From positions 1,512,532 through 1,576,531 of the forward strand of contig OZ242014.1 in assembly GCA_965204815.1 (NCBI GenBank): a stretch of DNA of 64,000 nucleotides, written 5' to 3'. Origin of the DNA: Dehalococcoidia bacterium (GTDB lineage Bacteria > Chloroflexota > Dehalococcoidia > Lucifugimonadales > CATOSD01). The notes under the pieces are model-generated. The model saw only the letters and a list, made by a program, of their open reading frames with translations, searched no databases and was not told where the DNA came from. Each line of letters begins with the position of its first letter. Position 1 is the first letter of the stretch. Shown here one piece after another: positions 1 through 64,000 of this stretch. The position numbers were made by a program, and so were the translations under genes.

Positions 1-273
1 GCCGGCGTTGTTCACTAGCACATCGAGCCTGCCGAATCGCTCCACGGTCTTGGACACGGCTTCTTCCCACTGCCGCTCGTCCGTGACGTCGAGCTCGATG
101 AACAGCGCCTCGCCGCCCGCCTCGGCTATCTCCGCCTCGACCTTGCGTCCCGCGTCCTCAGAAACGTCCGCGACGACCACTTTCGCGCCTTCTGCGGCGA
201 ACATCTTCGCCTCGGCTTCGCCCATGCCGCGCGATGCTCCGGTCACTATCGCCACTTTGCCTGCCAGTCTCAT
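1..273 (-). CDS. Short-chain dehydrogenase/reductase (SDR), N-terminal part only; 3' end lies outside the window
   Basis: Reverse-strand ATG at 273-271. Translation begins MRLAGKVAIVTGASRGMGEAEAKMFAAEGAKVVVADV, which contains the TGxxxGxG Rossmann motif. Not in the ORF track because it runs off the window edge. Confidence 0.8.
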   Translation of the reverse strand, partial: MRLAGKVAIVTGASRGMGEAEAKMFAAEGAKVVVADVSEDAGRKVEAEIAEAGGEALFIELDVTDERQWEEAVSKTVERFGRLDVLVNNAG

Positions 274-351
274 GTCAGCGCCTCCTCTGCTGCAAAGCTT
301 GGTCCTTTTGGTGCCCGCTCAAGCCGGGCAATGGGTCGGCAGACGCCGGGG

Positions 352-1881
352 TTACTCTCCGGCGCTCGCCTCCACCTTGATGCTCCTCTTGACGTCCGGC
401 CTGGGATCGGCTGCCTCACCCACCGGGGCCAACGGCGCCGGCTCGGCACTCGCGCCCTTAAAGAACGACGCCACCATGCCCAGGACCAACAGCACGCTCA
501 TTGCGAGCAGATATACGTTGAATCCGGTGGTGAACGCCTGAAGCAGGCCTGGGCTGCTTTCGGAGTTGACTCCGGACAGCGAAGGCGGGTATCCCCCAGC
601 CGCCATGAAAGCCGTCACGACGGCGGTGCCTATGGCGATGCTTGCCACGTTCGACGAGTTTCGGACCAGATTAAGGAATCCGGCTACGACGCCGTACCTG
701 CTCTTTTCAACCGCGGCCATGATGGAGCTGTTGTTCGGCCCGTAGAACACTCCCATGCCGAGGTTCTGCATCAGCAGCCCCGCCAGCACGAGCCAGACCG
801 ACGAGTCTGTGCGCAAGAGCCCCAGCAGGAAAAGCCCTATGGCGGAAAATGCAAGCCCGCCTACGTTGAACGGCCTCCATCCGAAGCGGTCCGATAACCA
901 GCCGGCGAGTGGCCCCACGAACGCAACGATAGCGAACCCGGGCACGATTATCAGGCCCACCGTGCTGGGGCTAAAGCCCAGCACGGCCTGGAGATAGAAC
1001 GGTATCAGGAACCGGGTGGGCTGGTTCGCCAGGAAGGACAGCGTGCTGGCGAGCACTCCCAGGGCGAACAGCCTTCGGGTGAACAAGCGCACGTCCAGCA
1101 TGGGGTAGGGAGTCCGCAGCTCCCACCAGATGAATCCACCGAATGTCACCACGAACGCCAACACGATGAGCGCGACGCTGGGCGACATCCAGCCCAGAGA
1201 CGGGCCGAGTGTCAGTCCGATCAGCAGCGAAAGCAGGGCGCCGGTGGAGAGTACCGCACCAAGCCAATCGAAGTCGACGCGCCTGCCGTCGCCAGTGGCG
1301 TGCACTTCCTGCACGATTACCGCCGCGGCGAACAGCGACATCACTCCCAGAATCGCGTTTACGCCGAACACCCACTGCCAGCCGAAGAGGGCGACTATGA
1401 AGCCACCCATCGCCGGTCCGGCGACGCCGCCGGCGCCCACCATGCTCATCTGCAGGCCGAGCGCCTTGCCTCGCTCCTCGTCCGAGAACGCCCTGAGGAT
1501 CATGGCCATGCCCGTGCCCTGCGTCATGCCGGCACCGATGCCCTGGAAGATCTTGGCGCCAATGAGCATCCACACGTTGAAGGATGTTCCGGCCAGCACC
1601 GATCCGATAATGAACACTACGAGGCCAGCCAGGTAGACTTTCTTGGCGCCCACGATGTCGCCCAGGCGGCCCATTGGCATGAGGAATGCGCTGATGGCGA
1701 GCGCGTATCCGATGACCACCCACTGCACGGTGGGCAGGTCGGTCAGGAAGTGGTCTGCGATGGTGGGCAGCGCGACGATTACGCTGCCGTGGTCCGCCAC
1801 GTTCGTGAACATGCCGAGCGCGAGCGCCGCGAATGCCCACCACTTGTAGCCGGCCCCGCGCCGTATGGCCAGTGACGCCAA
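352..1881 (-). CDS. MFS transporter, DHA2/EmrB-like (many TM helices)
   Basis: 509-aa hydrophobic ORF with MFS-like motifs (GRLGDIVGAKKV, multiple TM segments). The overlapping ORFs are antisense shadows. Confidence 0.8.
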   Translation of the reverse strand: MASLAIRRGAGYKWWAFAALALGMFTNVADHGSVIVALPTIADHFLTDLPTVQWVVIGYALAISAFLMPMGRLGDIVGAKKVYLAGLVVFIIGSVLAGTSFNVWMLIGAKIFQGIGAGMTQGTGMAMILRAFSDEERGKALGLQMSMVGAGGVAGPAMGGFIVALFGWQWVFGVNAILGVMSLFAAAVIVQEVHATGDGRRVDFDWLGAVLSTGALLSLLIGLTLGPSLGWMSPSVALIVLAFVVTFGGFIWWELRTPYPMLDVRLFTRRLFALGVLASTLSFLANQPTRFLIPFYLQAVLGFSPSTVGLIIVPGFAIVAFVGPLAGWLSDRFGWRPFNVGGLAFSAIGLFLLGLLRTDSSVWLVLAGLLMQNLGMGVFYGPNNSSIMAAVEKSRYGVVAGFLNLVRNSSNVASIAIGTAVVTAFMAAGGYPPSLSGVNSESSPGLLQAFTTGFNVYLLAMSVLLVLGMVASFFKGASAEPAPLAPVGEAADPRPDVKRSIKVEASAGE

Positions 1882-1892
1882 CGACGTGCGCC

Positions 1893-2846
1893 TTACTCGG
1901 CGTCCGGGTGGGTCGTGATGAACTTGCCGGCCTTTTCAGGGTCCACGTGCGGCGCGCGGACCTCGACGCCCGCGGCCTCCTCCTGGAGCAGGAAGGTCAC
2001 GCCGGCGTCACGGTCGCCCCAGCCGCGATTGATGGCCTGTATGGCCATCTGCTCGGCGAGGTTCGCGATGGGCATGGGCACGTCGTACTCGCGGCCCAGT
2101 TCGTTCGCCAGCAGGATGTCCTTACGCGAGAGCTCCAGGGCGAAGCTGGCGCGGTCGAAGTCACCGCGGAACAGGCTGCCGGGTATGCCCCGGTGCAGTA
2201 TGTTCATCTGTCCAAGCGATCCGCGCCGCACGCACTCCCACAGCGACTCGGCGTCCACGCCCGCCTTGACGCCCAGGGTCAGTCCCTCGGCTATGGCCTG
2301 CCTGACGCCGTGGCCGATCATGTTGTGAACCAGCTTGCAGATGCTGCCCGCGCCGATGGCGCCGGAGTAGAATACCTTGTCGCCGAACGAGTCGAGCACG
2401 GGATTGATGCGGTCGAATATCTCGCGCTCTCCGCCCACCATCACGGCCAGGTTGCCGGTGATGGCGCCGGACTTGCCGCCGCTGACGGGGGCGTCCAGGG
2501 CGTGCGCGCCCTTCTGGCGGAACAGCGGCTCGATCTGCCGGATGAGCGTGGGACGGCTCGTGGATAGGTCCACGTAGACGCTGCCCTCGCGTATGCCCTC
2601 CAGCACGCCCTCCGCGCCGGTTGCCACCGCCTCCACCTCGGCAGGGCCTGGCAGCGATGTGAAGGTGACGTCGCTGAGCCGCGCCACCTCGGCGGGCGAG
2701 CTTGCCAGCCGCGCGCCGTTCTCCAGCAGGGGCTTGGTCGCCTCCTCCCTGACGTCGTACACTATCATGGGATATCCGGCGCGCTGGATGTTCCTGGACA
2801 TGCCCAGCCCCATGTTGCCCAGTCCGATGAATCCGATAGTCTCCAT
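1893..2846 (-). CDS. NAD(P)-dependent oxidoreductase, 3-hydroxyisobutyrate/6-phosphogluconate dehydrogenase-like family
   Basis: N-terminal IGFIGLGNMGLGMSRNI dinucleotide-binding motif. Length of 317 aa is typical of the family. Confidence 0.8.
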   Translation of the reverse strand: METIGFIGLGNMGLGMSRNIQRAGYPMIVYDVREEATKPLLENGARLASSPAEVARLSDVTFTSLPGPAEVEAVATGAEGVLEGIREGSVYVDLSTSRPTLIRQIEPLFRQKGAHALDAPVSGGKSGAITGNLAVMVGGEREIFDRINPVLDSFGDKVFYSGAIGAGSICKLVHNMIGHGVRQAIAEGLTLGVKAGVDAESLWECVRRGSLGQMNILHRGIPGSLFRGDFDRASFALELSRKDILLANELGREYDVPMPIANLAEQMAIQAINRGWGDRDAGVTFLLQEEAAGVEVRAPHVDPEKAGKFITTHPDAE

Positions 2847-2907
2847 TAGGCCAACCTCCGGGTTTACGATCTCTATTCGCTGGGCCGCACGCCGGGTCTG
2901 TTACTCC

Positions 2908-3771
2908 CTAGCGCGACCCGTTCAGGTCTGAGGGTTTCCACCACTTGGCGCGGCCGTAGTCGGAAGGCTTGCCAACGTGCAAGCCCTCTATGGGGAAGAA
3001 GTCGCCCCCTCTGAGCGCCTCCAGCAGGTCGCTCTCATTGCGCACGTCGCCCCTGAACACGGTGACTCCCTTGCCGAATCCGTCGGTGGAGTGAGCGTCG
3101 CTGCCGCCTGTGCCCCAGTGGCCGATGTGGGCGGCCACGCCCTGGGCGAACCTGTTCTCTACCTCTATATTGCCGCCGTTGACCACCTCGGTCTCGTCCA
3201 CAATCTCGAATATGGGGTGCTCCGCGGCCTCCTCGGGGGTCTCCGGGATCTTGACGGCGTCCTCAAACAGCTTGTTCAGGGTGTACGTTCCCGGCAGATC
3301 GAACAGGAAGCGGAAGGGGTGCGCCAGAATCAGGTAGCCGCCCACACGGTCCACTTCCCGCCTGAGGTGCCGGATGGTCTCGATGTCACGGGAGAATCCG
3401 GAGACGTGGTTTTCGAGTCCGAGAGCGATGACGTGGCCGAGCGGGGTATAGACCTCCAGGGCTCTAACTAACACCAGGTCCGGATGCTTGCTCGCGAACT
3501 GCTCGAAGTCGTGGCGCGGCCAGCCTTCGTGCTCGGTGACCATAACGCCGGTGAGGCCGATGCGGGTCGCTTCGGCGACCAGTTCGTCGGGGGTAAGGGC
3601 GCTGTCGGCGCTGCCCCTGTTGGTGTGTACGTGGAGATCGAATATGGATGCCAAGCGGGCGCGTGCCTCCTGAGCGTGTGGGTGGTCGACGCGAATTGTA
3701 ACACGCCCGGCGGCGGAGGGCACGGACGCGCGTTGACACTCGCTGCGGGTTGCCAGTACCATTGGCTGCAA
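2908..3771 (-). CDS. PHP-domain (polymerase/histidinol phosphatase-like) metal-dependent phosphoesterase
   Basis: IFDLHVHTNRGSADS and GGSDAHS motifs. Paralogous to 16642-17343. The true start may lie downstream of the annotated ATG. Confidence 0.7.
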   Translation of the reverse strand: MQPMVLATRSECQRASVPSAAGRVTIRVDHPHAQEARARLASIFDLHVHTNRGSADSALTPDELVAEATRIGLTGVMVTEHEGWPRHDFEQFASKHPDLVLVRALEVYTPLGHVIALGLENHVSGFSRDIETIRHLRREVDRVGGYLILAHPFRFLFDLPGTYTLNKLFEDAVKIPETPEEAAEHPIFEIVDETEVVNGGNIEVENRFAQGVAAHIGHWGTGGSDAHSTDGFGKGVTVFRGDVRNESDLLEALRGGDFFPIEGLHVGKPSDYGRAKWWKPSDLNGSR

Positions 3772-4040
3772 GGCCGTGCTAGGCGGGGAGCTAGCGGTGC
3801 CCTGTACTCGAAACCCGCTTACGCGAGGCTGAATTCCTCTTGGAGGTCGACTTTACGGGGCCACTGCTCCAGGTAGCTGATGTTGAGAGTTGGGTCCTGC
3901 GCGGCGGAGCGCCGTGAACCCCGTCAGGTCCGGAAGGAAGCAGCGGTAAGCGGTTACCTTCGGGCGCCGCAGGCTCGCCTGGCTCGAGTCGGCTCTCTGG
4001 CGTACGCCGCCGGGGGAGATCGAGAAGAGGTGCACGGCCC
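3772..4040 (+). ncRNA. ffs: Signal recognition particle RNA, large (Bacillus scRNA-like, with Alu-like 5' domain)
   Basis: 5' GGCCGTGCTAGGCGGGGAGCTAGCGGTGCCCTGTA resembles the scRNA Alu domain. The conserved helix-8 motif GTCAGGTCCGGAAGGAAGCAGCGGTAAG lies at 3923-3950. The 3' GCACGGCC (4032-4039) pairs with the 5' GGCCGTGC. Confidence 0.8.
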
Positions 4041-4121
4041 CTATCCTTCCTTCACGTCCTCAGCCGCTTCCTCGCGGCGCGCCGCGCGCCGTCGCAGCTA
4101 CTCTGACTCCGCCTCGTCGCC

Positions 4122-4949
4122 ATGTCCACACAGCCTGCCACCGACGCGCTAGGCCCGCCGCCCAAGGCGAAACGCTCGTTGGGCCAGAACTTCCTGGTGG
4201 ACCGTCGCGTGCTCGCCCGCATAGTGGCCGCCGCGGAGTTGTCGCCCACAGACCAGGTGCTCGAAATCGGGCCCGGTCGCGGCATCCTCACCGAGCGGCT
4301 CGCCGAGTCGGCCGGGCGCGTCACCGCCGTCGAGCTGGACGACTCCCTGGTCGCACGGCTGTCGGACCGCTTTGCCGACCGGCCCAGCGTCCGCATAGTA
4401 GCGGGGGACGCCAGGACGGTGGACGTTGGCGAGTTGGTGGACACGTCTGACGGCTACAAGCTGGTGGCCAACCTACCGTATTATGCCGCGACGCCCATCG
4501 TGCGCCGTTTCCTGGAGATGGAGGACGGGCCGCACCTGATGGTGGTGATGGTGCAACGCGAGGTCGCCCGCTCAATGACCGCCGCGCCTGGCGAGATGTC
4601 GCTGCTTTCGGTGGCGACGCAGCTCTACGGCCGCCCGCGCATCATCGCCAGTGTGCCGCCCCGCGCGTTCCGGCCCGCGCCCAAGGTGACTTCCGCAATT
4701 GTACGAATCGACGTCTACGACAGGCCAGCCCTACGCCTGCCCTCCGAGCGGGAGTTCTTCGATCTAGTGAGGGCGGGATTCAGCGCGCGCCGCAAGCAGC
4801 TACGAAACGCCCTGAGCCAGGGACTGGGCCTTCAGGCGGCGGAGGTGGAGCGGCTGCTGGCGCGCGCCGAAATAGATCCCAAACGCCGCGCGGAGACGCT
4901 GAGCCTGGCGGAATGGGGCAGCCTGCACGAATCCGTAAGCCTGGACTGA
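4122..4949 (+). CDS. rsmA: 16S rRNA (adenine1518/1519-N6)-dimethyltransferase
   Basis: SLGQNFLVD and LEIGPGRGILT SAM-binding motifs; 275 aa. Confidence 0.9.
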   Translation: MSTQPATDALGPPPKAKRSLGQNFLVDRRVLARIVAAAELSPTDQVLEIGPGRGILTERLAESAGRVTAVELDDSLVARLSDRFADRPSVRIVAGDARTVDVGELVDTSDGYKLVANLPYYAATPIVRRFLEMEDGPHLMVVMVQREVARSMTAAPGEMSLLSVATQLYGRPRIIASVPPRAFRPAPKVTSAIVRIDVYDRPALRLPSEREFFDLVRAGFSARRKQLRNALSQGLGLQAAEVERLLARAEIDPKRRAETLSLAEWGSLHESVSLD

Positions 4950-4953
4950 CGCC

Positions 4954-5844
4954 ATGTCGAGCAGCCCGCTGGAGCTGAACGCATACGCCAAGGTCAACCT
5001 GACCCTCGAGGCGCTGGGGCGGCGGGATGACGGCTATCACGACGTGGTCTCGATCATACAGACGGTGGACCTGTATGACACGCTTACGTTCGAGCGGGCA
5101 GACGGACTGGAGCTGGTATGCGACGCGCCGGAGCTTGCGGGGTGCGGAAACCTGGCGTTGAGGGCCGCCCGGCTTCTGCGAGAGCACGCCGGCGTCTCGG
5201 ACGGCGCACGAATGACCATCGTCAAGCGCATCCCGGTCGCCGCCGGGCTGGGCGGCGGCAGCAGCGACGCGGCGGCCACGCTGGTGGCGCTCAACCGACT
5301 GTGGCGCCTTGACCTGTCGACAGGCGAGCTGTCCGCGCTGGCCGCGAGGCTAGGCTCCGACGTGCCCTTCCTGCTGCGGGGCGGCACGGCGATGGTGAGC
5401 GGGCGTGGGGAGCGCGTCGACCAGTTGCCGCCCGCCGACCTGGAGTGGTTGGTCGTCGCCTGCCCCGGGATACACGTGCCGGATAAGACGGCCTCCCTGT
5501 ACGCGAGGCTTGGGCCGTCCAACTTCACGCGCGGCGCGCTCACGCGCAGGCTGGCGGCGCGGATACGCGGCGGAGGAGACGTGCCACCACAGTTCCTGTT
5601 CAACGTGTTCGACGACGTGGCGTTCGACGCCTTTCCGGAGCTGCGCGACTGCTGGGACGCGATGCACGCGCTGGGCGCGCGGGAGGTGCACGTGGCGGGC
5701 AGCGGGCCGTCGCTGTTCGCGCCGGTGTCCAGCAGGGAGGTTGGCTCGGCGCTCCAGTTGCTCCTCACGCACCAGCACGGTATCGAATCTCACCTCGTCC
5801 GGACCGTGGCCGGCGACGCGGAGGGCGGCGAGTGTACGAGCTGA
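4954..5844 (+). CDS. ispE: 4-diphosphocytidyl-2-C-methyl-D-erythritol kinase
   Basis: AYAKVNLTLEALGRRDDGYH N-terminus and PVAAGLGGGSSDAAA GHMP-kinase motif. Confidence 0.9.
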   Translation: MSSSPLELNAYAKVNLTLEALGRRDDGYHDVVSIIQTVDLYDTLTFERADGLELVCDAPELAGCGNLALRAARLLREHAGVSDGARMTIVKRIPVAAGLGGGSSDAAATLVALNRLWRLDLSTGELSALAARLGSDVPFLLRGGTAMVSGRGERVDQLPPADLEWLVVACPGIHVPDKTASLYARLGPSNFTRGALTRRLAARIRGGGDVPPQFLFNVFDDVAFDAFPELRDCWDAMHALGAREVHVAGSGPSLFAPVSSREVGSALQLLLTHQHGIESHLVRTVAGDAEGGECTS

Positions 5845-6245
5845 TAGCGGGCATGACGCTGGGGATGCTGATGGCATCCGTGTTCATCTGCACGGTGGCG
5901 CTGATACTCTTCTTCATGATGAAGAGCGGCTCTCCGGCCGCCGGCCGCCTCATCGAGAACCGCAGCCCGACGATAGTGGGACTTGGAGCGGTCGCCGTGG
6001 CCTACCCAGCGTGGGCCGCGGTCGGCGGGCTGTGCGGCGTGCTGTACAGGATCAGCCTGGAGCAAGCGCCGGGCGGTGGACTGGGAAGCCCGAACTTGGT
6101 GTACACGCTCGGCGTCGCGGTGGCGGTGCTGCTGTTGGCCGCGCCACTCGCCGTGCTGCTGAGGCGCGCTGCCGCAGGCGTCGCCATCATAACGCTCGCC
6201 GCTATAGGCGTTTTCGGCTGGTTTCTGCCATACTATGCGGCGTGA
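5832..6245 (+). CDS. Small integral membrane protein, unknown function
   Basis: 137-aa ORF with about 4 hydrophobic segments. Overlaps the ispE stop by a few codons. Confidence 0.5.
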   Translation: MYELIAGMTLGMLMASVFICTVALILFFMMKSGSPAAGRLIENRSPTIVGLGAVAVAYPAWAAVGGLCGVLYRISLEQAPGGGLGSPNLVYTLGVAVAVLLLAAPLAVLLRRAAAGVAIITLAAIGVFGWFLPYYAA

Positions 6246-6330
6246 CGAGCCGGCGGAGGCGATGTCCCGGCACTAACGGCAGCGAGATGCCTCCAACCGG
6301 GCCCACAACTTTGACTGTTGACCGAGAGGA

Positions 6331-6564
6331 TTGAGCAACTTGAGCCAAGCAGTGGTACGAGCCCCGATAACAGGAACGGTTCTGGAAGTGAAGGCGTCGC
6401 AAGGCGACGAGGTTCGCCGGGATGACGTGCTTGTCGTCATAGAGTCCATGAAGATGGAAAACGAGGTCCTGTGTGACTACGACGGTCGTGTCGCTTCGGT
6501 GAACTCGTTCGTGGGCCAGAGCGTGGCCGAAGGCGACGAGCTGATGACGCTGGACATCGGCTGA
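6331..6564 (+). CDS. Biotin/lipoyl attachment domain protein (biotin carboxyl carrier-like)
   Basis: 77 aa with VIESMKMENEV, an (A/S)MKM biotinyl-lysine motif. Confidence 0.75.
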   Translation: MSNLSQAVVRAPITGTVLEVKASQGDEVRRDDVLVVIESMKMENEVLCDYDGRVASVNSFVGQSVAEGDELMTLDIG

Positions 6565-6605
6565 GCGCCACACTCCGCAATACCCCAGGCGAGGAGGATT
6601 GACCT

Positions 6606-8207
6606 ATGCCGATAGACCCGCAGCGAGAGACGTGGAAGCCCGGCATGGACTGGGAGCACGCCATCGACGACATGGCCTATATTCGCGGCCTCGTGCGCGA
6701 GATGGGCGGGCCGGAACGGATCAAGCGCCAGCACGACGGCGGGCGCTACACGATCCGGGAGCGCATCGACAAGATGGTCGATCCCGGCAGCTTCGTGGAG
6801 GCCGGCCCGATGGTGGGCGCCGCGGAGTACGACGAGGACGGTAACCTGTGCGCGTTTACGCCGGGGGCCTACGTGATGGGTCTCGCGGAGATCGACGGCC
6901 GCCCGGTGGCAATCGGCGGCGACGACTTCACAATTTCGGGCGGCAGTCCCCACAACGTGCGAAAGAGCTCGGGCCACTTCACGCAGCCGCTGGCGCTCCA
7001 GTACGGCATACCCTACGTCCAGCTCGTGGAGGGCGTGGGCCACAGCTCCAAGTCCGACGAGGCCGCGGGACACATGGGTCTTCCCGGCGGGGAGCTGTGG
7101 TGGCGCTCGGTGGAATTGCTGCGCAAGGTCCCGGTGGCGGCGGGTGTCATGGGGTCGGTGGCGGGAGCGCCCGCGGCGTTCGCGCTGATGTCGCACTTCA
7201 CCGTGATGATCCGGGAGCAGTCCCAGATATTCCCGTCCGGGCCGCCAGTGGTGCGGCGCGCTATTGGCGAGACGCTGGACAAGGAGGAGCTTGGCGGCTA
7301 TCAGATGCACGTCCACGAGAGCGGCCAGGTGGACAACGTGGCGGACTCGGAGGAGGAGGCGTTCGAGCAGATCAAGAAGTTCATCTCGTATCTGCCCAAC
7401 ACCACCGCCGACGTCGCCCCGCGCGTCGAGACGGGAGACCCGCCGGACCGCCGCCCCGAGGAGCTTCTGAACATCATCCCGCCCAACCGGCGGCGCAGCT
7501 ACGACGCGCGCAAGCTCATCCGGTTGGTGGTGGACAACGGCGAGTTCTTCGAGATGCGGAAGCACTGGGCTGGCGCGATCATCACCGGGTTCGCCAGGCT
7601 GGACGGCTACAGCGTGGGCGTGATGGCGAGCGATCCGCTCAAGTTGGCGGGCGCGATGGACGGCTGGGCGGCGGAGAAGTACACGCACTTCGTGGACCTG
7701 TGCGACGCCTTCAACCTGCCGGTGGTGGTGTTCCTGGACATGCCGGGCTTCATGCTCGGCTCGCACGCGGAGCGCAAGGCGACCATGCGGCGCGGCGTGC
7801 GCGCGCTGATAGCGAGCGCCGAGGCGAACGTTCCGAAGGTGGAGTTCAACGTCCGCAAGGCCTACGGAGTCGCGGCGGACGCCATCCACAGCCTGGGCCA
7901 GCCCAACGGCCTCAACCTCCGGTACGGCTGGCCTGCGGGCGAGTGGGGCGGCATCCCCATCGAGGGCGGCGTAGCCGCGGCGTACCGGCGGGAGATCGAG
8001 GCCGCGCCGGACCCGGACGCGCACCGGGAGATGATCGAGAACCGGCTGCTCCGGCTGCGCTCGCCGTTCCGGGCGGCGCACAAGGGCGACGTGGTAGACC
8101 TGATCGACCCGCGCGAGACGCGGCGGCTGGCGTGCACGTTCGTGAAGCTGGCCCAGCCGATGCTTCACAAGCTGGCGCAGCTACCCAAGCGCGCGGTGCG
8201 GCCGTAG
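6606..8207 (+). CDS. Acyl-CoA carboxyltransferase (propionyl-CoA carboxylase beta / methylmalonyl-CoA decarboxylase alpha family)
   Basis: 533 aa with two carboxyltransferase half-domains (GGDDFTISGGS..., FLDMPGFMLG). Lies immediately downstream of the biotin carrier gene. Confidence 0.85.
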   Translation: MPIDPQRETWKPGMDWEHAIDDMAYIRGLVREMGGPERIKRQHDGGRYTIRERIDKMVDPGSFVEAGPMVGAAEYDEDGNLCAFTPGAYVMGLAEIDGRPVAIGGDDFTISGGSPHNVRKSSGHFTQPLALQYGIPYVQLVEGVGHSSKSDEAAGHMGLPGGELWWRSVELLRKVPVAAGVMGSVAGAPAAFALMSHFTVMIREQSQIFPSGPPVVRRAIGETLDKEELGGYQMHVHESGQVDNVADSEEEAFEQIKKFISYLPNTTADVAPRVETGDPPDRRPEELLNIIPPNRRRSYDARKLIRLVVDNGEFFEMRKHWAGAIITGFARLDGYSVGVMASDPLKLAGAMDGWAAEKYTHFVDLCDAFNLPVVVFLDMPGFMLGSHAERKATMRRGVRALIASAEANVPKVEFNVRKAYGVAADAIHSLGQPNGLNLRYGWPAGEWGGIPIEGGVAAAYRREIEAAPDPDAHREMIENRLLRLRSPFRAAHKGDVVDLIDPRETRRLACTFVKLAQPMLHKLAQLPKRAVRP

Positions 8208-8313
8208 GTGTGGGGAACCGCCAGTCATTTCTGTAGATGATGGAGTCCATCCAATGGGGACGAAGGCCTCACTCCGTTGGCGCGTCGCCCTTGTAGGAGT
8301 TGCGCGGAAACGA

Positions 8314-8328
8314 GCCTGTGTCAGATTA
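8314..8328. repeat. 15-nt arm GCCTGTGTCAGATTA; perfect inverted partner at 8919-8933
   Basis: Read directly: 8314-8328 GCCTGTGTCAGATTA and 8919-8933 TAATCTGACACAGGC. CGCGGAAAC lies adjacent to each arm. Confidence 0.6.
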
Positions 8329-8384
8329 TCAGGCGGCTTCCACACCAACACTCCTAAGAATGCGGTGACGCGAATTCTGTTAGA

Positions 8385-8900
8385 ATCTGCGACTTTCTGT
8401 GCGACTCCTAGCTGAGAGGGGCGTCGGTCCTGCTCAATTCTGTAATGCTGGCGTGGGCAAATCGTGACAGAATTGTCGCGCGGCGTGGCAGAGTGGGACG
8501 GTGTCAGTGGTCGGTGACCAGTGACCAGTCGTCACCCCCATCCTAACCCGTTCGACTACGCTCAGGGCAGTCTCTTCCCCCCTCGACGGGGGGAAGAGAC
8601 TTTGGAATGGGGCGGGTCGGTCCCGCGGGCGGGTTTGAAGCCCGCCCATATCGTGTACGAGAATAGCACGGATGTACGCACCATGCAAGACCGTTGGCGA
8701 AATTGCGGGAACAGGGCCGAGATTGGGGGTTTGGGGGCGGATTTGTGGACAGAAATTGCGCACGAATGAGAACCGGTGGGACGTGCGTGAGAATGGGTGA
8801 GACACGGATGAGAACGGGTGGCGCGCGAAAGTGACGGTTTTTCGGGGTCGTGGGCGCGAGTGAGCGGGTGTGGGCAGGGCAGGGTGTTCGCGAGAGGGAC
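8385..8900 (+). repeat. Dispersed non-coding repeat, copy A (inverted copy B at 28140-28555)
   Basis: Hand alignment with the reverse complement of 28140-28555. Shared blocks are ACTTTCTGTG, the GGGCGGGTTTGAAGCCCGCCC hairpin, GTTGGCGAA.AT.GCGGGA, three 21-bp TGAGAA..GGTG units and GGTGGCGCG.GAAAGTGACG.TTTTTCGGGGT. Confidence 0.7.
8532..8599 (-). repeat. Member (inverted orientation) of the hairpin + GTTAGGATGGGGGTGA intergenic repeat family
   Basis: TCACCCCCATCCTAAC at 8532-8547. A 12-bp-stem hairpin TCTCTTCCCCCC/GGGGGGAAGAGA lies at 8571-8599. Confidence 0.55.
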
Positions 8901-8950
8901 TGTTATGGGCGCGCCTAGTAATCTGACACAGGCTTCGCGGAAACCGTCGA

Positions 8951-8980
8951 TTTGCACCGCGTTGTAAACGTTGATATATT
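8951..8980 (+). promoter_or_regulatory. Candidate sigma-70-type promoter for the island-1 operon
   Basis: TTTGCA (8951-8956), 18-nt spacer, TATATT (8975-8980), about 40 nt upstream of the methyltransferase ATG. Confidence 0.35.
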
Positions 8981-9019
8981 CTGCTCAAACGCGTGGTTCT
9001 GCATCAAGCGAGAACGTGT

Positions 9020-10330
9020 ATGAGCCGAACAGAGACCCAATCTGTCGAGCAACCCGACTCATGTGTCAGGTTCATTGACCTGTTTGCTGGTTGCGGTGGG
9101 CTGTCTCTTGGATTGATTGAGGCGGGCTGGACAGGACTGTTCGCCATCGAGAAGGATCCAGATGCCTTCAGGACGTTCAAGCACAACCTACTAGATAGGC
9201 CTGGATCGAGTTACGCTTGGCCCGAGTGGTTGCCTGCCACCGCGATGGAGATACAGACCTTTCTTGAGGAATTCCATGAGCACTTGGAAGGTCTAAAAGG
9301 TAATGTAGACTTGATAGTCGGAGGACCTCCCTGTCAAGGTTTTTCGTTTGCGGGCAGGCGTATGGAGAACGATCCCCGCAATCTTGCATTCAAGCACTTC
9401 GTTAGTTCGGTTGAGGTTATACAACCCTCCCTCGTGTTGATTGAAAATGTGCCCGGCATCAAGTCACGTTTTTCTGACAGCGAAGAGTCTAGGCCGTTCA
9501 CCACACTGATACGTGAATCCCTTGAAGAACAGTGCGGGTACACTGTATTTGACCATACCATCAGGGCAGTTGATTTCGGTGTAGCCCAACTCCGACCAAG
9601 ACATTTCATGGTAGGAGTAAAGGGGCGCATCGCCGAGAACCAAGGCATAGAGTTACCTAATCCCTTTGAACTGTTAGAAAAGGGGAGACGCGGTTTTCTT
9701 CACGCGAAGGGCATGAGTGCAGATCGCAAAGTCTCAGTTGAAGAAGCCATATCAGACCTTGAGGTTGGTGACAGTGCAAATGACTTGGTAGATTGCCCTG
9801 ACACTCCTGGCTTTAAGCAGATAAAGTACGGCGCTCCCCAAACGAACTACCAAAGGATGCTCCATCGCGGCTTAGTCGGCGTTTCCCCCAATAGCCTCAG
9901 ACTGGCAAGACATCGACACGAAACGGTAAGCCGGTTCGCTAAGCTAATCGAGACGTGTCGAAAGGGCGTGAACCTGTCCTCGGAGGAAAGGGCTCGGTTT
10001 GATATTCGCAAATCCTCAATAAAGATACTGGATAAGTCTATGCCTTCGCCAACTCTGACTACCCTCCCCGACGACATAATTCACTACTCCGAACCCCGTA
10101 TCCTTACCGTGAGGGAAAGCGCGAGAATCCAGTCTTTTCCAGACTGGTTTGAATTCAAGGGAAAGTACACTACAGGAGGGCACAGGCGTGCTCAGGAGTG
10201 CCCTAGATACACTCAGGTCGCTAATGCCGTACCACCCTTGGTGGCTGAGGCACTCGGCGATACCCTGAAGACGTTGTTAAAGTGCCTTATGGCCGATAGT
10301 TCCAGCGCTGTCAGATGCCAGACATGTTGA
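9020..10330 (+). CDS. DNA (cytosine-5)-methyltransferase
   Basis: Motif I FIDLFAGCGGLSLG, motif IV GGPPCQGFSFAGRR, motif VI ENVPG, motif IX RESARIQSFPDWFEF, motif X ANAVPP. An alternative start at 8993 is possible. Confidence 0.9.
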   Translation: MSRTETQSVEQPDSCVRFIDLFAGCGGLSLGLIEAGWTGLFAIEKDPDAFRTFKHNLLDRPGSSYAWPEWLPATAMEIQTFLEEFHEHLEGLKGNVDLIVGGPPCQGFSFAGRRMENDPRNLAFKHFVSSVEVIQPSLVLIENVPGIKSRFSDSEESRPFTTLIRESLEEQCGYTVFDHTIRAVDFGVAQLRPRHFMVGVKGRIAENQGIELPNPFELLEKGRRGFLHAKGMSADRKVSVEEAISDLEVGDSANDLVDCPDTPGFKQIKYGAPQTNYQRMLHRGLVGVSPNSLRLARHRHETVSRFAKLIETCRKGVNLSSEERARFDIRKSSIKILDKSMPSPTLTTLPDDIIHYSEPRILTVRESARIQSFPDWFEFKGKYTTGGHRRAQECPRYTQVANAVPPLVAEALGDTLKTLLKCLMADSSSAVRCQTC

Positions 10331-10983
10331 CGCTGACACATCAAAGGCTCGAAGAGTTCCGAGGTGCTTTGCTGCCGTGGTTCAAGGAGTACGGGCGGCA
10401 GTTCCATTGGCGGGATCACCATGTTTCCACCTACGAGTTGATCGTCTCGGAGCTTCTCCTTCAACGAACCCAGGCGGACACAGTGAATCGGTTTCTGAGT
10501 ACATTTCTATGTCGATTCCCTTCATGGAGTGAGCTTGCCGAGGAATCCGAAGAATCCTTGGCTTTGTTCCTCAAACCACTTGGCCTATGGAGGCGGCGGG
10601 CGACGACGCTCCACCGTCTGGCTATTGAACTTAAGAAGAGAGACGGGAAATTTCCCGAAGACCGAGTCACCATTGAGTCATTGCCCGGCGTCGGCCAGTA
10701 CATAGCTAACGCAGTTGAGATGTTCTGCCATAGTCGAGCCCGTCCGCTCCTCGACTCAAACATGGCTAGGGTGTTGGAACGCTACTTTGGGCCGAGGAAA
10801 CTGGCTGACATTCGATACGATCCCTACCTGCAATCGTTGGCTGCCAGAGTTGTGAAAGCCACTGATCCGGTTCGTATCAACTGGGCAATCTTGGACTTAG
10901 CTGCCCTAGTGTGCCTGTCTAAGTTGCCAAGTTGCCACGAATGTCCTTTGTCAAAGGCATGCACGTTCGCGCAAGCGGCTTGA
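10315..10983 (+). CDS. HhH-GPD DNA glycosylase, MutY/Mig-like with a 4Fe-4S loop and no MutY C-terminal domain; predicted T:G mismatch repair partner of the m5C MTase
   Basis: YELIVSELLLQRTQ (MutY catalytic Glu context), LPGVGQYIANAV hairpin-helix, LLDSNMARVL (catalytic Asp context), and C-x6-C-x2-C-x5-C (CLSKLPSCHECPLSKAC). 222 aa. Overlaps the MTase stop. Confidence 0.8.
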   Translation: MPDMLTLTHQRLEEFRGALLPWFKEYGRQFHWRDHHVSTYELIVSELLLQRTQADTVNRFLSTFLCRFPSWSELAEESEESLALFLKPLGLWRRRATTLHRLAIELKKRDGKFPEDRVTIESLPGVGQYIANAVEMFCHSRARPLLDSNMARVLERYFGPRKLADIRYDPYLQSLAARVVKATDPVRINWAILDLAALVCLSKLPSCHECPLSKACTFAQAA

Positions 10984-11019
10984 GCGGCAATGAACTCGGT
11001 TGCGAAAAGGAGAGAGTGA

Positions 11020-13320
11020 ATGAGCGAGCGAATCGCGGACATAACGCCGTCGCCCAGAATCCTCAGGATGCTAGGGAGGATAGACTTCCACCAGTGGCAG
11101 TGCCTAGCGGAGCTCATAGACAACGCTGTAGATGCGTTTCTAGTTGGACGAGAATCCGGGCATGGCACCATGTTTCCGCAAGTGAACGTAGAAATCTCTA
11201 GCAATGCTGAAATCTTGCAAGGGATAGGGACTATACGGGTTACAGATAATGCCCCTGGCATGGCATTGGATAAGTTGGAAAGCGCGGTCAGGGCTGGATT
11301 CTCAGGAAACAACTCAGTAGACAAGCTTGGCCTGTTCGGGATGGGTTTCAACGTCGCGACGGCAAGGCTCGGAGCCTGCACAGAGGTGTGGTCCACTAGA
11401 GTTGAAGATGAAGTGTGGAGTGGGGTGCGTATTGATTTTGATGAACTCGAAGAGTCAGGATCATTCGCAACACCATTTCTCCAACGTCCCAAGGCGCCAT
11501 TTGAGCAGCGCAGACATGGAACCGAAATCATAATCTCAAAGCTAGATGTTGAACGCGTCAGATACCTAAGAACCCCTGGAGGACTAAGGGCGACCAGGGA
11601 AAAACTCAGCAGGATTTACAACAAGATTATGAGAGAGGTTGGACTGCGGGTGTTAGTGGCAGACCAACCACTTGCTACGCGGGACTTCTGCGTCTGGGAT
11701 GAGGGCAGGACTGTGCCAAATTCCCGTTTTGGCCGTGTTCCGGCCCGTTTGCCAATTCATCAGGACTTTGGAAACCGGAATTATTGTGAAGACTGCTGGG
11801 TGTGGCTTCTCGAGGCCGAAGAGACGTGTCCTGCATGCAACAGCAGCAGAAACCTCCGTATGCGCAACAGGCAGGTTACTGGATGGATAGGGATACAGAG
11901 ATTCTTCGATCTGGAGGACTATGGAATTGACCTGATCCGAAACGGCAGGATTATCGAGGAACGCACGAAGCACTTCTTTTCGTGGGAGACTCCAGATGGC
12001 GATAGATTGCCTGAGTATCCAATAGAGCAACAGCATTGGGGTGGACGTATAGTCGGTGAACTGAGCATTGACTTTGTGCCACTGGAAGGACACCACAAGG
12101 ATGCATTTGATCACAATACGCAAGAGTGGCGGATGGTATTGGCAGCCGTCCGCGGTCGGGGGCCTATTCTGCCGAACATTAGGAAAGATCGCTTCGGGTA
12201 TGATGACGAGAATGACTCCCCCTTGGCGAGACTTCACTCTGCATACAGGCGAGGTTCGCCTTGCGGCTTAAACACGTTGGTGCCGGGAAACAGTGCTGGA
12301 AAGGGTATCAACACCGAACCTCAGCGGTGGGCAACCCTCTTCTGGGAAGGTAAACCTGATTACCAGTCGGACAAGATATGGCATGACGCAGTTCTCTTTG
12401 GTGAAGAGGCAAGAAACAAGAACAAGGGCAAGAAGCCAAGAGATGACAGGGAAGGAAACGACCTGTTCGACGAACCCGACGAACCAGGTGAAGAAGAGAC
12501 CAAGGAATCACCAAGCACGGATGTGGAACATGAACGTGATCCATTCCTTTCATTTGAGGCAGATCTTCCTGAGATGAGCGGCAGCCCAAGGCTGCGCGTG
12601 CAAACGGAGAGGCTAGTTCGGGGTTCGTTAAGTCAGGGATTGCATCTAGAACTCGCGCCAGTGGGTAACAACTTGACGGTCATTTACGATCCTAACCATG
12701 AGATTTTCACGAAGACTCTCGCTGATCCTCTTGGTTGCGTGTTGGAAGAGTTAGGATATCAATTCCTACAGCGAAGTGGCCAAACACAGGTCAACTGGCC
12801 TATATCTCGGATTGTTCATGAGTTAAGGAAGCGTCACTTCGCTTCGTCATTAGACAGCGTAGAAGAGGTGCGGGCGGAGTCCATAGGGCTGCTGAACGAC
12901 CTCATCGAATGGTACGTAGAAGGACTAATGAGTCTCTCCCCATTGCCTGACGATGAAGTGGATGACGAAGAGCGCGCGCGCGTGGTCCAAGGTGTCGTCC
13001 GCATGGACAGGGCTGGTCTGGAAAGAGCAGCTGAAGTCATTCGAACAGGGCTCTACCCGAAGTACATCGGGCATCAGGTTTTGCCAGCTCTTGTACAGCG
13101 GCGGCCCGAATTGGTGCTTGATGGAAAATTCTTCAGTGTTTCATTCACGGATGTCCCTGAGGAGTTGAGGGCACAAGTTGTTGAGCGAGTTACTACGCCC
13201 ATCCGAGATCTACTTTGGATTGCAGAAACTGACGATGCTGGTGGGTCTGGGAATGAGTGGCGCAACATGCTGGCCCGTGCCGCTGCCAGCTTGCGGCTTC
13301 TGTCAGCTTGGAGGTGCTGA
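11020..13320 (+). CDS. GHKL-superfamily ATPase (HATPase_c_3 / MORC-MutL-like) with internal zinc ribbon and acidic linker
   Basis: N-box ELIDNAVDAF, G1 box VTDNAPGM, G2 box GLFGMGFNVA. Zinc ribbon CEDCWVWLLEAEETCPACN. Acidic tract DLFDEPDEPGEEE. Confidence 0.8.
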   Translation: MSERIADITPSPRILRMLGRIDFHQWQCLAELIDNAVDAFLVGRESGHGTMFPQVNVEISSNAEILQGIGTIRVTDNAPGMALDKLESAVRAGFSGNNSVDKLGLFGMGFNVATARLGACTEVWSTRVEDEVWSGVRIDFDELEESGSFATPFLQRPKAPFEQRRHGTEIIISKLDVERVRYLRTPGGLRATREKLSRIYNKIMREVGLRVLVADQPLATRDFCVWDEGRTVPNSRFGRVPARLPIHQDFGNRNYCEDCWVWLLEAEETCPACNSSRNLRMRNRQVTGWIGIQRFFDLEDYGIDLIRNGRIIEERTKHFFSWETPDGDRLPEYPIEQQHWGGRIVGELSIDFVPLEGHHKDAFDHNTQEWRMVLAAVRGRGPILPNIRKDRFGYDDENDSPLARLHSAYRRGSPCGLNTLVPGNSAGKGINTEPQRWATLFWEGKPDYQSDKIWHDAVLFGEEARNKNKGKKPRDDREGNDLFDEPDEPGEEETKESPSTDVEHERDPFLSFEADLPEMSGSPRLRVQTERLVRGSLSQGLHLELAPVGNNLTVIYDPNHEIFTKTLADPLGCVLEELGYQFLQRSGQTQVNWPISRIVHELRKRHFASSLDSVEEVRAESIGLLNDLIEWYVEGLMSLSPLPDDEVDDEERARVVQGVVRMDRAGLERAAEVIRTGLYPKYIGHQVLPALVQRRPELVLDGKFFSVSFTDVPEELRAQVVERVTTPIRDLLWIAETDDAGGSGNEWRNMLARAAASLRLLSAWRC

Positions 13321-14991
13321 ATGCCGGGGTTCCTCGGAATTGAGCGATTGAGCCTCGGTCCTTGGCAAGCCTTCGAAAGGGCTGTACAGAGGTTGCTAGT
13401 ACATGCTGGGTTCGACGATGTGTTACTTGTGGGCGGAACTGGCGACGGTGGGGCCGATATCACTGCCAACCGCAACAGCCGAACCTTGGTAGTACAGGCA
13501 AAATTTAGATCCAGAGGTACATTACTAGGCACGGACCCCGTGCAGGAGGTGGCGATCGGTGCGGGGAAGTACGATGCACAGATTGCTGTAGTGGCCACAA
13601 ACACTGGATTCACAGAAGCTGCAATTGAACGTGCCGAAGAGTTGGAGTTAGACCTCGGCGTGAAGTTCTTGCTTTGGAACCGTGATTTTCTGTCAATGCG
13701 CTTTCGGCGGTTGGCTCCCTACTCGTCGGAACGGAAGGACCTGCGACCTTACCAAGAAGCCGCGGTGGAGAGAGTCAATTCCAAAATCATGCACGGTGCA
13801 GACAGGGGTCTACTCTTGATGGCGACCGGGCTTGGAAAGACGAGGGTTGCTGCGGGCGTGATTGAACAATGGATTGAAGACCGCCCAAGTGATGAAGTCC
13901 TGGTGTTGTCACCTTCGCGCAGCCTCGTTCCGCAGCTTGAGTCCGAACTTTGGCCTTACCTTCCGAAGTCCGTTGCAACACATGTTCTCACAGGATCCGA
14001 AAAGCCCAGCTTTGAAGGGGGGGTTACCGTTGCAACTGAGCAATCGATGCTTCAACAGTTACCTGATGCTCACGGCCGTTTCGGTCTGGTAATCGTAGAC
14101 GAAGCTCATCACGCGCCTGCCGATGGCTACCGCCGCCTTATTGGGGAACTGGCGCCCAAGTTCCTTTTCGGCATGACTGCAACGCCGTGGAGAAGTGACC
14201 ATCAAAATCTCGAGGAGATTTTCGGCGGACCTACTTACACTGCCAGTATCGTGGATGGTATGCAGCTAGGCTATCTTTCAAAGGTCGACTACCGGATGCT
14301 TGTAGATGACATTAACTGGGACTGGGTAAGAAGCGAATTGGGCGATGGGATCTCAGTTAAGGAACTCAATCGCAAACTGTTTATACCGGAGAGAGATGAA
14401 GCAACGGTTATGAAGATACGCCGGCACTTGGAAGCGGTTCTTGACCCCCGTGCTCTTGTGTTTTGCCGATCCATTTTGCATGCGGAGAGAATCCGGAATC
14501 TCCTCCAAGCGGAGGGTTTGTCAGCGAAGGTCCTACACAGTAAACTGGGTCGCTTCGAATCGGCTGCAACACTGAGGGCGTTTCGTTCAGGTGAAATTCC
14601 AATTCTGGTGACCGTCGACATGGTTAACGAAGGCATTGATATCCCAGACGTCAATCTGATCGTATTCCTCCGGGTGACGCATTCTAGGCGCATCTTTCTT
14701 CAGCAGCTTGGACGAGGGCTTAGGATAACAGAGAGCAAAGACATCGTCCGTGTACTTGATTTTGTGTCGGATGTACGAAGGATTGCTGAAGGTATGCGAA
14801 TCAATCGCGATGCCCTGTCACTGGCAACGAATTCAGACTCCGAGCTGGTTGTATACCCCACGGGCGAAGTCGTGAGTTTTGAGGGTGACAAGAGTCTGGA
14901 TTTCTTTCGAGAGTATCTGGCTGATGTTGCTGAGTTAGAAGAAGGAAACGATGACTCAAAGCTGAAGTTCCCTGCTGTCAGGCGAGCGTAG
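13321..14991 (+). CDS. Mrr-like PD-(D/E)xK restriction endonuclease domain fused to an SF2 DEAH helicase (ResIII + Helicase_C)
   Basis: N-terminus FERAVQRLLVHAGFDDV..GDGGADI..LVVQAKFRS (Mrr_cat pattern). Walker A MATGLGKTRV, VIVDEAHHAP, GMTATPWRSD, and C-terminal QQLGRGLR. The ATG abuts the upstream TGA (TGAATG). Confidence 0.85.
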   Translation: MPGFLGIERLSLGPWQAFERAVQRLLVHAGFDDVLLVGGTGDGGADITANRNSRTLVVQAKFRSRGTLLGTDPVQEVAIGAGKYDAQIAVVATNTGFTEAAIERAEELELDLGVKFLLWNRDFLSMRFRRLAPYSSERKDLRPYQEAAVERVNSKIMHGADRGLLLMATGLGKTRVAAGVIEQWIEDRPSDEVLVLSPSRSLVPQLESELWPYLPKSVATHVLTGSEKPSFEGGVTVATEQSMLQQLPDAHGRFGLVIVDEAHHAPADGYRRLIGELAPKFLFGMTATPWRSDHQNLEEIFGGPTYTASIVDGMQLGYLSKVDYRMLVDDINWDWVRSELGDGISVKELNRKLFIPERDEATVMKIRRHLEAVLDPRALVFCRSILHAERIRNLLQAEGLSAKVLHSKLGRFESAATLRAFRSGEIPILVTVDMVNEGIDIPDVNLIVFLRVTHSRRIFLQQLGRGLRITESKDIVRVLDFVSDVRRIAEGMRINRDALSLATNSDSELVVYPTGEVVSFEGDKSLDFFREYLADVAELEEGNDDSKLKFPAVRRA

Positions 14992-15046
14992 TTGCCTTGC
15001 GAGCCGTCATGTTTCTCCAGATGCCGTTGAAGTTTGCAGAGATAAC

Positions 15047-16531
15047 ATGGTGATCCATGTAAGAATACCTTCATGGACGCCTTGCAAGGTTGACCCAGTC
15101 TCATTCGATTGTAGCGAGTGCGAGATTGGCTGGTCCTCATGCCGACTAAAGACTGACGATAGCCTACGCCATTACTTTGCATCACTGAGCAGACGTCGGA
15201 ATGGAGTCTCCCCAACGTCCTATGGATTCGAGGTCTGGGTTGAGGAACTTGTAGCCAGTTTTCTCGAAACCCACGGATTGAGTGTTACTGCCCAGATCTT
15301 GCTCGAATATCTAGCACCAGAAATTCCACCGGATGTGTCAGAAGCGAAATTGCGCCACATCTTGATGCAGTCTTCGCGCTTCGTGGAAACGTCGCCAGGC
15401 ATGTTTAATCTGGCACCTGGCCGAATCCGGAGTGGGAGTGAGCTACCTGGCCTCACACCTTCTTCGGGGACACTACTAGAGGATTTGCTTTCTCGGGCCA
15501 ACTTGCTCGCCAGAGACGAGCAGTTGGTTAAGTTCAAAAGGCTAGCTGGGTACAGGTTCTTCATTACTCATCATCCCAGAACAAGAGAGATTGCTGCCAA
15601 GACAATTCGGGAGCTGTCGGACTGGGCACTTAACCACCGTGGCTGGAGTGAGTTCGACATCTATAAGTTCGCAGTGGGTCCAGACGGTGTCGCTCAGGCA
15701 GCAAACGATATGCATGATATTGCTTCAGAGGACGACCTTGACAGGACGCATAGATTGTTATCTGCCTTATCGGCGACCGAGTGGGGCGACTTTGGCTCGA
15801 TTGATTCGACTAGAGAAGCCTTCCGCGAATTGAGGGATGAACTGATACTTGCTAATCTCAAGCTAGTATCGTCTCAAGCCATACGATGGGCAAGGGGTCA
15901 GTTCCCAAACTACGCCGATCTCTTTCAGGAGGGGTTTTTTGGACTGACTATAGCAATCGATAGATTCGATCCCTATCGTGGAAACCAATTCTCTACGTAT
16001 GCGACTCCTTGGATCAGGCAGAGGATCACAAGGTCCGTTGCTAACTTCGAGCGCACGATTCGCATTCCCGTTCACTTGCACGATCGCATCAGCGATTTTC
16101 GTCATGCGCTTGACGAACATTATAGGGAACTTGGACACAAGCCTACAGTGAGCGAATTGTCGGCAAGGCTGGGGTGGAACACTGCAGAAGTTGCATTCGC
16201 CCTGAGTAATTTCCAGGAAGTTGATTCACTTGATAGCTTACTGGATGACCCCAGCCGCTCATTTGATGGTGATGCTGCATTCCATGTGAATCCCACTGAG
16301 ATGATCGTTGAGCAGATCGCTACAGAGGATGTTGAGAAAGTCCTGAATGCACTGAATGACAGGGAGGCCAAAATCCTAAGGCTAAGATTTGGACTAGGAG
16401 AAGACGGATACCCCCACACCCTCGAAGAGATAGGCAAAATATATGGGGTTACTCGTGAAAGAATCAGGCAGATTGAGAGCAAGGCAAAGAAGAAAATCTT
16501 GCGGAAGTATCAGTACCGTCACTTCATCTAA
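15047..16531 (+). CDS. Sigma-70 family sigma factor (regions 2, 3, 4; RpoD-like) with a roughly 270-aa N-terminal extension of unknown function
   Basis: Region 2 DLFQEGFFGLTIAIDRFDPYRGNQFSTYATPWIRQRITRSV, region 3 RTIRIPVHL, region 4 TLEEIGKIYGVTRERIRQIESKAKKKIL. Confidence 0.8.
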   Translation: MVIHVRIPSWTPCKVDPVSFDCSECEIGWSSCRLKTDDSLRHYFASLSRRRNGVSPTSYGFEVWVEELVASFLETHGLSVTAQILLEYLAPEIPPDVSEAKLRHILMQSSRFVETSPGMFNLAPGRIRSGSELPGLTPSSGTLLEDLLSRANLLARDEQLVKFKRLAGYRFFITHHPRTREIAAKTIRELSDWALNHRGWSEFDIYKFAVGPDGVAQAANDMHDIASEDDLDRTHRLLSALSATEWGDFGSIDSTREAFRELRDELILANLKLVSSQAIRWARGQFPNYADLFQEGFFGLTIAIDRFDPYRGNQFSTYATPWIRQRITRSVANFERTIRIPVHLHDRISDFRHALDEHYRELGHKPTVSELSARLGWNTAEVAFALSNFQEVDSLDSLLDDPSRSFDGDAAFHVNPTEMIVEQIATEDVEKVLNALNDREAKILRLRFGLGEDGYPHTLEEIGKIYGVTRERIRQIESKAKKKILRKYQYRHFI

Positions 16532-16573
16532 GCCGCCAGTGCCGCAGCTCACTTGCAGAGTGACGCGGCGCCG

Positions 16574-16603
16574 TTGACCGCCGCAACCCACAGGCGATAG
16601 AAT
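16574..16603 (+). promoter_or_regulatory. Candidate promoter for the PHP/acyl-CoA synthetase genes
   Basis: TTGACC (16574-16579), 18-nt spacer, TAGAAT (16598-16603). The same TAGAAT -10 recurs upstream of other backbone genes (34434 region, 59810). Confidence 0.35.
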
Positions 16604-16641
16604 CACCCCGAACCGGCTACTCTGAACAGGGGCGCACCTAC

Positions 16642-17343
16642 TTGCCGATATTCGACCTGCACGTTCACACCGTAAGGGGCAGCAGCGACAGCAGTCTTAC
16701 ACCGGAACAACTGATTTCGGAGGCGCGGAGAATCGGCCTGGATGGGGTGTGCCTGTCCGAGCACGGCGGCGGCTGGGACGACCACGAGGTGCGGCGCGTG
16801 TTCGAGGACTCGGGCCTCACGGTCGTGAGGGGGCTCGAGGTCGACACGGAGATGGGCCACGTGCTGGTATTCGGGATGCACTCCTACGTCGGCGGCATGC
16901 ACCGGGTGAAGGACCTGCGGCACGCTGCCGACCGTGCGGGCGGCTTCCTGGTATCCGCCCACCCCTTTCGTAACCTGTTCAACAACCCGCCATACAATCT
17001 GAACCTGCTGTTTCGGGGCAAGAATGGACGCCCAAGCACGCCCGAACAGGCCGCTCGACATCCGCTGTTTGGTCTGGCAGATGACATCGAGGTCGGCAAC
17101 GGCGCGAACACCGAGCGTGAGAACCTGTTCGCCCTTGAAGTCGCACACATGCTCGGATTCGAGGGGACGGGCGGCAGCGACGCCCACTCGACGCATGGGC
17201 TGGGCAAGTTCGCCACGCAGTTCGATGGCGACATCCGGTCGGAGTCCGATTTCGTGGAGGCGCTCAGGGCGGGCGGGTACAGAGCGGTGCAGGGGCTGCA
17301 CGTGGGCGAGCCACGGGCGTTCGGACTGAATCCCGTCGCGTGA
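16642..17343 (+). CDS. PHP-domain metal-dependent phosphoesterase (paralog of 2908-3771)
   Basis: PIFDLHVHTVRGSSDS and GTGGSDAHS motifs; TTG start per the track. Confidence 0.75.
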   Translation: MPIFDLHVHTVRGSSDSSLTPEQLISEARRIGLDGVCLSEHGGGWDDHEVRRVFEDSGLTVVRGLEVDTEMGHVLVFGMHSYVGGMHRVKDLRHAADRAGGFLVSAHPFRNLFNNPPYNLNLLFRGKNGRPSTPEQAARHPLFGLADDIEVGNGANTERENLFALEVAHMLGFEGTGGSDAHSTHGLGKFATQFDGDIRSESDFVEALRAGGYRAVQGLHVGEPRAFGLNPVA

Positions 17344-17382
17344 TCCAAGGGCAAAAGGTGTAACAGGGTCTGGAGAGCTAAC

Positions 17383-19296
17383 ATGGAGCTTATCAACCCA
17401 CTGGTAGAGAGCATTCGGCGGGAGGCGCTGGAGGACCCGGAGACGTTCTGGGCGGACGCCGCTGAAGAGGTCCACTGGTTTCGCAAGTGGGACAAGACCT
17501 TCGACTGGGACTACCCCACGTTCCGCTGGTTCGTCGGCGGCGAGACCAACCTGGCGTACAACTGCCTGGACCAGAAGGTCGCCAGCGACTGGGGCGGCCA
17601 CGCGGCGCTCGTATACGTCACCGAGGGCGGTGAAAGGCAGGTCTTCACCTACGCGCAGATGCTGCACGAGGTGCGCCGGCTCGCCGCGTCGCTGCGAGCG
17701 ATGGGCGTGGGCAAGGGCGACCGCATCACGATATACATGCCGCCGTGCCCCGAAGCGATTATGCTGATGCTCGCCGCCGTCCGTATCGGCGCCATCCACT
17801 CCGTAGTGTTCGCCGGCTTCGGCTCCGGCGCGCTCGGCGACCGCATCCAAGCGAGCGGCTCGCGGCTGGTGTTCGCCACCGACGTCACCTACCGGCGCGG
17901 CTCGAACGTGCCGCTCAAGGGCATAGTCGACGCATCGATGGAGATTGGTGGCGACTCCGTGGACAACGTAATCGTGCTCCAGCGGGGCGACGATCCGGTG
18001 TCCATGACCGACGGCCGCGACATCACCTGGGAGGACTTCCTCGCGCGGGGCAAGGGCCACGACGGCGGCTACGAGGTGATGGAGGCCAATGACCCGGCCT
18101 TCATCCTGGCAACGTCCGGCACCACCGCGAGGCCCAAGCTGGCTGTGCACGTCCACGGCGGCTACCAGGTGGGCGTACACTCGATGGGCAACTGGTGTTT
18201 CGGGCTGCGCCCGACCGACGTCTGGTGGTCAACGTCGGACATCGGCTGGATAGTGGGCCACAGCTACATCGTCTACGCGCCGCTGCTGGCCGGGGCGACC
18301 ACCATAGCGTTCGAGGGCGCTATTGACTATCCAGGCCCCGACGTGCTCTGGAAGATAATCGAGGAGTTCGGCGTAACCGGGCTGTTCACCTCGCCGACCG
18401 CGGTGCGCGCGCTGATGCGACACGGCGACGGGCCGACGCGCGGACACGACCTGTCGTCGCTGGAGCGCGTGTTCTGCGCGGGCGAGGCGCTCAACGCGCC
18501 CGCGTGGGAGTGGCTGCAAAAGTCCGTGCTGGGCGACCGCATACCGGTCATCGACCACTGGTGGCAGACCGAAACCGGCGGACCGGTCATCGGCAACCCC
18601 TACGGCATATCCACGCTGCCCATCAAGCCCGGATCTGCGGGCATACCGCTGCCCGGGGTCGACGTGGAGGTGATGACGCCGGAGGGCGAGTCCGTACCCA
18701 CCGGGGAGAAGGGCATCCTCACCATCAAGCGGCCCTGGCCCAGTCTCACTCCCAGGCTGTGGGGCGAGCCTGAGCGTTATGGCCGTGACTACTGGGGGAT
18801 AATCCCCGAGCGGTACTTCACCGGCGACTCCACGCACATCGACGAGGACGGCTACGTGTGGTTCGCGGGCCGCGCGGACGAGGTCATCAAGATCGCCGCG
18901 CACCGCATCGGCACTGTCGAGGTGGAGACGGCGTTCCTGAAGCACCAGGCGGTTGCGGAGGCGGGGGTCACAGGACGGCCCGACGAGCTGCGCGGCGAGG
19001 TCATCTCGGCGTTCGTTGTGCTCAAGAACGAGTACTCGCCGTCCAACGAGCTCAGAGGCGAGCTGCTACAGACGGTGAGGCGGGAGCTTGGGCCGATAGC
19101 CGTCATTTCCGAGCTGAACTTCGTGGACATGCTGCCCAAGACCCGCAGCGGCAAGATTATGCGGCGCGTGTTCAAGGCGGTGGTGCTGGACCAGGACCCC
19201 GGCGACATCACCACCATCGAGGACGAGGGGTCCGTGGAGGAGGCCCGGCAGGCGTGGGAGCAGATGAAGGCGGCGATGGCGCGCGAGAGCGGCTGA
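17383..19296 (+). CDS. AMP-forming acetyl-/propionyl-CoA synthetase
   Basis: 637 aa. FWADAAEEVHWFRKWD and ETNLAYNCLD at the N-terminus, TSGTTARPK AMP-binding motif, C-terminal PKTRSGKIMRR. Confidence 0.85.
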   Translation: MELINPLVESIRREALEDPETFWADAAEEVHWFRKWDKTFDWDYPTFRWFVGGETNLAYNCLDQKVASDWGGHAALVYVTEGGERQVFTYAQMLHEVRRLAASLRAMGVGKGDRITIYMPPCPEAIMLMLAAVRIGAIHSVVFAGFGSGALGDRIQASGSRLVFATDVTYRRGSNVPLKGIVDASMEIGGDSVDNVIVLQRGDDPVSMTDGRDITWEDFLARGKGHDGGYEVMEANDPAFILATSGTTARPKLAVHVHGGYQVGVHSMGNWCFGLRPTDVWWSTSDIGWIVGHSYIVYAPLLAGATTIAFEGAIDYPGPDVLWKIIEEFGVTGLFTSPTAVRALMRHGDGPTRGHDLSSLERVFCAGEALNAPAWEWLQKSVLGDRIPVIDHWWQTETGGPVIGNPYGISTLPIKPGSAGIPLPGVDVEVMTPEGESVPTGEKGILTIKRPWPSLTPRLWGEPERYGRDYWGIIPERYFTGDSTHIDEDGYVWFAGRADEVIKIAAHRIGTVEVETAFLKHQAVAEAGVTGRPDELRGEVISAFVVLKNEYSPSNELRGELLQTVRRELGPIAVISELNFVDMLPKTRSGKIMRRVFKAVVLDQDPGDITTIEDEGSVEEARQAWEQMKAAMARESG

Positions 19297-19306
19297 GGCG
19301 AGGGGC

Positions 19307-22123
19307 GTGACACTGCTCCCACCGGGGGTTGCGCCGTCCGAAGAGGTGTGGGTCGCGCTCGACCTTGAGACGACTGGCCTCAGCGCTGAGCGGGACGGCA
19401 TAATCGAGGTCGGCGCGGTGAAGTTTCGCGGCGACGAGATTCTGGACACGTTCAACTCGTTGGTGAACCCTCGCCGCCGCCTGGACGACTTCATCGTCCG
19501 GCTCACCGGCATCAATCAGAACGAGGTCGACCGCGCACCGGAGTTCGGCGCCGTGCGCCGGCAATTCGCCGAGTTCGTGGGCCAGTCCCCCATCGTCGGC
19601 CACAACCTGCGCTTCGACATGGCCTTTCTCGCCAGCCACGGCCTGGCGCTTCCCAACCCGCGCTGCGACACCTGGGACCTGGCCTACGTTCTCTACCCCG
19701 ACCTGCCCGAGTACTCTCTGGAGCGGCTCGCCGACAGATTCGGGGTGCGAAATACGAACCCCCACAGGGCGCTAGCGGACGCGCACGCCACCAGGAACGT
19801 GTTCAACGTGCTTCTGCGCCGCGTGATGGAGTTCGATGCCTTGTCGCTCGCGGAGATGGGCAGGCTGGCGGGCCGCTCGTCGTGGGTGCTGGCATACCTG
19901 CTCGACGGTATCGAGCCGCGCTCGGCTCTGGACGCCGCAACCGCATCCAGCGGCGTGTCCGCTTCCGGCCTGGACATGGACGCGCTCGGCGAGAGGCTCC
20001 AGCAGGAGCGACCCATCCGCCCCAACCAGGCCACCGAGAGGATCGACGTAGAGATGGTGGAGTCGCTGCTACGCTCCGGCAGCCCGCTGGCCGAGGCCAT
20101 GGACGGGTTCGAGGAGCGCCCCGAGCAGATCGCCGTCGCCCGCGCCGTCGCCGAGGCGATCAACGAGGGGCAGCGGCTGGTGGTGGAAGCCGGGACCGGC
20201 GTCGGCAAGTCCGTCGCCTACCTGCTGCCCGCGCTGCTCTACGCCACCGCCAACAACCGGCGCGTGGTGGTGTCCACCAACACAATCAACCTCCAGGAGC
20301 AGCTCGTCGAGAAGGACGTGCCCATGCTGGTCGAGGCGCTGGAGCACGTGCCCGGAGTTGAGGCGGCCGACTCCCGGTTCTGCCAGCTAAAGGGCAGGGC
20401 AAACTATCTGTGCCTGCGGCGCTGGTCGCGTATGAGATCGGGCGACACCCTCAACGAGGACGAGGCGCGGCTGCTTTCCAAGACCTTGGTCTGGCTGGGC
20501 GAGACGTCCACGGGCGACCGGAGCGAGCTTAACCTCGGCCATCGCAGCGCTGCGGCGCCGTGGAGCAGGCTGTCCTCCGAGCGCATGCACGAGTGCCTGG
20601 GCCTGGGCGGGCCGTGCTTCCTCCGCGCGGCTCGCGAGAAGGCCGCCGCGTCTCACGTCGTGGTGGTAAACCATGCACTGTTGCTCTCGGACGTTCTGGC
20701 GGAAGGCTCGCTGCTGCCCGAGTACGACGTGCTGATCGTCGACGAGGCGCACCACCTGGAAGAGGAGGCGACGCGCCGGTTCGGATACGACCTCTCCCAG
20801 GCGGCGCTCCAGGAACACCTGCAGCGAATCGGCGGCGAGCGCGGCCTGCTGCGCGAGGCGGTGGACGCCCTCCGCGGCTCGTCTGTGGCGGCGTCCCGGA
20901 TGGACGCAGCCGAAAAGGCGGCCTCCGACGCTACGGACCTGTCCGGTAGGGCGCTCGGCCACGCAACAAATCTGTTTGCGATGCTGGTGGAGCTGACGCT
21001 CAATCAGGGCGCGTCGAACGACTACCGCGTAACCGGCGCGGATCGCGGGCAGCCGGGCTGGTCCGATCTCGAGACGGTATGGGACAATCTGGACGTCACT
21101 CTGAGCGAACTGGGCGTCGGCCTGCGCAGCGTGAGCGCCGCCATCGACAACCTGGAAGAGGCCAACGTCGACGACTACGCGGGTCTGCGGGGCGAGCTGT
21201 CGGGCGTCACGATGGCCAACGAGGACTTTCGCCGGATGCTCAAGGAGTTCGTGCCGAATCCGCAGGAAACCGGCGTCTACTGGATAAGCAGAAATTTGGC
21301 AAACTCGGACCTGCTGCTGCACATGGCGCCGCTCGACGTTAGCGAGCAACTGGAGGAGAGCCTGTTCTCGGAGAAGGATTGCGTGGTGCTGACGAGCGCG
21401 ACGCTCACCACCGGCGGACGCTTCGACCACGTGAGAGAGCGGCTGGGCCTGGACGACGCGGAGGAGCTGCTGGTCGGCTCGCCGTTCGACTACGAAAACT
21501 CCGTGCTGCTGTGCGTGCCCGAGGACATGCCCGAACCCAACTCCTGGGCGTACCAGGAGGCGCTGGAGCAGGCGGTCAGCGACGTGGCCGTGGCCGCGAA
21601 CGGCAGGACCATGGCGCTCTTCACCTCCCACGCCTCGCTGCGGACCACGGCCCACGCGATTCGCGGCCGGCTCAGCACGCGGGGCATCGGCGTGCTCGCG
21701 CAGGGCCTGGACGGTTCGCCGCAGCAGTTGGTGCGCCGGTTCCTCGAGAACCCCGAGACCGTGCTGCTGGGCACCGCCAGCTTCTGGGAGGGCGTGGACC
21801 TGGCGGGCGAGTCGCTACAGGCGCTGCTGGTGGCGCGGCTGCCCTTCAACGTGCCCACCGAGCCGGTGTTCGAGGCGCGCTCCGAGCAGTTCGAGAACGC
21901 CTTCATGCAGTACGCCCTGCCCCAGGCAATCCTCCGGCTGCGGCAGGGCTTCGGCAGGCTGATTCGCACCAAGACCGACAGGGGCGCGGCGGTCATCCTG
22001 GACAGCCGCCTGGTGTCACGTCGGTATGGCAGGTTGTTCGTGGACTCGCTCCCGCCCGCCACGCGCAAGCGCGTGCCCCTGTACAACCTCGGTGGCGCGG
22101 TCAAGCGCTGGCTGAGGGCGTAG
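19307..22123 (+). CDS. dinG: DinG-family ATP-dependent helicase with N-terminal DEDDh 3'-5' exonuclease domain
   Basis: Exo motifs ALDLETTGL, GHNLRFDMAFL, HRALADAHAT. Helicase motifs EAGTGVGKS and VDEAHHLEE. 938 aa. Confidence 0.85.
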   Translation: MTLLPPGVAPSEEVWVALDLETTGLSAERDGIIEVGAVKFRGDEILDTFNSLVNPRRRLDDFIVRLTGINQNEVDRAPEFGAVRRQFAEFVGQSPIVGHNLRFDMAFLASHGLALPNPRCDTWDLAYVLYPDLPEYSLERLADRFGVRNTNPHRALADAHATRNVFNVLLRRVMEFDALSLAEMGRLAGRSSWVLAYLLDGIEPRSALDAATASSGVSASGLDMDALGERLQQERPIRPNQATERIDVEMVESLLRSGSPLAEAMDGFEERPEQIAVARAVAEAINEGQRLVVEAGTGVGKSVAYLLPALLYATANNRRVVVSTNTINLQEQLVEKDVPMLVEALEHVPGVEAADSRFCQLKGRANYLCLRRWSRMRSGDTLNEDEARLLSKTLVWLGETSTGDRSELNLGHRSAAAPWSRLSSERMHECLGLGGPCFLRAAREKAAASHVVVVNHALLLSDVLAEGSLLPEYDVLIVDEAHHLEEEATRRFGYDLSQAALQEHLQRIGGERGLLREAVDALRGSSVAASRMDAAEKAASDATDLSGRALGHATNLFAMLVELTLNQGASNDYRVTGADRGQPGWSDLETVWDNLDVTLSELGVGLRSVSAAIDNLEEANVDDYAGLRGELSGVTMANEDFRRMLKEFVPNPQETGVYWISRNLANSDLLLHMAPLDVSEQLEESLFSEKDCVVLTSATLTTGGRFDHVRERLGLDDAEELLVGSPFDYENSVLLCVPEDMPEPNSWAYQEALEQAVSDVAVAANGRTMALFTSHASLRTTAHAIRGRLSTRGIGVLAQGLDGSPQQLVRRFLENPETVLLGTASFWEGVDLAGESLQALLVARLPFNVPTEPVFEARSEQFENAFMQYALPQAILRLRQGFGRLIRTKTDRGAAVILDSRLVSRRYGRLFVDSLPPATRKRVPLYNLGGAVKRWLRA

Positions 22124-22125
22124 CC

Positions 22126-22995
22126 GTGCTCATTCCCTTTACCGGTCCTCTCGACCTGATAACCACGCTGGAGAGCGGCCAGGCGTTCCGCTGGCGGCGC
22201 GAGGGCGAATGGCTTACCGGCGTTGTGTTCGAGAACATCATCAGGGCGCGCCAGACGCCGGATGGGGTGGAGTTCGCGTGCGGCCCCGACGACGAGGAGG
22301 CCATCGCGCCGCTGTTCCGGGATTACCTGCGCCTGGACGACGACCTTGAGATGATCCGTGACCGCATTCGCGTGGACGACCGCATCGGGGCCGCGCTGTT
22401 GCGCTATCCCGGACTGCGCGTGCTGCGCCAGGAGCCGTGGGAGTGCCTGGTCTCGTTCATCTGCTCGGCGAACAACAACGTGCCGCGAATCAGTGTCAAC
22501 GTTGAGGACATCGCCGAGAACTTCGGCAGGCCCCTTTCGTTCGGCGAGTGCCGACGCAGCGCGTTCCCCTCTCCAGCCGAGCTGGCACAGGTGGAAGAGC
22601 AGGACCTGCGCGCGCTCGGTCTGGGATTCAGAGCCAAGTACGTCGCGGGGGCGTCCCGCATCGTGGCCGCGGGCGACCTGGACCTGTTCGCGCTGCGCGA
22701 GGCGGACTACGACGAGGCGCTGACGGCGCTGCTTGCGTTGCCGGGAGTAGGCGACAAGGTGGCCAACTGCATTCTGCTCATGTCGCTGGACAAGCGGGAG
22801 GCTTTCCCGGTTGACGTGTGGATAGATCGCGCACTGCGGGAGTGGTACCCGGAGCACGTCATTCGCGCCGATGGCAAGCCACTCACCCGCGCCGCCATGC
22901 GGCCCTGGGCGCAGTCCTACTTCGGCGAGTACGCCGGATACGCCAACCAGTATCTCTTCCAGGGCCGCCGCCTGCTGAATAGGAGCGGAGCATAG
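22126..22995 (+). CDS. ogg: 8-oxoguanine DNA glycosylase/AP lyase (Ogg1-type, HhH-GPD)
   Basis: GTG at 22126, 2 nt after the dinG stop. OGG_N-like LESGQAFRW, HhH-GPD LPGVGDKVANCILL and FPVDVWI. The long track ORF 21379-22995 overlaps dinG out of frame in its first part. Confidence 0.8.
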   Translation: MLIPFTGPLDLITTLESGQAFRWRREGEWLTGVVFENIIRARQTPDGVEFACGPDDEEAIAPLFRDYLRLDDDLEMIRDRIRVDDRIGAALLRYPGLRVLRQEPWECLVSFICSANNNVPRISVNVEDIAENFGRPLSFGECRRSAFPSPAELAQVEEQDLRALGLGFRAKYVAGASRIVAAGDLDLFALREADYDEALTALLALPGVGDKVANCILLMSLDKREAFPVDVWIDRALREWYPEHVIRADGKPLTRAAMRPWAQSYFGEYAGYANQYLFQGRRLLNRSGA

Positions 22996-23055
22996 GGTGC
23001 CGCGAGCGGCGGCGTGGAGGTTGGCGAGGCGTTCTCATACTATTTGCGGATGGGC

Positions 23056-23079
23056 AGGCTGACAAGGGTGGGTCAGCCT
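23056..23079 (+). terminator. Hairpin downstream of ogg (possible terminator), at the left edge of island 2
   Basis: AGGCTGAC (23056-23063) / GTCAGCCT (23072-23079), 8-bp stem, followed by a T/C-rich tract. Confidence 0.4.
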
Positions 23080-23205
23080 TTCCCCAAATCCTTTTTCTCC
23101 TTCAATGAGGAAGGCCAACAGGAGAGCGTAGATTGTAGAAGTCATCAAGTAGCACGTTGTGTATAATGAATCGGCCGCATACTTTGCTATTGGATCGAAC
23201 TCCAA

Positions 23206-24546
23206 ATGACTGACGTACAGGAGATTCTGCTCTCAACAATAGCAGAAAAGCGCCCCTTAATTCTCCTATTGGGCGAAGATGCTTGGAGCGACTCGCCACA
23301 GGGTGATGTCCTTCTGACGTCCGCACTCCAGAGGCTCTATGGGATCACCGAGCAAAGGAGCGGGTGGTCGGGGATGCTCACAGGAGAATCCGTACCCTCT
23401 GGGCATTATGACTGGCTAGCAGAACGCTTTGAGCGACGAAGGCACCCTCCATTTGTCGAAGTGTTGAGGGACCTCCCATGGGGCGCAGTGTTCACATCGT
23501 CGATAGACCCGACGCTCGTGAGGCTGTTTTCATATCGAGGGAGAGAGCCCGAGCCCATCCTAACTGAGGGGGAGCGTCCGCGCGCTGCCCGGAGTACGGT
23601 GCGACCACCCTTATACTATCTGTTTAGTCGCGCAGGTGAGCAGGACTTTAAGGCGCAACCACCAAGCAACCGGCGAGAACTAAACACTCGTCGTGCCCAG
23701 CATGCGGTTCCCTTACTCAACCGAATTCGGGAAACTGCGACGCCCCTAGGCACAATTGTCGTTGACGGGCTGTTGCGGGGAAACGGATGGCTCAGAATCC
23801 AGGATCTGCTAGGTGCACTTGAAGGAGCTTCGGCACATCAGATTCTATGGTTTGGCGGCAAGCCCGATCTACCTCCAGAGGATGCGGACTACTTTACGGA
23901 ACTTGTGCAAGATGGGGAAATAGTCGTTTCGGAAAAGCGACTTGGAACCGTCACTGCTGAGCTCAAAGCTACGGGGTGGCTTGCCGACATCGTTCCACTT
24001 GAATCTGAAGACGCCGGTCAAATCAGCTTCGCATCAGGTGGAGTGTATGAAGTTCCACCTGATGTCCGACTTAGAGTCGAAGCGGTGGCTTCAATCGTCG
24101 ACGACTCTTGGACTTCTTTCCTTCCACCACTCGGGCCAGATTCTAGGTACGATGCATTTCGTAGATTCCACGGTGCCCTAGGTGGGGCTCGACTTCTGGT
24201 AGAGGGTGTCAGAAGAGATTTTGCGATCGAGAGAGACTTTGAGCAACAGCTATCGAAGCAAGTGTTCGCCGCGCTTGCAGATCATTCAAGGCTCGATCTG
24301 CCTATAGTAATCGAAGGCCAATCTGGGGTTGGTAAGTCCGTAGCCTTGGCACGTCTTGTGGCTAAAGTAAGGGAAGAAAAGGCAGCGGCCGTACTCTATT
24401 CGATTGGCCGTGTCCCTCAATCCCAAGAAGTCTCAGGATTTTGCCAGGCGGTTGAGCGATCAGATGCGCCTGTGACGCTGATTGTATGCGATGCCAACAG
24501 GAATATCGACGACTATGACGAACTGTTGAGCGGACTGAGGGCCTAG
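23206..24546 (+). CDS. Island-2 protein A: divergent SIR2-like (SIR2_2-pattern) N-terminal region plus the P-loop NTPase N-half (Walker A/B); likely the 5' part of a split STAND-type gene
   Basis: PLILLLGEDAWS, AVFTSSIDPTLVRLF, PLYYLFS and ILWFGGKPDL mirror the SIR2_2 block order, but GAG, N/D and H positions are substituted. Walker A IEGQSGVGKSVALARL. Walker B VTLIVCDANR sits about 20 aa before the stop. Confidence 0.55.
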   Translation: MTDVQEILLSTIAEKRPLILLLGEDAWSDSPQGDVLLTSALQRLYGITEQRSGWSGMLTGESVPSGHYDWLAERFERRRHPPFVEVLRDLPWGAVFTSSIDPTLVRLFSYRGREPEPILTEGERPRAARSTVRPPLYYLFSRAGEQDFKAQPPSNRRELNTRRAQHAVPLLNRIRETATPLGTIVVDGLLRGNGWLRIQDLLGALEGASAHQILWFGGKPDLPPEDADYFTELVQDGEIVVSEKRLGTVTAELKATGWLADIVPLESEDAGQISFASGGVYEVPPDVRLRVEAVASIVDDSWTSFLPPLGPDSRYDAFRRFHGALGGARLLVEGVRRDFAIERDFEQQLSKQVFAALADHSRLDLPIVIEGQSGVGKSVALARLVAKVREEKAAAVLYSIGRVPQSQEVSGFCQAVERSDAPVTLIVCDANRNIDDYDELLSGLRA

Positions 24547-24635
24547 GGAGACGTGTTGTAGTAGTTGGATCACAGTATCGTGTTTCTGCCAACGAAAGCG
24601 GGGATCAACATCCACGCCTTGAGGCCACGTCTGGC

Positions 24636-26603
24636 TTGTCAGCAACTGAGAGGCAGAAACTGCTCGAGCTAATTGGTTCCTTTGACGTAGGCACGCAGTT
24701 TCAACCAGAAGGCGAGCACTTCTTGGCGTTCTTGTACCGTCACTTGCCGGCCAGCAGACCACACATCGGCTCTGGTCTCGGCGCGGAGGCAAGAGCGACC
24801 GTGCAAGTGTTGGATGAAAGGGGCAATCAGCAACAGCCAACGCCCGTAATCAGCAAGTTACACCAACAACTCGTTGAGAAGGGGTACATAAGCGAGTATC
24901 AGGCTCTCTTTGATGACCGACAATCCGACGAATTAGACGCTAATGAGCTCTCTGCGGGAAAGATCGTGGATATGGTCATGGTGGCTGGCAGGCTGAACTG
25001 CCCAGTTCCCGTGAACGTCCTTTTACGAGCAGTTAGCGACCAGTATCAGAGGTTTGACTCCACGCTAGTCTCCAGCCTATTCCGTGATCTCGACTTGTTT
25101 AGATGGGACTCTGGTGACTCCCAAGGCAACGAACTAGTTGTGCTTCCCCGGTTGCCGCTTGAGGCGCAACTCATCTGTGAACGTAGGCTTGGGAGTACGC
25201 AAGCCGAAGCTGGCGTAATCGTTGACTTGATAGGCTCGGTTCGGCTTGGGCTTGACGGGACTCACGAACGAGCATTCCTGCTTAATCTCCTTCAGCAAGT
25301 CGGACGCGACGGACCTCGGGGTAGTGCTTACAGGCATACCTATGCGGACTTTGCTCGAAAACTTACCGAACTGCGTAATCAATACAATGTGGTTGACGCC
25401 AGCCTAATGTTGCAGGAATCTGCTTTCCGAAGGAGTGCAGTGCGGGAAGAGCAAGTTGACGACGAACTTCACTTCTCACTATTAGAAGAAGCACGTGATG
25501 CGGTACAGACTGCACTAGACGGAATTGACAATGGACAGTTGCGGGCAGCAAGGCGAACGCGGCAAAACCTCCTTGTCGAACGCGCGGCACTCTATGGGTT
25601 TCTCGCTAACGACCGTGCCAGGCGAAACGAGATATCTACGGATATATGGTCTGCGTACCAAGCTGCAAGGGTTGCAGTTCGTCAAGCGGTAAGCGCAGCA
25701 GACAACTATTATCCCTACGATGTAGGAATTTGGAGCCCTGCCGACCTATTCGAATCTGCTGATTTGACAGAATCACAACGTGCGGAACTGGCGGCGGACA
25801 TATATTCCACATTGGATCAGGTGGAGCGGAACTCACTGCCACCGTCCCAAAGACAGAAGTTTCGGAGGCGCCAGATGACTGTCGGCGGTGTGCTCGGAAA
25901 CCAGGCACTCACAGACGCCGCCTACGTTGAACTTGAACGCCTGGGGTCGACTGCCGGATATTTCTTGCGCGCGCGAGGAATTGCCCCTGAATTGGGAAGC
26001 CAAGAGGTTGAAGTAACTCTAACCGCGGACATTGAGAGAGCCCAGAGAGCTGCTGACTTTTTGACTGAGCGTTTCGACAAGATTCGACAAGATGAGCGAT
26101 GTCTGTGGTTGCTACTGGAGAACCGTTGGATCACTCTGATGAGGCGTCGGCCACTTCGTGGCCAGCGTCAACCATTGCCTGAAGGCGATGCTCGTCTTGA
26201 ACTTCTCGACATCATCCGTTCGCTTAACCTTGCTGCCGGTGACTCGGCACGGTACGGGACTCGCTATCTTGAGGCAGTGCTCATATGGTTGTCGAACGAC
26301 TATATTGCCGCACGCGAGATCTTTCGACAACTCGATAGAGAAACCGATAATGTTTACCGAGGTCGAGTCTTTCGGCGTCACGTGATATCCGACTCTAGTG
26401 GCGGCCCCAAGGGATTCACCGGACGGATTGAGGACCGAACTGGACAAGACCGATGGCGGCTTCGGGTAAACGAACTCGGCCAAACAATAGACTTGCTCGA
26501 AAGAGATTTCTCCCGCGAAGACATACAATATGGACGGACACTGTCCGGATTCGCCATTGCATTCAATTTCATTGGTCCAATTGCTGATCCCATTAGGCGA
26601 TAG
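24636..26603 (+). CDS. Island-2 protein B: continuation of the NTPase core followed by about 600 aa of helical region and a small C-terminal domain
   Basis: The frame is open from 24519. In-frame upstream peptide GRRVVVVGSQYRVSANESG...RLEATSGLSATERQKLLELI resembles the post-Walker-B strand and signature helix of STAND/AAA NTPases. TTG start per the track, with no good RBS. Confidence 0.5.
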   Translation: MSATERQKLLELIGSFDVGTQFQPEGEHFLAFLYRHLPASRPHIGSGLGAEARATVQVLDERGNQQQPTPVISKLHQQLVEKGYISEYQALFDDRQSDELDANELSAGKIVDMVMVAGRLNCPVPVNVLLRAVSDQYQRFDSTLVSSLFRDLDLFRWDSGDSQGNELVVLPRLPLEAQLICERRLGSTQAEAGVIVDLIGSVRLGLDGTHERAFLLNLLQQVGRDGPRGSAYRHTYADFARKLTELRNQYNVVDASLMLQESAFRRSAVREEQVDDELHFSLLEEARDAVQTALDGIDNGQLRAARRTRQNLLVERAALYGFLANDRARRNEISTDIWSAYQAARVAVRQAVSAADNYYPYDVGIWSPADLFESADLTESQRAELAADIYSTLDQVERNSLPPSQRQKFRRRQMTVGGVLGNQALTDAAYVELERLGSTAGYFLRARGIAPELGSQEVEVTLTADIERAQRAADFLTERFDKIRQDERCLWLLLENRWITLMRRRPLRGQRQPLPEGDARLELLDIIRSLNLAAGDSARYGTRYLEAVLIWLSNDYIAAREIFRQLDRETDNVYRGRVFRRHVISDSSGGPKGFTGRIEDRTGQDRWRLRVNELGQTIDLLERDFSREDIQYGRTLSGFAIAFNFIGPIADPIRR

Positions 26604-26604
26604 A

Positions 26605-27492
26605 ATGCAGTTCTCAGAATTGAATGCGGAAGTCGAAAACCTACGCCGGTCACTTAGGAGCTTTGTGGGCGAGAACGCTCTTGAGGAAATCAACGTTCAA
26701 GCTCCGGCACGTTATGACGAGGCCTCGTTTCTTCGCTTAGGTGCGTGGAGCTATGTTCTCATCTTTGAGGCTGGCAGAGTGACGATTCCATTCCTACTTA
26801 AGCTTCCTTCCGGCCTGGGTACGCCGCAGTCCAAAATGAAGGAAACACTCGATCTGGTGCACGATCTCCGTACTTGGAGCTTCCATAACCTGAGTTTTGC
26901 TAGTGAGCGCGAGCTTGAAATGTCGAGGAGGACTACGCTGTGGTTTATAAGAAACTCCGGCTCCAGTCCCCCTAAGGATATCGCAGGATGGAGCCGCAGC
27001 TTTGAGTCCCTTTGTATCGACGTACATGCTATTGTCGCCCACTGTAAAGCTGCGTTCGAATGTGCTTTGTCCTCACCTGAAGACGAGCCGACGATAGTTG
27101 ACGACTTAAATCGCCGAGTGGATCGTAGTTGGCCTGCGTACAGATTCGACGAACTCGTTAGCGACGCCGTTATGCGTATTGGACAGAAGCTCGACGTCCC
27201 TACATTCCGTCAAAGCAGGCTCTCGAAGTGGCGAAACTATCTGCAGACGATTGCGGAGGGCGATGAACCGGAGACACAAATCGTACGCTTCATTGAGCGC
27301 GACGTTCTTGACTATTTTGAATCCGTACTCCCCATTGACGGCAAAGACGTCATGGCAGAGCTAGGTCTGAGCCCCGGACCGGCAGTAGGTAGAGCCTTAA
27401 GCAATGCTCGTCGCCTTTACGGGGCAGGAGTGACTGATCGGAACAAGCTACTAGCCTGTCTTCAAAGGGACGCCGGAAGGTTTACAACTTAA
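26605..27492 (+). CDS. Island-2 protein C: unknown function; possible HEPN-like Rx4H motif and a C-terminal motif resembling the CCA-adding enzyme/poly(A) polymerase C-terminal region
   Basis: ATG at 26605, 1 nt after the protein B stop (TAGAATG). DLRTWSFHN gives R-x4-H. C-terminal DGKDVMAELGLSPGPAVGRALSNARRLY matches the G(K/H)DL..LG..PGP..G pattern. Confidence 0.5.
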   Translation: MQFSELNAEVENLRRSLRSFVGENALEEINVQAPARYDEASFLRLGAWSYVLIFEAGRVTIPFLLKLPSGLGTPQSKMKETLDLVHDLRTWSFHNLSFASERELEMSRRTTLWFIRNSGSSPPKDIAGWSRSFESLCIDVHAIVAHCKAAFECALSSPEDEPTIVDDLNRRVDRSWPAYRFDELVSDAVMRIGQKLDVPTFRQSRLSKWRNYLQTIAEGDEPETQIVRFIERDVLDYFESVLPIDGKDVMAELGLSPGPAVGRALSNARRLYGAGVTDRNKLLACLQRDAGRFTT

Positions 27493-27628
27493 CCATCGAT
27501 ATTGTTGGTTGCGAAAAAGAACAAATCGGGGTGCAGAGCAAATGCTCCGCTCGATCATGCCCACCGTCCGAATTATAGACTTCACCAGCCCAACCGGAAC
27601 CCCTGCGGGGTAAATTGCGGAGAATTGC

Positions 27629-27672
27629 AGTATTCAAGTGGATCGATCACGTGGTAATCGCCTTCACCCGAC
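27629..27672 (+). pseudogene. Orphan 5' fragment homologous to the start of the VOC/epimerase gene at 29366-29752
   Basis: AGTATTCAAGTGGATCGATCACGTGGTAATCGCCTTCACCCGAC matches the reverse complement of 29710-29752 (AGTGTTCAAGTGGGTAGATCACGTCGTAATCGCCGTCAACGACC). GTA replaces the GTG start codon. Confidence 0.55.
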
Positions 27673-27674
27673 AG

Positions 27675-28073
27675 GCTGGCGCAAGTGGAGGAGTCGGCGT
27701 TGCGCAAACTCGGGCTGGGCTTCAGGGCCAAGTACGTCGCGGGTGAGGCCCGCATTGTGGCCGCGGGCGACCTGGACCTGTTCGCGCTCCGCGAGGCGGA
27801 CTACGACGAAGCCCTCGCCGCACTGCTCGAGCTGCCGGGCGTGGGCGACAAGGTAGGCAACTGCATTCTGCTCATGTCGCTGGATAAACGGGAGGCGTCC
27901 CCGGTTGACTTGTGGATAGACCGCGCGCTGCGGGAATGGTACCCGGAGCACGTCATTCGCGCCGACGGCAAGCCGCTGACCCGCGCCGCCATGTGGCCCT
28001 GGGCGCAGTCCTACTTCGGCGAGTACGCTGGCTACGCAATCCAGTACCTGTTTCAGGGCCGCCGCCTGCTGAA
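27675..28073 (+). pseudogene. Orphan 3' fragment of an ogg homolog (direct repeat of 22581-22979)
   Basis: 399-nt gap-free alignment with 22581-22979, with about 51 mismatches by hand count. Encodes LGLGFRAKYVAGEARIVAAGDLDLF...LPGVGDKVGNCILLMSLDKREASPVDLWIDRALREWYPEHV. It has no 5' half and no equivalent stop. Confidence 0.8.
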
Positions 28074-28139
28074 GAAGGGTGGCGGAAAGAAGTGTGTGGG
28101 ACGGAGGGCGCGGACCCAGGGTCCTTTCATTATCCGTCG

Positions 28140-28555
28140 CGGCAACCTGCCGACGGGTGAGGGCAACGGCGTCCCTTCCGCTTATCACCTCTCCCCCAAC
28201 TCCAACCCATTCGCGCCCGCGTACCCCGAAAAAAGCGTCACTTTCCCGCGCCACCCGTTCCCTTCCGTGCGCCATCCATTCTCATCCGCGCCCCACCAGT
28301 CCTCATTCCTGCGCCATTTCTCACCACTAATCCGCCCCTATCCCGCATCTTCGCCAACCCTCTTGATTCTATAGCACGACCGTGCTATTTTCTACAGCAT
28401 AGGCGCTGCGGCCGCCGATTGCGGATCGCCTGGTAGGGGCGGGTTTCAAACCCGCCCGCCGCCGGCCCAGGACCACCATCGCGTACCTGCCACATTCCGC
28501 GCAATGCACGTGACGAACCTTAACAACTTGGCTCACAGAAAGTGACACAAACATC
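28140..28555 (-). repeat. Dispersed non-coding repeat, copy B (inverted relative to copy A at 8385-8900)
   Basis: The reverse complement aligns block by block with copy A, including the GGGCGGGTTTGAAACCCGCCC hairpin (28438-28458) and three 21-bp phased units (28243-28305). Confidence 0.7.
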
Positions 28556-28660
28556 GGGCCGCCCAGCTACGGAATAGGCGGAATGTAGCAGAACTGAGCA
28601 GATTTTTCGGAAGGCACCGCACAAAGTCCCTGACCCTCTCTCCGAGCCGGAGAGGGGAGA

Positions 28661-29299
28661 ATGAAAAGACCCTGCGCACGGAACGAGAAATCGCGCCGCA
28701 GATTCGCTCCTTGTGCTATGCTATATCTGATGACCGCCACCCGACTCACCCTGTTCGCCGCGACTCTGATCTGGGTTGCCCTCGCCTGTTCGTCTCCCGA
28801 GCCGACGCCGACGCCTGAGCCGACTTCCACGCCGGCTCCCACGGCCATCCCCGTACCGACGGCGCCCCCTGAGCCAACGCCCGAACCCACTCCCACGCCG
28901 TCCGGCCAGCCCACGCGCGGGCTGTTCGAGTACATCCGCGCGGTCTCGTACCTCGAGGCGAACCTGTGGGAGGAGGCCATCCCCGCTTACGGGCTGGTGA
29001 TTCGCATCCTTCCGGACATGGCCGTTGCGTACCACGGGCGGGGATACGCCTACTACAACGAGGCCATCGAGGAGGAGAACGACAACCTGTTCAGGCCCGC
29101 GATGGAGGACTACGACAAGGCTATCGAGCTAAAGCCCGAATTCGCGCAGGCGTACAAGGACCGGGCGATCCTGCACCACCACTTGGGCGACACGGAGGCC
29201 GCAATCGCCGACATCGAGCGCGCGGTGCGTCACTACGACCCGCGTCGGCAGCCCGTCGGCCTGAACGAGGCCAGAGAGCTTCTGAACCAGTGGCGCTAG
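28661..29299 (+). CDS. TPR-repeat lipoprotein with Pro/Thr-rich linker
   Basis: Signal/lipobox-like LIWVALACSS, PEPTPTPEPTSTPAPT linker, and TPR-like AYHGRGYAYYN and AQAYKDRAILHHHLGD. The true start may be the internal Met at 28718. Confidence 0.7.
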   Translation: MKRPCARNEKSRRRFAPCAMLYLMTATRLTLFAATLIWVALACSSPEPTPTPEPTSTPAPTAIPVPTAPPEPTPEPTPTPSGQPTRGLFEYIRAVSYLEANLWEEAIPAYGLVIRILPDMAVAYHGRGYAYYNEAIEEENDNLFRPAMEDYDKAIELKPEFAQAYKDRAILHHHLGDTEAAIADIERAVRHYDPRRQPVGLNEARELLNQWR

Positions 29300-29302
29300 G
29301 TC

Positions 29303-29340
29303 CCTTCCCCCTCGCAGGGGGAAGGTTAGGATGGGGGTGA
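29303..29340 (+). repeat. Hairpin + GTTAGGATGGGGGTGA intergenic repeat (likely terminator of the upstream gene)
   Basis: CCTTCCCCC (29303-29311) / GGGGGAAGG (29317-29325) form a 9-bp stem, followed by TTAGGATGGGGGTGA. Related copies are at 57416-57453, 63201-63237 and 8532-8599. Confidence 0.6.
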
Positions 29341-29365
29341 TGAGGGAGTGGCGGCGCTAGGCTGC

Positions 29366-29752
29366 CTAGTCCCGCTCCACGAGCTGGATTAGCACGCCGT
29401 GCGAGTCCGCCGGGTGGATGTACGGACCGCCGGGACCTTCGATGATCCTCGCGCCGTTCGCCTTCAGCTCCTCGCCGGCCTTCTCCCGGTCGTCCACCGC
29501 GATAGCGATGAGGTGAATGCCCTCGCCCCTACGGGCGATGCTGCGGCCCACCGGCGTCTCGGGGCCGAGCGCCTCAACCAACTCGATGAACCGGCCGCTC
29601 TCTCCGAGCGGAAGGATGGCCTGGCGCAATCCGAGGTGCGGCTGCTCCCTGTCTTTGACCTCGGCCTTTAGTCCCAGCTTGGTCTCATAGTCCTCGACCG
29701 CTCCCGCCAGGTCGTTGACGGCGATTACGACGTGATCTACCCACTTGAACAC
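29366..29752 (-). CDS. VOC-family protein, methylmalonyl-CoA epimerase/glyoxalase-like
   Basis: 128 aa. MFKWVDHVVIAVNDLAGAVEDYETKLGL and GEGIHLIAIAVDD follow the VOC pattern. GTG start. Confidence 0.75.
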   Translation of the reverse strand: MFKWVDHVVIAVNDLAGAVEDYETKLGLKAEVKDREQPHLGLRQAILPLGESGRFIELVEALGPETPVGRSIARRGEGIHLIAIAVDDREKAGEELKANGARIIEGPGGPYIHPADSHGVLIQLVERD

Positions 29753-29935
29753 TATACTTCTCCAGATTCTGCGCTGTTGGGTTGATGTCTAGATGGGCAG
29801 AAGTCTAGGTGCGGTCCAGAGCGGGTGTCAAGCGCAGGCCACTTGCGATAACGCGGCAACGTACTACACAATTGAGCCAGGGAGCGCGTGGCGGGGAGGG
29901 AACTACAGGAAGCACTGTCTGACGAAGGAGTACCA

Positions 29936-30451
29936 ATGATTCGCAGCCTCGACGGCAAAAGCCCCAAGATTCACCCCACGGCGTTCGTGAGCGAGTTCGC
30001 CTACGTTGTGGGAGATGTGGAGATTGGCGAGGGCTCAAGCGTGTGGCCCGGCACCGTGATACGGGCGGACGCCGGGAAGATAGCCATAGGAAAGAACACC
30101 TGCATCCAGGACAACTCCGTGGTTCACGGCGATGATGACGTGTCCATCGGCGATAACGTGGTCATCGGCCACAGGGTGATGTGCCACGCCAAGACCGTCG
30201 GCAACAGCGTGCTCATCGGCAACGGCGCCGTAGTCAACGACGGGGTAGAGATTGGCGAGTACAGCCTGCTGGCGTCCGGCTGCATGGTGGTGGACAACAT
30301 GCAGATAGGGGCGCGCTCGCTAGTGATGGGCGTGCCGGGGCGCGTGCGGGGCGAGGTAAAGGAGCGGCACGCCGAGTTGATAGACCGCACGGGCGGGCAC
30401 TACGTCGAGCGCGCCCAGCGCTACAAGAGCCAGGGCAACCTGGAGGCGTAG
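29936..30451 (+). CDS. Gamma-class carbonic anhydrase-like / hexapeptide-repeat (LbH) protein
   Basis: ATG preceded by [41 protein letters not shown] and repeated hexapeptide pattern. Confidence 0.8.
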
Positions 30452-30458
30452 TCCCGCC

Positions 30459-32147
30459 TCACATCTGCTGCGGCGCCTCCACGTCCATCAGGCTCAGGCA
30501 GCGGGCCAGGGCCACCCTTGCCGCGTCGACCAGCTTCAGCCGCGCCTTAGTGATGGCCTCCTCACCCTCTACGCCGGACAGCACACGGCACTTCTGGTAG
30601 AACAAGTGGAAGGCGGTGGCCAGTTCGCCCGCGTAGTGCGGCAGGTGGTGCGGCTCCAGCGAAAGGGCCATCATCTCCACCACCTCCGGTAGCTGCAACG
30701 CCTTGCGCACGAGCGCCAGTTCCGCCTCGTGGGTGAGCAGCGATACGTCGCCGTCCGAGTAGTCGATTCCCCGCTCGCCGGCAATCTTCAGTATGCTCGC
30801 GATCCTGGCGTGAGCGTACTGGACGTAGTAGACGGGGTTCTCGTTGGACTGCTGCTTCGCCAGCTCCAGGTCGAACTCCATCTGGCTATCTGCTGAGCGC
30901 GACAGGAAGAAGAACCGGCAGGCGTCCGCGCCAACTTCATCCACCAGCTCGCGCAGAGTCACGATGTCGCCGCTGCGCTTGGACAGCCGCACCAACTCCT
31001 CCCCACGCCGCAGTGTCACCATCTGGTTCAGCAGTAGCGTCAGCCTATCGGAGGATGCGCCCAGCGCCTCGACGACGGCCTTCAACCGCGCCACGTGTCC
31101 CTGGTGGTCCGCGCCCCAGACGTTTATCGCGTGCTCGAAGCCGCGCCCCACCAGCTTGTTGTAGTGGTAGGCGATGTCCGATGCGAAGTACGTGGGCGCG
31201 CCGCTGCTGCGCACCACCACCGCCTGTCTGGGCTCACCCGCCTCTTCCCATTCGAACCAGGTTGCTCCTTCGCGCTCGGCCAGCCTGCCGCGCTCTCGCA
31301 GCAGCGCGATGCATCGGTCGTACTGGCCTTCGTCATAGAGGCTGCGCTCGCTGAACCACACATCGAAGCCGACGCGCAACTCCTCCAGGTCTTCGCGTAT
31401 GGCGTCTAGCATCCTGCCCAGGCCTATCTCGCCCAACTCGGCCACAGCGTCCGCAGGTGGCGCGTCGCCGAAGCGGTCGCCCTCGGCGGCGCGAATCTCG
31501 CTCGCGAGGTCCACCATGTACTCGCCCATATAGCCGTCCTCTGGGAACTCGGCGGACTTGCCGAGCAACTGCTGGTAGCGTGCGAACAGACTCTCGTTGA
31601 ACTTGTCCATCTGGTTGCCGGCGTCGTTGATGTAGTACTCGCGCTCGACGTCGTAGCCCGCGGCGGACAGCACGTTGGCCAGTGCGCTGCCGATGACCGC
31701 CCCCCGCGCGTGCGCCACGTGGAGCGGCCCGGTGGGGTTGACGCTGACGAACTCGACCTGCACGCGCTCGCCCTTGCCGATTCCAACGTTGCCGAACTCC
31801 TCGCCCGCCTCGCGTATGGCCTCCACCTGCCCGGCGAGCCACGATTCCAGAAGCTCAAAGTTGATGAACCCAGGCGGCGCGGCCGACACTTTGCCGAGCG
31901 GTTCCTCCACCGCCATCTTCGCGGTTATCTGCTCGGCGATGGCCATCGGGCTCATTCGCATGGGACGGGCCAGCTTCAGCGGAAGGCTGGACGCGAACTC
32001 CCCGTGCTCCGGGTTGGGCGGGCGCTCTATGGCGGCGTCTTCCACTTCCGCCGCCGGAAGCAGCCCTTCGCTCTGCGCGTCCCTGAGCGCGTCCAGCACC
32101 AGTTGGGCGACTTGTCCTCTTACCGTGTCGTGCGATGTGTCAGTCAT
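30459..32147 (-). CDS. argS: Arginine--tRNA ligase
   Basis: 562 aa. NPTGPLHVAHARGAVIG (HIGH-type motif), DALR-type anticodon-binding C-terminus ending in Met. Confidence 0.9.
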   Translation of the reverse strand: MTDTSHDTVRGQVAQLVLDALRDAQSEGLLPAAEVEDAAIERPPNPEHGEFASSLPLKLARPMRMSPMAIAEQITAKMAVEEPLGKVSAAPPGFINFELLESWLAGQVEAIREAGEEFGNVGIGKGERVQVEFVSVNPTGPLHVAHARGAVIGSALANVLSAAGYDVEREYYINDAGNQMDKFNESLFARYQQLLGKSAEFPEDGYMGEYMVDLASEIRAAEGDRFGDAPPADAVAELGEIGLGRMLDAIREDLEELRVGFDVWFSERSLYDEGQYDRCIALLRERGRLAEREGATWFEWEEAGEPRQAVVVRSSGAPTYFASDIAYHYNKLVGRGFEHAINVWGADHQGHVARLKAVVEALGASSDRLTLLLNQMVTLRRGEELVRLSKRSGDIVTLRELVDEVGADACRFFFLSRSADSQMEFDLELAKQQSNENPVYYVQYAHARIASILKIAGERGIDYSDGDVSLLTHEAELALVRKALQLPEVVEMMALSLEPHHLPHYAGELATAFHLFYQKCRVLSGVEGEEAITKARLKLVDAARVALARCLSLMDVEAPQQM

Positions 32148-32231
32148 GCTTTCTTTCTGCCGTGGGAATGGGCTTCACTGCGTAAAAGATACCAGAACCG
32201 CGCCCTGTCATGCCATTCGCTGGACGAACCG

Positions 32232-33236
32232 CTAGCATCCGGGTGGATAGCTCTTGCTCGACACCAGCGTACCGTCGGTATCGTACAGGCCCGCCTCGTC
32301 CGGGTCGCTGTTGCTCCAGATCGCGCTGCGTGACCCGAAGCTGAATCCTCCCGAATCCGAGTGTACCTGATTGGTATAGACACGGATCGTTTCACCCGGC
32401 GCCAGTGTCCGCGTTGGGAACACGAACTGCGGCTTGCCGTCCGCGATGTCCAGCAGCCGCCATCCCCTCAGCTCTTGGGGGCTTCCGCCTTCGTTCACGA
32501 TTGCCACGTACTCGTCGGATTCCGTCCGCGGCACCTCTCCGTCGAAGAACACGCAGGCGATGCGCACGTCCGGCGTCGCCGATTCAGGCGTGTCAGTGGG
32601 TTCGGGCGTAGGAGTGTCGGTTGGCAGTGGTGTGGGCGTATCGGTCGGCGTGGGGTTAGGCGTGTCAGTTGGCTCTGGCGTCGGAGTGTCGGTCGGCGCT
32701 GGGGTGTCGGCAGGCTGTGGCATGGCCGTGTCGGTCGGTGCTGGCGCTGGCGTATCTGTAGGCGGTGGTATGGGTGTATCGGTCGGACGCGGGGCAGGTG
32801 TGTCCGTCGGGTGCGGGCTGGCAGTGCGGGTCGGCGCGGCCGTTGGCGTGTTGGTCGGCAGCGGCGTTGGAGTCCGCGTCGGCAGGGCAGTCACTGTTGC
32901 GGTAGCCTCAGGCGTGGGCGTCGGAGTTGCCTCAGGCGGTGGCGTGGCCGAGGGCCCAGGAGTAGGCTGCGGCGTCAGCGTAGGCGTGGGCCGTGTAGTG
33001 GCGACAGCCGTTGGTTCGGGCGCAGCCGTAGGCGCGGGCGCCAGCGCCGCGACCAGCACCGGCGTATCTGTGGGCGCTGGCGTAGGTGCTGGCGACGGAG
33101 TGGCTGTGCCCGCGGCGCCTGTCTGCCCGCCACACGCGGACGACAGGGCGAGCAGAGCGAAGGCGGAAACCACGATGACCAGCCGCACGACAACGCGCAA
33201 CTGGCGCGCTGGGCAGTCTGGCTCGTTGTCCTCCAT
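32232..33236 (-). CDS. Secreted/anchored protein with a very long Pro-Thr-Asp repeat region and a C-terminal lamin-tail-like (LTD) domain
   Basis: N-terminal TM/signal segment with ALSSACGG. About 200 aa of PTDTPxPxPTDTP repeats. C-terminal [24 protein letters not shown]...[15 protein letters not shown] follows the LTD pattern. Confidence 0.65.
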
Positions 33237-33265
33237 CGGCGACAGGCAGCCTTTGGGTCGGCTCG

Positions 33266-34327
33266 CTAGGAGACAGCCTCTATCAGGACGCCGTCCGGGA
33301 GCGTCTCTCTAGTGACCACCTCACCCACCACGGCGCGAGTCTCGACACCTGCATCCTCCAGCGCCGAGAGCAGCCCGTGCAGTCCATCCCTGGCGACGCT
33401 GATGAGCAGGCCGCCGGATGTCTGGGCGTCCACCAGCAGAAGGCGCTGGTTCTCGTTCAGATCGTTCCACTCCACCACGTCGTCGATGGAGGCGAGGTTG
33501 CGGTGAGTGCCGCCAGGCGCTATGCCGGACTCGAGCAGATCCCACGCCCCGTCGATCAACGGCACCGCGCCGAAGTTCACGCGGGCGCCAACGCCGCTTC
33601 CCTGGCAGATGGCCCTGAGGTGGCCCAGCAGCCCGAATCCCGTGACGTCTGCGCAGGCATGGGCGCCCGCGGCGGTCATAGCCTCTGCGGCTGCCCGGTT
33701 GAGCGTTGCCATCTCCTGTACCGCGTTCGCCAGGACGTCGTCGGGCACTCGCTGCTGCTTGCCGGCGGTGGTGATGATGCCGGTGCCTATCGGCTTGGTC
33801 AGCACCAGCACGTCGCCCGGACGTGCGCCCGCGTTGGTGATCTCCGAGCCAGGAGAGACAACGCCAGTGACGGAGAGGCCGTACTTGGGCTCCTGGTCGT
33901 CCACGGTATGGCCGCCCACTATCAGCACGCCCGCCTCCTGGGCCTTGGCGCCGCCGCCCCGCAGGATTTCGCCGAGAATCTCCTTGGGCAGGTCTATCGG
34001 GAACCCCACGATGTTGAGAGCCAGCAGCGGACGCCCGCCCATGGCGTACACGTCGCTAAGGGCGTTGGCCGCGGCAATCTGGCCGTACAGGTAGGGGTCG
34101 TCGACGATGGGCGGGAAGAAGTCGAGCGTCTGGATGATCGCCGTGTCGTCATCGAGTTTGTAAACGGCTGCGTCGTCTCCGGTGGAGATGCCTACCAGCA
34201 GTCTGGGATCGGTTACCGTGGGCAGCTGGCTCAGAACCTGGGCCAGGTCCGAAGGACTGAATTTGGACGCTCAACCGGCGCAGCTTGCGAGCTCGGTCAG
34301 CCTGATTTCGTCACTGAGTAGCGCCAC
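33266..34327 (-). CDS. selD: Selenide, water dikinase (selenophosphate synthetase) with in-frame UGA (selenocysteine) at codon 19
   Basis: GTG at 34327-34325 preceded by GGAGG. N-terminus [32 protein letters not shown] aligns with the E. coli SelD IRLTQYSHGAGCGCKISP motif. The TGA is at 34273-34271. The track ORF (33266-34051) is only the part after an internal Met. Confidence 0.8.
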
Positions 34328-34468
34328 GGTGCACCTCCGCCTTGTGGTGCCGACCTCGCTGGGCGGGTCGGTTGCGCAAGTATAGCACAGCGCGTGACTG
34401 ATACGCCCGTTTGCGGTTATGAGACGTGTAGGGGTAGAATGTGGCCAAAAGGCGCAGGAGGTAACCCC

Positions 34469-35269
34469 ATGCCAGGATACTCGGCACGAGTCGGAAACGT
34501 GGAGCTTGTCTCATTAACGGACGGGGAGGGCGCCGGCCCGCCCACCGCCGTGTTCGCCGCGAGCACCATTGAGCAGTGGCGGGAAGACTATCCCGAACTG
34601 CTGGATGCCAACGAGATGATACATCCCCGCTACGGCTCGCTCGCGATTCGCTCGGTGGGCAAGCTCATCGTGGTGGACACCGGGCTTAATGGCCCGGACG
34701 GCAAGCTGCTGGACGAGATGAAGGAGAAGGGCGTCGACAGTTCCGCGGTCGACCTAGTGGTGCTGAGCCACCTCCATCCCGACCACGTGGGCTGGAACCT
34801 CACGGACGGCAGCCCCACCTTCCCCAACGCGCGCTACATCGTCTCGCGCGCCGACTACGAGTTCTGGACGTCCCCCGAGATGGCGGGCTCGGACCACGTG
34901 AAGGGACAGGTGCTGCCTCTGAACGACCTCAACATCCTCGACCTCGTGGACGGCGAGTACAACGTCACCGACGAGCTGACCACGTTCCCCACGCCCGGCC
35001 ACACGCCCGGCCACATCTCGCTCGTCATATCGTCGGGTGGCGAAAGAGGCTTCGTGCTCGCGGACGTAGCGCACAGCCCCGCGCAGGCGCACTACACCGA
35101 CTGGAATCCCGGCTTCGACAACGACCCGGACACCGCGCAGAAGACCCGCCACTCCGTTCTGGACCGGCTGGAAGCGGATGGCTCGCTGGTGAGCGCCGGC
35201 CACTTCCCCTCACCAGGCTTTGGCCGCTTCGTGCGCAGCGGCGGTCGGCGCGTCTGGCAGGGCGTCTAG
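34469..35269 (+). CDS. MBL-fold metallo-hydrolase
   Basis: AGGAGG RBS before the ATG at 34469. VVLSHLHPDHVGW (HxHxDH) motif. Confidence 0.8.
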   Translation: MPGYSARVGNVELVSLTDGEGAGPPTAVFAASTIEQWREDYPELLDANEMIHPRYGSLAIRSVGKLIVVDTGLNGPDGKLLDEMKEKGVDSSAVDLVVLSHLHPDHVGWNLTDGSPTFPNARYIVSRADYEFWTSPEMAGSDHVKGQVLPLNDLNILDLVDGEYNVTDELTTFPTPGHTPGHISLVISSGGERGFVLADVAHSPAQAHYTDWNPGFDNDPDTAQKTRHSVLDRLEADGSLVSAGHFPSPGFGRFVRSGGRRVWQGV

Positions 35270-35289
35270 CCGGGCTGCGCCACCCTGGG

Positions 35290-35976
35290 TTGCTGATGGC
35301 CACGTTGGTCGCCCGGGCCGCGACGCTCACCCGGGCGGCTTTCGGCGTGGTGCTCCTCGCCATCGCGCTGGCGGCGCTCGCCTGCGGCGGCCAGGAAGTG
35401 CCGCCCGAGGCCGAGGCGCGCGCCGAGTTCGAGCGGGGCCTCGCTTTCAAGGAGCAGGGCAACCTGGTGAGGGCGCTCGAATCGTACGATGCCGCCCTGG
35501 CCATCTACCCCGCGCTGGCGGATGCCTACGCCGAGCGAGGGTTCGTATTCTACAGCCGGGGCGACCACCGCGCGGCCCTGGTGAACCTGAACCGCGCCGT
35601 AGAGCTGGACGGCGACCTGGCCGCCGGCTACAACTACCGGGGCATGGTGTTCGAAGAGGTCGAGGACACCGATAACGCTCTGATCAATTACGGCAAGGCC
35701 ATTCAACTCGACCCTGAATTGAAGGCCGCCTACCTCAATCGCGCACGCGTCCATGTGGGGGACGAGGAGTACGAGTCCGCGGTCGACGACCTCACTTCCG
35801 CTATCTCGCTGACTCCGGACGACGCTCTGCTCTACCTGCTGCGCGGCCAGGTGTACCTGCAGCTTGACGAAGCCGCGCGGGCCGAAGCGGACTTCGAGCA
35901 GGTGCTCGGTCTCGCCGACGACGAGACACTGGCGGTTACGGCGAGGCAGCTTCTCACTGCGCTCCGGCTGAGGTAA
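35290..35976 (+). CDS. TPR-repeat protein, probable lipoprotein
   Basis: LAIALAALACGG lipobox-like segment. Multiple TPR units (ALESYDAALAIYPALADAYAERGFVFY, among others). Confidence 0.7.
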   Translation: MLMATLVARAATLTRAAFGVVLLAIALAALACGGQEVPPEAEARAEFERGLAFKEQGNLVRALESYDAALAIYPALADAYAERGFVFYSRGDHRAALVNLNRAVELDGDLAAGYNYRGMVFEEVEDTDNALINYGKAIQLDPELKAAYLNRARVHVGDEEYESAVDDLTSAISLTPDDALLYLLRGQVYLQLDEAARAEADFEQVLGLADDETLAVTARQLLTALRLR

Positions 35977-35985
35977 CTACCTGAC

Positions 35986-36561
35986 ATGGCACGAGAAAGC
36001 AAATCACCCGAGGCCGCCGGCGAGCAACAGAATGTCGCCCTGCTCAGGGGAATCAACGTTGGCGGCAAGAACAGGCTGCCGATGGCTGATCTTCGGGACA
36101 TCTTCGAGGCCGCCGGCTGCGGCGCGGTGCGCACCTACATCCAGAGCGGCAACGCGGTGTTCGAGGCGGCGCGCGATCTGGCAGAAGCGGTGCCTGAGAT
36201 CGTCGCGCTGGCGATTAGCGAGAGGTTTGGCTACGAGACCTCCGTCATCGTGCGTTCGGGCGAGGAACTGCGCCGTATTGCTGCCTCCAACCCCTTCGAC
36301 ACTTCCGGCGATCCACGCTTCCTCCTTGTGGCCTTTCTGCGAGACACCCCCACCGCCGATTCGGTATCGCGCCTCGACCCTGACCGCTCGCCGCCGGACG
36401 AATTCGTCGTGCGTGGCCGCGACATCTACCTGCGCTATCCGAACGGCGTAGCCCGCAGCAAGCTGACGAACGAGTACCTCGCCGCTCAGCTTGGGACCGT
36501 GAGCACCATGCGGAACTGGCGGACCGTCCTCAGACTGCTGGAGATGGTCGACGGGCCCTGA
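35986..36561 (+). CDS. DUF1697-family protein
   Basis: NVALLRGINVGGKNRLPMADLR is the characteristic N-terminal signature; 191 aa. Confidence 0.7.
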   Translation: MARESKSPEAAGEQQNVALLRGINVGGKNRLPMADLRDIFEAAGCGAVRTYIQSGNAVFEAARDLAEAVPEIVALAISERFGYETSVIVRSGEELRRIAASNPFDTSGDPRFLLVAFLRDTPTADSVSRLDPDRSPPDEFVVRGRDIYLRYPNGVARSKLTNEYLAAQLGTVSTMRNWRTVLRLLEMVDGP

Positions 36562-36567
36562 TGGCTG

Positions 36568-37833
36568 ATGCCGGTTCGCTTACCTAGACTCCGGGACGTC
36601 CGTCTCTTCGAGGGAATAGACCCTCGCGACCTCGTCTGGGTGTCGGCGATGTCGCTGATGCTCTCTGTGCTGCTGTTGCCGTTCGCCAGCTACGTCGCCG
36701 CGCTTCCCTTCATCCAGGACGAGTGGGGGATCAACAACACCCAGGCGGGCGTGGTGTTCTCCGCGTTCCAGGCGGGGTTCGCCGCCTCCGCGCTGCTGGT
36801 CATACCGCTCACGGACAGGTTGAGCTCCCGCCACATCCTGGTTGCGTCCGCGGCCACGTCCGCTGTCGGGAGCGCCCTCTTCCCGCTGGCCGCGCAGGAG
36901 GTCGTCAGCGCCTCGCTGCTGCGTGCGCTGTCGGGCGCCGGACTGGTCGGCGTCTACGTGCCGGGGCTGCGCGTCATCTCCGAGCGGTTCGCGGACAGCG
37001 GGCGTGGCATGGCTATGGGCCTGTACGTCACCGCATTCTATGCCGGAAACGGCGTCTCTCTGGTCGCCACGGGCTGGCTGCTGGAGTGGCTCGAGTGGAG
37101 GGACGCCTACCTCTGGCTGTCGCTGGCCTCGTTCGCCAGCCTGCCCCTCGCGTGGTTCCTGCTACGCGCTCCGCGGCCGGCCGCGGCGACCGGCTCGTCT
37201 GCGGGGCGGCTGGACGTGTCCGTGCTGCGCAATCGACGCTCCCGCGTCTACATCCTCGGCTACACGCTCCACGCGGCGGAACTATACATCGTGCGAGGCT
37301 GGCTGCCCGCCTTCCTGACGGCGGTACTGGTGATGAGAGGGATGGCGCACGATCAGGCGGTCACGACCGGCGCGGCGGTAGGCGGCATCGCCCTCGGCGT
37401 GGGCGCGCTCGGCCCTGTGATGGGCGGGATCATCTCCGACAGGCTGGGCCGGGCGGCGTCCGCGGCGGCCATCTTCGCCCTCAGCGGTGCGTGCTCATGG
37501 CTGATCGGTTGGATCGGCGGCTTCCCCTGGCCGCTCATCGTCGGCGTAGCGGTCGTGTACGGCTGGGCCATCGCCGCCGACTCCGCCATCTACACCACGG
37601 CTGTCACCGAGGTCGCCAAGCCGGAGCAACTCGGTTCCACCATGGCCGTGCAGTCGTTCCTGGGATTCATGGGCGGCGTCGTCGGCCCGATCCTCGCCGG
37701 CGGCGTGCTCGACCTCGCCCCGGCGTCCATCGAGTGGGGCGCCGCCTTCTCCGCCACCGGCGTCATCGCCATCGTCGCCGTGGCCGCGCTTGTGCGTGCG
37801 CGGGAGGGGCGCGCCAAGAGAACGAGAAAGTGA
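36568..37833 (+). CDS. MFS transporter
   Basis: 421 aa, about 12 hydrophobic segments. PLTDRLSSRHIL resembles the MFS loop 2-3 motif. Confidence 0.75.
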   Translation: MPVRLPRLRDVRLFEGIDPRDLVWVSAMSLMLSVLLLPFASYVAALPFIQDEWGINNTQAGVVFSAFQAGFAASALLVIPLTDRLSSRHILVASAATSAVGSALFPLAAQEVVSASLLRALSGAGLVGVYVPGLRVISERFADSGRGMAMGLYVTAFYAGNGVSLVATGWLLEWLEWRDAYLWLSLASFASLPLAWFLLRAPRPAAATGSSAGRLDVSVLRNRRSRVYILGYTLHAAELYIVRGWLPAFLTAVLVMRGMAHDQAVTTGAAVGGIALGVGALGPVMGGIISDRLGRAASAAAIFALSGACSWLIGWIGGFPWPLIVGVAVVYGWAIAADSAIYTTAVTEVAKPEQLGSTMAVQSFLGFMGGVVGPILAGGVLDLAPASIEWGAAFSATGVIAIVAVAALVRAREGRAKRTRK

Positions 37834-37865
37834 TGACTGAACGCTTCCGTTGGCATTGATTACAA

Positions 37866-37894
37866 TTGACAAATCTGGTCTAGGCCACTATATT
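37866..37894 (+). promoter_or_regulatory. Near-consensus sigma-70-type promoter at the left edge of island 3
   Basis: TTGACA (37866-37871), 17-nt spacer, TATATT (37889-37894). Confidence 0.45.
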
Positions 37895-37946
37895 GTGGTT
37901 ACGATACCAATGGTGTCGCAAGTGACTTGCTCCCGTTGGGAGATCT

Positions 37947-37971
37947 GAGGGGCCGAATAGGCCCCTCTTTT
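37947..37971 (+). terminator. Rho-independent-terminator-like hairpin between the promoter and the NYN gene
   Basis: GAGGGGCC (37947-37954) / GGCCCCTC (37960-37967), loop GAATA, followed by TTTTGTGTT. Confidence 0.45.
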
Positions 37972-37988
37972 GTGTTGGTGAAGTTTTC

Positions 37989-38750
37989 ATGCCATTGCGA
38001 ACAGTGATATTCATAGATGGTCAGAACTTTCGAAACAGCCTTCGCAGCTTTCGGTTCAGTTCCGACCCGCCACACCCGCAAACCCCCCAATACCAGCTTG
38101 AAGAATTGCACTTCGATTGGAGCAAGTTCTTCAAGGCGGTCATCGACAAATTTGACGAGAGCACGGGTTGGGAGCATCAACTGATCAGGGTCTATTGGTA
38201 CTTCGCAAGGGACATCAGCCCTTGGGAGGAACGAAGGGACTTGGCCCAGAGAGTGGTGGATAGGTATCATCTGGAAGTCGATGGACTTACTGTCCAAAAG
38301 GTGGTTGACCTAGCTCAAGAATGGTACCGCCGCGAAAGGTCATACTTCGAGTCCCTCAGGGAGAAGCGATTTGAAAATATTCAACGCGATGTGAATTTCC
38401 TGGAGTTCAAGTACGTCGGACAGTACGTCGTTCGTCCCTTCACTCCGTACCGCGGTGTAACATTGAGCGATGACGGAAAAATTCAATATCGTGGAAGACA
38501 ACAAGGCGAAAAGGGAGTTGATACCGGCATCGCCGTTGACATGATATCCAAAATGCCTTACTACGACACCGCCATCCTTATCAGTGGTGATTCAGACTTC
38601 ATACCAGTAGTCGGCTATCTGAAGGATAATCTCAAGTACGTTTACCAATTCTCATTGGCAAGCGGCGTGCCACCCTCAATCCGATACTTGTCCCCCTGGC
38701 TTAGAGGATTAGTAGATTGTTTCGAAGCGTTCACCGAATTGGAATTGTAG
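37989..38750 (+). CDS. NYN-domain (LabA/limkain-b1-type PIN-like) predicted ribonuclease
   Basis: VIFIDGQNFRNS, EKGVDTGIAVDM and AILISGDSDFIPVV are the three acidic NYN motifs; 253 aa. Confidence 0.8.
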   Translation: MPLRTVIFIDGQNFRNSLRSFRFSSDPPHPQTPQYQLEELHFDWSKFFKAVIDKFDESTGWEHQLIRVYWYFARDISPWEERRDLAQRVVDRYHLEVDGLTVQKVVDLAQEWYRRERSYFESLREKRFENIQRDVNFLEFKYVGQYVVRPFTPYRGVTLSDDGKIQYRGRQQGEKGVDTGIAVDMISKMPYYDTAILISGDSDFIPVVGYLKDNLKYVYQFSLASGVPPSIRYLSPWLRGLVDCFEAFTELEL

Positions 38751-38839
38751 ACTAGATTCCTCAATAAAGAGTCTGGAATACCCCGTCCGATACTCTCCGC
38801 GATTGATAGCAGAATCGTCCAACTTCAAAGTATGGCTAC

Positions 38840-39079
38840 ATGACAAGCAGAATGCTTGAACTACTGACCAGTTACTTGATGGACGACCTGGATCTTGTGT
38901 CGCTTGAAGACCTCGTGGTTCCTCTCGCGTGGGAAGAGGACGGTCCAGCGCAAGACGTCGTTGATCGGGTCGCCGCCGAGATAGCATTGGTCAAGGATGG
39001 CGCTTCCGACGAAACGATGTTCAGAGAGCGCATTGAAGAGATTATCGCGTCCTCTGCCGCGCCCGCTCGAAACGCCTGA
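38840..39079 (+). CDS. Small acidic hypothetical protein (79 aa)
   Basis: ORF only; Asp/Glu-rich with no recognisable motif. Lies between the two convergent RNase-like genes. Confidence 0.3.
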   Translation: MTSRMLELLTSYLMDDLDLVSLEDLVVPLAWEEDGPAQDVVDRVAAEIALVKDGASDETMFRERIEEIIASSAAPARNA

Positions 39080-39118
39080 ACAATCTCATAGCGTCCAGAC
39101 CGGAACCTGCCGAATAGC

Positions 39119-40753
39119 CTAGCGCCTGCCCCGCAGCTTGCGTCCGATGCGAGCGAATTCCGGCAACACGCCCTGCTGTCCGATTCCCAGGAATGTCCTG
39201 AAGCAGTCGGTGATTACCTCACTTGGTATTGTGCTACTGCTCTCGTGTTCGGCTGGGTTTCTACGGTCGGCAAGCTGCCTAAGCGCAATGGGCAAGGACT
39301 CGACCATGAACTTCTCATCAGCTTGCCCGAGACCTCTTGAAGTACAAAAGTCCAGGAAGAAGCTGTCCTCACAGACGTCAACGTAGTTCCGCACACTCGG
39401 GTAAGAGCCTAACCGGCGTTCGGCTACTTCGTCCTCGTAACCCTGAAACTCCGGATAGGCACTTTTGCTTCTAGCCAACGGTTGCCATATGAACTCGTAG
39501 CACATCTCCTCGGTTGCCCTGAGCAATTCGTTGAGAATGGACTCTCGACGCACTCTCTGGGTTGAGCTCCACGTGTTGTCAGCCGATATGAGCGCTTCCT
39601 GAGCGCGCGGAGGAACAGTCTCCCAACTGTTCCCGAAAAAGTAGGTCTTCAGCCGCCGTTTTGCAGCCTTTTCTTCATCTTTCGCCCTCAGTTTGACGTA
39701 TTCACTCTGGCTAAGCTGAGCACTCGCCCACGCATGAGCGCCATGCCAGTATTCGCTCCACGTTAGCGACCTGCCCTGCTCATCTGTGGTTTCTTCTTCG
39801 ACACCAGATACATTCCAGGATATGGCCAATTCCTTGCAATCCCGCGCGACCTGTGCCCAGCCGTCAGTAGAAGATGCGCTTGCCCTAACAAGCTCGAAGA
39901 CTGATTTTGACTCTTCCAACGAGACCTGCAGCCCCGTCAAGTGGTTTTCCAAGACAGGCCGCAACAATGATTCCACTGGGCCAATTGCTTCGAGGTCCTC
40001 CGCGTCATAACGTTCTCCCATAGGGATTGCATTGTGATTAACTGCCAACTCGTAGCAGATCATTGCCTCGGCAAGATAGTGAAGGGCCTCCACATACTCA
40101 CGATCGACTCTGCTTACCCGGCTTAACTCCACGAATGCGAGGGCGGAAACAGCCACCAGTGAGGTATCGAATGCGGGACTCTCATAGCCTAAGCTCACGC
40201 CCTGAACACCACCAAGTCGCTTCAGTGTGCGCTCGACCTTGAAGAGGCAGTCCTGAACCTCTTCAGACAACCCTTCACTTCGCTTGAGTCTGAATGCCCG
40301 CGCAGCAGCGATATGGAGGTAAGTCTTAAGCTCCTCTTCCCATCGGCCATCGCTGACATCAGGCTGGTAAGGCACACGATGTCGCCTTTCGAGATACTCA
40401 AGACATTCCAGCATCAGACGCTCTTGTTCTTCCGACAACTGTTCCGCTGGAAGCCTGCTAGTACGCCATCTCGGGCGTCCCATTCGGCGTTGTGATCTTG
40501 TTATCTGAGGAAAGTACTGACTCCAGAACAGTTCTAGAGCGTCATCAATTGGACTCCGACCTTTAATCTCGGACGACCATTCGACGCTCTCTACGAAAGG
40601 CCGTAGTCGAATCACGTCCAGACGAGAGTACCCCACTGCCACCAACTCTCCGCTAGATGCGTCCTCCGAGGGAGGATAATCAACGTCTGTCTCCCTGACC
40701 AACTGATTCCACTTGTCTCGAACGATTGCCAGTTCAGTGTCTTCGAATTCCAT
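39119..40753 (-). CDS. Large helical protein with C-terminal HEPN-like domain (R-N-x3-H motif)
   Basis: 544 aa. C-terminal LRQLADRRNPAEHESS contains RNPAEH, matching the HEPN Rx4-6H signature with Asn after Arg. The rest is unassigned. Confidence 0.55.
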   Translation of the reverse strand: MEFEDTELAIVRDKWNQLVRETDVDYPPSEDASSGELVAVGYSRLDVIRLRPFVESVEWSSEIKGRSPIDDALELFWSQYFPQITRSQRRMGRPRWRTSRLPAEQLSEEQERLMLECLEYLERRHRVPYQPDVSDGRWEEELKTYLHIAAARAFRLKRSEGLSEEVQDCLFKVERTLKRLGGVQGVSLGYESPAFDTSLVAVSALAFVELSRVSRVDREYVEALHYLAEAMICYELAVNHNAIPMGERYDAEDLEAIGPVESLLRPVLENHLTGLQVSLEESKSVFELVRASASSTDGWAQVARDCKELAISWNVSGVEEETTDEQGRSLTWSEYWHGAHAWASAQLSQSEYVKLRAKDEEKAAKRRLKTYFFGNSWETVPPRAQEALISADNTWSSTQRVRRESILNELLRATEEMCYEFIWQPLARSKSAYPEFQGYEDEVAERRLGSYPSVRNYVDVCEDSFFLDFCTSRGLGQADEKFMVESLPIALRQLADRRNPAEHESSSTIPSEVITDCFRTFLGIGQQGVLPEFARIGRKLRGRR

Positions 40754-40821
40754 TTTGCATTACCACGTTCCGATCAAGTACTTCGCCTTGATACATGCCA
40801 ATAGCCTCGGCCTTGCGATAC

Positions 40822-42138
40822 CTACCCCACCAACCGCACCAGCCGCCACTGCCGGGCGCCGCGTCGCAGCACCACCACGCGACCCTCCACCGCGTCCTCC
40901 AGGCGGACGGCGCGGCGCGGGTCCGTTTCGCGGCGGCTGCCCAGCGCGATGCCGTTGCCCTGGATGAGCCGGCGCGCCTCGCCGCGCGAAGTTGCCAGCC
41001 TGGTCAGCGTCAGCAGCTCCGTCAGCGCGACGCCATCGCCCTCCAGCCGCTCGCGGGGGATCTCGGACGACGGCACGTCGTGGAACACGTCCAGCAGTTC
41101 GCTGGCGCCCAGGCTCGACACGTCCCCGCCGAACAGCGCCTCCGTGGCCGCCTGCGCGGTGCGCAGCGCGTCGTCGCCGTGCGTCATGCGTGTAACCTCT
41201 CCCGCCAGCCGCCTCTGCGCCTCGCGCCGCTCCGGGCGCGCCGCCAGCCGTTCCTCCAGTTCGACGATCTCCTCCCGGCCGAGCAGCGTGAAGCATCGCA
41301 ACAGCTTGCCCGCGTCCTCGTCCGCGGCGTTCAGCCAGTACTGGTAGAACTGGTAGGGAGACGTCTTCTCGGGGTCGAGCCACACCGCGCCGTCCACCGT
41401 CTTTCCGAACTTGTTGCCGGCGGAGTCGGTGATGAGCGGCGCAACCAGCGCGTGGGCCTGGCCTCCGCGCATCCTGCGGATCAGGTCGATGCCGGTTATG
41501 ATGTTGCCCCACTGGTCACTTCCGCCCATCTGGAGCACGCACCCAAACCGGTCGTACAGCGCCACATAGTCGTAAGCCTGCAGCAGCATGTAGCTGAACT
41601 CGGTGTACGAAATCCCCTGGTCGATACGGCTCCTCACGGACTCCTTGGAGAGCATATAGTTGACACTGAAGTGCTTTCCCACGTCGCGCATGAAGTCGAT
41701 GGCCAGGATGCGGTCCAGCCAGTCCAGGTTGTTCACAAGGTGCGCGGGGTTGTCGCGCGCGTCGAAGTCGAGGAAGCGCGCCAGTTGCGCGCGGATGCCC
41801 TCGAGGTTCTTCGCCATCTGTTCGCGCGTCAGCAGTTGACGTTCCTCCGTCCTGCCGCCAGGGTCGCCTATCAGTCCGGTGCCGCCGCCGGCGATGGCAA
41901 TGGGCGTGTGCCCGTGCCGCTGCATACGAACCAGCAGCATGATTACCAGCAGGTTGCCGATGTGAAGGCTGTCCGCCGTCGGATCGAATCCTATGTAGGC
42001 GGTGATCTTCTGGTGGGCCAGCAGGTCGTCCAGTCCGGGCGTGTACAGCTCGTGGCCCTGCTCGGTGACGTGGATGAGGCCGCGCCATCGCAGCTCGTCG
42101 ATGACGTTGGAGTCTGTCTGCGTCGCCTGTTGTACCAT
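40822..42138 (-). CDS. tyrS: Tyrosine--tRNA ligase (with C-terminal S4-like domain)
   Basis: YIGFDPTADSLHIGNL (HIGH) and KFGKT (KMSKS); 438 aa. Confidence 0.9.
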   Translation of the reverse strand: MVQQATQTDSNVIDELRWRGLIHVTEQGHELYTPGLDDLLAHQKITAYIGFDPTADSLHIGNLLVIMLLVRMQRHGHTPIAIAGGGTGLIGDPGGRTEERQLLTREQMAKNLEGIRAQLARFLDFDARDNPAHLVNNLDWLDRILAIDFMRDVGKHFSVNYMLSKESVRSRIDQGISYTEFSYMLLQAYDYVALYDRFGCVLQMGGSDQWGNIITGIDLIRRMRGGQAHALVAPLITDSAGNKFGKTVDGAVWLDPEKTSPYQFYQYWLNAADEDAGKLLRCFTLLGREEIVELEERLAARPERREAQRRLAGEVTRMTHGDDALRTAQAATEALFGGDVSSLGASELLDVFHDVPSSEIPRERLEGDGVALTELLTLTRLATSRGEARRLIQGNGIALGSRRETDPRRAVRLEDAVEGRVVVLRRGARQWRLVRLVG

Positions 42139-42159
42139 CGTTGACCTCCCCGCCGTGGA

Positions 42160-42831
42160 CTAGTCGATGCTGCTTCGAAGCGCGGACATGGCTTCGTCTA
42201 CGCTCATTCTGTCGTTGTAGATCGCCGAACCCGCCACCAGCACCCGCGCCCCGGCGTCCACTGCCGTCCTTGCCGTGGCCGAACTGATGCCGCCGTCCAC
42301 CTCCAGGTCAGCCGTCAGACCCAGCGAATCGAGCCGCGCGCGCACGCGCCGTATCTTGTCCACGGCGCTGTGGATGAACGCCTGGCCGCCGAATCCGGGG
42401 TTAACCGTCATCACCAGCACCTGATCCAGGTCCGCTAGCACCTCCTCCACTGCGGAGGGCGGCGTCGCCGGATTCAGCGCCGCGCCCGCCCTCGCGCCGC
42501 TCTCACGTATCTGGTGCACCACGCGGTGCAGGTGTGTGCACGCCTCTACGTGCACGGTGATGATGTCGGCTCCCGCGTCTACGAACTCCTCGATGTACCT
42601 CTCCGGCGACGCGATCATCATGTGGATGTCGAGCGGTAGCGTCGTGGACCGCCGCACCGCCTGAACCACCAGCGGCCCCATGGTGATGTTGGGCACGAAG
42701 TGGCCGTCCATGATGTCAACGTGTACATAGTCGGCGCCGGCGCGCTCGGCTTCCGCGACCTGCTCGCCGAGCCTGCCGAAGTCCGCGGACAAAATGGACG
42801 GCGCGATCTTGATGCGCGTATCAGCCGCCAC
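42160..42831 (-). CDS. rpe: Ribulose-phosphate 3-epimerase
   Basis: IAPSILSADF, HVDIMDGHFVPN, MTVNPGFGGQ motifs. Confidence 0.9.
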   Translation of the reverse strand: MAADTRIKIAPSILSADFGRLGEQVAEAERAGADYVHVDIMDGHFVPNITMGPLVVQAVRRSTTLPLDIHMMIASPERYIEEFVDAGADIITVHVEACTHLHRVVHQIRESGARAGAALNPATPPSAVEEVLADLDQVLVMTVNPGFGGQAFIHSAVDKIRRVRARLDSLGLTADLEVDGGISSATARTAVDAGARVLVAGSAIYNDRMSVDEAMSALRSSID

Positions 42832-44176
42832 GCTCGGCCTCCAGTTCGGCCCTGGCCGCCTCGATGGCGCGCTTCACCTGGCCGAAGGCGGTGCCCCCGT
42901 GGACGTCCCGCGCGCCTACGGACGCCTCGACAGTGATCTCCAAGACGTCTTCGTCAAACAGGTCGGAGAACTCGCGGTAGATCTCCAAGGGCAGCTCTTC
43001 GAAGCGCCTGCCGAGCCCGGCGGCGTGCTCCGAGAGCCGCGCGACCACGCCGTGGGCCTCGCGGAAGGGCATGCCGCGCTCCACCAGATAGTCGGCGATG
43101 TCGGTGGCCAGCACGTAGCCGCCATTGGCCGCCTCCAGCATACGCTCACGGTCCAGCGCCATACCCGGCAGCATATCGGCGAACACCGTTAGCGTCGCGG
43201 TCAGCGTATCCGCGCTGTCCAGGAAGCCCTCCTTGTCCTCCTGCAGGTCGCGGTTGTACGTCATGGGCAGGCCCTTCATCAGCGTGAGCGTCGCCATCAG
43301 GTTGCCGTACACGCGCCCCGTCTTGCCCCTGGCAATCTCCGCGAAATCGGGATTGCGCTTTTGCGGCATGATACTGCTGCCGGTGGTGTACTCGTCGCTC
43401 AGCCGGATGAACCCGAACTCCTCGGACGACCAGATGATCAGCTCTTCCGCCATGCGCGACAGGTGCATCATGCAGATGGCGGCGGCCGCCTGGAACTCCA
43501 GCAGATAGTCGCGGTCGGACACGGCGTCCATGCTGTTTGCCGAGACCCTGGAGAAGCCGAGCTGGTCGGCCACGAACTGCCGGTCGATGGGGTAGGGGAG
43601 CCCCGCGAGCGCGCCGCTGCCCAGCGGCATCACGTCCGCGCTCTCTCGCGCCTGGGCAAAGCGGCGCGCGTCCCGCCCGAACATCTCGAAGTAGGCGAGC
43701 ATGTGGTGGGCAAAGAGCACCGGCTGCGCCCGCTGCAGGTGGGTGTAGCCGGGCATGACGACTCCGGCGTTGTCGGACGCCAGTTCGACGAGCGCGCCTC
43801 GCAGTTCGCGCAGCAGCGCCAGCACCTCGTCGCATCGCTCCCGTGCGTACATCCGCACGTCCAGCGCGACCTGGTCGTTGCGCGAGCGGGCGGTGTGGAG
43901 GCGTCCGGCGGTGTCGCCGATCTTCTCGAACAGCCGCCGCTCGATGTTCATGTGGATGTCTTCGAGTTCGGGCCGCCACGGGAACTCGCCGCCGGCAATC
44001 TCCCGCCCTATCTCTTCCAGGCCGCGCACTATGGCGTCCGCCTCGCCCGCCGCGATGATCTCCTGCCGCGCCAGCATCCGGGCGTGAGCGATGGAGCCGG
44101 CGATGTCCTGCCTGTACAGGCGCTTGTCGTAGTCTATCGAGACGGTGTAGGTCGACTGTACCTCGCGCATTCCCAT
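42821..44176 (-). CDS. argH: Argininosuccinate lyase
   Basis: GRLHTARSRNDQV and GSSIMPQKRNPD fumarate-lyase signatures; 451 aa. Confidence 0.9.
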   Translation of the reverse strand: MGMREVQSTYTVSIDYDKRLYRQDIAGSIAHARMLARQEIIAAGEADAIVRGLEEIGREIAGGEFPWRPELEDIHMNIERRLFEKIGDTAGRLHTARSRNDQVALDVRMYARERCDEVLALLRELRGALVELASDNAGVVMPGYTHLQRAQPVLFAHHMLAYFEMFGRDARRFAQARESADVMPLGSGALAGLPYPIDRQFVADQLGFSRVSANSMDAVSDRDYLLEFQAAAAICMMHLSRMAEELIIWSSEEFGFIRLSDEYTTGSSIMPQKRNPDFAEIARGKTGRVYGNLMATLTLMKGLPMTYNRDLQEDKEGFLDSADTLTATLTVFADMLPGMALDRERMLEAANGGYVLATDIADYLVERGMPFREAHGVVARLSEHAAGLGRRFEELPLEIYREFSDLFDEDVLEITVEASVGARDVHGGTAFGQVKRAIEAARAELEAERGG

Positions 44177-44182
44177 GCCGCG

Positions 44183-44656
44183 TCAGTCCTCGCGCTTTGG
44201 TACTAGGAAGCGGCGGCGCAGCGTGAGAATCTGCTCCTCGCGCTGGTTGTAGCCGCGGCTTTCGATGTACACGATGCCCCTGTCCGGCCGGCTGCGCGAC
44301 TCCCGCACCTCCAGCACCTCGCTCTCGGCGTAGATCGTGTCGTCGTGGAACACCGGCCCGAGATGCCGTATCTGCTCGTACTCCAGGTTGGCTATCGCCT
44401 TGCCGGACGTGTCCCGCACGCTCATGCCCACCACCAGGCTTATAACGTAGGCGCCGTCGACCAGTATCTTGCCGTGCTGGTGGTTCTGCTGCATGTGGTG
44501 TTCGTCGATGTGCAGCGGGTTGTGGTTCATCGTCAGCAGGGAGAACAGGTGGTTGTCGAACTCCGTCACCGTCTTGCCCGGCCAGTGCTTGAACACGTCG
44601 CCGACTTCGAAGTCTTCCAGGTATCTGCCGTAACTGTCGCGGCCGTCGTGAATCAT
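44183..44656 (-). CDS. MaoC-like (R)-specific enoyl-CoA hydratase/dehydratase
   Basis: 157 aa hot-dog fold pattern: FSLLTMNHNPLHIDE. Confidence 0.8.
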   Translation of the reverse strand: MIHDGRDSYGRYLEDFEVGDVFKHWPGKTVTEFDNHLFSLLTMNHNPLHIDEHHMQQNHQHGKILVDGAYVISLVVGMSVRDTSGKAIANLEYEQIRHLGPVFHDDTIYAESEVLEVRESRSRPDRGIVYIESRGYNQREEQILTLRRRFLVPKRED

Positions 44657-45111
44657 CGTGTTTCTACCTCATCCTGATCATCGGGATAGTTTCCCATCGC
44701 GCGCAGAGTCTCGATCAAGGTATCGCCGGGCTGGTCGGCGAGCAGTTGGAGTGCAGTCACATTTCGCGTCTCATGCCGCTCATCTTGTAGGATCACGTAA
44801 TCCAAGCCAACTTCTTTTACGCGGTAACTCTCCCGCTGCTTGGGCGCCGCGATTGGGAAGCCCCTCGCCTTGTGTGTGCGAAGCGTCTCGGATAGCGTCG
44901 TCCAATGTGTGTCCAGCTTAATCGCCACCTGCTCTAGCTCCGACATCTTGAGCCGTTTCGACGCGCTCAAGACCTCGATGCCGATTACTTGGTCTCTCTG
45001 GTTGAAGTCTATGAGAATGTCCTGGTCCACTTGCTTGGTCGTGACGGTGCCGCCGCTATGGGACAGACGGAGATAGACGGCGTCAGCCGCCGCGTCATAC
45101 GTGATTTTCAT
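44653..45111 (-). CDS. DUF2283-domain protein with C-terminal extension (putative antitoxin)
   Basis: MKITYDAAADAVYLRLS...VIGIEVLSASKRL. Its ATG overlaps the upstream stop as ATGA. Confidence 0.65.
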   Translation of the reverse strand: MKITYDAAADAVYLRLSHSGGTVTTKQVDQDILIDFNQRDQVIGIEVLSASKRLKMSELEQVAIKLDTHWTTLSETLRTHKARGFPIAAPKQRESYRVKEVGLDYVILQDERHETRNVTALQLLADQPGDTLIETLRAMGNYPDDQDEVETR

Positions 45112-45374
45112 GGCGAACTCTCCCATCGCCCGTATCTGGCTATGACTGTGACTATGACTTGAGAAATGCCATCTTCAGCGTATATCACTGTCACTTCTTT
45201 GTGCGGATACAACCCGCCGTCCTCTTCGTAACCTTCCGTGAACACACTACGTCGTCCCAATCGTGGTTGCCTTACTTGAACCTCGTCGCCGAACTTAAGA
45301 GTTTCAACGACTTCATACTCTGAGACTCCTCTTTCGGCCATCTGATCCCTGGCATGGATTGTAAACTTGACCAT
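45108..45374 (-). CDS. DUF4258-domain protein (putative toxin)
   Basis: MVKFTIHARDQMAERGVSEYEVVETL matches the DUF4258 N-terminal pattern. The start was chosen at the internal Met, because the longer ORF overlaps the acyl-CoA dehydrogenase gene. Confidence 0.65.
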   Translation of the reverse strand: MVKFTIHARDQMAERGVSEYEVVETLKFGDEVQVRQPRLGRRSVFTEGYEEDGGLYPHKEVTVIYAEDGISQVIVTVIARYGRWESSP

Positions 45375-45390
45375 CGACTGAGACACTGCC

Positions 45391-46554
45391 CTATATCTTA
45401 TACTTTTGCAGCAGCCGGCGCGCAATCACGAGCTTCTGGATTTCGTTGGTGCCCTCACCGATAATCATCAGCGGCGCGTCGCGGTAGTAGCGCTCCACAG
45501 GGAAGTCCTTGATGAATCCGTAGCCGCCGTGTATCCGCATCGCGTCCAGCGAGACCTGCTGGCATATCTCGCTGGCGTACAGCTTGGCCATGCCCGCCTC
45601 CAGGTCGATGCGCTCCTGGCCGGCGTCCTTCTTCGCGGCGGCGTCGTAAGTGAGCAGCCGGGCCGCCTGCACTTTCGTCGCCATGTCCGCCAGCATGAGC
45701 TGTATGGCCTGGTGCTCGGCGATGGGGACGCCGAACGTCTTGCGCTGCTGGGCGTAGCGGAGTGCGGCGTCGAGCGCGGCGTCGGCCACGCCCACCGCTC
45801 GCGCGGCGACATTGATGCGCCCCGTCTCCAGCGCTCCCATCACCTGCCGGAAGCCCTGCCCCTCGACATCGCCCACCAGGTTGTCCGCCCCAACGCGGCA
45901 GTCATCGAACACCAGCTCGCAGGACTCGATGCCGCGATAGCCCAGCTTGTCGAGGTGACGACCCACGCTGAAGCCGGTCGATGGCTTCTCGACCACAAAG
46001 CAGCTTATGCCGCGGTAGGCTGGCTCCGCCTCCGTGTCCGTCTTGGCCAGCACCGCGAAGGCGTTGCCGTTCTCCGCGTTCGTGATGAACATCTTGGAGC
46101 CGTTCAGCACGTACTCCTCTCCGTCCTTCACGGCGGTCGTGCGTATGCCCTGCACGTCGCTGCCGGCGTCCGGCTCCGTGAGACCGAGGCCGCCGCGAAT
46201 CTCACCCGACGCCATTCGCGGCAGGAACCTCCGCTTCTGCTCCTCCGTGCCGCCGTTGGCGACGACGTGCGCCAGCACGTGGTGCGTGCCGATAATGCCG
46301 CTGACGCTCATCCAACCCTTGCTCAGCTCCTCGAAGATCATGGCGAACGTGGTGTGATCCAGACCCATCCCGCCGTACTCTTCGGGGATGGTGATGCCGA
46401 ACAGCCCCATCTCGCGCATCGGCTCCACCAGCTCGTGCGGGTAGATGTCCTCGTTGTCGTACCTGTCCGCAATCGGATTGACCTCTCGCCGGACGAAGTC
46501 CCGCACCATGTTCACTATCTGGCCGCGGACTTCCGCAGAAGTGTTCGTGCTCAA
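45391..46554 (-). CDS. Acyl-CoA dehydrogenase
   Basis: 387 aa. GLTEPDAGSD, catalytic-base region YASE, C-terminal IGEGTNEIQ. Confidence 0.9.
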   Translation of the reverse strand: MSTNTSAEVRGQIVNMVRDFVRREVNPIADRYDNEDIYPHELVEPMREMGLFGITIPEEYGGMGLDHTTFAMIFEELSKGWMSVSGIIGTHHVLAHVVANGGTEEQKRRFLPRMASGEIRGGLGLTEPDAGSDVQGIRTTAVKDGEEYVLNGSKMFITNAENGNAFAVLAKTDTEAEPAYRGISCFVVEKPSTGFSVGRHLDKLGYRGIESCELVFDDCRVGADNLVGDVEGQGFRQVMGALETGRINVAARAVGVADAALDAALRYAQQRKTFGVPIAEHQAIQLMLADMATKVQAARLLTYDAAAKKDAGQERIDLEAGMAKLYASEICQQVSLDAMRIHGGYGFIKDFPVERYYRDAPLMIIGEGTNEIQKLVIARRLLQKYKI

Positions 46555-46558
46555 GTCT

Positions 46559-47695
46559 CTATCCTTTCGGCATCAGTTCAATTGCGCGATGGTCGTCGAC
46601 GGCAGAGGCTATCCTGCTCAGAATCGTCTCGAACAGATTCATTCCCCGCTCGGTGTCACGCTCCGCCGCCGCGTCTGCGATGACGCCCAGCATAAGGCAG
46701 GATAGCAGCGAGAGGCGGTAGTCCTCCAGGCAGCGCTCCAGATCGTAGTCCGCGACACCGTGCTCCGCGAGAGTCGACACGTAGAGCTTCAAGAGGTCCC
46801 GCTCCCGCGACCTGCGTGTATCCGGGCTGAGGCAGCCGGAGATAAACCAGGCGACGTCGAACACCCCCCGGCCCTTGCGAAAGAGCTGCCAGTCGACCAC
46901 GGCAAACGCCTCTCCGCCGGGCAGGTCGAAGAACATGTTGTCGAGCCGAAAGTCGCCGTGGACCAGCGTCTGCGGAGGCTGAGCAGTCCGGCTCCTCACG
47001 GCGGCGACGTTTGTGCAGAGCCTCTCTCCGACCTCATGCAGCGAGCTCGGCAGTCCGCCTTCCGTCTCCGAATTGAGCCGCGCCCACGAGCGCTGGTAGA
47101 GACGCTCAAGCCCGGCGGACCCGGAGTCTGCGCCTCTCATCCAGTCTAGCTCCGCATGTTCCGTGTTCTCCCACCAAGCCGCGTGGAATCGCGCGATCTC
47201 CCGCACGGCCAGCGCGGCCTCCTCCGCGGAGCAGCCCGCAAGCTGGTCTCCCGCGCGGGCAGGGGCGAGGTCCTCCAGCAGCAGCACGAAGTCGCCGGTC
47301 TCAGCGTCGAATCGGCTGTAGTAGGGACGGGGAGTGCGCAACGGGATGCGTGGCGCTATCCGCTCGTAGAACCCCACTTCTCTTTCGTACATGCTGTTGG
47401 CGCGGGCTACGCTTCGCATCACGCGATTCCCAGTGGGCAGCTTGACGATCAGCGAGTGTGGAGCGGTCGGCTCAGCGACCGTGTACCGCACGTTCAGCCG
47501 GGCCAGCGTTCCGACGAACCCCCGGTCTTCGGTAAGGCTCGATGCGTCTACCGAGGCGACAGACGCAACGGTTATCGCGCCCGTCGACCGCAGCGCCCCA
47601 GTCAGCCACTCGGGCGTGACGGCCTCCAGGCCGGCCGGGATCCTGGGGCAGGGTGGTGGCCACGCGGGACTACTATGGGAGGCCAAGGTACTCAA
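46559..47695 (-). CDS. Phosphotransferase-family (APH/CHK-like) kinase
   Basis: LVHGDFRLDNMFF catalytic loop and VVDWQ motif. Adjacent to the acyl-CoA dehydrogenase gene. Confidence 0.75.
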   Translation of the reverse strand: MSTLASHSSPAWPPPCPRIPAGLEAVTPEWLTGALRSTGAITVASVASVDASSLTEDRGFVGTLARLNVRYTVAEPTAPHSLIVKLPTGNRVMRSVARANSMYEREVGFYERIAPRIPLRTPRPYYSRFDAETGDFVLLLEDLAPARAGDQLAGCSAEEAALAVREIARFHAAWWENTEHAELDWMRGADSGSAGLERLYQRSWARLNSETEGGLPSSLHEVGERLCTNVAAVRSRTAQPPQTLVHGDFRLDNMFFDLPGGEAFAVVDWQLFRKGRGVFDVAWFISGCLSPDTRRSRERDLLKLYVSTLAEHGVADYDLERCLEDYRLSLLSCLMLGVIADAAAERDTERGMNLFETILSRIASAVDDHRAIELMPKG

Positions 47696-47705
47696 TGCAG
47701 ACGGG

Positions 47706-48968
47706 CTACCGGTTCAGCCGCGGGAACTGCTTGACGCCCACGTTCTTGGCCGACACGCCCAGCACCTTAAGAAACCCCTCGGCGTCCACGTGGTCGTAGC
47801 TGCCCATCGCCTCCATCGACGAGTCGTCGGTGTACAACGAGTGAGGCATCGCCTCCGGCGTGTCGTCGGCGGTCTCGAAGAAGATGCCGCCCCTGTACAG
47901 CCGCACCGAGATCGTGCCGGTCGCCATCCGGCGCATCGGCTCAAGGCCCGCCAGCGCGGCGGTTGTCGCCAGGTCCAGCCAGTATCCCTGGTATATCTGC
48001 AGGCTGATGGTGCGCGACAGCATCTCGAACAGCTCGCGGGCGCGCCTGTCGAGCACGAACTGGAGCAGGTACTCGTAGCTGAGACCAAGCAGCTCCATGC
48101 CGGGCGCTTCGTACAGCCCCCGCGACTTCACACCGACGAAGCGGTTCTCGACCACGTGCGTGCCAATTCCCACCCCGTGCCTTCCGGCGACCTCGTTCGC
48201 CCGCTCGAACATTGCCACCAGCCCCAGCGCGTCCCCGTTCAGTGCGACAGGCACGCCTTCCTCCCAGCGCACCGTCACCACCTCCGCGCGGTCGGGCGCG
48301 TCCCAGGGCCAGACGCCCATGCCCGGCTCCACGAACCCGGGGGCGATGCGAACGTCCTCCAGGTCGCCCGCCTCGTGTGTGAGACCCAGGAAGTTGGCGT
48401 CGGTCGAATAGCGCGACTCCCGCGCGGGCCGTATCGGCAGCCCGTTCGCCTCGCAGTACTCGATCATCTGCTGCCGGCCGGGGAATCGTTCCACGAACTC
48501 CGGGTCGCGCCAGGGCGCATAGACCTCGATCTCAGGCTGAAGCACGTTGGATGCCAGGTGGAAGCGCACCTGGTCGTTGCCGCGGCCCGTCGCGCCGTGG
48601 AACAGCACTCCGACGTCCTCGCGCTCCATCTCGCCGAGGATGGCCTCCGTGGTGACGGGGCGCGCTATTCCGGTGGTGTTCCAGTAGCCGCCCTCGTACC
48701 GCGCCTGCGCCTGGATGACCTGCAGGCCTGCCTCGGCCAGCGCATCCTTGCCCGGCACGATGGCGGCAGTCTCTGCCCCACACCCCAGCATCCTGTCTCG
48801 CACCGCTTCCAGGTTTTCCTCGTCCGGCTGACCCAGGTCCACCGTGTAGCAGCGGACGGCGAAGCCCTTCTCGCTCAGCCAGTGCGTCACGGTGCAGCTA
48901 TCGAGTCCGCCCGACACCGCGCCGCCCACGGTCGCGAGTCCCTTGTCCTGTAATTCGCGCCAGTTCAT
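47706..48968 (-). CDS. argG: Argininosuccinate synthase
   Basis: AVSGGLDS PP-loop, HGATGRGNDQVRF. The start was set at the internal Met (MNWRELQDKG); the track ORF extends to 49037. Confidence 0.85.
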   Translation of the reverse strand: MNWRELQDKGLATVGGAVSGGLDSCTVTHWLSEKGFAVRCYTVDLGQPDEENLEAVRDRMLGCGAETAAIVPGKDALAEAGLQVIQAQARYEGGYWNTTGIARPVTTEAILGEMEREDVGVLFHGATGRGNDQVRFHLASNVLQPEIEVYAPWRDPEFVERFPGRQQMIEYCEANGLPIRPARESRYSTDANFLGLTHEAGDLEDVRIAPGFVEPGMGVWPWDAPDRAEVVTVRWEEGVPVALNGDALGLVAMFERANEVAGRHGVGIGTHVVENRFVGVKSRGLYEAPGMELLGLSYEYLLQFVLDRRARELFEMLSRTISLQIYQGYWLDLATTAALAGLEPMRRMATGTISVRLYRGGIFFETADDTPEAMPHSLYTDDSSMEAMGSYDHVDAEGFLKVLGVSAKNVGVKQFPRLNR

Positions 48969-49047
48969 ATCTCTGTCCTCGATCCTAGGTACGTTTGGAA
49001 GGCAACGTTGTATGGTCGCTGAAGACCTGCCCAGCACTGGGCCGGAC

Positions 49048-51633
49048 CTACTCTTGCTGTCTTGCCTGCTCCTGAAAGTCGTACAGCTTGTTGATCGCCT
49101 CGATTGGAGTCAGCGAGTCTACGTCCAGCGCGAGCAGTTCCTCGAGCACGGGCGGCGTGTCCGCCAGCAGCGTAAGCTGGCGCGGCGCCGGCTCGCGTTT
49201 CGAGTAACCCTTGCGGTCCGCCGCGCCGTCGCGCCGCCCTCCGCTCTCCAGTTCCCGCAACAGCTCCCAAGCGCGGTTGACCACGCCCCCAGGCAGCCCG
49301 GCCAGCCGCGCCACGTGCACGCCGTAGCTCCTGTCGGCTCCCCCGGGCACGATGCGCCGCAGGAACACCACCTCGCCCCTGTCCTCGGACACCGACACGT
49401 TGTAGTTGCGCGCTCGCGGCAGCGACTCGGCGAGCTGTGTCAGCTCATGGTAGTGTGTCGCGAACAGCGTCTTGCACCCGAGCCGCGGGTGGCTGTGGAT
49501 GAATTCCGCCACCGCGCGCGCGATAGCCAGTCCGTCGTAAGTGCTGGTGCCGCGGCCTATCTCATCAAGGATGATGAACGAGCGTGGTGACGCGTGGTTC
49601 AGAATCGAAGCCGTTTCCAGCATCTCTACCATGAAGGTGGACTGGCCCTTTGTCAGGTCGTCCTGCAATCCCACGCGCGTAAAGATGCGGTCCACCAAGC
49701 CGATAGCGGCGGACTCCGCGGGCACGAAGCTGCCGATCTGGGCCATCAGCGCGATGATCGCGCCCTGCCGTATGTACGTGGACTTCCCTGCCATGTTCGG
49801 CCCGGTGAGAATGACCAGCGCCTCGTCGCTGTTGGACAGCCGCATGTCGTTCGGCACGAACGCGCCCGGCGGCATCGTGCGCTCCACCACCGGATGCCGG
49901 CCCTGCCGTATGTCCAGAACGTCGCCTTCGTTAAGCTTGGGGCGCACGTAGCCGTGCCTCGAGGCTACGTCGGCCAGAGAGCAGTAGACGTCGACCTCGG
50001 CTAGGCCCGCGGCGGTGCGCAGTATGGCCGCGCCCGCGTCCGCCACCTGCCTGCACACCTGCCGGAACAGAGAGTTCTCCAGCGCTCCTATCCTCTCCTG
50101 GGCGTTGAGGATGCGCGATTCGTACTCCTTCATCTCCGGCGTGATGAACCGCTCGCCGCCGACGAGAGTCTGCCGCCGCACGTAGTTGTCCGGCACCTGC
50201 GACAGATTCGGCTTGCTGACCTCGATGTAGTAGCCGAACACTCGGTTGTAGCCGACCTTGAGCGATTTGACGCCGGTGCGCTCGCGCTCCGAGCGCTCGA
50301 GCCCGGCGATGTAGTCCTGGGCCGACCGTGAAGCGCCCCGGAGCTCGTCAAGCTCCGGCGAAAATCCCGGGCGTATGACCTTGCCGTCCCCGGGCGCGGC
50401 CGCGGGGTCGTCGTCGATGGCGGCCCTCACCAGGTCGCACACCTCCCGGTTGTCCGCTATCTCTCGGGCCACGTGGGCGACCAGCCGCGAGTCGTCGTCC
50501 TCGCAAAGCACCACCCGCACCTTTGGCGCGGTCTCCAGGCTGGCGGCTATCGACACAAGGTCGGCGGGTGAGGCGCTGAGGCCGCGCACTCGATTGACCA
50601 GCCTCTCCAGGTCGGCCACGTCCTCCAGAAGCATGACCACGCGCTCCCTGCGAATCGAGCTGCGGTGCGCCCAGGCCACCGCGTCCTGCCGCTCGCCAAG
50701 CGCGTCCAGTTCGAGAAGCGGCTGGCCAATCCACCGCCTCAGCAGGCGGCCGCCCATGGCCGTTTTGGTGCGGTCCAGCACAGAAAAGAGCGACGCCCCG
50801 GACTCGCCCCAGCGTCCGCCCTCGAACAGCTCCAGGCTGCGGCGGGTCTGGGTGTCCAGCGTCATGTACGCGGAGACGGAGTAGGTGTGGAGCGAAGTTA
50901 TCTGGCCCACCGAGTCTCGCCGTGTGGCCAGGAGATAGTCGATGACGGCGCCCGCCGCCCGGACCGCCAGCGGCAGACGGTCGCATCCGAACGCCTCCAG
51001 CGAGGCTACGCCAAAGTGGCCGAGCAGCGCGTCTCTCGCCCATTCGAGCTGAAACGAGCCGGGTGGCGCCTCCGTAACAGCCGACTCAACCTCCACTTCC
51101 AGCGAGCCGTCGCCCTCCGGTACAAGAAGCTCAGCGGCCGCAAGCCGTGTCAGCTCGACGCCGAGCTGGGCCAGAGGTAGCTGCGTGGTGGCGAACTCGC
51201 TGGTGGAGATGTCGACGTAGGCCACGCCGGCTTGGTCGCCCTGGGTCACCGCCGCGGCCAGGTAGTTGTTGGTGTCAGCGGTAAGCAGCGAATCTTCCAG
51301 CACCGTGCCGGCTGTGACCACCCGGACGACCTCGCGGTCCACGAGGCCACGCGACGTCGCCGGGTCGCTGGTCTGCTCGCAGATGGCTACCTTGTAGCCC
51401 TTGCGGATGAGCCGCGCCAGGTAGGGCTCAAGGGCATGGTAGGGGATTCCGGCCAGGGGGACTCGCTGGCCGCGTCCCATCTCGCGGGAGGTGAGGGCGA
51501 TCTCGAGTTCTTTGGAGATTATGCGAGCGTCATCGTCGAACGTCTCGTAGAAATCCCCCATGCGGAACAGCAGGATTTCGTCCTCGTGCTCGCTCTTGAT
51601 GCGCAGGTACTGGCGCCTTGCCGGTGTGGTCAT
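49048..51633 (-). CDS. mutS: DNA mismatch repair protein MutS
   Basis: TPARRQYLRIKSEHEDEILLFRMGDFYETF N-terminus, GPNMAGKST Walker A, DEIGRGTSTYDG. Confidence 0.9.
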   Translation of the reverse strand: MTTPARRQYLRIKSEHEDEILLFRMGDFYETFDDDARIISKELEIALTSREMGRGQRVPLAGIPYHALEPYLARLIRKGYKVAICEQTSDPATSRGLVDREVVRVVTAGTVLEDSLLTADTNNYLAAAVTQGDQAGVAYVDISTSEFATTQLPLAQLGVELTRLAAAELLVPEGDGSLEVEVESAVTEAPPGSFQLEWARDALLGHFGVASLEAFGCDRLPLAVRAAGAVIDYLLATRRDSVGQITSLHTYSVSAYMTLDTQTRRSLELFEGGRWGESGASLFSVLDRTKTAMGGRLLRRWIGQPLLELDALGERQDAVAWAHRSSIRRERVVMLLEDVADLERLVNRVRGLSASPADLVSIAASLETAPKVRVVLCEDDDSRLVAHVAREIADNREVCDLVRAAIDDDPAAAPGDGKVIRPGFSPELDELRGASRSAQDYIAGLERSERERTGVKSLKVGYNRVFGYYIEVSKPNLSQVPDNYVRRQTLVGGERFITPEMKEYESRILNAQERIGALENSLFRQVCRQVADAGAAILRTAAGLAEVDVYCSLADVASRHGYVRPKLNEGDVLDIRQGRHPVVERTMPPGAFVPNDMRLSNSDEALVILTGPNMAGKSTYIRQGAIIALMAQIGSFVPAESAAIGLVDRIFTRVGLQDDLTKGQSTFMVEMLETASILNHASPRSFIILDEIGRGTSTYDGLAIARAVAEFIHSHPRLGCKTLFATHYHELTQLAESLPRARNYNVSVSEDRGEVVFLRRIVPGGADRSYGVHVARLAGLPGGVVNRAWELLRELESGGRRDGAADRKGYSKREPAPRQLTLLADTPPVLEELLALDVDSLTPIEAINKLYDFQEQARQQE

Positions 51634-51669
51634 GTCGCTTGACGAACGGTGAGACGCCGTTTCCGGTGT

Positions 51670-52470
51670 CTAGTCCTCTTTCCAGAACCGTTCCTCCTTC
51701 ACCTCGTACCCCTCCGGCAGCATTATCTCCTTCACCGCCTCGATCATGCCCGGATGGCCGCATGCGTAGACCATTGCGTTCTCCGGGCATAGGCCGAATT
51801 TGGCCACGTACTTGTCCAGAAGCGTGTTCACTCGCCCGGACTCGCCCTCCCACTCGCTGTTGTGCGGGTCGGCGGGCCGGCTTACCGTGGGCACGAATGT
51901 CACCAGGTCGGGATGCTTCGCCTGCAGCCGCGCAAGTTCGCCGTCGTAGATGAACTCGTCGTGGTAGCTCGCGCCCATCAGCACGTAAAAGTGGTGGCCG
52001 CTCATGCCGTCGTGCAGATACTGGCGCAGGAAACTCACGTACGGCACCACGCCCGTCACCGTAGCGACCAGCAGCTGGGACGGGAGCTTGGGGTCGAAGG
52101 TGAATATACCCTTGGGGCGCGGTCTGATGGTCACGGAGTCGCCCACCTCGAGCTCCCACAGCTTGGGGGTAAGCACGCCGCCCTCCTCCGGATGAACAAG
52201 CTCGACGAACAGTTCCAGTGAGTCTTCGTAAGGCGCGGACGCGATGGAGTAGGCGCGCTCGATGCCGTCGATGCCTATTGTGCAGTACTGGCCCGGCTTG
52301 AAGGTGTATCCCTCGGGCTTCTCTACCCACATGAGCATTAGATCCGGGGTGTAGTCCTCCCTCTTGACCACTTTGACCTTGGAGAGCTTGACTGGCCTGA
52401 ACCTTCTGAGCGTTGCCAAATTCCAGTACCTCCTGCCTTCTATCTTGCCACAAACGGCCCGCTCAATCAA
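51670..52470 (-). CDS. Ferredoxin-NADP reductase-like FAD/NAD(P)-binding oxidoreductase
   Basis: RAYSIASAP (RxYS FAD-binding motif) and an NAD-binding half; 266 aa. Confidence 0.75.
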   Translation of the reverse strand: MIERAVCGKIEGRRYWNLATLRRFRPVKLSKVKVVKREDYTPDLMLMWVEKPEGYTFKPGQYCTIGIDGIERAYSIASAPYEDSLELFVELVHPEEGGVLTPKLWELEVGDSVTIRPRPKGIFTFDPKLPSQLLVATVTGVVPYVSFLRQYLHDGMSGHHFYVLMGASYHDEFIYDGELARLQAKHPDLVTFVPTVSRPADPHNSEWEGESGRVNTLLDKYVAKFGLCPENAMVYACGHPGMIEAVKEIMLPEGYEVKEERFWKED

Positions 52471-52498
52471 AGCCTGAAGGTGGTCTCGAGACGGGTTT

Positions 52499-53548
52499 TC
52501 ACTCGCGCTCCAATTCCGACTTCAACTGTCCCAGGTCGTAGCCCTCGCTCCGGGTGCGAAGGTCGAAGTACGTCAGCGTGCCGCCGATGGTAATCAGCGG
52601 CGCGGCCAACGAGGCCGCGAAGGCCAGCACGAGGTTCAGCGTCGTGGTGTCCTCGGGAGCAATGAACCTGGCAGGAATGAAGAACGCCATCAGAATGAAC
52701 ACCGCGACGAGTATGAACATCGAGCCAATCACGAAGACACGGACGATGTGGCCTCTTACGAGCTGCCGGCTGCGGCCCAGCGCGAACAGCGGATTCAGTC
52801 GCTCGATGGCCACGGCGTGAGGCGCGAAGTAGAGCGTCACCAGGAAGTAGACGAACAGCGGAAAGCCGATGAGCACCGCCATCAGAATGGCCGACGCCAC
52901 GAGCGAGAACCCGATGATCAGCTGCACCAGCAGCATCGGCAACGCGACCTGCGCCGCTTCGGCCAGGCATCGCGAAAAGTGGACGCGCTCATATACGACC
53001 ACATGCGCCACGGCGAATATGGTGGCAGCGGTCGTAACGACGAGCAGAAGCAGGCTGAAGAACAGCGAGAAGATGCCCGCGACGGAAGGCTCTTCTATGT
53101 TCAAGGGAGAGACGAGCAGCGGTATCTGGGGCAGCGCGCCCAGCGGGAAGAACAGCCAGAAACGCCTGACGTATGTGACTCGTGCGCGTAGCAGCAGTTC
53201 CCCGATGGTAGAGGTGGGAATCTCGGCCCCATGCGACCCGGGCGGCAGCGGAGCCGGCAAGACGGCGGCTTCGCGTTCCGGGGTATCCTCCGTATCGCCC
53301 GCCCGCGGCTGCGGTTCGTCCCACTGAGAGGATTCGGCGTCAGCCGCGGTGTCGCCCCTCTCCTGAGACTCCTCCCCGCCGGCACGCGCGGGCGCCCGCG
53401 TTGCCCCGTAAGCCTGGCGAATGTCTATGGGCGTTGCGAGCGGCGATACGTCGGTTTCGCCATCGTAAGACGGATGCAACTCCGCACCGCAGTCGGAGCA
53501 GAACCTGGCGTCGTTGGCACTATCGAGTCCGCAGACTTCGCAGTTCAA
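52499..53548 (-). CDS. Zinc-ribbon N-terminus + polytopic membrane protein (paralog of 53567-54532)
   Basis: MNCEVCGLDSANDARFCSDCGAEL zinc ribbon, about 6 TM segments, conserved C-terminus TYFDLRTRSEGYDL. Confidence 0.6.
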   Translation of the reverse strand: MNCEVCGLDSANDARFCSDCGAELHPSYDGETDVSPLATPIDIRQAYGATRAPARAGGEESQERGDTAADAESSQWDEPQPRAGDTEDTPEREAAVLPAPLPPGSHGAEIPTSTIGELLLRARVTYVRRFWLFFPLGALPQIPLLVSPLNIEEPSVAGIFSLFFSLLLLVVTTAATIFAVAHVVVYERVHFSRCLAEAAQVALPMLLVQLIIGFSLVASAILMAVLIGFPLFVYFLVTLYFAPHAVAIERLNPLFALGRSRQLVRGHIVRVFVIGSMFILVAVFILMAFFIPARFIAPEDTTTLNLVLAFAASLAAPLITIGGTLTYFDLRTRSEGYDLGQLKSELERE

Positions 53549-53566
53549 TGCTTGCCCGCGCCCCCG

Positions 53567-54532
53567 CTACACCCTGGAGGTTTCTGCGGCCAAAGCGTCC
53601 AGGTCGAAGCCCTCTTTGCGCACACGAAGATCGAAGTAGATCAGGACGCCGGCGATGTAGGCGAACGGGGTGACCACGACGGTAGCCACTCCTCCCACGA
53701 TGGCGCCCACGACTCCGGCGCCCTCCTCTCCACCCGCGATGCCGCCGACTATGCCGATCGGAATCGATATGACCATCGCCGCCGCGATTATGACTATGGC
53801 GAAGACCAGCCCGATGCCGAAGACTCGCCACCAGCTCCCGGTGACCAGGTCCCAGCTCCGACCCAATCCGGCTATTGGCCCCTTGCCCTCAATAACAACC
53901 GCATAGGCGCCGCTGAACCACCTGACGCCCAGCCAGATGGCGACCACTATCCCGGGGATCGTCAACAGCAGACCGACGATTATGAAGACAGCGCCTAGAG
54001 CTTCCGATTCGCCGCTACTGCCCCACGCGGAGGCCCAGGCGAACAGAAAGCCGACAATGAACAAAATGCCGCCCACAAGCAACATGCCGGCGACAACCAC
54101 CGTAACCACTATCGCCTGCGCTATGAGAAATACCCCCACCTGGAAGGCGTGCGAAAGGCAGTCCACCACGTCCACCTCGCCGCGAGTGTAGTGGCGCGCC
54201 ACCCCAAAGGCGATTGCGCCTGCGGTGATAATCGAGAGCGCGATAGAGGCGAGGATGAGGATTCCACCAAGCAGGGCCAGGGCCGGTTCTTCGGTCGCGA
54301 AGAACAGGTTGGCGAGCACGTTTGCGGCAGCGGGTATGGCCGCTATCGCGACGAATTGCCAGACGTGCGAGCGGTACACCTGTAGAGCCTCCCGCAGGAA
54401 GTCGCCCAGGCCCCTGGTCGGGATGGTCCCGCCGCCGGCCGGCGCTGCCGGCGCCGCGCCGAGCTCCACGCCGCATGACGCGCAATACCTGGCGTCGGGG
54501 GCGTTCGTGCGTCCGCAGTTCTGGCAGTCCAT
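53567..54532 (-). CDS. Zinc-ribbon N-terminus + polytopic membrane protein (paralog of 52499-53548)
   Basis: MDCQNCGRTNAPDARYCASCGVEL, multiple TM segments, C-terminus IYFDLRVRKEGFDL. Confidence 0.6.
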   Translation of the reverse strand: MDCQNCGRTNAPDARYCASCGVELGAAPAAPAGGGTIPTRGLGDFLREALQVYRSHVWQFVAIAAIPAAANVLANLFFATEEPALALLGGILILASIALSIITAGAIAFGVARHYTRGEVDVVDCLSHAFQVGVFLIAQAIVVTVVVAGMLLVGGILFIVGFLFAWASAWGSSGESEALGAVFIIVGLLLTIPGIVVAIWLGVRWFSGAYAVVIEGKGPIAGLGRSWDLVTGSWWRVFGIGLVFAIVIIAAAMVISIPIGIVGGIAGGEEGAGVVGAIVGGVATVVVTPFAYIAGVLIYFDLRVRKEGFDLDALAAETSRV

Positions 54533-54571
54533 GGTGTGCAGCTCCCTTCGCGTAACGGCGCTCGCGGTTCG

Positions 54572-57325
54572 CTAGTCTGCGGCCGCCGCCGCCGGCTTTG
54601 TCACGCGAGCCGGCAGCATCGGCAGCCCCGGAGTCTTGAGCATCGGGTCGGGCGAGTCGCTCGATTCCAGATCGAGAATCAGCTCGCCGAAGAGCTCGGT
54701 GGTGCTGACCACGCCCTTCAGCGGCCCGCTCATTCGAGCGACCCCGCTGAGCACGCCACGCGGATGGACCACTTCCACCCGCTCTCCGTCGGCCACGCCG
54801 AGTTCGCGAGCATCCTCCTCGTGAAGCTCGATCTCTGGCTCGCGGTCCACCGCGTACCGGTCGCCGTCCAGGTGCACGCCCGCGTCGACGTTAGGCCGGT
54901 GCAGCACGCGGCCCCGCGCCAGCAGGAAGGGATACTCGGAGCCGCTGCTCGGCTCCGTCGTCCGCATCGCCACCGGGCTCAGTACGGGTCTTGTCTCGCC
55001 GTCCGCGCCCAGTATGGCGGCGCCCCTGGAGCTATCGTCCGGGCAGGGCCACTGCACGCCGCCACCGAGCAGTCGGGGGTGCGAAAGGCCGGCGTAATCC
55101 GGGATAAGCGCGGCGAGCTCGTTGAAGACCGCGGCGCTGTCCGCGTAGTCGAACCCCTGGGCGCCCATCCGCTCCGCGATGCGGCACAGGATGCGCCAGT
55201 CCGGCTCCTCCTCCGCCTTGGGGCCCAGCGCGGGGCGCAGAAGCTGGACGCGGCGTTCGATGTTCGTGTACGTGCCGTCCTTCTCCGCGAACGTGGCCGA
55301 AGGCAGCACCACGTCGGCCAACTCGCTCACCTCGCTGGGGAACGTGTCCTGCACCAGCAGGAAGTCGAGCTCCTTCAGCGCCTCTACGAACTCGCCCAGT
55401 TCGCCGTTCGTGAACGAAGGGCTGTCGCCGATAATCTGGAGCGCTCTGATCTGCTTGCCGCGTATCGCCTCGGCCAGATCGCGTATCCCCACCCCCGGCG
55501 CGTCCGCCAGCGGCGCGTAGCCGGGCAGGTGCTCCGGCGAGCAGCCGACGTCCATAGACCCCTGCAGGTTCGCGCCGGTGAACAGCGGATAGACGCCGCC
55601 GGACTGCACGCCGAAGTTGCCCGTCAAAAGCGACAGATTGACGAGGGCGCGCGCGCACTCCTCCGCCTGGTCCACCGCGACGGTCTCCAGACCGTAGAGC
55701 ACCGAGGCCGGCTTGGCCCGAGCGAACGTGCGCGCGGCCTCCCGTATCCGGTCCTGGGGCACAGCCGTTTCGGCTTCCACTCTCAGCAGGTCGAAGCTCC
55801 ACAACGAGCGCTTCAGGCCGTCCAGCCCTTCGCACCTGTCGATGGTGAAGGCGTGGTCTTCGAGCGACTCGTCCACTATGGCGCGCAGCATCCCGCCTAT
55901 CAGCGCCGTCTCGCTGCCCGGGTTGGGGCGCAGCCAGATGTCGGCGTAGCGGGTAAGCTCGGTTTCGCGCTGGTCGATGACTATCAGCTTGGCGCCGTCT
56001 CTGACCGCGCCCTTGATCGGCACGGCGACGACGTTCTGCTCCTCGGTCATGTTGCTGGAAACGACGAGGAAGCAGCTCGACCCTTCCAGGTCCCAGATTG
56101 GGTTCGTCGCCCCGCGAGCGCCCAGCATCTCGGCCAGCGGCCTCACGAGTTCGGGTCTCAGGTTGGAAGAAACGTCCACGCTGCCGGAGTTCATCACCTC
56201 GCGGGCAAACCTCTGGGCGACGTAGTTGTCCTCGTTCGTGCCGCGCGGCGACGCTACCAGCGCGAACCCGTCGCCAACGTGGGCGGCGAGGCCCTCCGCC
56301 GCGGCGTCCAGCGCGTCGTGCCAACTCGCCTCCTCCAGTTGACCGCCGCGGCCCACCAGCGGGCGGCGAATCATCTGGCGCCGGTTGTTCACGAAGTCCA
56401 GCCCGAACTTGCCCTTGAAGCAGCCCTGGCCCCGGTTCGCCTCCCCGTTGCGGTCCGGAATCGCCCTTATCATACGGTTGCGCCTGTCGACCTCCAGCGT
56501 CATCTGGCAGCCGACCGGACACTGCGGGCAGATGCTCTGGATCTTCTGCACCGCCTTGTCCCATTTGTACTTGCGCTCCACCAGCGCCCCCGTGGGGCAC
56601 ACGTCGATGCAGGCGCCGCAGAACTCGCAACCCGATTCCAGCAGCGAGTTGCCCTGTGAGGTGCCTATGAGGCTGCGGCCCGATCTCTGCTGGAGCGTCA
56701 GCGCGTCGTCGCCCCGGACCTCGTCGCACACCCGCACGCAGCGGGCGCACACGATGCACAGGTTCATGTCCATTTCCCACATCGGGTCGGCGGTGGCCAG
56801 TGGCAGGTGCCTGTTGTTGTAGGTGAGCGGCGTGTCCAGCTCCATTTCCAGGTGGCGCACGGTGTCCTTCAACTCGCACCGCTCGTTCTTGGGACAGGTG
56901 AGGCACCGGTCGTTCACCGACACGTGCCGCAGGCAAATGCTGGAGGCCGACGGGCCGCACAACTCGATACGATGGCAGGTGAGGCAGCCGTGCGGGTGCT
57001 CCGCGATGAGCAGCTCCATGATGCCGCGCCGAAGGTCGGTCAGCCCGTCGGACTTGGTGGTAACGCGCATGCCCGGAGACACTGGCGTCGTGCAGGACGC
57101 CGGACTGCCCGGCAGAGGCCGGTACTCACCGTCTCGACCGGGCGCTTCCGCCGTGACGACGCACATGCGGCAGGCGCCGTAGGGCTTCATGCCCGGGTAG
57201 TAGCACAGGTACGGGATGTACATCCCCGCGTCCATGGCGGCCTGGATGATAGTGGCGCCGGGCTTGGCCTGCACCTCCACGCCGTCGATGGTTATCGTTA
57301 TCTCGGCCACTGTCGTCATAGCCAT
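54572..57325 (-). CDS. NuoG / NAD-dependent formate dehydrogenase alpha-like Fe-S + molybdopterin-fold subunit, lacking the Cys/Sec active-site motif
   Basis: N-terminal 2Fe-2S domain, HPHGCLTCHRIELC, two 4Fe-4S ferredoxin motifs, MopB-type CPQCPVGC. The position where FDH carries C/U-H reads VDVSSNLRPELV. Confidence 0.8.
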   Translation of the reverse strand: MAMTTVAEITITIDGVEVQAKPGATIIQAAMDAGMYIPYLCYYPGMKPYGACRMCVVTAEAPGRDGEYRPLPGSPASCTTPVSPGMRVTTKSDGLTDLRRGIMELLIAEHPHGCLTCHRIELCGPSASSICLRHVSVNDRCLTCPKNERCELKDTVRHLEMELDTPLTYNNRHLPLATADPMWEMDMNLCIVCARCVRVCDEVRGDDALTLQQRSGRSLIGTSQGNSLLESGCEFCGACIDVCPTGALVERKYKWDKAVQKIQSICPQCPVGCQMTLEVDRRNRMIRAIPDRNGEANRGQGCFKGKFGLDFVNNRRQMIRRPLVGRGGQLEEASWHDALDAAAEGLAAHVGDGFALVASPRGTNEDNYVAQRFAREVMNSGSVDVSSNLRPELVRPLAEMLGARGATNPIWDLEGSSCFLVVSSNMTEEQNVVAVPIKGAVRDGAKLIVIDQRETELTRYADIWLRPNPGSETALIGGMLRAIVDESLEDHAFTIDRCEGLDGLKRSLWSFDLLRVEAETAVPQDRIREAARTFARAKPASVLYGLETVAVDQAEECARALVNLSLLTGNFGVQSGGVYPLFTGANLQGSMDVGCSPEHLPGYAPLADAPGVGIRDLAEAIRGKQIRALQIIGDSPSFTNGELGEFVEALKELDFLLVQDTFPSEVSELADVVLPSATFAEKDGTYTNIERRVQLLRPALGPKAEEEPDWRILCRIAERMGAQGFDYADSAAVFNELAALIPDYAGLSHPRLLGGGVQWPCPDDSSRGAAILGADGETRPVLSPVAMRTTEPSSGSEYPFLLARGRVLHRPNVDAGVHLDGDRYAVDREPEIELHEEDARELGVADGERVEVVHPRGVLSGVARMSGPLKGVVSTTELFGELILDLESSDSPDPMLKTPGLPMLPARVTKPAAAAAD

Positions 57326-57415
57326 GTTCCCCTTGTGGTTGCCGCTTCCAACAGTCCCTTCCTCCTGCCAAGTGGAAGCTTAGAGCCCGTCCTGAGCCCG
57401 GCGCTTCACATAGTC

Positions 57416-57453
57416 CCTTCTCCCTCGCAGGGGGAAGGTTAGGACGGGGGTGA
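57416..57453 (+). repeat. Hairpin + GTTAGGACGGGGGTGA repeat family member; overlaps the last codons of the NuoF-like gene
   Basis: CCTTCTCCC / GGGGGAAGG stem with one mismatch, followed by TTAGGACGGGGGTGA. Confidence 0.55.
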
Positions 57454-59187
57454 AATCGCGGGCGTGTAGTCCCAGGCGTATGGCCTCGTGTTGACCGGCG
57501 AAATCATGGGCGCGCCGCAGCTTCCCGTCGGGCAGCGCCCGTCCTCTATGTGCGCCCTGAAGTCCGCCTGGAAGTGCGCGAAAGCGGACCTGATGGGTCC
57601 GAACCCCAGTTGGCCGTGGCCGCACAGCGACCCCGCCTCCATCGTGGCGCCGACCTTGCGCATCAAGTCCATGTCTCCCGGCCGGCTTTCGCAGCGTGCG
57701 ATCCTCTCCACGATCTCCAGCAGGTGCTCCATGCCCAGCCGGCACGGGAAGCACTTTCCGCAGGACTCGTACTGGCAGAACGCCACCAGCACGCGCGTCA
57801 GGTCCACGGCGCAGGTGTCCTCGTCGGCCACGATGATGCCGCCCGAGCCGAAGATCGCCCCCGCCGCGCGCATCTCGTCGAAGTCGATGTGAATGTCCAG
57901 GCTGCCGGCGCCCAGCACGCCGCCGAGCGGCCCTCCCGTCTGGAGCAGCTTCAGCTTCTTGCCGTCGGGCACACCGCCGCCGACGTCGTTGATCACCTCG
58001 CCCAGCGTCATACCCATGGGCACCTCGTAAAGGCCGGGGTACCTAATCTTGCCGTTGAGGCAGGCTATAGCGGTGCCGGTGCTGCGGTTGACGCCTATGG
58101 AGGAGAACCACTCCGCGCCGCGGGAGATTATCTCCGGCGCGTACGATAGCGTCTTCACGTTGTTGATGTTGCTGGGCTTACCCCAGACGCCCGAAGCCGC
58201 CGGGAAGGGTGGCCTCGGCCTGGGCTGGGCGCGCTTGCCCTCTATCGAGTCCATCAGCGCCGTCTCTTCGCCCGACACGTAGGACTCGCCGGTCAGCGCG
58301 ACCTCGATATCGAAGCTGAAGCCCGACCCCAGGATGTTCTCTCCGAGCAGACCCAGTTCGTAGGCCTGCTCTATCGCGCTGCGTGTGCGATCTATCGGCC
58401 CGTCGTGGCCGTGCCGGATGAACACGAAACCGTTGGTGGAATTGGTGGCGTACCCCGCGATTGTCATGCCCTCTATGAGCGTGAACGGGTCGCTCTCCAG
58501 AATGCCCTTGTCGTTGTAGGCCCCCGGGTCGCCCTCCTCGCAGTTGCAGAGGATGTACTTTGGCGGTCCGGGAGACCCGACCAGGAAGCTCCACTTGATG
58601 CCGGTGGGGAAGGCCGCGCCGCCTCGTCCTCGCAGCCCGGAGTCGGTTATCTCCTTGATGACGTCGGGCGGCTCCATCTCGAACAGCGCCTTGTTCAGGC
58701 CCCTGTAGCCGTCGTTGGCGAGATACTGGTAGATGTCGTCGAACGCGATGTTGCCGGCGTTTCGCAGCGCCACGCGCTGCTGGAGCTTGATTCCCGGCAA
58801 CTCGGCGAGGTCCGGGACGCCCGGCACGGGCGATTCGCCCAGGTATCCCAGCGCCTTGTCGCCGGGGACCTCTCCTTTTGCCACGTAGGCGTCGATTATC
58901 GCCGGAACGTCGGCGGGCCCCACGTTCTGGAAGAACAGCCGCGAGCCGCCCGGCAGCGTCACGTCCACCAGCGGCTCGGCGTAGCAGATGCCCAGGCAGC
59001 CGACCTCGTCCACCTCCGCGTCCACGCCCAGGCGCTCGAGCGTCTCGAGTATCGCGCCGAGCGTGTCGTAAGCCCCGGCGGCGTGCCCGCACATCGCGGT
59101 GCCCACCCTTATCCACGGCTTCGACCCGTTCACCAGGTCGCCCCAGCGCCGGTCGGCCTCCGATTTCAGCTCGTGCAGATCGGGCAT
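57439..59187 (-). CDS. NuoF-like NADH-binding flavoprotein subunit with N-terminal thioredoxin-like 2Fe-2S domain
   Basis: GLRGRGGAAFPTG FMN/NADH site, ESCGKCFPCR 4Fe-4S motif; 582 aa. Confidence 0.85.
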   Translation of the reverse strand: MPDLHELKSEADRRWGDLVNGSKPWIRVGTAMCGHAAGAYDTLGAILETLERLGVDAEVDEVGCLGICYAEPLVDVTLPGGSRLFFQNVGPADVPAIIDAYVAKGEVPGDKALGYLGESPVPGVPDLAELPGIKLQQRVALRNAGNIAFDDIYQYLANDGYRGLNKALFEMEPPDVIKEITDSGLRGRGGAAFPTGIKWSFLVGSPGPPKYILCNCEEGDPGAYNDKGILESDPFTLIEGMTIAGYATNSTNGFVFIRHGHDGPIDRTRSAIEQAYELGLLGENILGSGFSFDIEVALTGESYVSGEETALMDSIEGKRAQPRPRPPFPAASGVWGKPSNINNVKTLSYAPEIISRGAEWFSSIGVNRSTGTAIACLNGKIRYPGLYEVPMGMTLGEVINDVGGGVPDGKKLKLLQTGGPLGGVLGAGSLDIHIDFDEMRAAGAIFGSGGIIVADEDTCAVDLTRVLVAFCQYESCGKCFPCRLGMEHLLEIVERIARCESRPGDMDLMRKVGATMEAGSLCGHGQLGFGPIRSAFAHFQADFRAHIEDGRCPTGSCGAPMISPVNTRPYAWDYTPAISPPS

Positions 59188-59199
59188 GGGAAACGTCCT

Positions 59200-59679
59200 C
59201 TAGGCCCCGTCTCTCGCCTCTGAGACGTGGGCGAGCGCCTTGTCGACGGTCAGCCGGCCTACCAGTTCGTGGTCCACCATCAACACCGGCGCCTGCGAGC
59301 AGGCGCCCAGGCAGGTGTTGTACTTGAGACTGGTCCGGTTGCCCTCCGTCTCGCCCTCATCCTCCAGACCGAGTTCGTCCATTATGGCTCTGAGGATATG
59401 GGGCGCGCCAAGCAGGTGGCACGTAGGGCCCCAGCACACCTCTACCACGCGGTCGCCGGGGGGAGTGAATCGAAAGTTGGTGTAGAAGCTGGCCACGCCC
59501 CACACTTCGTTGACGGTCGTGTCCATGCGGGAGGCCACTTCCTCCAAAGCCTCGTCGGGCAGGTATCCGATTTCGTCCTGAACGGCCAGCAGGCAGGATA
59601 ACACCGTTATCGTCGTCTGAGTCTGATACGACACCGCAGAGCGTATCCGCTCCCTCAGTTGCCCGCCATCCTGGTCCAA
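59200..59679 (-). CDS. NuoE-like thioredoxin-fold 2Fe-2S subunit
   Basis: VCWGPTCHLLGA ... CLGACSQAPVLMVD cysteine pattern; 159 aa. Confidence 0.8.
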   Translation of the reverse strand: MDQDGGQLRERIRSAVSYQTQTTITVLSCLLAVQDEIGYLPDEALEEVASRMDTTVNEVWGVASFYTNFRFTPPGDRVVEVCWGPTCHLLGAPHILRAIMDELGLEDEGETEGNRTSLKYNTCLGACSQAPVLMVDHELVGRLTVDKALAHVSEARDGA

Positions 59680-59806
59680 CGGCTGCGTCTCCTCTTCGCC
59701 CTCTGCCGCGTGCTCATCGGCTTCCTGCCCGCCGATTCCGTAACAGGATAAGCCCTAACGTGTTGCGGCGCAAGCCGACGCCCCGTTGATGGCGTAGGCG
59801 GCTGCG

Positions 59807-59815
59807 TGGTAGAAT
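59807..59815 (+). promoter_or_regulatory. Extended -10 element (TGgTAGAAT) upstream of the ABC exporter gene
   Basis: TGGTAGAAT at 59807-59815, with TTGATG 18 nt upstream of the hexamer. Confidence 0.3.
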
Positions 59816-59879
59816 CGAACGCTCTTACGGATTGCCTTACAATTCAAGCGCCTGCAGATTGGTCGGAGATTCGAGCGAC

Positions 59880-61781
59880 ATGGCGGAAACCCCTCCAACA
59901 GGTACCCCCGACAGACCCAAAAGGCTGGTGAGACGTGCGGTGGCGTCCTTCAGGCCCTACCGGCTCAGCGTCGTCGGAATAGCGCTGCTCATCATCGTCA
60001 CCGCGGGGCTCGGCGTGGTCAATCCCTTGCTCATACGCGAGGTGTTCGACTCGGCTCTGTTCCCGTCGTCCGGCTCCCCGGACCTGGCCCTGCTGTGGAC
60101 TCTGGCCGGCGTCATGGCCGCGGTCACGGTGATTACCGGGGGTTTCGGAATAGTCCAGACCTACATGACCAACTCGGTGGGCCAGCGCGTGATGCGTGAC
60201 CTGCGCGACAGGCTCTACGCGCACCTTCAGAGCCTGTCTCTGGGCTTTTTCACCTCCACTCGCACCGGCGAAATCCAGTCTCGCATCGCCAACGACGTTG
60301 GAGGCGTACAGAACGTCGTCACCAACACGGTGTCCAACGTACTGTCCAACGTGGTCATAGTCATCAGCACACTCGCGGCGATGACCATTCTCTCCTGGCA
60401 ACTCACGCTGGTTGCGGTCGGCGCCGCTCCGGTATTCCTGTTGCTCACGAAGGTAGTGGGCGACCGGCGCCGCGCGGTCACGGCGGAGTCCCAGAAGGCG
60501 GCTGCCGACATGACCGCGACGACGCAGGAGACCCTCTCCATATCCGGCATCATGCTGGCCAAGCTCTTCGGCAGGCAGAACCAGGAAGTGCGGCGCTTCC
60601 ACGGCGAGAACCAGAGGCTCGCCGACCTTTCGGTGCGCCTCCAGATGACAGGCCAGGCCTTCTTCGCCCTCATCCAGATATTCTTCTCCATCTCTCCGGT
60701 GGCAATCTATGTGATAACCGGCTATCTGCTCACCGGGGGCGTGTCGGGAGGAATCACCGCCGGCACCATCGTCGCCTTCACCACGCTCCAGGCGAGGCTG
60801 TTCTTTCCGCTGGGCAGTCTCCTCCAGGTGTCCGTCGAGCTCCAGTCCTCGCTCGCCCTCTTCGAGCGCATATTCGGCTACCTGGACGTCGACCCCGACA
60901 TCACGGACTCATCTGACGCCGTGGATATAGCCCCCGAGCGGGTGAGGGGCTGGGTCTCCTTCGATTCGGTCCGGCTGTCCTACGGGGGCGACGTGAATGA
61001 AGGCGTGGCGGAACAGCGCTGGGCGCTGGACGGGGTCAGCTTCCAAATCGAGCCGGGCCAGCTTGCCGCCTTCGTGGGGCCGAGCGGCGCGGGCAAGACG
61101 ACCATCTCGTACCTGATACCCCGGCTCTACGACCCCACCGGGGGTTCGGTGCGGATCGACGGCATCGACGTCAGGGAAATCAGCCTGTCCAGCCTGGCGC
61201 GCCTCACCGGCTACGTGACCCAGGAGAGCTACCTCTTCCACGCCAGCATTCGCGACAACCTGCTCTACGGCAACCCCGATGCCACCCAGGACGAGATAGA
61301 GACCGCGGCCCGTGCGGCACAGATTCACGACAGGATCATGGAGTTCCCCGACGGCTACGACACCGTAGTCGGCGAAAGGGGCTACAGGCTCTCCGGGGGC
61401 GAGCGCCAACGCCTGTCGATAGCCCGTGTGGTCCTTCACGATCCGCGCGTGCTTATCCTGGACGAGGCCACCTCCGCTCTGGACACTGCTAGCGAGCGCC
61501 AGGTGCAGGCCGCGCTGCAGCCCTTGATGCGGGACAGGACCACCATCGCCATAGCACATCGCCTCTCCACGATACTGTCCGCGGACGTGATATTCGCGAT
61601 CGACCGGGGCAGGATAGTGGAGCAGGGTACCCACGAGGAGTTGCTCCAACAGCGCGGGCTGTACGCCCGGCTCTACGAGGAGCAGTTCGAGGGCGGACGT
61701 GTCGAAATCCGCTGCGAGGACGGTTTGTTGCTTTGCGACGGCACCATCCAACGCTACGAAGAGCCGGCGCTGACGCTCTGA
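59880..61781 (+). CDS. ABC exporter, fused permease/ATPase (MsbA-like)
   Basis: Six-TM N-terminal half, Walker [10 protein letters not shown], signature LSGGERQR, Walker [11 protein letters not shown]. The start was chosen at the internal Met MAETPP. Confidence 0.85.
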
Positions 61782-61856
61782 GCTACTCGCGCCGGAGTGG
61801 GCACCGCTTGCCGACATCCCTCCCACCCACTACAATGGTGGCGGAATCGAGGCCGT

Positions 61857-61944
61857 GGAGGGGTGGCCGAGCGGCTTAAGGCACTGGTCTTGAAAACCGG
61901 CATCTCGAAAGGGATCATGGGTTCGAATCCCATCCCCTCCGCCA
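61857..61944 (+). tRNA. tRNA-Ser (anticodon UGA), with encoded CCA
   Basis: Acceptor stem GGAGGGG / CCCCTCC, D-loop GCCGAGCGG, anticodon loop CTTGAAA, long variable arm, T-arm GGGTTCGAATCCC, 3' GCCA. Confidence 0.9.
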
Positions 61945-61971
61945 GAATTCAACGGCCGCCTTGTGGCGACA

Positions 61972-61997
61972 GCGACGGTGCGTATGCGTACCGTCGC
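61972..61997 (+). terminator. Strong hairpin downstream of tRNA-Ser (possible terminator/processing site; no U-tract)
   Basis: GCGACGGTGCG / CGTACCGTCGC form an 11-bp stem (one G-U pair) with a TATG loop. Confidence 0.35.
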
Positions 61998-62039
61998 GCG
62001 CCGAGAGGCTCACCCCGCCCGACTTCCCGGAGTGTTTGA

Positions 62040-63197
62040 ATGAAGCTTCACGAATATCAGGCCAAGCGCATCCTCGCCGAGCGCGGCGTGCCCGTGCCGA
62101 GGGGCAGTCTGGCCACAACGCCGGACGAGGCCGAGAGCGCCGCGCGCGATCTTGGCGGCAAGGCCGTGCTCAAGGCCCAGGTGCACGCGGGCGGACGCGG
62201 CAGGGCCGGCGGAGTGAAGCTGGCCGACTCGCCCGAGGAAGCGCGCGCCGTGGCCGAGGCAATGCTTGGATCCCAGCTCGTCACCGCGCAGACGGGTCCC
62301 GGCGGCGTGCCCGTGCGGTCGGTCCTCGTTGAGGAGATCATCGAGGTCGAGCGCGAACTCTACGTCGGCATGGTCATCGACGGTGCCGCGCTCGGCGCGG
62401 TGGTCATGGCCAGCGAGGCCGGCGGTGTGGACATCGAGGAGGTCGCCGAGCGGACGCCGGAGCTCATTCTGCGCGCGCCCGTGGACCCCATGCTGGGATT
62501 CGTGCCCTACCAGGGCCGCGCCCTCGCCTACGGCCTCAACCTGCCCGGCAGCCTCGTGCGCCAGGGCGGCGCCATCCTCGAACGCCTCTACGCCGTGTTC
62601 GAGGAGCACGACTGCTCGCTGGCCGAGATCAACCCGCTGGTGGTCACGAAGGACGGCCGGCTGCTCGCGGTGGACGCCAAGCTCGACGTGGACGACGATG
62701 CGCTCTTCCGCCACGCTAACGTCGCCGAGCTACGGGACATAGAGCAAGAGGCCCCGCTCGAGGTCGAAGCTCGCCGGTACGACATCAACTACGTCAAGCT
62801 TGATGGCAGCATCGGCTGCATCGTGAACGGCGCGGGACTTGCCATGGCGACCATGGACGTGATAGCCGCGGCGGGCGCGTCGCCGGCAAACTTCCTCGAC
62901 ATCGGAGGCGGCGCGGACGAGGAGAAGACCGCCGCGTCGCTTAGCCTTGTGCTGAAAGATCCCAGCGTCGCAACCGTATTCGTCAACATCTTCGGCGGCA
63001 TCCTTCGCTGCGACGTGGCGGCCCGCGGGTTCGTTCTCACGGCCGAGCGCGAACCGGAGTCGATGCGCCCGATGGTGGTCCGTATGCTCGGCGCCAACGC
63101 GGAAGAGGGGCGCGAGATACTGGCGGAATCGGGCCTCGACGTAACGCTCGTCGAAGACCTGAACCAGTCCGCCGACGCGATAAAGGCGTACAATTAG
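62040..63197 (+). CDS. sucC: Succinate--CoA ligase (ADP-forming) beta subunit
   Basis: MKLHEYQAKRILAERGVPVP N-terminus, ATP-grasp domain, GIVNGAGLAMATMD motif; 385 aa. Confidence 0.9.
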   Translation: MKLHEYQAKRILAERGVPVPRGSLATTPDEAESAARDLGGKAVLKAQVHAGGRGRAGGVKLADSPEEARAVAEAMLGSQLVTAQTGPGGVPVRSVLVEEIIEVERELYVGMVIDGAALGAVVMASEAGGVDIEEVAERTPELILRAPVDPMLGFVPYQGRALAYGLNLPGSLVRQGGAILERLYAVFEEHDCSLAEINPLVVTKDGRLLAVDAKLDVDDDALFRHANVAELRDIEQEAPLEVEARRYDINYVKLDGSIGCIVNGAGLAMATMDVIAAAGASPANFLDIGGGADEEKTAASLSLVLKDPSVATVFVNIFGGILRCDVAARGFVLTAEREPESMRPMVVRMLGANAEEGREILAESGLDVTLVEDLNQSADAIKAYN

Positions 63198-63200
63198 CCT

Positions 63201-63237
63201 CCTCTCCCTTGATGGGAGAGGATTGAGGTGAGGGTGA
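63201..63237 (+). repeat. Hairpin + ATTGAGGTGAGGGTGA repeat family member (between sucC and sucD)
   Basis: CCTCTCCC / GGGAGAGG 8-bp stem, loop TTGAT, followed by ATTGAGGTGAGGGTGA. Confidence 0.55.
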
Positions 63238-63271
63238 AACGGTTGGCGCGAACAAAGGACTGTCCAAACAC

Positions 63272-64000
63272 ATGAGCATTCTCGTAAACAGGGACAACCG
63301 CCTGCTGGTGCAGGGCATCACGGGCAGAGAGGGCAGCTACCACGCCATGCGCTGCATGGAGTACGGCGCCAATCTCGTGGCCGGTGTAACTCCAGGCAGG
63401 GGCGGGGACAGCTTTGCCGACTCCGTGCCCGTTTTCAACTCCATGAAGCAGGCGGTAGCCGAGACCGGCGCCGACACGTCCCTCATATTCGTGCCCGCGC
63501 CCTTCGCGCCCGACGCCATCGTCGAGGCGGTCGACGCGGGCATCAGCCTGGTAGCCTGCATCACCGAGGGCATACCTGTGATGGACACCGTAAAGGTGGT
63601 CAGGTACATCCGCGGCAAGCCCGTAACCCTGATCGGCCCCAACTGTCCGGGCGTCATCTCACCCGGCGAGAATTTCAAAATGGGCATCATGCCCGGCCAC
63701 ATCCACATGCCCGGCCGCACCGGCGTAGTGTCCAGGAGCGGCACGCTCACCTACGAAGCGGTGGGGCAGCTGACCGCGCTGGGCATCGGCCAGTCCACCT
63801 GCGTGGGCATCGGCGGCGACCCGGTCAGCGGCACCACGTTCGTCGACATCCTGCAGAAGTTTCAGGACGACCCCGACACCGACGGCGTGGTGATGATCGG
63901 CGAAATCGGCGGGACCAAGGAGCAGGAGGCCGCAGAGTTCATCAGCAGCCAGTTCACCAAGCCCATCGCCGCCCTGATAGTCGGCGAGAGCGCGCCGCCC
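63272..64000 (+). CDS. sucD: Succinate--CoA ligase alpha subunit (3' end outside the window)
   Basis: [46 protein letters not shown] (phosphohistidine loop). Not in the track because no stop lies inside the window. Confidence 0.9.

Follow-up and report, generated by a model that had tools for sequence, protein, structure and literature searches.

A widespread yet unstudied pair of genes, encoding a STAND NTPase and a helical partner, is most likely a SAMD9- and Avs-related antiviral system

Introduction

STAND/Avs proteins are the bacterial counterparts of the NLR immune receptors of animals and plants. SAMD9/SAMD9L, which in humans is an antiviral gene as well as a disease gene and whose mode of activation is only now becoming clear, and bacterial Avs9 have the same layout of AlbA_2, SIR2-like domain, STAND NTPase, TPR and OB domain. 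SAMD9 acts by tRNA cleavage. The SAMD9/Avs9-type core consists of a non-catalytic SIR2-like domain, a STAND NTPase and a helical region (PMC12680541, PMC13600222). In SAMD9 itself the SIR2-like domain lacks catalytic function and forms the SIR2/SIR2 and OB/SIR2 contacts on which activation depends (PMC13600222). Avs5 (AVAST type 5) has been grouped with the SAMD9-like sensors (PMC13581612); it contains an active NADase SIR2 domain matching PF13289, and its NTPase is of the nSTAND3 type, PF20720 (10.1101/2025.07.08.663546). In Avs6 a SAMD9-like STAND core is joined to a PNP effector that degrades ATP/nucleosides (PMC12680541).

Here we describe a pair of genes, for an NTPase of the Pfam family nSTAND5 and a small protein termed C, which is widespread yet unstudied and most likely has its relatives in human SAMD9 and the Avs proteins of bacteria. 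A literature search found no experimental report for nSTAND5 or for the family of its partner C. The pair was analysed in a Dehalococcoidia bacterium (assembly GCA_965204815.1, contig OZ242014.1, positions 1,512,532–1,576,531, forward strand). These 64,000 nt are referred to as the window; all coordinates are window positions, and all features described are on the + strand. A previous sequence-only reading had proposed a three-gene defence cassette at this place, and each sequence feature that it listed was found again at the positions given.

Results

Between about 23000 and about 27700 the GC content is 0.50–0.58, compared with 0.64–0.71 on either side. GC3 is 0.51–0.54 for the reading frames A, B and C and 0.85–0.90 for ogg, dinG and an ogg fragment, i.e. 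about 0.52 for the insert versus about 0.87 for host genes. This drop in GC and GC3 between ogg and its fragment agrees with the AT-richer block of about 4.7 kb that had been noticed before. The upstream ogg gene is intact with its stop at 22995 and matches OGG_N and HhH-GPD. Its last 399 bp (22581–22979; GC3 of ogg 0.85) are present a second time as a direct repeat at 27675–28073, where blastn gave 348 of 399 identical positions (87%) without gaps. This right copy is an orphan 3' fragment of ogg with a host-like GC3 of 0.88, and its translation parallels the final ~130 aa of ogg. Since the repeat resumes at 27675, the right-hand boundary of the insert, 27674, is exact. The insert is horizontally acquired. 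As the sequence-only reading had stated, no integrase, methylase or known toxin family was found inside it.

An extended -10 promoter-like element, TGTGTATAAT (23158–23167), was read directly in the sequence, 39 nt before the start codon (ATG) of the NTPase gene. DNA similarity to the closest relatives starts at 23160, that is at this element, and similarity to relatives at other sites is limited to the operon (23160–27485). The consensus promoter scan made no call at this position because a -35 hexamer is missing; judged by its sequence, the element may nevertheless function as a promoter. The same window contains a restriction-modification-like island 6.5 kb upstream of the insert.

Reading frame A (23206–24546) is the 5' part of the STAND gene and ends at a premature TAG after a frameshift. 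Frame B, the 3' part, is listed as 24636–26603 but is open from 24519 to 26603, and it aligns end to end with homologs once it is joined to A. DNA alignments to two related loci, L001 and L003, each contain one 1-nt gap, which lies at the frameshift site (24539–24543), where one base is absent relative to both. The window reads CTGAGG-GCC versus CTTAGGAGCC in L003, with the deletion near 24541. Restoring the base gives ...LSGLRS/LGRRVVVVGS..., matching intact 1131-aa homologs, which read LSGLRS[LR]GRRVVV unbroken across the site. For the joined protein at least 120 full-length homologs of 1126–1140 aa were found (52–84% identity). A and B are a single gene for 1131 aa that is split by a 1-base deletion. 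Hence the proposed cassette contains two genes rather than three, and the joining of A and B after frame correction, which had been suggested earlier, yields a protein like the intact homologs.

No slippery heptamer of the type X XXY YYZ is found in the sequence at the frameshift site, so that programmed frameshifting is unlikely. With its NTPase gene frameshifted the window copy is probably non-functional, unless the missing base reflects a fault of the assembly. Such an error of assembly or of sequencing, with an intact and functional NTPase gene in the organism, is possible but rather doubtful. The missing base may fall in a short G run (GAGGGCC), and indel errors are common in such runs in long-read assemblies. 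Moreover, frame B continues downstream for 2.1 kb without a further stop or indel and is 84% identical to intact homologs. However, a public collection contains the C protein at 100% identity and no product of A or B, which would fit a frameshifted pseudogene that was flagged by the depositors.

The N-terminus of the NTPase gene has a SIR2 fold in the AlphaFold model of A (pLDDT 76.6), as had been supposed from the sequence. The SIR2-like pseudo-enzyme domain comprises residues ~1–260 and is followed by a poorly predicted linker (residues ~260–330). Foldseek against the PDB gave 70 matches with E<=1e-3, of which the best 50 all have a probability of 1.00; SAMD9, ThsA, DSR2, EfAvs5 and KomC are among the matches. 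The top match is human SAMD9 (9zjs_A, E 5.7e-7), whose 502 aligned columns extend through the SIR2-like domain into the beginning of the NTPase. EfAvs5 (9jap) was matched with E 4.4e-6, and the SIR2 domains of DSR2, KomC and ThsA with TMt values of 0.5–0.6. Neither A nor joined A+B (E<=1) matched a SIR2 family profile, SIR2_2 (PF13289) included, and the same holds for eight distant relatives (E<=0.1); similarity of the NTPase protein to SAMD9 or Avs5 was not detectable at the sequence level.

The relevant motifs in A are LILLLGEDAW (residues 18–27), AVFTSSID (94–101) and LYYLFSRAG (136–144). Consequently GED, TSSID and YLFS stand where GAG, Asn and His are expected. The replacement of GAG and His had been pointed out before; it extends to the whole family, in which LLGQx, TS[SA]xD and LF[GS] replace GAG, Asn and His down to 25% identity and F139 of the LF[GS] motif is invariant. 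These positions were mapped by motif order, predicted strand positions and spacing, not by residue-level superposition on an active SIR2 enzyme. Ser99 and Phe140 are 41 residues apart in A; the Asn-to-His spacing in DSR2 and ThsA is presumably 38–40 residues. By this mapping the canonical NAD-binding and catalytic positions are lost in all members, and the head appears to be catalytically dead. Three polar residues of the SIR2-like domain, D100, R112 and R128, are invariant even at 25% identity.

The motifs Walker A (GQSGVGKS, residues 371–378, 24316–24339) and Walker B (LIVCD, residues 425–429, 24478–24492), both recognised in the sequence-only reading, are present and conserved in the family. 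G370, G375, K376 and D428 (P0001 numbering) are invariant in relatives down to 25% identity. The protein is a STAND NTPase of the Pfam family nSTAND5: joined A+B matches PF25199 (nSTAND_NTPase5) with 36.3 bits (E 6e-9), the curated gathering cutoff being 34 bits, and PF25199 was found in all 120 homologs listed. A alone matches at residues 335–445 with 32.4 bits, below the cutoff because it is truncated. For nSTAND3 only a sub-threshold match was obtained.

As described before, frame B contains the remaining NTPase core (GRRVVVVGSQYR), a helical region of ~600 aa and a small C-terminal segment. Sequence matches of the PPR/TPR type were obtained but are weak. The C-terminal segment comprises ~90 strongly conserved residues and ends with FNFIGPIADPIRR; the last 30 residues rank among the most conserved of the NTPase. 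By analogy only, this C-terminus may be OB-like and the mechanism SAMD9-like. Conservation along the NTPase is uniform, and a hypervariable sensor stretch was not seen.

Gene C (26605–27492) encodes a protein of 295 aa, 100% identical to P0121, that is all-helical in the AlphaFold model (pLDDT 91.2). Its ATG lies 1 nt after the stop of B, as had been observed, and the coupling is kept in relatives. C matches no Pfam and no PADLOC family, and its fold matches are all non-significant (best E 0.35). The sequence LRTWSFHN (residues 88–95, 26866–26889) contains the motif R89-T-x3-H94, located at the C-terminus of a predicted helix. No exception to Arg89 or His94 was seen among 73 close and 13 distant C homologs, and ~128 of 132 full-length representatives contain RTxxxH. 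A conserved Glu accompanies the invariant Arg/His pair in this otherwise divergent helical protein. C had been called HEPN-like before. The R-x4-H motif behind this name is nearly universal in the family, but neither a HEPN HMM nor a HEPN structure was matched. With HEPN RNases (Cas13, Csm6, ApeA, Tha, AbiV) C has in common the all-helical build and an invariant R-x4-H with a polar residue after Arg. The activation of HEPN proteins by induced dimerisation would also fit an effector recruited by a STAND protein.

The tail of C includes the sequence LPIDGKDVMAELGLSPGPAVGRAL (from residue 242) and has a module weakly resembling both the tail of CCA-adding enzymes and HhH (27328–27420). The family tail, LPIxGxDVMxxLGxxPGPxVGxxLxxAR, aligns to the extreme C-terminus of CCA-adding enzymes. 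PF13735 matches 49 of 73 C members (best E 0.0017), further signals came from TIGR02692 and PDB entry 4x4w, the top Foldseek match in the PDB is 1miv, and a phage tRNA nucleotidyltransferase was matched in the other fold library. In two fold libraries CCA-adding enzymes/tRNA nucleotidyltransferases (PF13735) rank highest among the interpretable matches, although below significance. The C-terminus of CCA-enzyme type, proposed earlier, recurs in five independent signals, which are weak and each below threshold. Unlike class II CCA-adding enzymes, C has no polymerase-beta catalytic head, and its tail motif could represent a helix-hairpin-helix element that binds nucleic acids generically. One C variant contains an RNA_pol_A_CTD-like HhH insert. 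The labels 'RNA-directed' and 'HEPN-like' are hypotheses; judged by its motifs, C probably acts on RNA.

The search for C gave 188 word-index matches and ~600 cluster representatives at 50% identity. A C homolog lies immediately downstream of the NTPase gene in 13 of the 13 loci first examined, which include Streptomyces, a cyanobacterium, Chlorobium, Acidobacteriota and a Methanosarcinaceae archaeon, and the same arrangement was found in the loci L014–L022. The stop of the NTPase gene and the start of C overlap or are 1–28 nt apart. The search for the gene set in other genomes, as previously suggested, thus found NTPase and C together in every relative examined; in these, C is an obligate, translationally coupled and co-inherited partner of the NTPase gene. 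Relatives span eight bacterial phyla and one archaeon in a patchy distribution, and their insertion sites vary: some lie next to mutL, within an ICE or inside a defence island, others are solitary. The defence island of one relative contains HsdR/S, TIR, AAA_15/21 and SLFN_AlbA_2, and the flanks of 11 further loci gave strong matches to DpdJ, PsyrA, AbiEii, PDC-S02 and PDC-S05. Since most flanking genes are housekeeping genes, enrichment in defence islands is not demonstrated. The association with defence genes is only moderate: one clear island, one ICE, the strong flank matches, the restriction-modification-like island of the window and the effector fusions described below speak for it, whereas the flanks as a whole do not. 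None of the phage and plasmid collections searched contained a member of the family.

Some C homologs carry a further domain, namely TIR_2 in P0258 and P0317 and PNP_UDP_1 in P0336. The fused TIR and PNP parts match ThsB-type and CBASS PN-effector models of PADLOC. Both fusion contexts that were looked up (P0258, P0336) still sit behind an nSTAND5 gene. Such an extra effector occurs in 3 of 150 C representatives among those listed, and hence plain C must suffice for the output. The TIR- and PNP-fused variants retain R-T-x3-H, so the motif could serve binding or regulation instead of catalysis.

Discussion

According to PADLOC v2.0.0 no model matches A, B, C or the intact homologs, and no AVAST match was obtained, including for P0001 and distant relatives. 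To this extent the pair matches no system that can be named, as the sequence-only reading had concluded; its architecture, however, is a core of the SAMD9/Avs9 type. Common features are a non-catalytic SIR2-like domain directly before the STAND NTPase and a long helical region followed by a small C-terminal domain, and the tRNA-enzyme-like tail of C parallels tRNA cleavage by SAMD9. In contrast to SAMD9/Avs9, the NTPase falls in nSTAND5, and A+B contains no AlbA_2 nuclease or SAM domain: SLFN_AlbA_2 was matched neither in A+B nor in relatives, and the protein begins with the SIR2-like domain. Any effector is placed on a separate, coupled gene and has an unrelated fold.

The comparison with Avs-type proteins made earlier is apt. 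Like Avs5, the A+B protein combines a SIR2 fold at its N-terminus with a STAND NTPase and putative helical repeats. Differences from Avs5 are the replacement of GAG, Asn and His, the undetected SIR2_2 and the obligatory second gene. With Avs6 the cassette family has the PNP_UDP_1 domain in common, but here PNP sits on the partner C rather than on the NTPase and only in rare variants; the window copy has none.

The insert is, in our judgement, rather probably a mobile two-gene conflict module of the STAND/Avs type, with a most likely antiviral purpose. We infer a defence role, the trigger and oligomerisation mechanism described below, C as effector, and an RNase activity together with its target. 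Intact gene 1 (A+B) would be the sensor-switch, built from a dead SIR2-like head, the nSTAND5 ATPase, the helical region and the C-terminal domain, a core layout like that of human SAMD9 and bacterial Avs9 minus the fused AlbA_2 nuclease. Gene 2 (C) would be the effector subunit acting in trans. Binding of a trigger by the helical/C-terminal region would release autoinhibition and lead to nucleotide-dependent oligomerisation, with the pseudo-SIR2 heads presumably serving as contact surfaces in the oligomer by analogy with SAMD9. The oligomer would gather copies of C, which would attack RNA, probably tRNA, by means of the R-T-x3-H site and the CCA-enzyme-tail-like module. As a result translation would be halted and the infection aborted. 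More specifically, we tentatively propose that the pair may be a split counterpart of SAMD9/Avs9, in which the STAND sensor, with a pseudo-SIR2 head for assembly, activates a separate tRNA nuclease of an undescribed fold, made of an R-T-x3-H catalytic module and a tail for binding the tRNA elbow that derives from CCA-adding enzymes.

It is less likely that C is an adaptor or co-sensor and that the output of the basic two-gene form comes from the NTPase itself. C would then report a tRNA or nucleic-acid state to the NTPase or dock the optional TIR/PNP effectors, and the NTPase would act by unconventional chemistry of its strongly conserved SIR2-like domain or by sequestering a host or phage factor. 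The missing HEPN fold match and the nucleic-acid-binding type of the tail are compatible with this role, and R-T-x3-H in the TIR/PNP fusions fits a non-catalytic job common to all variants. Also, the invariance of D100, R112 and R128 exceeds what a passive scaffold might need. On the other hand, the head of all members is devoid of the canonical NAD-binding and catalytic residues, and in SAMD9 the corresponding domain serves as a contact surface rather than as an enzyme (PMC13600222). In a helical protein that otherwise diverges, an invariant Arg/His pair together with a conserved Glu is the usual mark of an active site, and the rarity of extra effectors (3 of 150 listed representatives) also argues against an adaptor.

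A non-immune role of the pair, as a STAND signalling/regulatory module or a selfish, toxin-antitoxin-like addiction cassette harming cells that lose it, is improbable: insertion mostly among housekeeping genes, absence from the searched phage and plasmid collections, uniform conservation without variable regions of the arms-race kind, a tight translational coupling that recalls toxin-antitoxin operons and the copy on an ICE would agree with it, but output domains of regulatory-STAND type, DNA-binding or other, are lacking in both proteins, the fused TIR and PNP domains are hallmark immune effectors, the closest folds belong to immune proteins, an intact C toxin beside a truncated NTPase antitoxin would, given a real frameshift, kill the cell, and patchy spread over eight bacterial phyla and archaea together with site-to-site mobility is a defence-gene pattern.

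Most members of the family come from uncultured environmental lineages, and model organisms lack it. Standard screens for defence systems have probably missed it for this reason and because of its absence from plasmids and phages, as judged by the collections searched.

Returning to the conflict module, the cassette family represents a SAMD9-like core whose output would have been moved to a small protein of its own. Such a two-protein system would make testable what the dead SIR2-like head does and how a STAND oligomer switches on an effector acting in trans. C belongs to no annotated family and would be a new RNase if it has that activity. If the pair is indeed a split SAMD9, a new effector family would be defined, tRNA targeting by SAMD9-like sensors would have arisen more than once, and the output modules (C, C-TIR, C-PNP, AlbA_2) would be interchangeable.

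The NTPase gene and its partner form a two-gene insert

The block at about 23000–27674, between ogg and an orphan ogg 3′ fragment, holds two genes. A sequence-only reading had proposed a three-gene defence cassette; the cassette itself exists, but ORFs A (23206–24546) and B (frame open 24519–26603) are parts of one STAND NTPase gene. It is followed on the same strand by gene C for a partner of 295 residues, which starts with ATG at 26605, 1 nt past the B stop codon, and ends at 27492. All motifs quoted in that reading were found in the sequence. Joining A to the B frame between LSGLRA and GRRVVVVGS gives a protein of 1131 aa, whose full length aligns with that of more than 120 database proteins (1126–1140 aa, 52–84% identity). 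Pfam PF25199 (nSTAND_NTPase5) is present in every one of these full-length homologs; the joined protein passes its cutoff of 34 bits with 36.3 bits, whereas A alone stays just below with 32.4 bits. Weak matches of B to THDPS_N_2, Unstab_antitox and RFC are sub-threshold noise.

In a DNA alignment to the two closest loci, the insert lacks exactly one base, at about 24541. A programmed −1 frameshift where A meets B was dismissed: a slippery heptamer is absent and all homologs are in frame, which argues for a mutation or an assembly error and not for recoding. Judged from the sequence, the NTPase gene in this genome appears truncated by a one-base deletion, unless the assembly is in error. Since the remaining 2.1 kb of the gene are undamaged, the lesion is recent, if real. 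A public collection contains the C protein of the window at 100% identity but no product for A or B, which would fit annotation as a pseudogene.

The insert is a low-GC island, as had been noted from the sequence, with a G+C content of 0.50–0.58 at about 23000–27700 compared with 0.64–0.71 on either side. GC3 is 0.51–0.54 in ORFs A, B and C versus 0.85–0.90 in the neighbouring dinG-like gene, ogg and the ogg fragment. An intact ogg gene (OGG_N and HhH-GPD matches) directly adjoins the insert upstream, and a 399-bp direct repeat of the ogg 3′ end (22581–22979 and 27675–28073; 87% identical, ungapped) brackets it. The insert contains no recombinase. Because the GC3 of both repeat copies is host-like, a Campbell-type integration is suggested, in which a circular fragment would already have carried an ogg 3′ end derived from a related genome of high GC content.

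The closest relatives are similar at the DNA level (77%) over 23160–27485 only, that is the operon and about 45 bp upstream, and their copies adjoin mutL, not ogg. An extended −10-like element, TGTGTATAAT (23158–23167), lies at the start of this similarity; a promoter and terminator scan of the sequence gave nothing above chance. An Rfam search found no RNA element within the insert, and no RNA family match lies in or adjoining the cassette; a large-type bacterial SRP RNA (186 bits) and one tRNA gene occur elsewhere in the window, at 3774–4037 and 61857–61941. Directly past the orphan ogg fragment, about 600 bp (about 28000–28700) show a GC skew of −0.21 and no convincing ORF, followed by a TPR protein with a Pro/Thr-rich N-terminal linker (28661–29299).

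The NTPase carries a SIR2-like head with replaced catalytic positions

An AlphaFold2 model of A, based on 69 homologs, has a mean pLDDT of 76.6. The first approximately 250 residues and the P-loop region are more confident, while the linker 263–326 is poor. A Foldseek search of this model against the PDB yielded 70 matches at E ≤ 1e-3, the best 50 of which are all SIR2-fold immune proteins. Among the matches are human SAMD9 (9zjs, 5.7e-7), ThsA, DSR2, the SIR2-STAND protein EfAvs5 (9jap) and KomC/HAM-SIR2. Hence, the SIR2-like assignment made from the sequence is correct at the fold level. SIR2 Pfam models matched none of the family members tested, and a profile search of PDB sequences, run with the full NTPase alignment, did not find SAMD9, Avs5 or SIR2; its matches to designer PPR, septin and NtrC P-loop proteins are noise.

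The proposed replacement of catalytic positions also holds. GED (LLGQx in the family) takes the place of GAG in the strand-1 loop, the TTNYD-type motif is TSSID (TS[SA]xD in the family) with loss of the Asn, and the hLHG-type motif is YLFS (LF[GS] in the family, with an invariant Phe) with loss of the His. This mapping of the NADase positions is based on motif order, predicted strands and spacing, not on residue superposition, and the replaced motifs persist in relatives with as little as 25% identity. The NTPase is evenly conserved over its full length, its conservation profile shows no hypervariable stretch, and the C-terminal 30 residues (FNFIGPIADP) rank among the best conserved.

The partner C is a conserved helical protein

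C homologs are numerous (188 word-index matches; 600 cluster representatives at E ≤ 1e-3), and nearly all comprise about 300 aa without a Pfam domain. The AlphaFold2 model of C is confident (pLDDT 91.2) and entirely helical, and neither the PDB nor BFVD gave a significant match to it. Within L-R-T-x3-H-N, Arg89 and His94 do not vary among 73 close homologs and 13 others down to 19% identity; Glu55, Trp113, Trp129 and Trp209 are likewise fully or almost fully conserved. About 128 of the 132 full-length representatives contain RTxxxH. Thus, the HEPN-type R-x4-H motif noticed in the sequence-only reading is present and near-universal; a HEPN fold of C is putative, as no HEPN structure was matched in either structure collection. 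The PF05168 protein of locus L015 was judged unsuitable as the source of a HEPN profile for comparison, since it has no clear R-x4-H RNase motif and a negative outcome would say little.

The last 55 or so residues of C resemble those at the very end of class II CCA-adding enzymes, as also proposed from the sequence. Five independent signals agree, each of them sub-threshold: PF13735 (matched in 49 of 73 members, best E 0.0017), TIGR02692 (E 0.04), residues 360–411 of human TRNT1 (4x4w, E 0.46), the CCA enzyme of B. stearothermophilus as top Foldseek match in the PDB (1miv, E 0.35), and a mycobacteriophage tRNA nucleotidyltransferase that shares the highest TM-score to the C query in BFVD. A subgroup of homologs (P0312, P0325 and P0366; 385–393 aa) contains about 100 additional aa behind the FEAG helix; in P0366 this insertion resembles the helix-hairpin-helix domain RNA_pol_A_CTD of the RNA polymerase alpha subunit (E 3.5e-4). 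From the tail signals and this insert, C likely binds nucleic acid, and tRNA is a plausible ligand.

Three of the 150 C representatives listed are extended by immune effector domains (TIR_2 in two, PNP_UDP_1 in one), and these extensions are matched by PADLOC models of the ThsB type and for CBASS PN-effectors. The two fused genes with known context both follow an nSTAND5 gene. These fusions suggest that C is the output arm of the pair and that the family belongs to conflict biology. R-T-x3-H is kept in the fused forms, which either possess two effectors or use this motif for a shared job such as ligand or partner binding. Its retention is the main reason to consider C an adaptor or co-sensor rather than an effector, a reading we regard as unlikely. 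Separately, P0289 (473 aa) joins about 340 residues of the nSTAND5 SIR2-like head to about 130 residues of the C-terminal part of a C homolog. It is apparently a chimera produced by an in-frame deletion across most of both genes, and another decayed copy.

The pair is an obligate operon with a probable, moderate link to defence loci

A C homolog lies immediately 3′ of the NTPase gene in 13 of the 13 loci first collected, which come from Dehalococcoidia, Spirochaetia, a gammaproteobacterium, Bryobacterales, Chlorobium, Chloracidobacterium, a Methanosarcinaceae archaeon, three Streptomyces and a cyanobacterium. Their stop and start codons overlap by 1–4 nt or are separated by 1–28 nt, and nine further loci have the same arrangement. 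The pair is thus an obligate operon kept over very large evolutionary distances. A genome-contig scan with a single protein returned no relatives; the alignment-based scan did find them. One relative with 66% identity is from a Dehalococcoidia MAG.

One copy resides on an ICE that also encodes a T4SS, a relaxase and a serine recombinase, and further copies stand alone among housekeeping genes. tblastn searches of a plasmid collection with three family members and of a phage collection with one gave no match. At L015 (ENA ERZ19489113 s9.ptg000010c, a 2.75-Mb contig) the pair lies inside a dense defence island that fills the whole 23-kb locus: two AAA_15/AAA_21 ATPases, a HEPN and nucleotidyltransferase pair (HEPN-MNT), an SLFN_AlbA_2+HATPase_c_4 protein, an SNF2/NOV_C helicase, HsdR, HsdS, and a TIR_2 protein beside an LD_cluster2 protein. 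Most of 129 flanking ORFs from 11 more genomes are metabolic, and a handful match DpdJ, PsyrA, AbiEii, PDC-S02 and PDC-S05 very strongly. The link of the family with defence loci appears real but moderate. Uma2-family (PF05685) genes occur within a few kb of the cassette in L001, L014, L016 (three in tandem) and L022, which may reflect host lineage rather than a functional link.

The window holds two other low-GC regions. The first (8400–16600, GC about 0.51–0.56), 6.5 kb upstream of the cassette, has the appearance of a composite island for restriction-modification or modification-dependent restriction. Its gene products are a C5 cytosine DNA methyltransferase (8993–10330), an HhH-GPD protein with a PADLOC 'Type II nicking endonuclease' match (10315–10983), a HATPase_c_3 protein of 766 aa (11020–13320), an Mrr_cat+ResIII/Helicase_C protein with a match to type IV methyl-directed restriction enzymes (13321–14991) and a sigma-70-type protein with an additional match to PADLOC MzaA (15047–16531). 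The second (37900–40800, GC 0.52) contains a 253-aa NYN-domain protein with weak PADLOC NYN and HEC-09 matches (37989–38750) and, on the minus strand, a 543-aa ORF without Pfam or PADLOC match (39119–40753).

Comparison with SAMD9 and Avs systems

In SAMD9, cryo-EM showed a SIR2-like domain of just this kind, which is lid-less and does not bind NAD, and activation requires SIR2/SIR2 and OB/SIR2 contacts (PMC13600222). The named bacterial "SAMD9-like" STANDs are Avs5, Avs6, whose head is PNP, and Avs9, whose head is AlbA_2 (PMC12680541, PMC13581612). From all three, the present family is set apart by its N-terminus, which is neither an active SIR2 as in Avs5, nor PNP, nor AlbA_2. Its NTPase is nSTAND5, whereas that of Avs5 is nSTAND3 (10.1101/2025.07.08.663546), and sequence similarity to the solved SAMD9 or Avs5 chains is undetectable. 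PADLOC v2 models do not recognise the family, in line with the earlier failure to assign it to a named system.

It is rather probable, in our view, that the pair constitutes a mobile two-component Avs-like system, in which a SAMD9-like STAND sensor-switch is combined with a trans-encoded and probably RNA-targeting effector subunit. The dead SIR2-like head of the NTPase would then serve assembly, and C would act in trans as the effector subunit with RNA as its probable target. The STAND clade has a Pfam entry, but the literature that could be searched contains neither a description nor an experimental test of it, and C belongs to no catalogued family. The effector chemistry is putative and this copy appears damaged. 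The family stays inside the established paradigm of STAND immunity, within which it is unstudied, widespread and mechanistically attractive.

Follow-up and report, generated by a model that had tools for sequence, protein, structure and literature searches.

A two-gene STAND module from a Dehalococcoidia bacterium with a putative tRNA-directed small subunit bearing a CCA-adding-enzyme-like tail

Receptors of the STAND (NLR-like) type play a central part in bacterial and animal immunity, and nearly all characterised bacterial members, to our knowledge, carry their effector in the same polypeptide. The window analysed here, a stretch of 64,000 nucleotides from a Dehalococcoidia bacterium (contig OZ242014.1, positions 1,512,532 to 1,576,531 of the forward strand), contains a STAND gene that is followed directly by a separate small gene, gene C, which raises the question of what the small protein contributes. 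We read protein C as the probable tRNA-directed effector of a so far undescribed defence system, a reading for which all of the support is computational.

The gene pair and its genomic setting

The features of the locus are as follows.
22567 to 22866, plus strand: left direct repeat, within an intact ogg/AlkA-like glycosylase gene, of which it forms the 3' part.
23206 to 24546, plus strand: ORF A (446 aa), the 5' portion of the STAND gene, with a SIR2-like Rossmann domain (residues ~1-260), a linker and the beginning of the nSTAND5 NTPase.
24536 to 24548, plus strand: position of the frameshift, where one nucleotide is missing in comparison with intact homologues (GLRA and a stop here versus GLRSRGRRVVVLGSQ).
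24546 to 26603, plus strand: 3' part of the STAND gene (protein B), with the rest of the NTPase, a ~550-aa helical sensor and a ~75-aa C-terminal domain; the listed ORF starts at 24636.
26605 to 27492, plus strand: gene C, an ORF of 295 aa for the small subunit, which is conserved in the two-gene module; the protein is all-alpha and has two regions.
27661 to 27960, plus strand: right direct repeat, an orphan remnant of the 3' part of the glycosylase gene found at the left repeat, which marks the other end of the island.

Gene C opens with an ATG at 26605-26607 and closes with a TAA at 27490-27492. The TAG that ends the upstream ORF (26601-26603) is separated from this ATG by a single nucleotide (TAGAATG), a spacing typical of translational coupling; at homologous loci the two reading frames either overlap by 4 nt or are separated, in some by 1 nt and in others by up to 16 nt. 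The coordinates, product length and coupling proposed in an earlier note, made from the sequence of the window, are thus borne out. A search of 1.84 billion proteins yielded 599 cluster representatives of the protein C family at 50% identity, nearly all of ~300 aa, which include two subfamilies with a mutual identity of only ~25%. No homologue was found in the plasmid or phage collections. The AF2 model of protein C (pLDDT 93.4) comprises 14 helices and no beta sheet. With a pI of 5.6 (family median 5.66) the protein as a whole is acidic, a point against the reading favoured below, and its basic part is confined to the last 55 residues (pI 9.8).

Gene C lies directly 3' of a ~1130-aa nSTAND5 gene in 22 of 22 distinct loci from six phyla, a set that takes in the distant subfamily 2 and one TIR fusion. 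This synteny upholds the earlier proposal that protein C acts with the NTPase. The same proposal treated protein B as a protein in its own right; this has to be corrected, since ORFs A and B constitute one ~1130-aa gene that is split here by a 1-nt deletion near 24538. Separate A and B proteins are rejected by three-frame translation, by tblastn, in which the match passes from frame 1 to frame 3 at residue 448, and by DNA alignment with four homologous loci (L001, L003, L012 and L019). The 3' part is 72.6% identical to residues 448-1132 of an intact 1132-aa homologue (tblastn). Because the sensor gene carries this deletion, the system may be inactive in this genome, unless the deletion is an assembly error. 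We also note that the STAND gene is often frameshifted or truncated, as in the window, L010 and L017, and that many of its gene calls are truncated.

The STAND protein has the P-loop NTPase between an N-terminal domain and a C-terminal sensor that characterises STAND receptors. Its Walker A motif (GQSGVGKS, 24316-24339) and Walker B Asp (24490-24492) belong to elements that are invariant among the homologues (GQSGxGK and the Asp), and the Pfam family PF25199 (nSTAND_NTPase5) is matched in the intact homologue at 47.8 bits against a cut-off of 34. The NTPase is followed by a helical stretch of ~650 aa. Foldseek comparison of an AF2 model of the N-terminus, which is of moderate quality (pLDDT 65.5), returned the SIR2 fold, with 22 PDB matches below 1e-3, including DSR2 (E=2.7e-5) and ThsA (E=3.8e-5); EfAvs5 also appears among the SIR2-fold matches (E=0.048). 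No conserved His or Asn is present in the N-terminal 330 residues of 17 STAND homologues, which suggests that the SIR2-like domain is degenerate, lacking the catalytic Asn/His, and presumably inactive. Searches of Pfam, PADLOC and the PDB recovered no recognisable effector domain in the STAND protein, and the conserved C-terminal domain, which ends ...IAFNFIGPIADP, has no Pfam or PDB match. A homotypic adaptor domain common to protein C and the STAND protein was considered and rejected (hhalign probability 0.3%).

The two direct repeats are 300 nt long and 85% identical, and flank an inserted island of ~4.6 kb with a GC content of ~52% between the repeats versus ~67% outside. The island was searched for tRNA genes, Rfam families and notable promoters or terminators, and none was found. 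The pair has a patchy distribution over Chloroflexota, Gammaproteobacteria, Alphaproteobacteria, Acidobacteriota, Spirochaetia and Paenibacillus. Its neighbours elsewhere include type I R-M, SNF2/NOV_C, TIR, AbiEi and PIN toxin-antitoxin genes, integrases and transposases, and defence or mobile-element neighbours occur in six of eight annotated contexts (a raw count). PADLOC 2.0 assigned no system to A, B, C or the intact homologues and gave no Avs match. Our literature search found nothing that links nSTAND5, PF25199 or PF13735 to defence, and the main text of a 2026 STAND survey does not mention the pair.

A C-terminal module related to CCA-adding enzymes

The C-terminal region of protein C contains one recognisable module.
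27322 to 27486, plus strand: module resembling the tail of CCA-adding enzymes, residues 240-294, a helix-loop-helix-helix recognised by profile comparison with the PDB and by PF13735.

A profile built from the last 80 residues of the family matches the tail of human TRNT1 in the PDB (4x4w_A, E=4.8e-5; 8cbm_E, E=3.6e-4; 1ou5_A, E=4.4e-4). PF13735 is matched by 49 of 62 family members, with a best E of 4.7e-6; three members (P0178, P0298 and P0308) carry a precomputed PF13735 annotation, and one relative is named 'CCA-adding enzyme C-terminal domain-containing protein' in UniRef. A family profile is needed to reveal this relationship: the C-terminal 54 aa of the window's own protein, searched as a single sequence against the PDB, gave no match, and the full-length profile gave only a marginal match to TRNT1 (E=0.8) and a spurious one to SUPT7L. 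Designed dTor repeat proteins, the top profile matches in the PDB, were disregarded as repeat artefacts. The CCA-enzyme-like motif recognised in the earlier note is thereby substantiated, and homology of the protein C tail to that of class II CCA-adding enzymes is confirmed at the level of sequence. The position given for the motif needs a small adjustment. The segment LPIDGKD...PGPAVG occupies residues 242-262 and LPIDGKDVMAELGLSPGPAVGRALSNARRLYGAG residues 242-275, so that the motif is present as described but stops 20 residues short of the true C-terminus.

In the alignment, G246/K247 correspond to G390/H391 of TRNT1, and G258/P259/G262 to G401/K402/G405. These TRNT1 residues touch the tRNA elbow, where the glycines lie at the T-loop backbone and stack on G19:C56 (bioRxiv 10.64898/2026.03.02.709036). 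Among 289 relatives of protein C, G246 is retained in 239, G258 in 271 and G262 in 209. The similarity spans only ~55 residues and corresponds to the extreme C-terminal helix-loop-helix of the class II enzymes (PF13735, tRNA_NucTran2_2; TRNT1 and the B. stearothermophilus enzyme), whereas the head, neck and a recognisable body are found in the enzymes only. The Pol-beta head (PF01743, PolyA_pol) is absent from 48 of 48 members tested, and neck and body domains are likewise unrecognised. Since these domains are missing, protein C is not a CCA-adding enzyme. It appears to have borrowed the elbow-docking element alone, and by this similarity it would bind tRNA. The RNA- or tRNA-directed role suggested earlier is retained as the best reading of protein C.

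As its sole recognisable domain derives from a tRNA-maturation enzyme, protein C might be thought a housekeeping accessory factor of tRNA maturation or repair with no role in defence. We consider this very improbable in view of the sporadic phyletic distribution, the low-GC island between repeats, the constant linkage to a STAND gene, the defence and mobile neighbours, the TIR and PNP fusions described below and the missing nucleotidyltransferase head.

The N-terminal domain and the HEPN question

Three features are distinguished in the N-terminal part of protein C.
26605 to 27132, plus strand: N-terminal helical domain, residues 1-176, delimited by DSSP of the AF2 model, with no relative in Pfam, NCBIfam or the PDB.
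26767 to 26778, plus strand: E55-A-G-R58 at the C-terminal end of helix 2, candidate counterpart (here Ex2[RK]) of the Ex3[KR] motif in HEPN helix 2.
26869 to 26889, plus strand: R89-T-x3-H94-N95, a putative catalytic site by conservation and position in the AF2 model.

The earlier note had singled out DLRTWSFHN near residue 90 as a possible HEPN-type Rx4H motif. The peptide is found at residues 87-95, with RTWSFH at 89-94 and the codons of R89 and H94 at 26869-26871 and 26884-26886. A single Rx4H is insignificant by itself, since 32% of shuffles of protein C contain one (69% contain an Rx4-6H). Conservation carries the motif beyond chance: among the aligned relatives R89 and H94 are each kept in 288 of 289, T90 in 273 and N95 in 253, and R89 and H94 are among the few residues that are invariant across the two ~25%-identical subfamilies, which in the N-terminal domain are F42, E55, R89, T90, H94, W113 and P123.

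According to DSSP, helix 1 of the domain spans residues 3-20, helix 2 39-56, helix 3 75-93 and helix 4 101-118, with a short helix at 60-65 and further helices at 126-156 and 161-173. R89 lies in the helix 75-93, the loop begins with H94 and helix 4 follows at 101-118, a placement read from AF2 secondary structure only. [quoted passage not shown] In protein C the residue after R89 is Thr in 273 of 289 relatives, which is polar and outside the usual N/D/H. E55 is kept in 283 of 289 relatives and R/K58 in 259, with G57 between them; E39, at the start of helix 2, is kept in 271. The region between helices 2 and 3 consists of the short helix 60-65 and a loop, and five members (P0189, P0204, P0241, P0277 and P0307) carry inserts of ~85 aa after residue 74, that is, in the same gap. 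The insert of P0241 is HhH-like, a weak match of 20.7 bits against a cut-off of 23.8.

The likeness to HEPN ribonucleases includes the inserts between helices 2 and 3 and the association with an NTPase and defence, and may extend to the polar residue after Arg and the acid in helix 2. The differences are the Thr after Arg, the Ex2[RK] spacing in place of Ex3[KR], some three additional helices and, outside any HEPN core, other invariant residues (W113, W209 and E231). The structure search that the earlier note had proposed as a check was carried out with Foldseek on the full AF2 model against the PDB. It returned noise only, with no HEPN protein in the top 50; its best match, at a non-significant E=0.21, was a CCA-adding enzyme (1miv). 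A structure search of BFVD likewise stayed at noise level. Profiles of the N-terminal domain against Pfam, NCBIfam and PDB sequences gave nothing consistent and matched no described HEPN family, and no four-helix up-and-down bundle superposable on solved HEPN domains was found in the N-terminal domain. A lone match to Cas13e (E=0.034) was obtained from the N-terminal domain of one family member. The HEPN assignment is therefore only partly supported: in the model R89 and H94 take up the position of the HEPN motif, the end of helix 3, with a conserved Glu in helix 2 and an insertion hot-spot between helices 2 and 3, but fold and profile matches are missing.

These observations leave some room for an enzyme of another kind, with a new helical fold, a Glu/Arg/His centre and a substrate such as a nucleotide, the tRNA 3' end, an aminoacyl bond or a signalling molecule, in which the CCA-like tail would serve for positioning only. 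Such an enzyme would explain why a confident model (pLDDT 93) has no structural neighbour in the PDB or BFVD, and it would suit the invariant W113, W209 and E231 and the Thr after Arg. We regard it as decidedly unlikely, because the motif placement, the insertion hot-spot and, more tentatively, the helix-2 acid agree with the HEPN rules and the HhH-like insert beside the motif in P0241, weak as that match is, favours a polynucleotide substrate.

In rare C-like proteins a TIR or a PNP_UDP_1 domain is fused to the C-terminus, with the R and H of the motif retained, and the TIR-fused form still adjoins the STAND gene, directly 3' of it. These fusions place protein C on the output side of the system. 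An appended effector is present in three of the 150 representatives listed, and ~98% are without one.

The fusions are equally expected of an adaptor that carries effectors. Protein C could be a non-catalytic tRNA-binding adaptor or co-sensor. In that role it would hold, by its CCA-like tail, a tRNA of host or phage origin or a structure resembling one and hand it to the STAND protein, or else signal to the latter that tRNA is damaged or absent. Its Arg and His would then bind RNA phosphate, and killing would come from TIR or PNP, from an unrecognised activity of the STAND protein or from tRNA sequestration. Homology to the CCA tail speaks for binding and not for cleavage, the HEPN fold lacks support from Foldseek, Pfam and NCBIfam, and a precedent exists in the SeAvs7 complex, which contains the host translation factor EF-Tu (PMC13581612). 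However, an adaptor would leave the common form of the system with no effector, as ~98% of representatives have no appended domain and the SIR2-like domain is without catalytic residues. Moreover, no residues of the family are better conserved than R, H and E, and even the fusions keep them, a pattern more typical of catalysis. We judge the adaptor unlikely, if worth keeping in view.

Translational coupling and strict co-occurrence would also suit a stoichiometric regulator, in which case protein C would act as an antitoxin-like inhibitor, chaperone or assembly factor and the STAND protein itself would be the effector; the frequent frameshifts and truncations of the STAND gene (the window, L010 and L017) are as expected of a costly gene. 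This is improbable, since the STAND protein has no recognisable effector domain and its SIR2 catalytic residues are missing, regulators do not usually gain TIR or PNP toxin domains, and no stretch of the STAND protein shows homology to protein C.

Proposed mechanism and relation to known systems

The explanation that we favour, tentatively and at somewhat less than an even chance, is that the pair forms a mobile two-gene antiviral module in which protein C is the tRNA-directed, HEPN-like effector of the STAND sensor. By analogy with Avs and SAMD9, the sensor would bind an invader-derived ligand and the NTPase would drive oligomerisation. The presumably dead SIR2 domain, which would be unable to deplete NAD+, may instead provide a scaffold for assembly on which protein C is recruited and clustered. 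The tail of protein C is predicted to dock on the tRNA elbow at the G19:C56 corner. Clustering would pair the E55...R89-T-x3-H94-N95 sites into a HEPN-like, metal-independent endoribonuclease centre, and this centre would cut tRNA at a fixed distance from the elbow, leading to translation shutdown and abortive infection. In the rare fused relatives, this induced proximity would also switch on the appended TIR or PNP domain.

Among HEPN tRNA nucleases, PrrC and RloC are linked to an NTPase. The present system resembles Avs5 (AVAST type 5) in the order of an N-terminal SIR2 fold, a STAND NTPase and a C-terminal helical repeat sensor. Avs5, in contrast, consists of one gene, with an active SIR2 NADase and nSTAND3 (PF20720), whereas the present system has nSTAND5 (PF25199), lacks the SIR2 catalytic residues, always includes a second gene and is not matched by the PADLOC Avs models. 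NTPase-centred conflict systems described by Kaur, Burroughs, Iyer and Aravind likewise have a module beside the STAND NTPase that sometimes bears TIR or PNP toxin domains; protein C differs in being ~295 aa long with its own invariant polar site, and is not a ~100-aa Death-like adaptor.

A further parallel is provided by SAMD9, in which a tRNase is followed by a SIR2-like scaffold unlikely to bind NAD, and by NOD, TPR and OB domains; the protein cuts tRNA-Phe and is activated via SIR2/SIR2 contacts (PMC13600222, PMC12680541). In SAMD9/SAMD9L and Avs9, as in the present module, a SIR2-like domain for which NAD binding is not anticipated stands ahead of the STAND NTPase, the helical repeats and a small C-terminal domain, and the output is, or is proposed to be, aimed at tRNA. 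They differ in that the effector here is a separate polypeptide of another fold, not AlbA_2. Comparison of the STAND profile with solved SAMD9 or Avs5 structures gave generic P-loop matches only, and the parallel with SAMD9 and Avs is accordingly architectural only, as there is no sequence similarity to the solved structures. A more specific proposal, which we hold to be rather doubtful, is that a CCA-enzyme elbow anchor has been exapted into an immune effector, giving a new HEPN-like clade that uses the elbow as a ruler to cut tRNA and is licensed in trans by a STAND receptor with a dead SIR2 scaffold, a bacterial split-gene counterpart of SAMD9.

The pair represents a large family, 599 clusters at 50% identity from six phyla, in which a STAND receptor with a presumably dead SIR2 domain has an obligatory separate partner. 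The model singles out R89, H94, E55, G246, G258 and G262. Even if protein C were only an adaptor, the pair would still be a two-gene STAND system that has escaped cataloguing and is not covered by PADLOC 2.0. If protein C is a tRNA-docking nuclease, it would constitute a new type of effector and a new use of the CCA-enzyme tail, and the module would offer a tractable bacterial model, relevant to human SAMD9/9L, of a non-catalytic SIR2 scaffold that links a STAND switch to tRNA cleavage.

Gene C and its STAND partner

Gene C begins one base after the TAG stop of the upstream reading frame (26601-26603; TAGAATG), as the earlier note had described, and lies between two copies of a direct repeat:

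26605-27492, + strand: gene C, ATG at 26605, TAA stop at 27490-27492, 295 aa
22567-22866: left direct repeat, 3' end of an ogg/AlkA-like DNA glycosylase gene, in the intact gene copy
27661-27960: right direct repeat, the same glycosylase 3' end as an orphan fragment, 85% identical to the left copy

The two upstream frames, ORF A (23206-24546) and protein B (24636-26603), had been read as separate proteins, a reading that is now ruled out. In homologous loci a single nSTAND_NTPase5 protein of ~1130 aa ends right where the C homologue starts, and tblastn of an intact homologue against the window follows frame 1 up to residue 448 and frame 3 from there on. A 1-nt deletion near 24538 (24536-24548), where the window reads GLRA* in place of GLRSRGRRVVVLGSQ, is seen both in the three-frame translation and when the DNA is aligned with four intact homologues; A and B are therefore one STAND gene. 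The intact homologue matches PF25199 with 47.8 bits against a cut-off of 34. The split gene is either a true pseudogene or an assembly error, and this copy of the system may be inactivated. The STAND gene is also frameshifted, over three frames each, in L010 (Mesorhizobium hawassense, 4611-7992) and L017 (2-3380), and truncated gene calls of its N-terminus (200-576 aa) are numerous in the protein database. Frequent decay of the gene or indel errors in long-read assemblies would account for this.

The STAND gene and gene C adjoin in all 22 distinct loci, which bears out the proposed partnership of protein C with an NTPase. These loci comprise 15 from GTDB representative genomes, in every one of which the pair is syntenic, together with further metagenomic contigs, three loci of subfamily 2 (one of two branches of the protein C family) and a TIR-fused variant. 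The representative genomes belong to Dehalococcoidia, Caldilineaceae, Gammaproteobacteria, Bryobacterales and other Acidobacteriota, Spirochaetia and Mesorhizobium; Paenibacillus solanacearum is found among subfamily 2.

This strictly conserved two-gene module resides on mobile DNA. The island that holds it in the window spans ~4.6 kb, has 52% GC against 67% for the genome, and contains no integrase. Elsewhere the pair is found beside type I R-M, SNF2/NOV_C, TIR and AAA_15/21 genes (locus L003), beside AbiEi, a PIN toxin-antitoxin pair and an SLOG-like gene (L021), and beside ImmA/IrrE, HEPN_RES_NTD1, IS1595, a relaxase and a recombinase (L022), while an integrase adjoins it in L023 and transposases in L004 and L024. 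In L001 and L020 the pair sits amid housekeeping genes. As judged from gene content, this setting suggests a mobile defence cassette; that protein C itself has a housekeeping function is hardly credible. PADLOC 2.0, run on both proteins, recognised neither.

Directly upstream of the glycosylase gene, 19307-22123 encodes a 938-aa DnaQ-like exonuclease fused to a DinG-type helicase, which looks like an ordinary housekeeping gene outside the island. Two predicted proteins on the minus strand (28661-29299 and 32232-33236) carry long Pro/Thr/Glu-rich low-complexity linkers (PTPEPT repeats), which are characteristic of the secreted or anchored proteins that high-GC bacteria make and unrelated to gene C.

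The protein C family and its C-terminal module

A lone Rx4H motif such as that in residues 87-95 of protein C (DLRTWSFHN) is unremarkable by chance, since Rx4H is present in 32% of shuffles of the protein and Rx4-6H in 69%. The C-terminal peptide of the window, as a single query, had no match in the PDB. Both motifs gain meaning only through the family. A word-indexed search returned 188 relatives, and among the 120 listed nearly all are ~290-330 aa with no Pfam domain. When 1.84 billion proteins were scanned exhaustively with HMMER, 599 cluster representatives emerged at E<=1e-3, in two subfamilies with ~25% identity between them. Rx4H is the best-conserved feature of this large family, given the counts for R89 and H94.

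Conserved residues of protein C, counted in a 289-sequence alignment
R89: 288/289
H94: 288/289
W113: 287/289
W209: 287/289
E55: 283/289
E231: 278/289
T90: 273/289
E39: 271/289
G258: 271/289

The AlphaFold2 model of protein C (48-sequence alignment; pLDDT 93.4, pTM 0.77) is all-alpha, with predicted helices at 3-20, 39-56, 60-65, 75-93, 101-118, 126-156, 161-173, 178-192, 198-203, 206-215, 222-240, 246-253, 259-273 and 279-292. The resemblance of its C-terminal segment to CCA-adding enzymes held up, with a correction of its placement: the motif (residues 242-275, LPIDGKDVMAELGLSPGPAVG...YGAG) stops 20 residues short of the C-terminus rather than at the very end. PF13735, the tRNA nucleotidyltransferase C-terminal region, is matched, in single-sequence searches, by 30 of the 48 members tried at full length and by 49 of the 62 tried as C-termini alone (best E=4.7e-6); three relatives carry a precomputed match, and the UniRef name of the Paenibacillus member is ‘CCA-adding enzyme C-terminal domain-containing protein’. 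Human TRNT1 was retrieved from the PDB (4x4w, E=4.8e-5; 8cbm, 3.6e-4; 1ou5, 4.4e-4) with a profile built from the final 80 residues, which gave weaker matches to a yeast-type cca1, an A-adding enzyme and the B. stearothermophilus enzyme. The last of these was also the top Foldseek match of the whole model, at a non-significant E=0.21. By profile comparison, the tail of protein C is homologous to the CCA-enzyme tail. The nucleotidyltransferase head is absent, and hence protein C is not a CCA-adding enzyme.

The HMMER alignment places LPIxGxD...PGPxVG of protein C over FPVSGHD...SSGKEIG of TRNT1, the aligned residues being G390/H391 and G401/K402/G405 (chain offset +26). A 2026 cryo-EM study of TRNT1 assigns tRNA-elbow binding to these very residues: G390/H391 touch the backbone at C56, and the G19:C56 pair has G401/K402/G405, from the N-terminus of helix alpha-20, stacked on it (bioRxiv 10.64898/2026.03.02.709036). 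The counterparts in protein C, G246/K247 and G258/P259/G262, are conserved and located at the N-termini of predicted helices 246-253 and 259-273. Only in the tail is the protein basic (pI 9.8); as a whole it is acidic (pI 5.6). Binding of the tRNA elbow by this module is strongly suggested. That protein C only binds tRNA, as an adaptor or co-sensor, is the main rival explanation and somewhat unlikely.

The N-terminal domain and the HEPN question

In HEPN proteins the motif falls where core helix 3 passes into the loop to helix 4, the residue after the motif arginine is polar, helix 2 bears an acidic residue that is conserved and often part of Ex3[KR], and variable inserts occur between helices 2 and 3 (PMC3710099). 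In protein C, R89 is located in the last turn of predicted helix 75-93 and is followed by T90, H94 opens the loop that leads to helix 101-118, and E55, with G57 and R/K58 after it, ends predicted helix 39-56. Five relatives of subfamily 2 (P0241, P0189, P0204, P0277 and P0307) carry inserts of ~85 aa exactly after residue 74, of which that of P0241 weakly resembles an HhH/RNA polymerase alpha-CTD nucleic-acid-binding module (RNA_pol_A_CTD/HHH_5, E=3.5e-4, below the Pfam gathering score). On the model, the placement of the motif and of the inserts agrees well with the HEPN rules; T90 is polar yet not one of the usual Asn, Asp or His, and the acidic element reads Ex2[RK] instead of Ex3[KR].

The structural comparison that had been proposed as a check, a Foldseek search of the model against PDB and BFVD, retrieved no matching structure, HEPN or other, and N-domain profile searches against Pfam, NCBIfam and PDB sequences matched no HEPN or other family. 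We therefore call the N-domain HEPN-like in active-site layout and stop short of placing it in the superfamily; the Rx4H motif stands, and its HEPN assignment is plausible but unproven. The alternative of a non-HEPN enzyme is unlikely. A single N-domain sequence (alignment A5) gave an isolated weak NCBIfam match to Cas13e (E=0.034), probably by chance.

Among the 150 representatives listed, P0134 and P0192 are extended at the C-terminus by a TIR domain and P0206 by a PNP_UDP_1 phosphorylase domain; the R/H motif is kept in each of these fusions, and P0192 lies 3 nt downstream of a STAND gene. Protein C has a CCA-tail homologue, an invariant Glu/Arg/His constellation and these occasional toxin-domain add-ons. 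TIR and PNP are classical effector domains of defence systems, and their attachment to protein C argues that it acts on the output arm and is clustered on activation; that it regulates a STAND effector is quite improbable. In the chimeric P0165 (473 aa, on a 147-kb contig), the SIR2-like N-terminus of the STAND protein (~345 residues) runs straight into residues ~162-294 of a C-like protein, as if a deletion had taken out the NTPase and sensor together with the N-domain of C.

STAND architecture and a proposed mechanism

The first 340 residues of the STAND protein, modelled at moderate quality (pLDDT 65.5, core 70-94), clearly adopt a SIR2 fold in the prediction: 22 PDB matches fall below 1e-3, led by DSR2 (2.7e-5) and ThsA (3.8e-5) and followed by KomC/HAM-SIR2 and sirtuins, and EfAvs5, a SIR2-STAND protein, scores 0.048. 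The SIR2 motifs are degenerate (GAGxS to G-[EQ]-D-A-W-S, TTNYD to T-S-S-x-D, (K)LHG to Y-L-F-S). Independently of the SIR2 alignment, the first 330 residues of 17 homologues, drawn from both subfamilies, contain no conserved His or Asn, so the catalytic Asn/His pair of SIR2 NADases is absent; the domain is probably inactive. The NTPase motifs are intact across the family (Walker A GQSGxGK, Walker B Asp at position 429), and the remaining ~650 residues are helical. The C-terminal domain (~75 residues, window 26380-26603; STAND alignment A7) is strongly conserved, GR[VI]...F.IAFNFIGPIADP, and has no match in Pfam or PDB; its position makes it a candidate counterpart of the SAMD9 OB domain.

PrrC and RloC, NTPase-linked HEPN anticodon nucleases, are among the nearest functional analogues. 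The STAND partner shares the SIR2-STAND-repeat order of Avs5, but Avs5 is encoded by one gene, its NADase is active and its NTPase is of the nSTAND3 type. SAMD9/9L and bacterial Avs9 are ordered tRNase, SIR2-like, NOD, TPR, OB; their SIR2-like domain has no NAD lid, SIR2/SIR2 contacts drive activation, and human SAMD9 cleaves tRNA-Phe (PMC12680541, PMC13600222). The present system resembles a SAMD9-like core for which the tRNA-directed effector would be a separate protein of a different fold. The STAND profile has no sequence similarity to the solved SAMD9 and Avs5 chains, so the SAMD9 parallel is architectural only. Our literature search found nothing on nSTAND5/PF25199 or PF13735 in a defence context, and the main text of a 2026 survey of bacterial STAND receptors does not include the pair.

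We tentatively propose that the STAND sensor would detect an invader and its NTPase oligomerise, that the dead SIR2 domain would serve as a platform for protein C, and that protein C, docked on the tRNA elbow and paired, would cut tRNA through an HEPN-like composite site, whereupon translation stops; this whole mechanism we consider possible. The earlier suggestion of an RNA- or tRNA-directed role alongside the NTPase is partly supported: the CCA-like tail and the partnership stand, and the HEPN part is plausible but unproven. From sequence comparison, the system appears to be STAND/Avs-like and antiviral; it is unusual in having a pseudo-SIR2 domain and a partner that acts in trans and would dock on tRNA. 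The computationally derived tRNA-docking reading of protein C is specific and bears on the SAMD9 problem.
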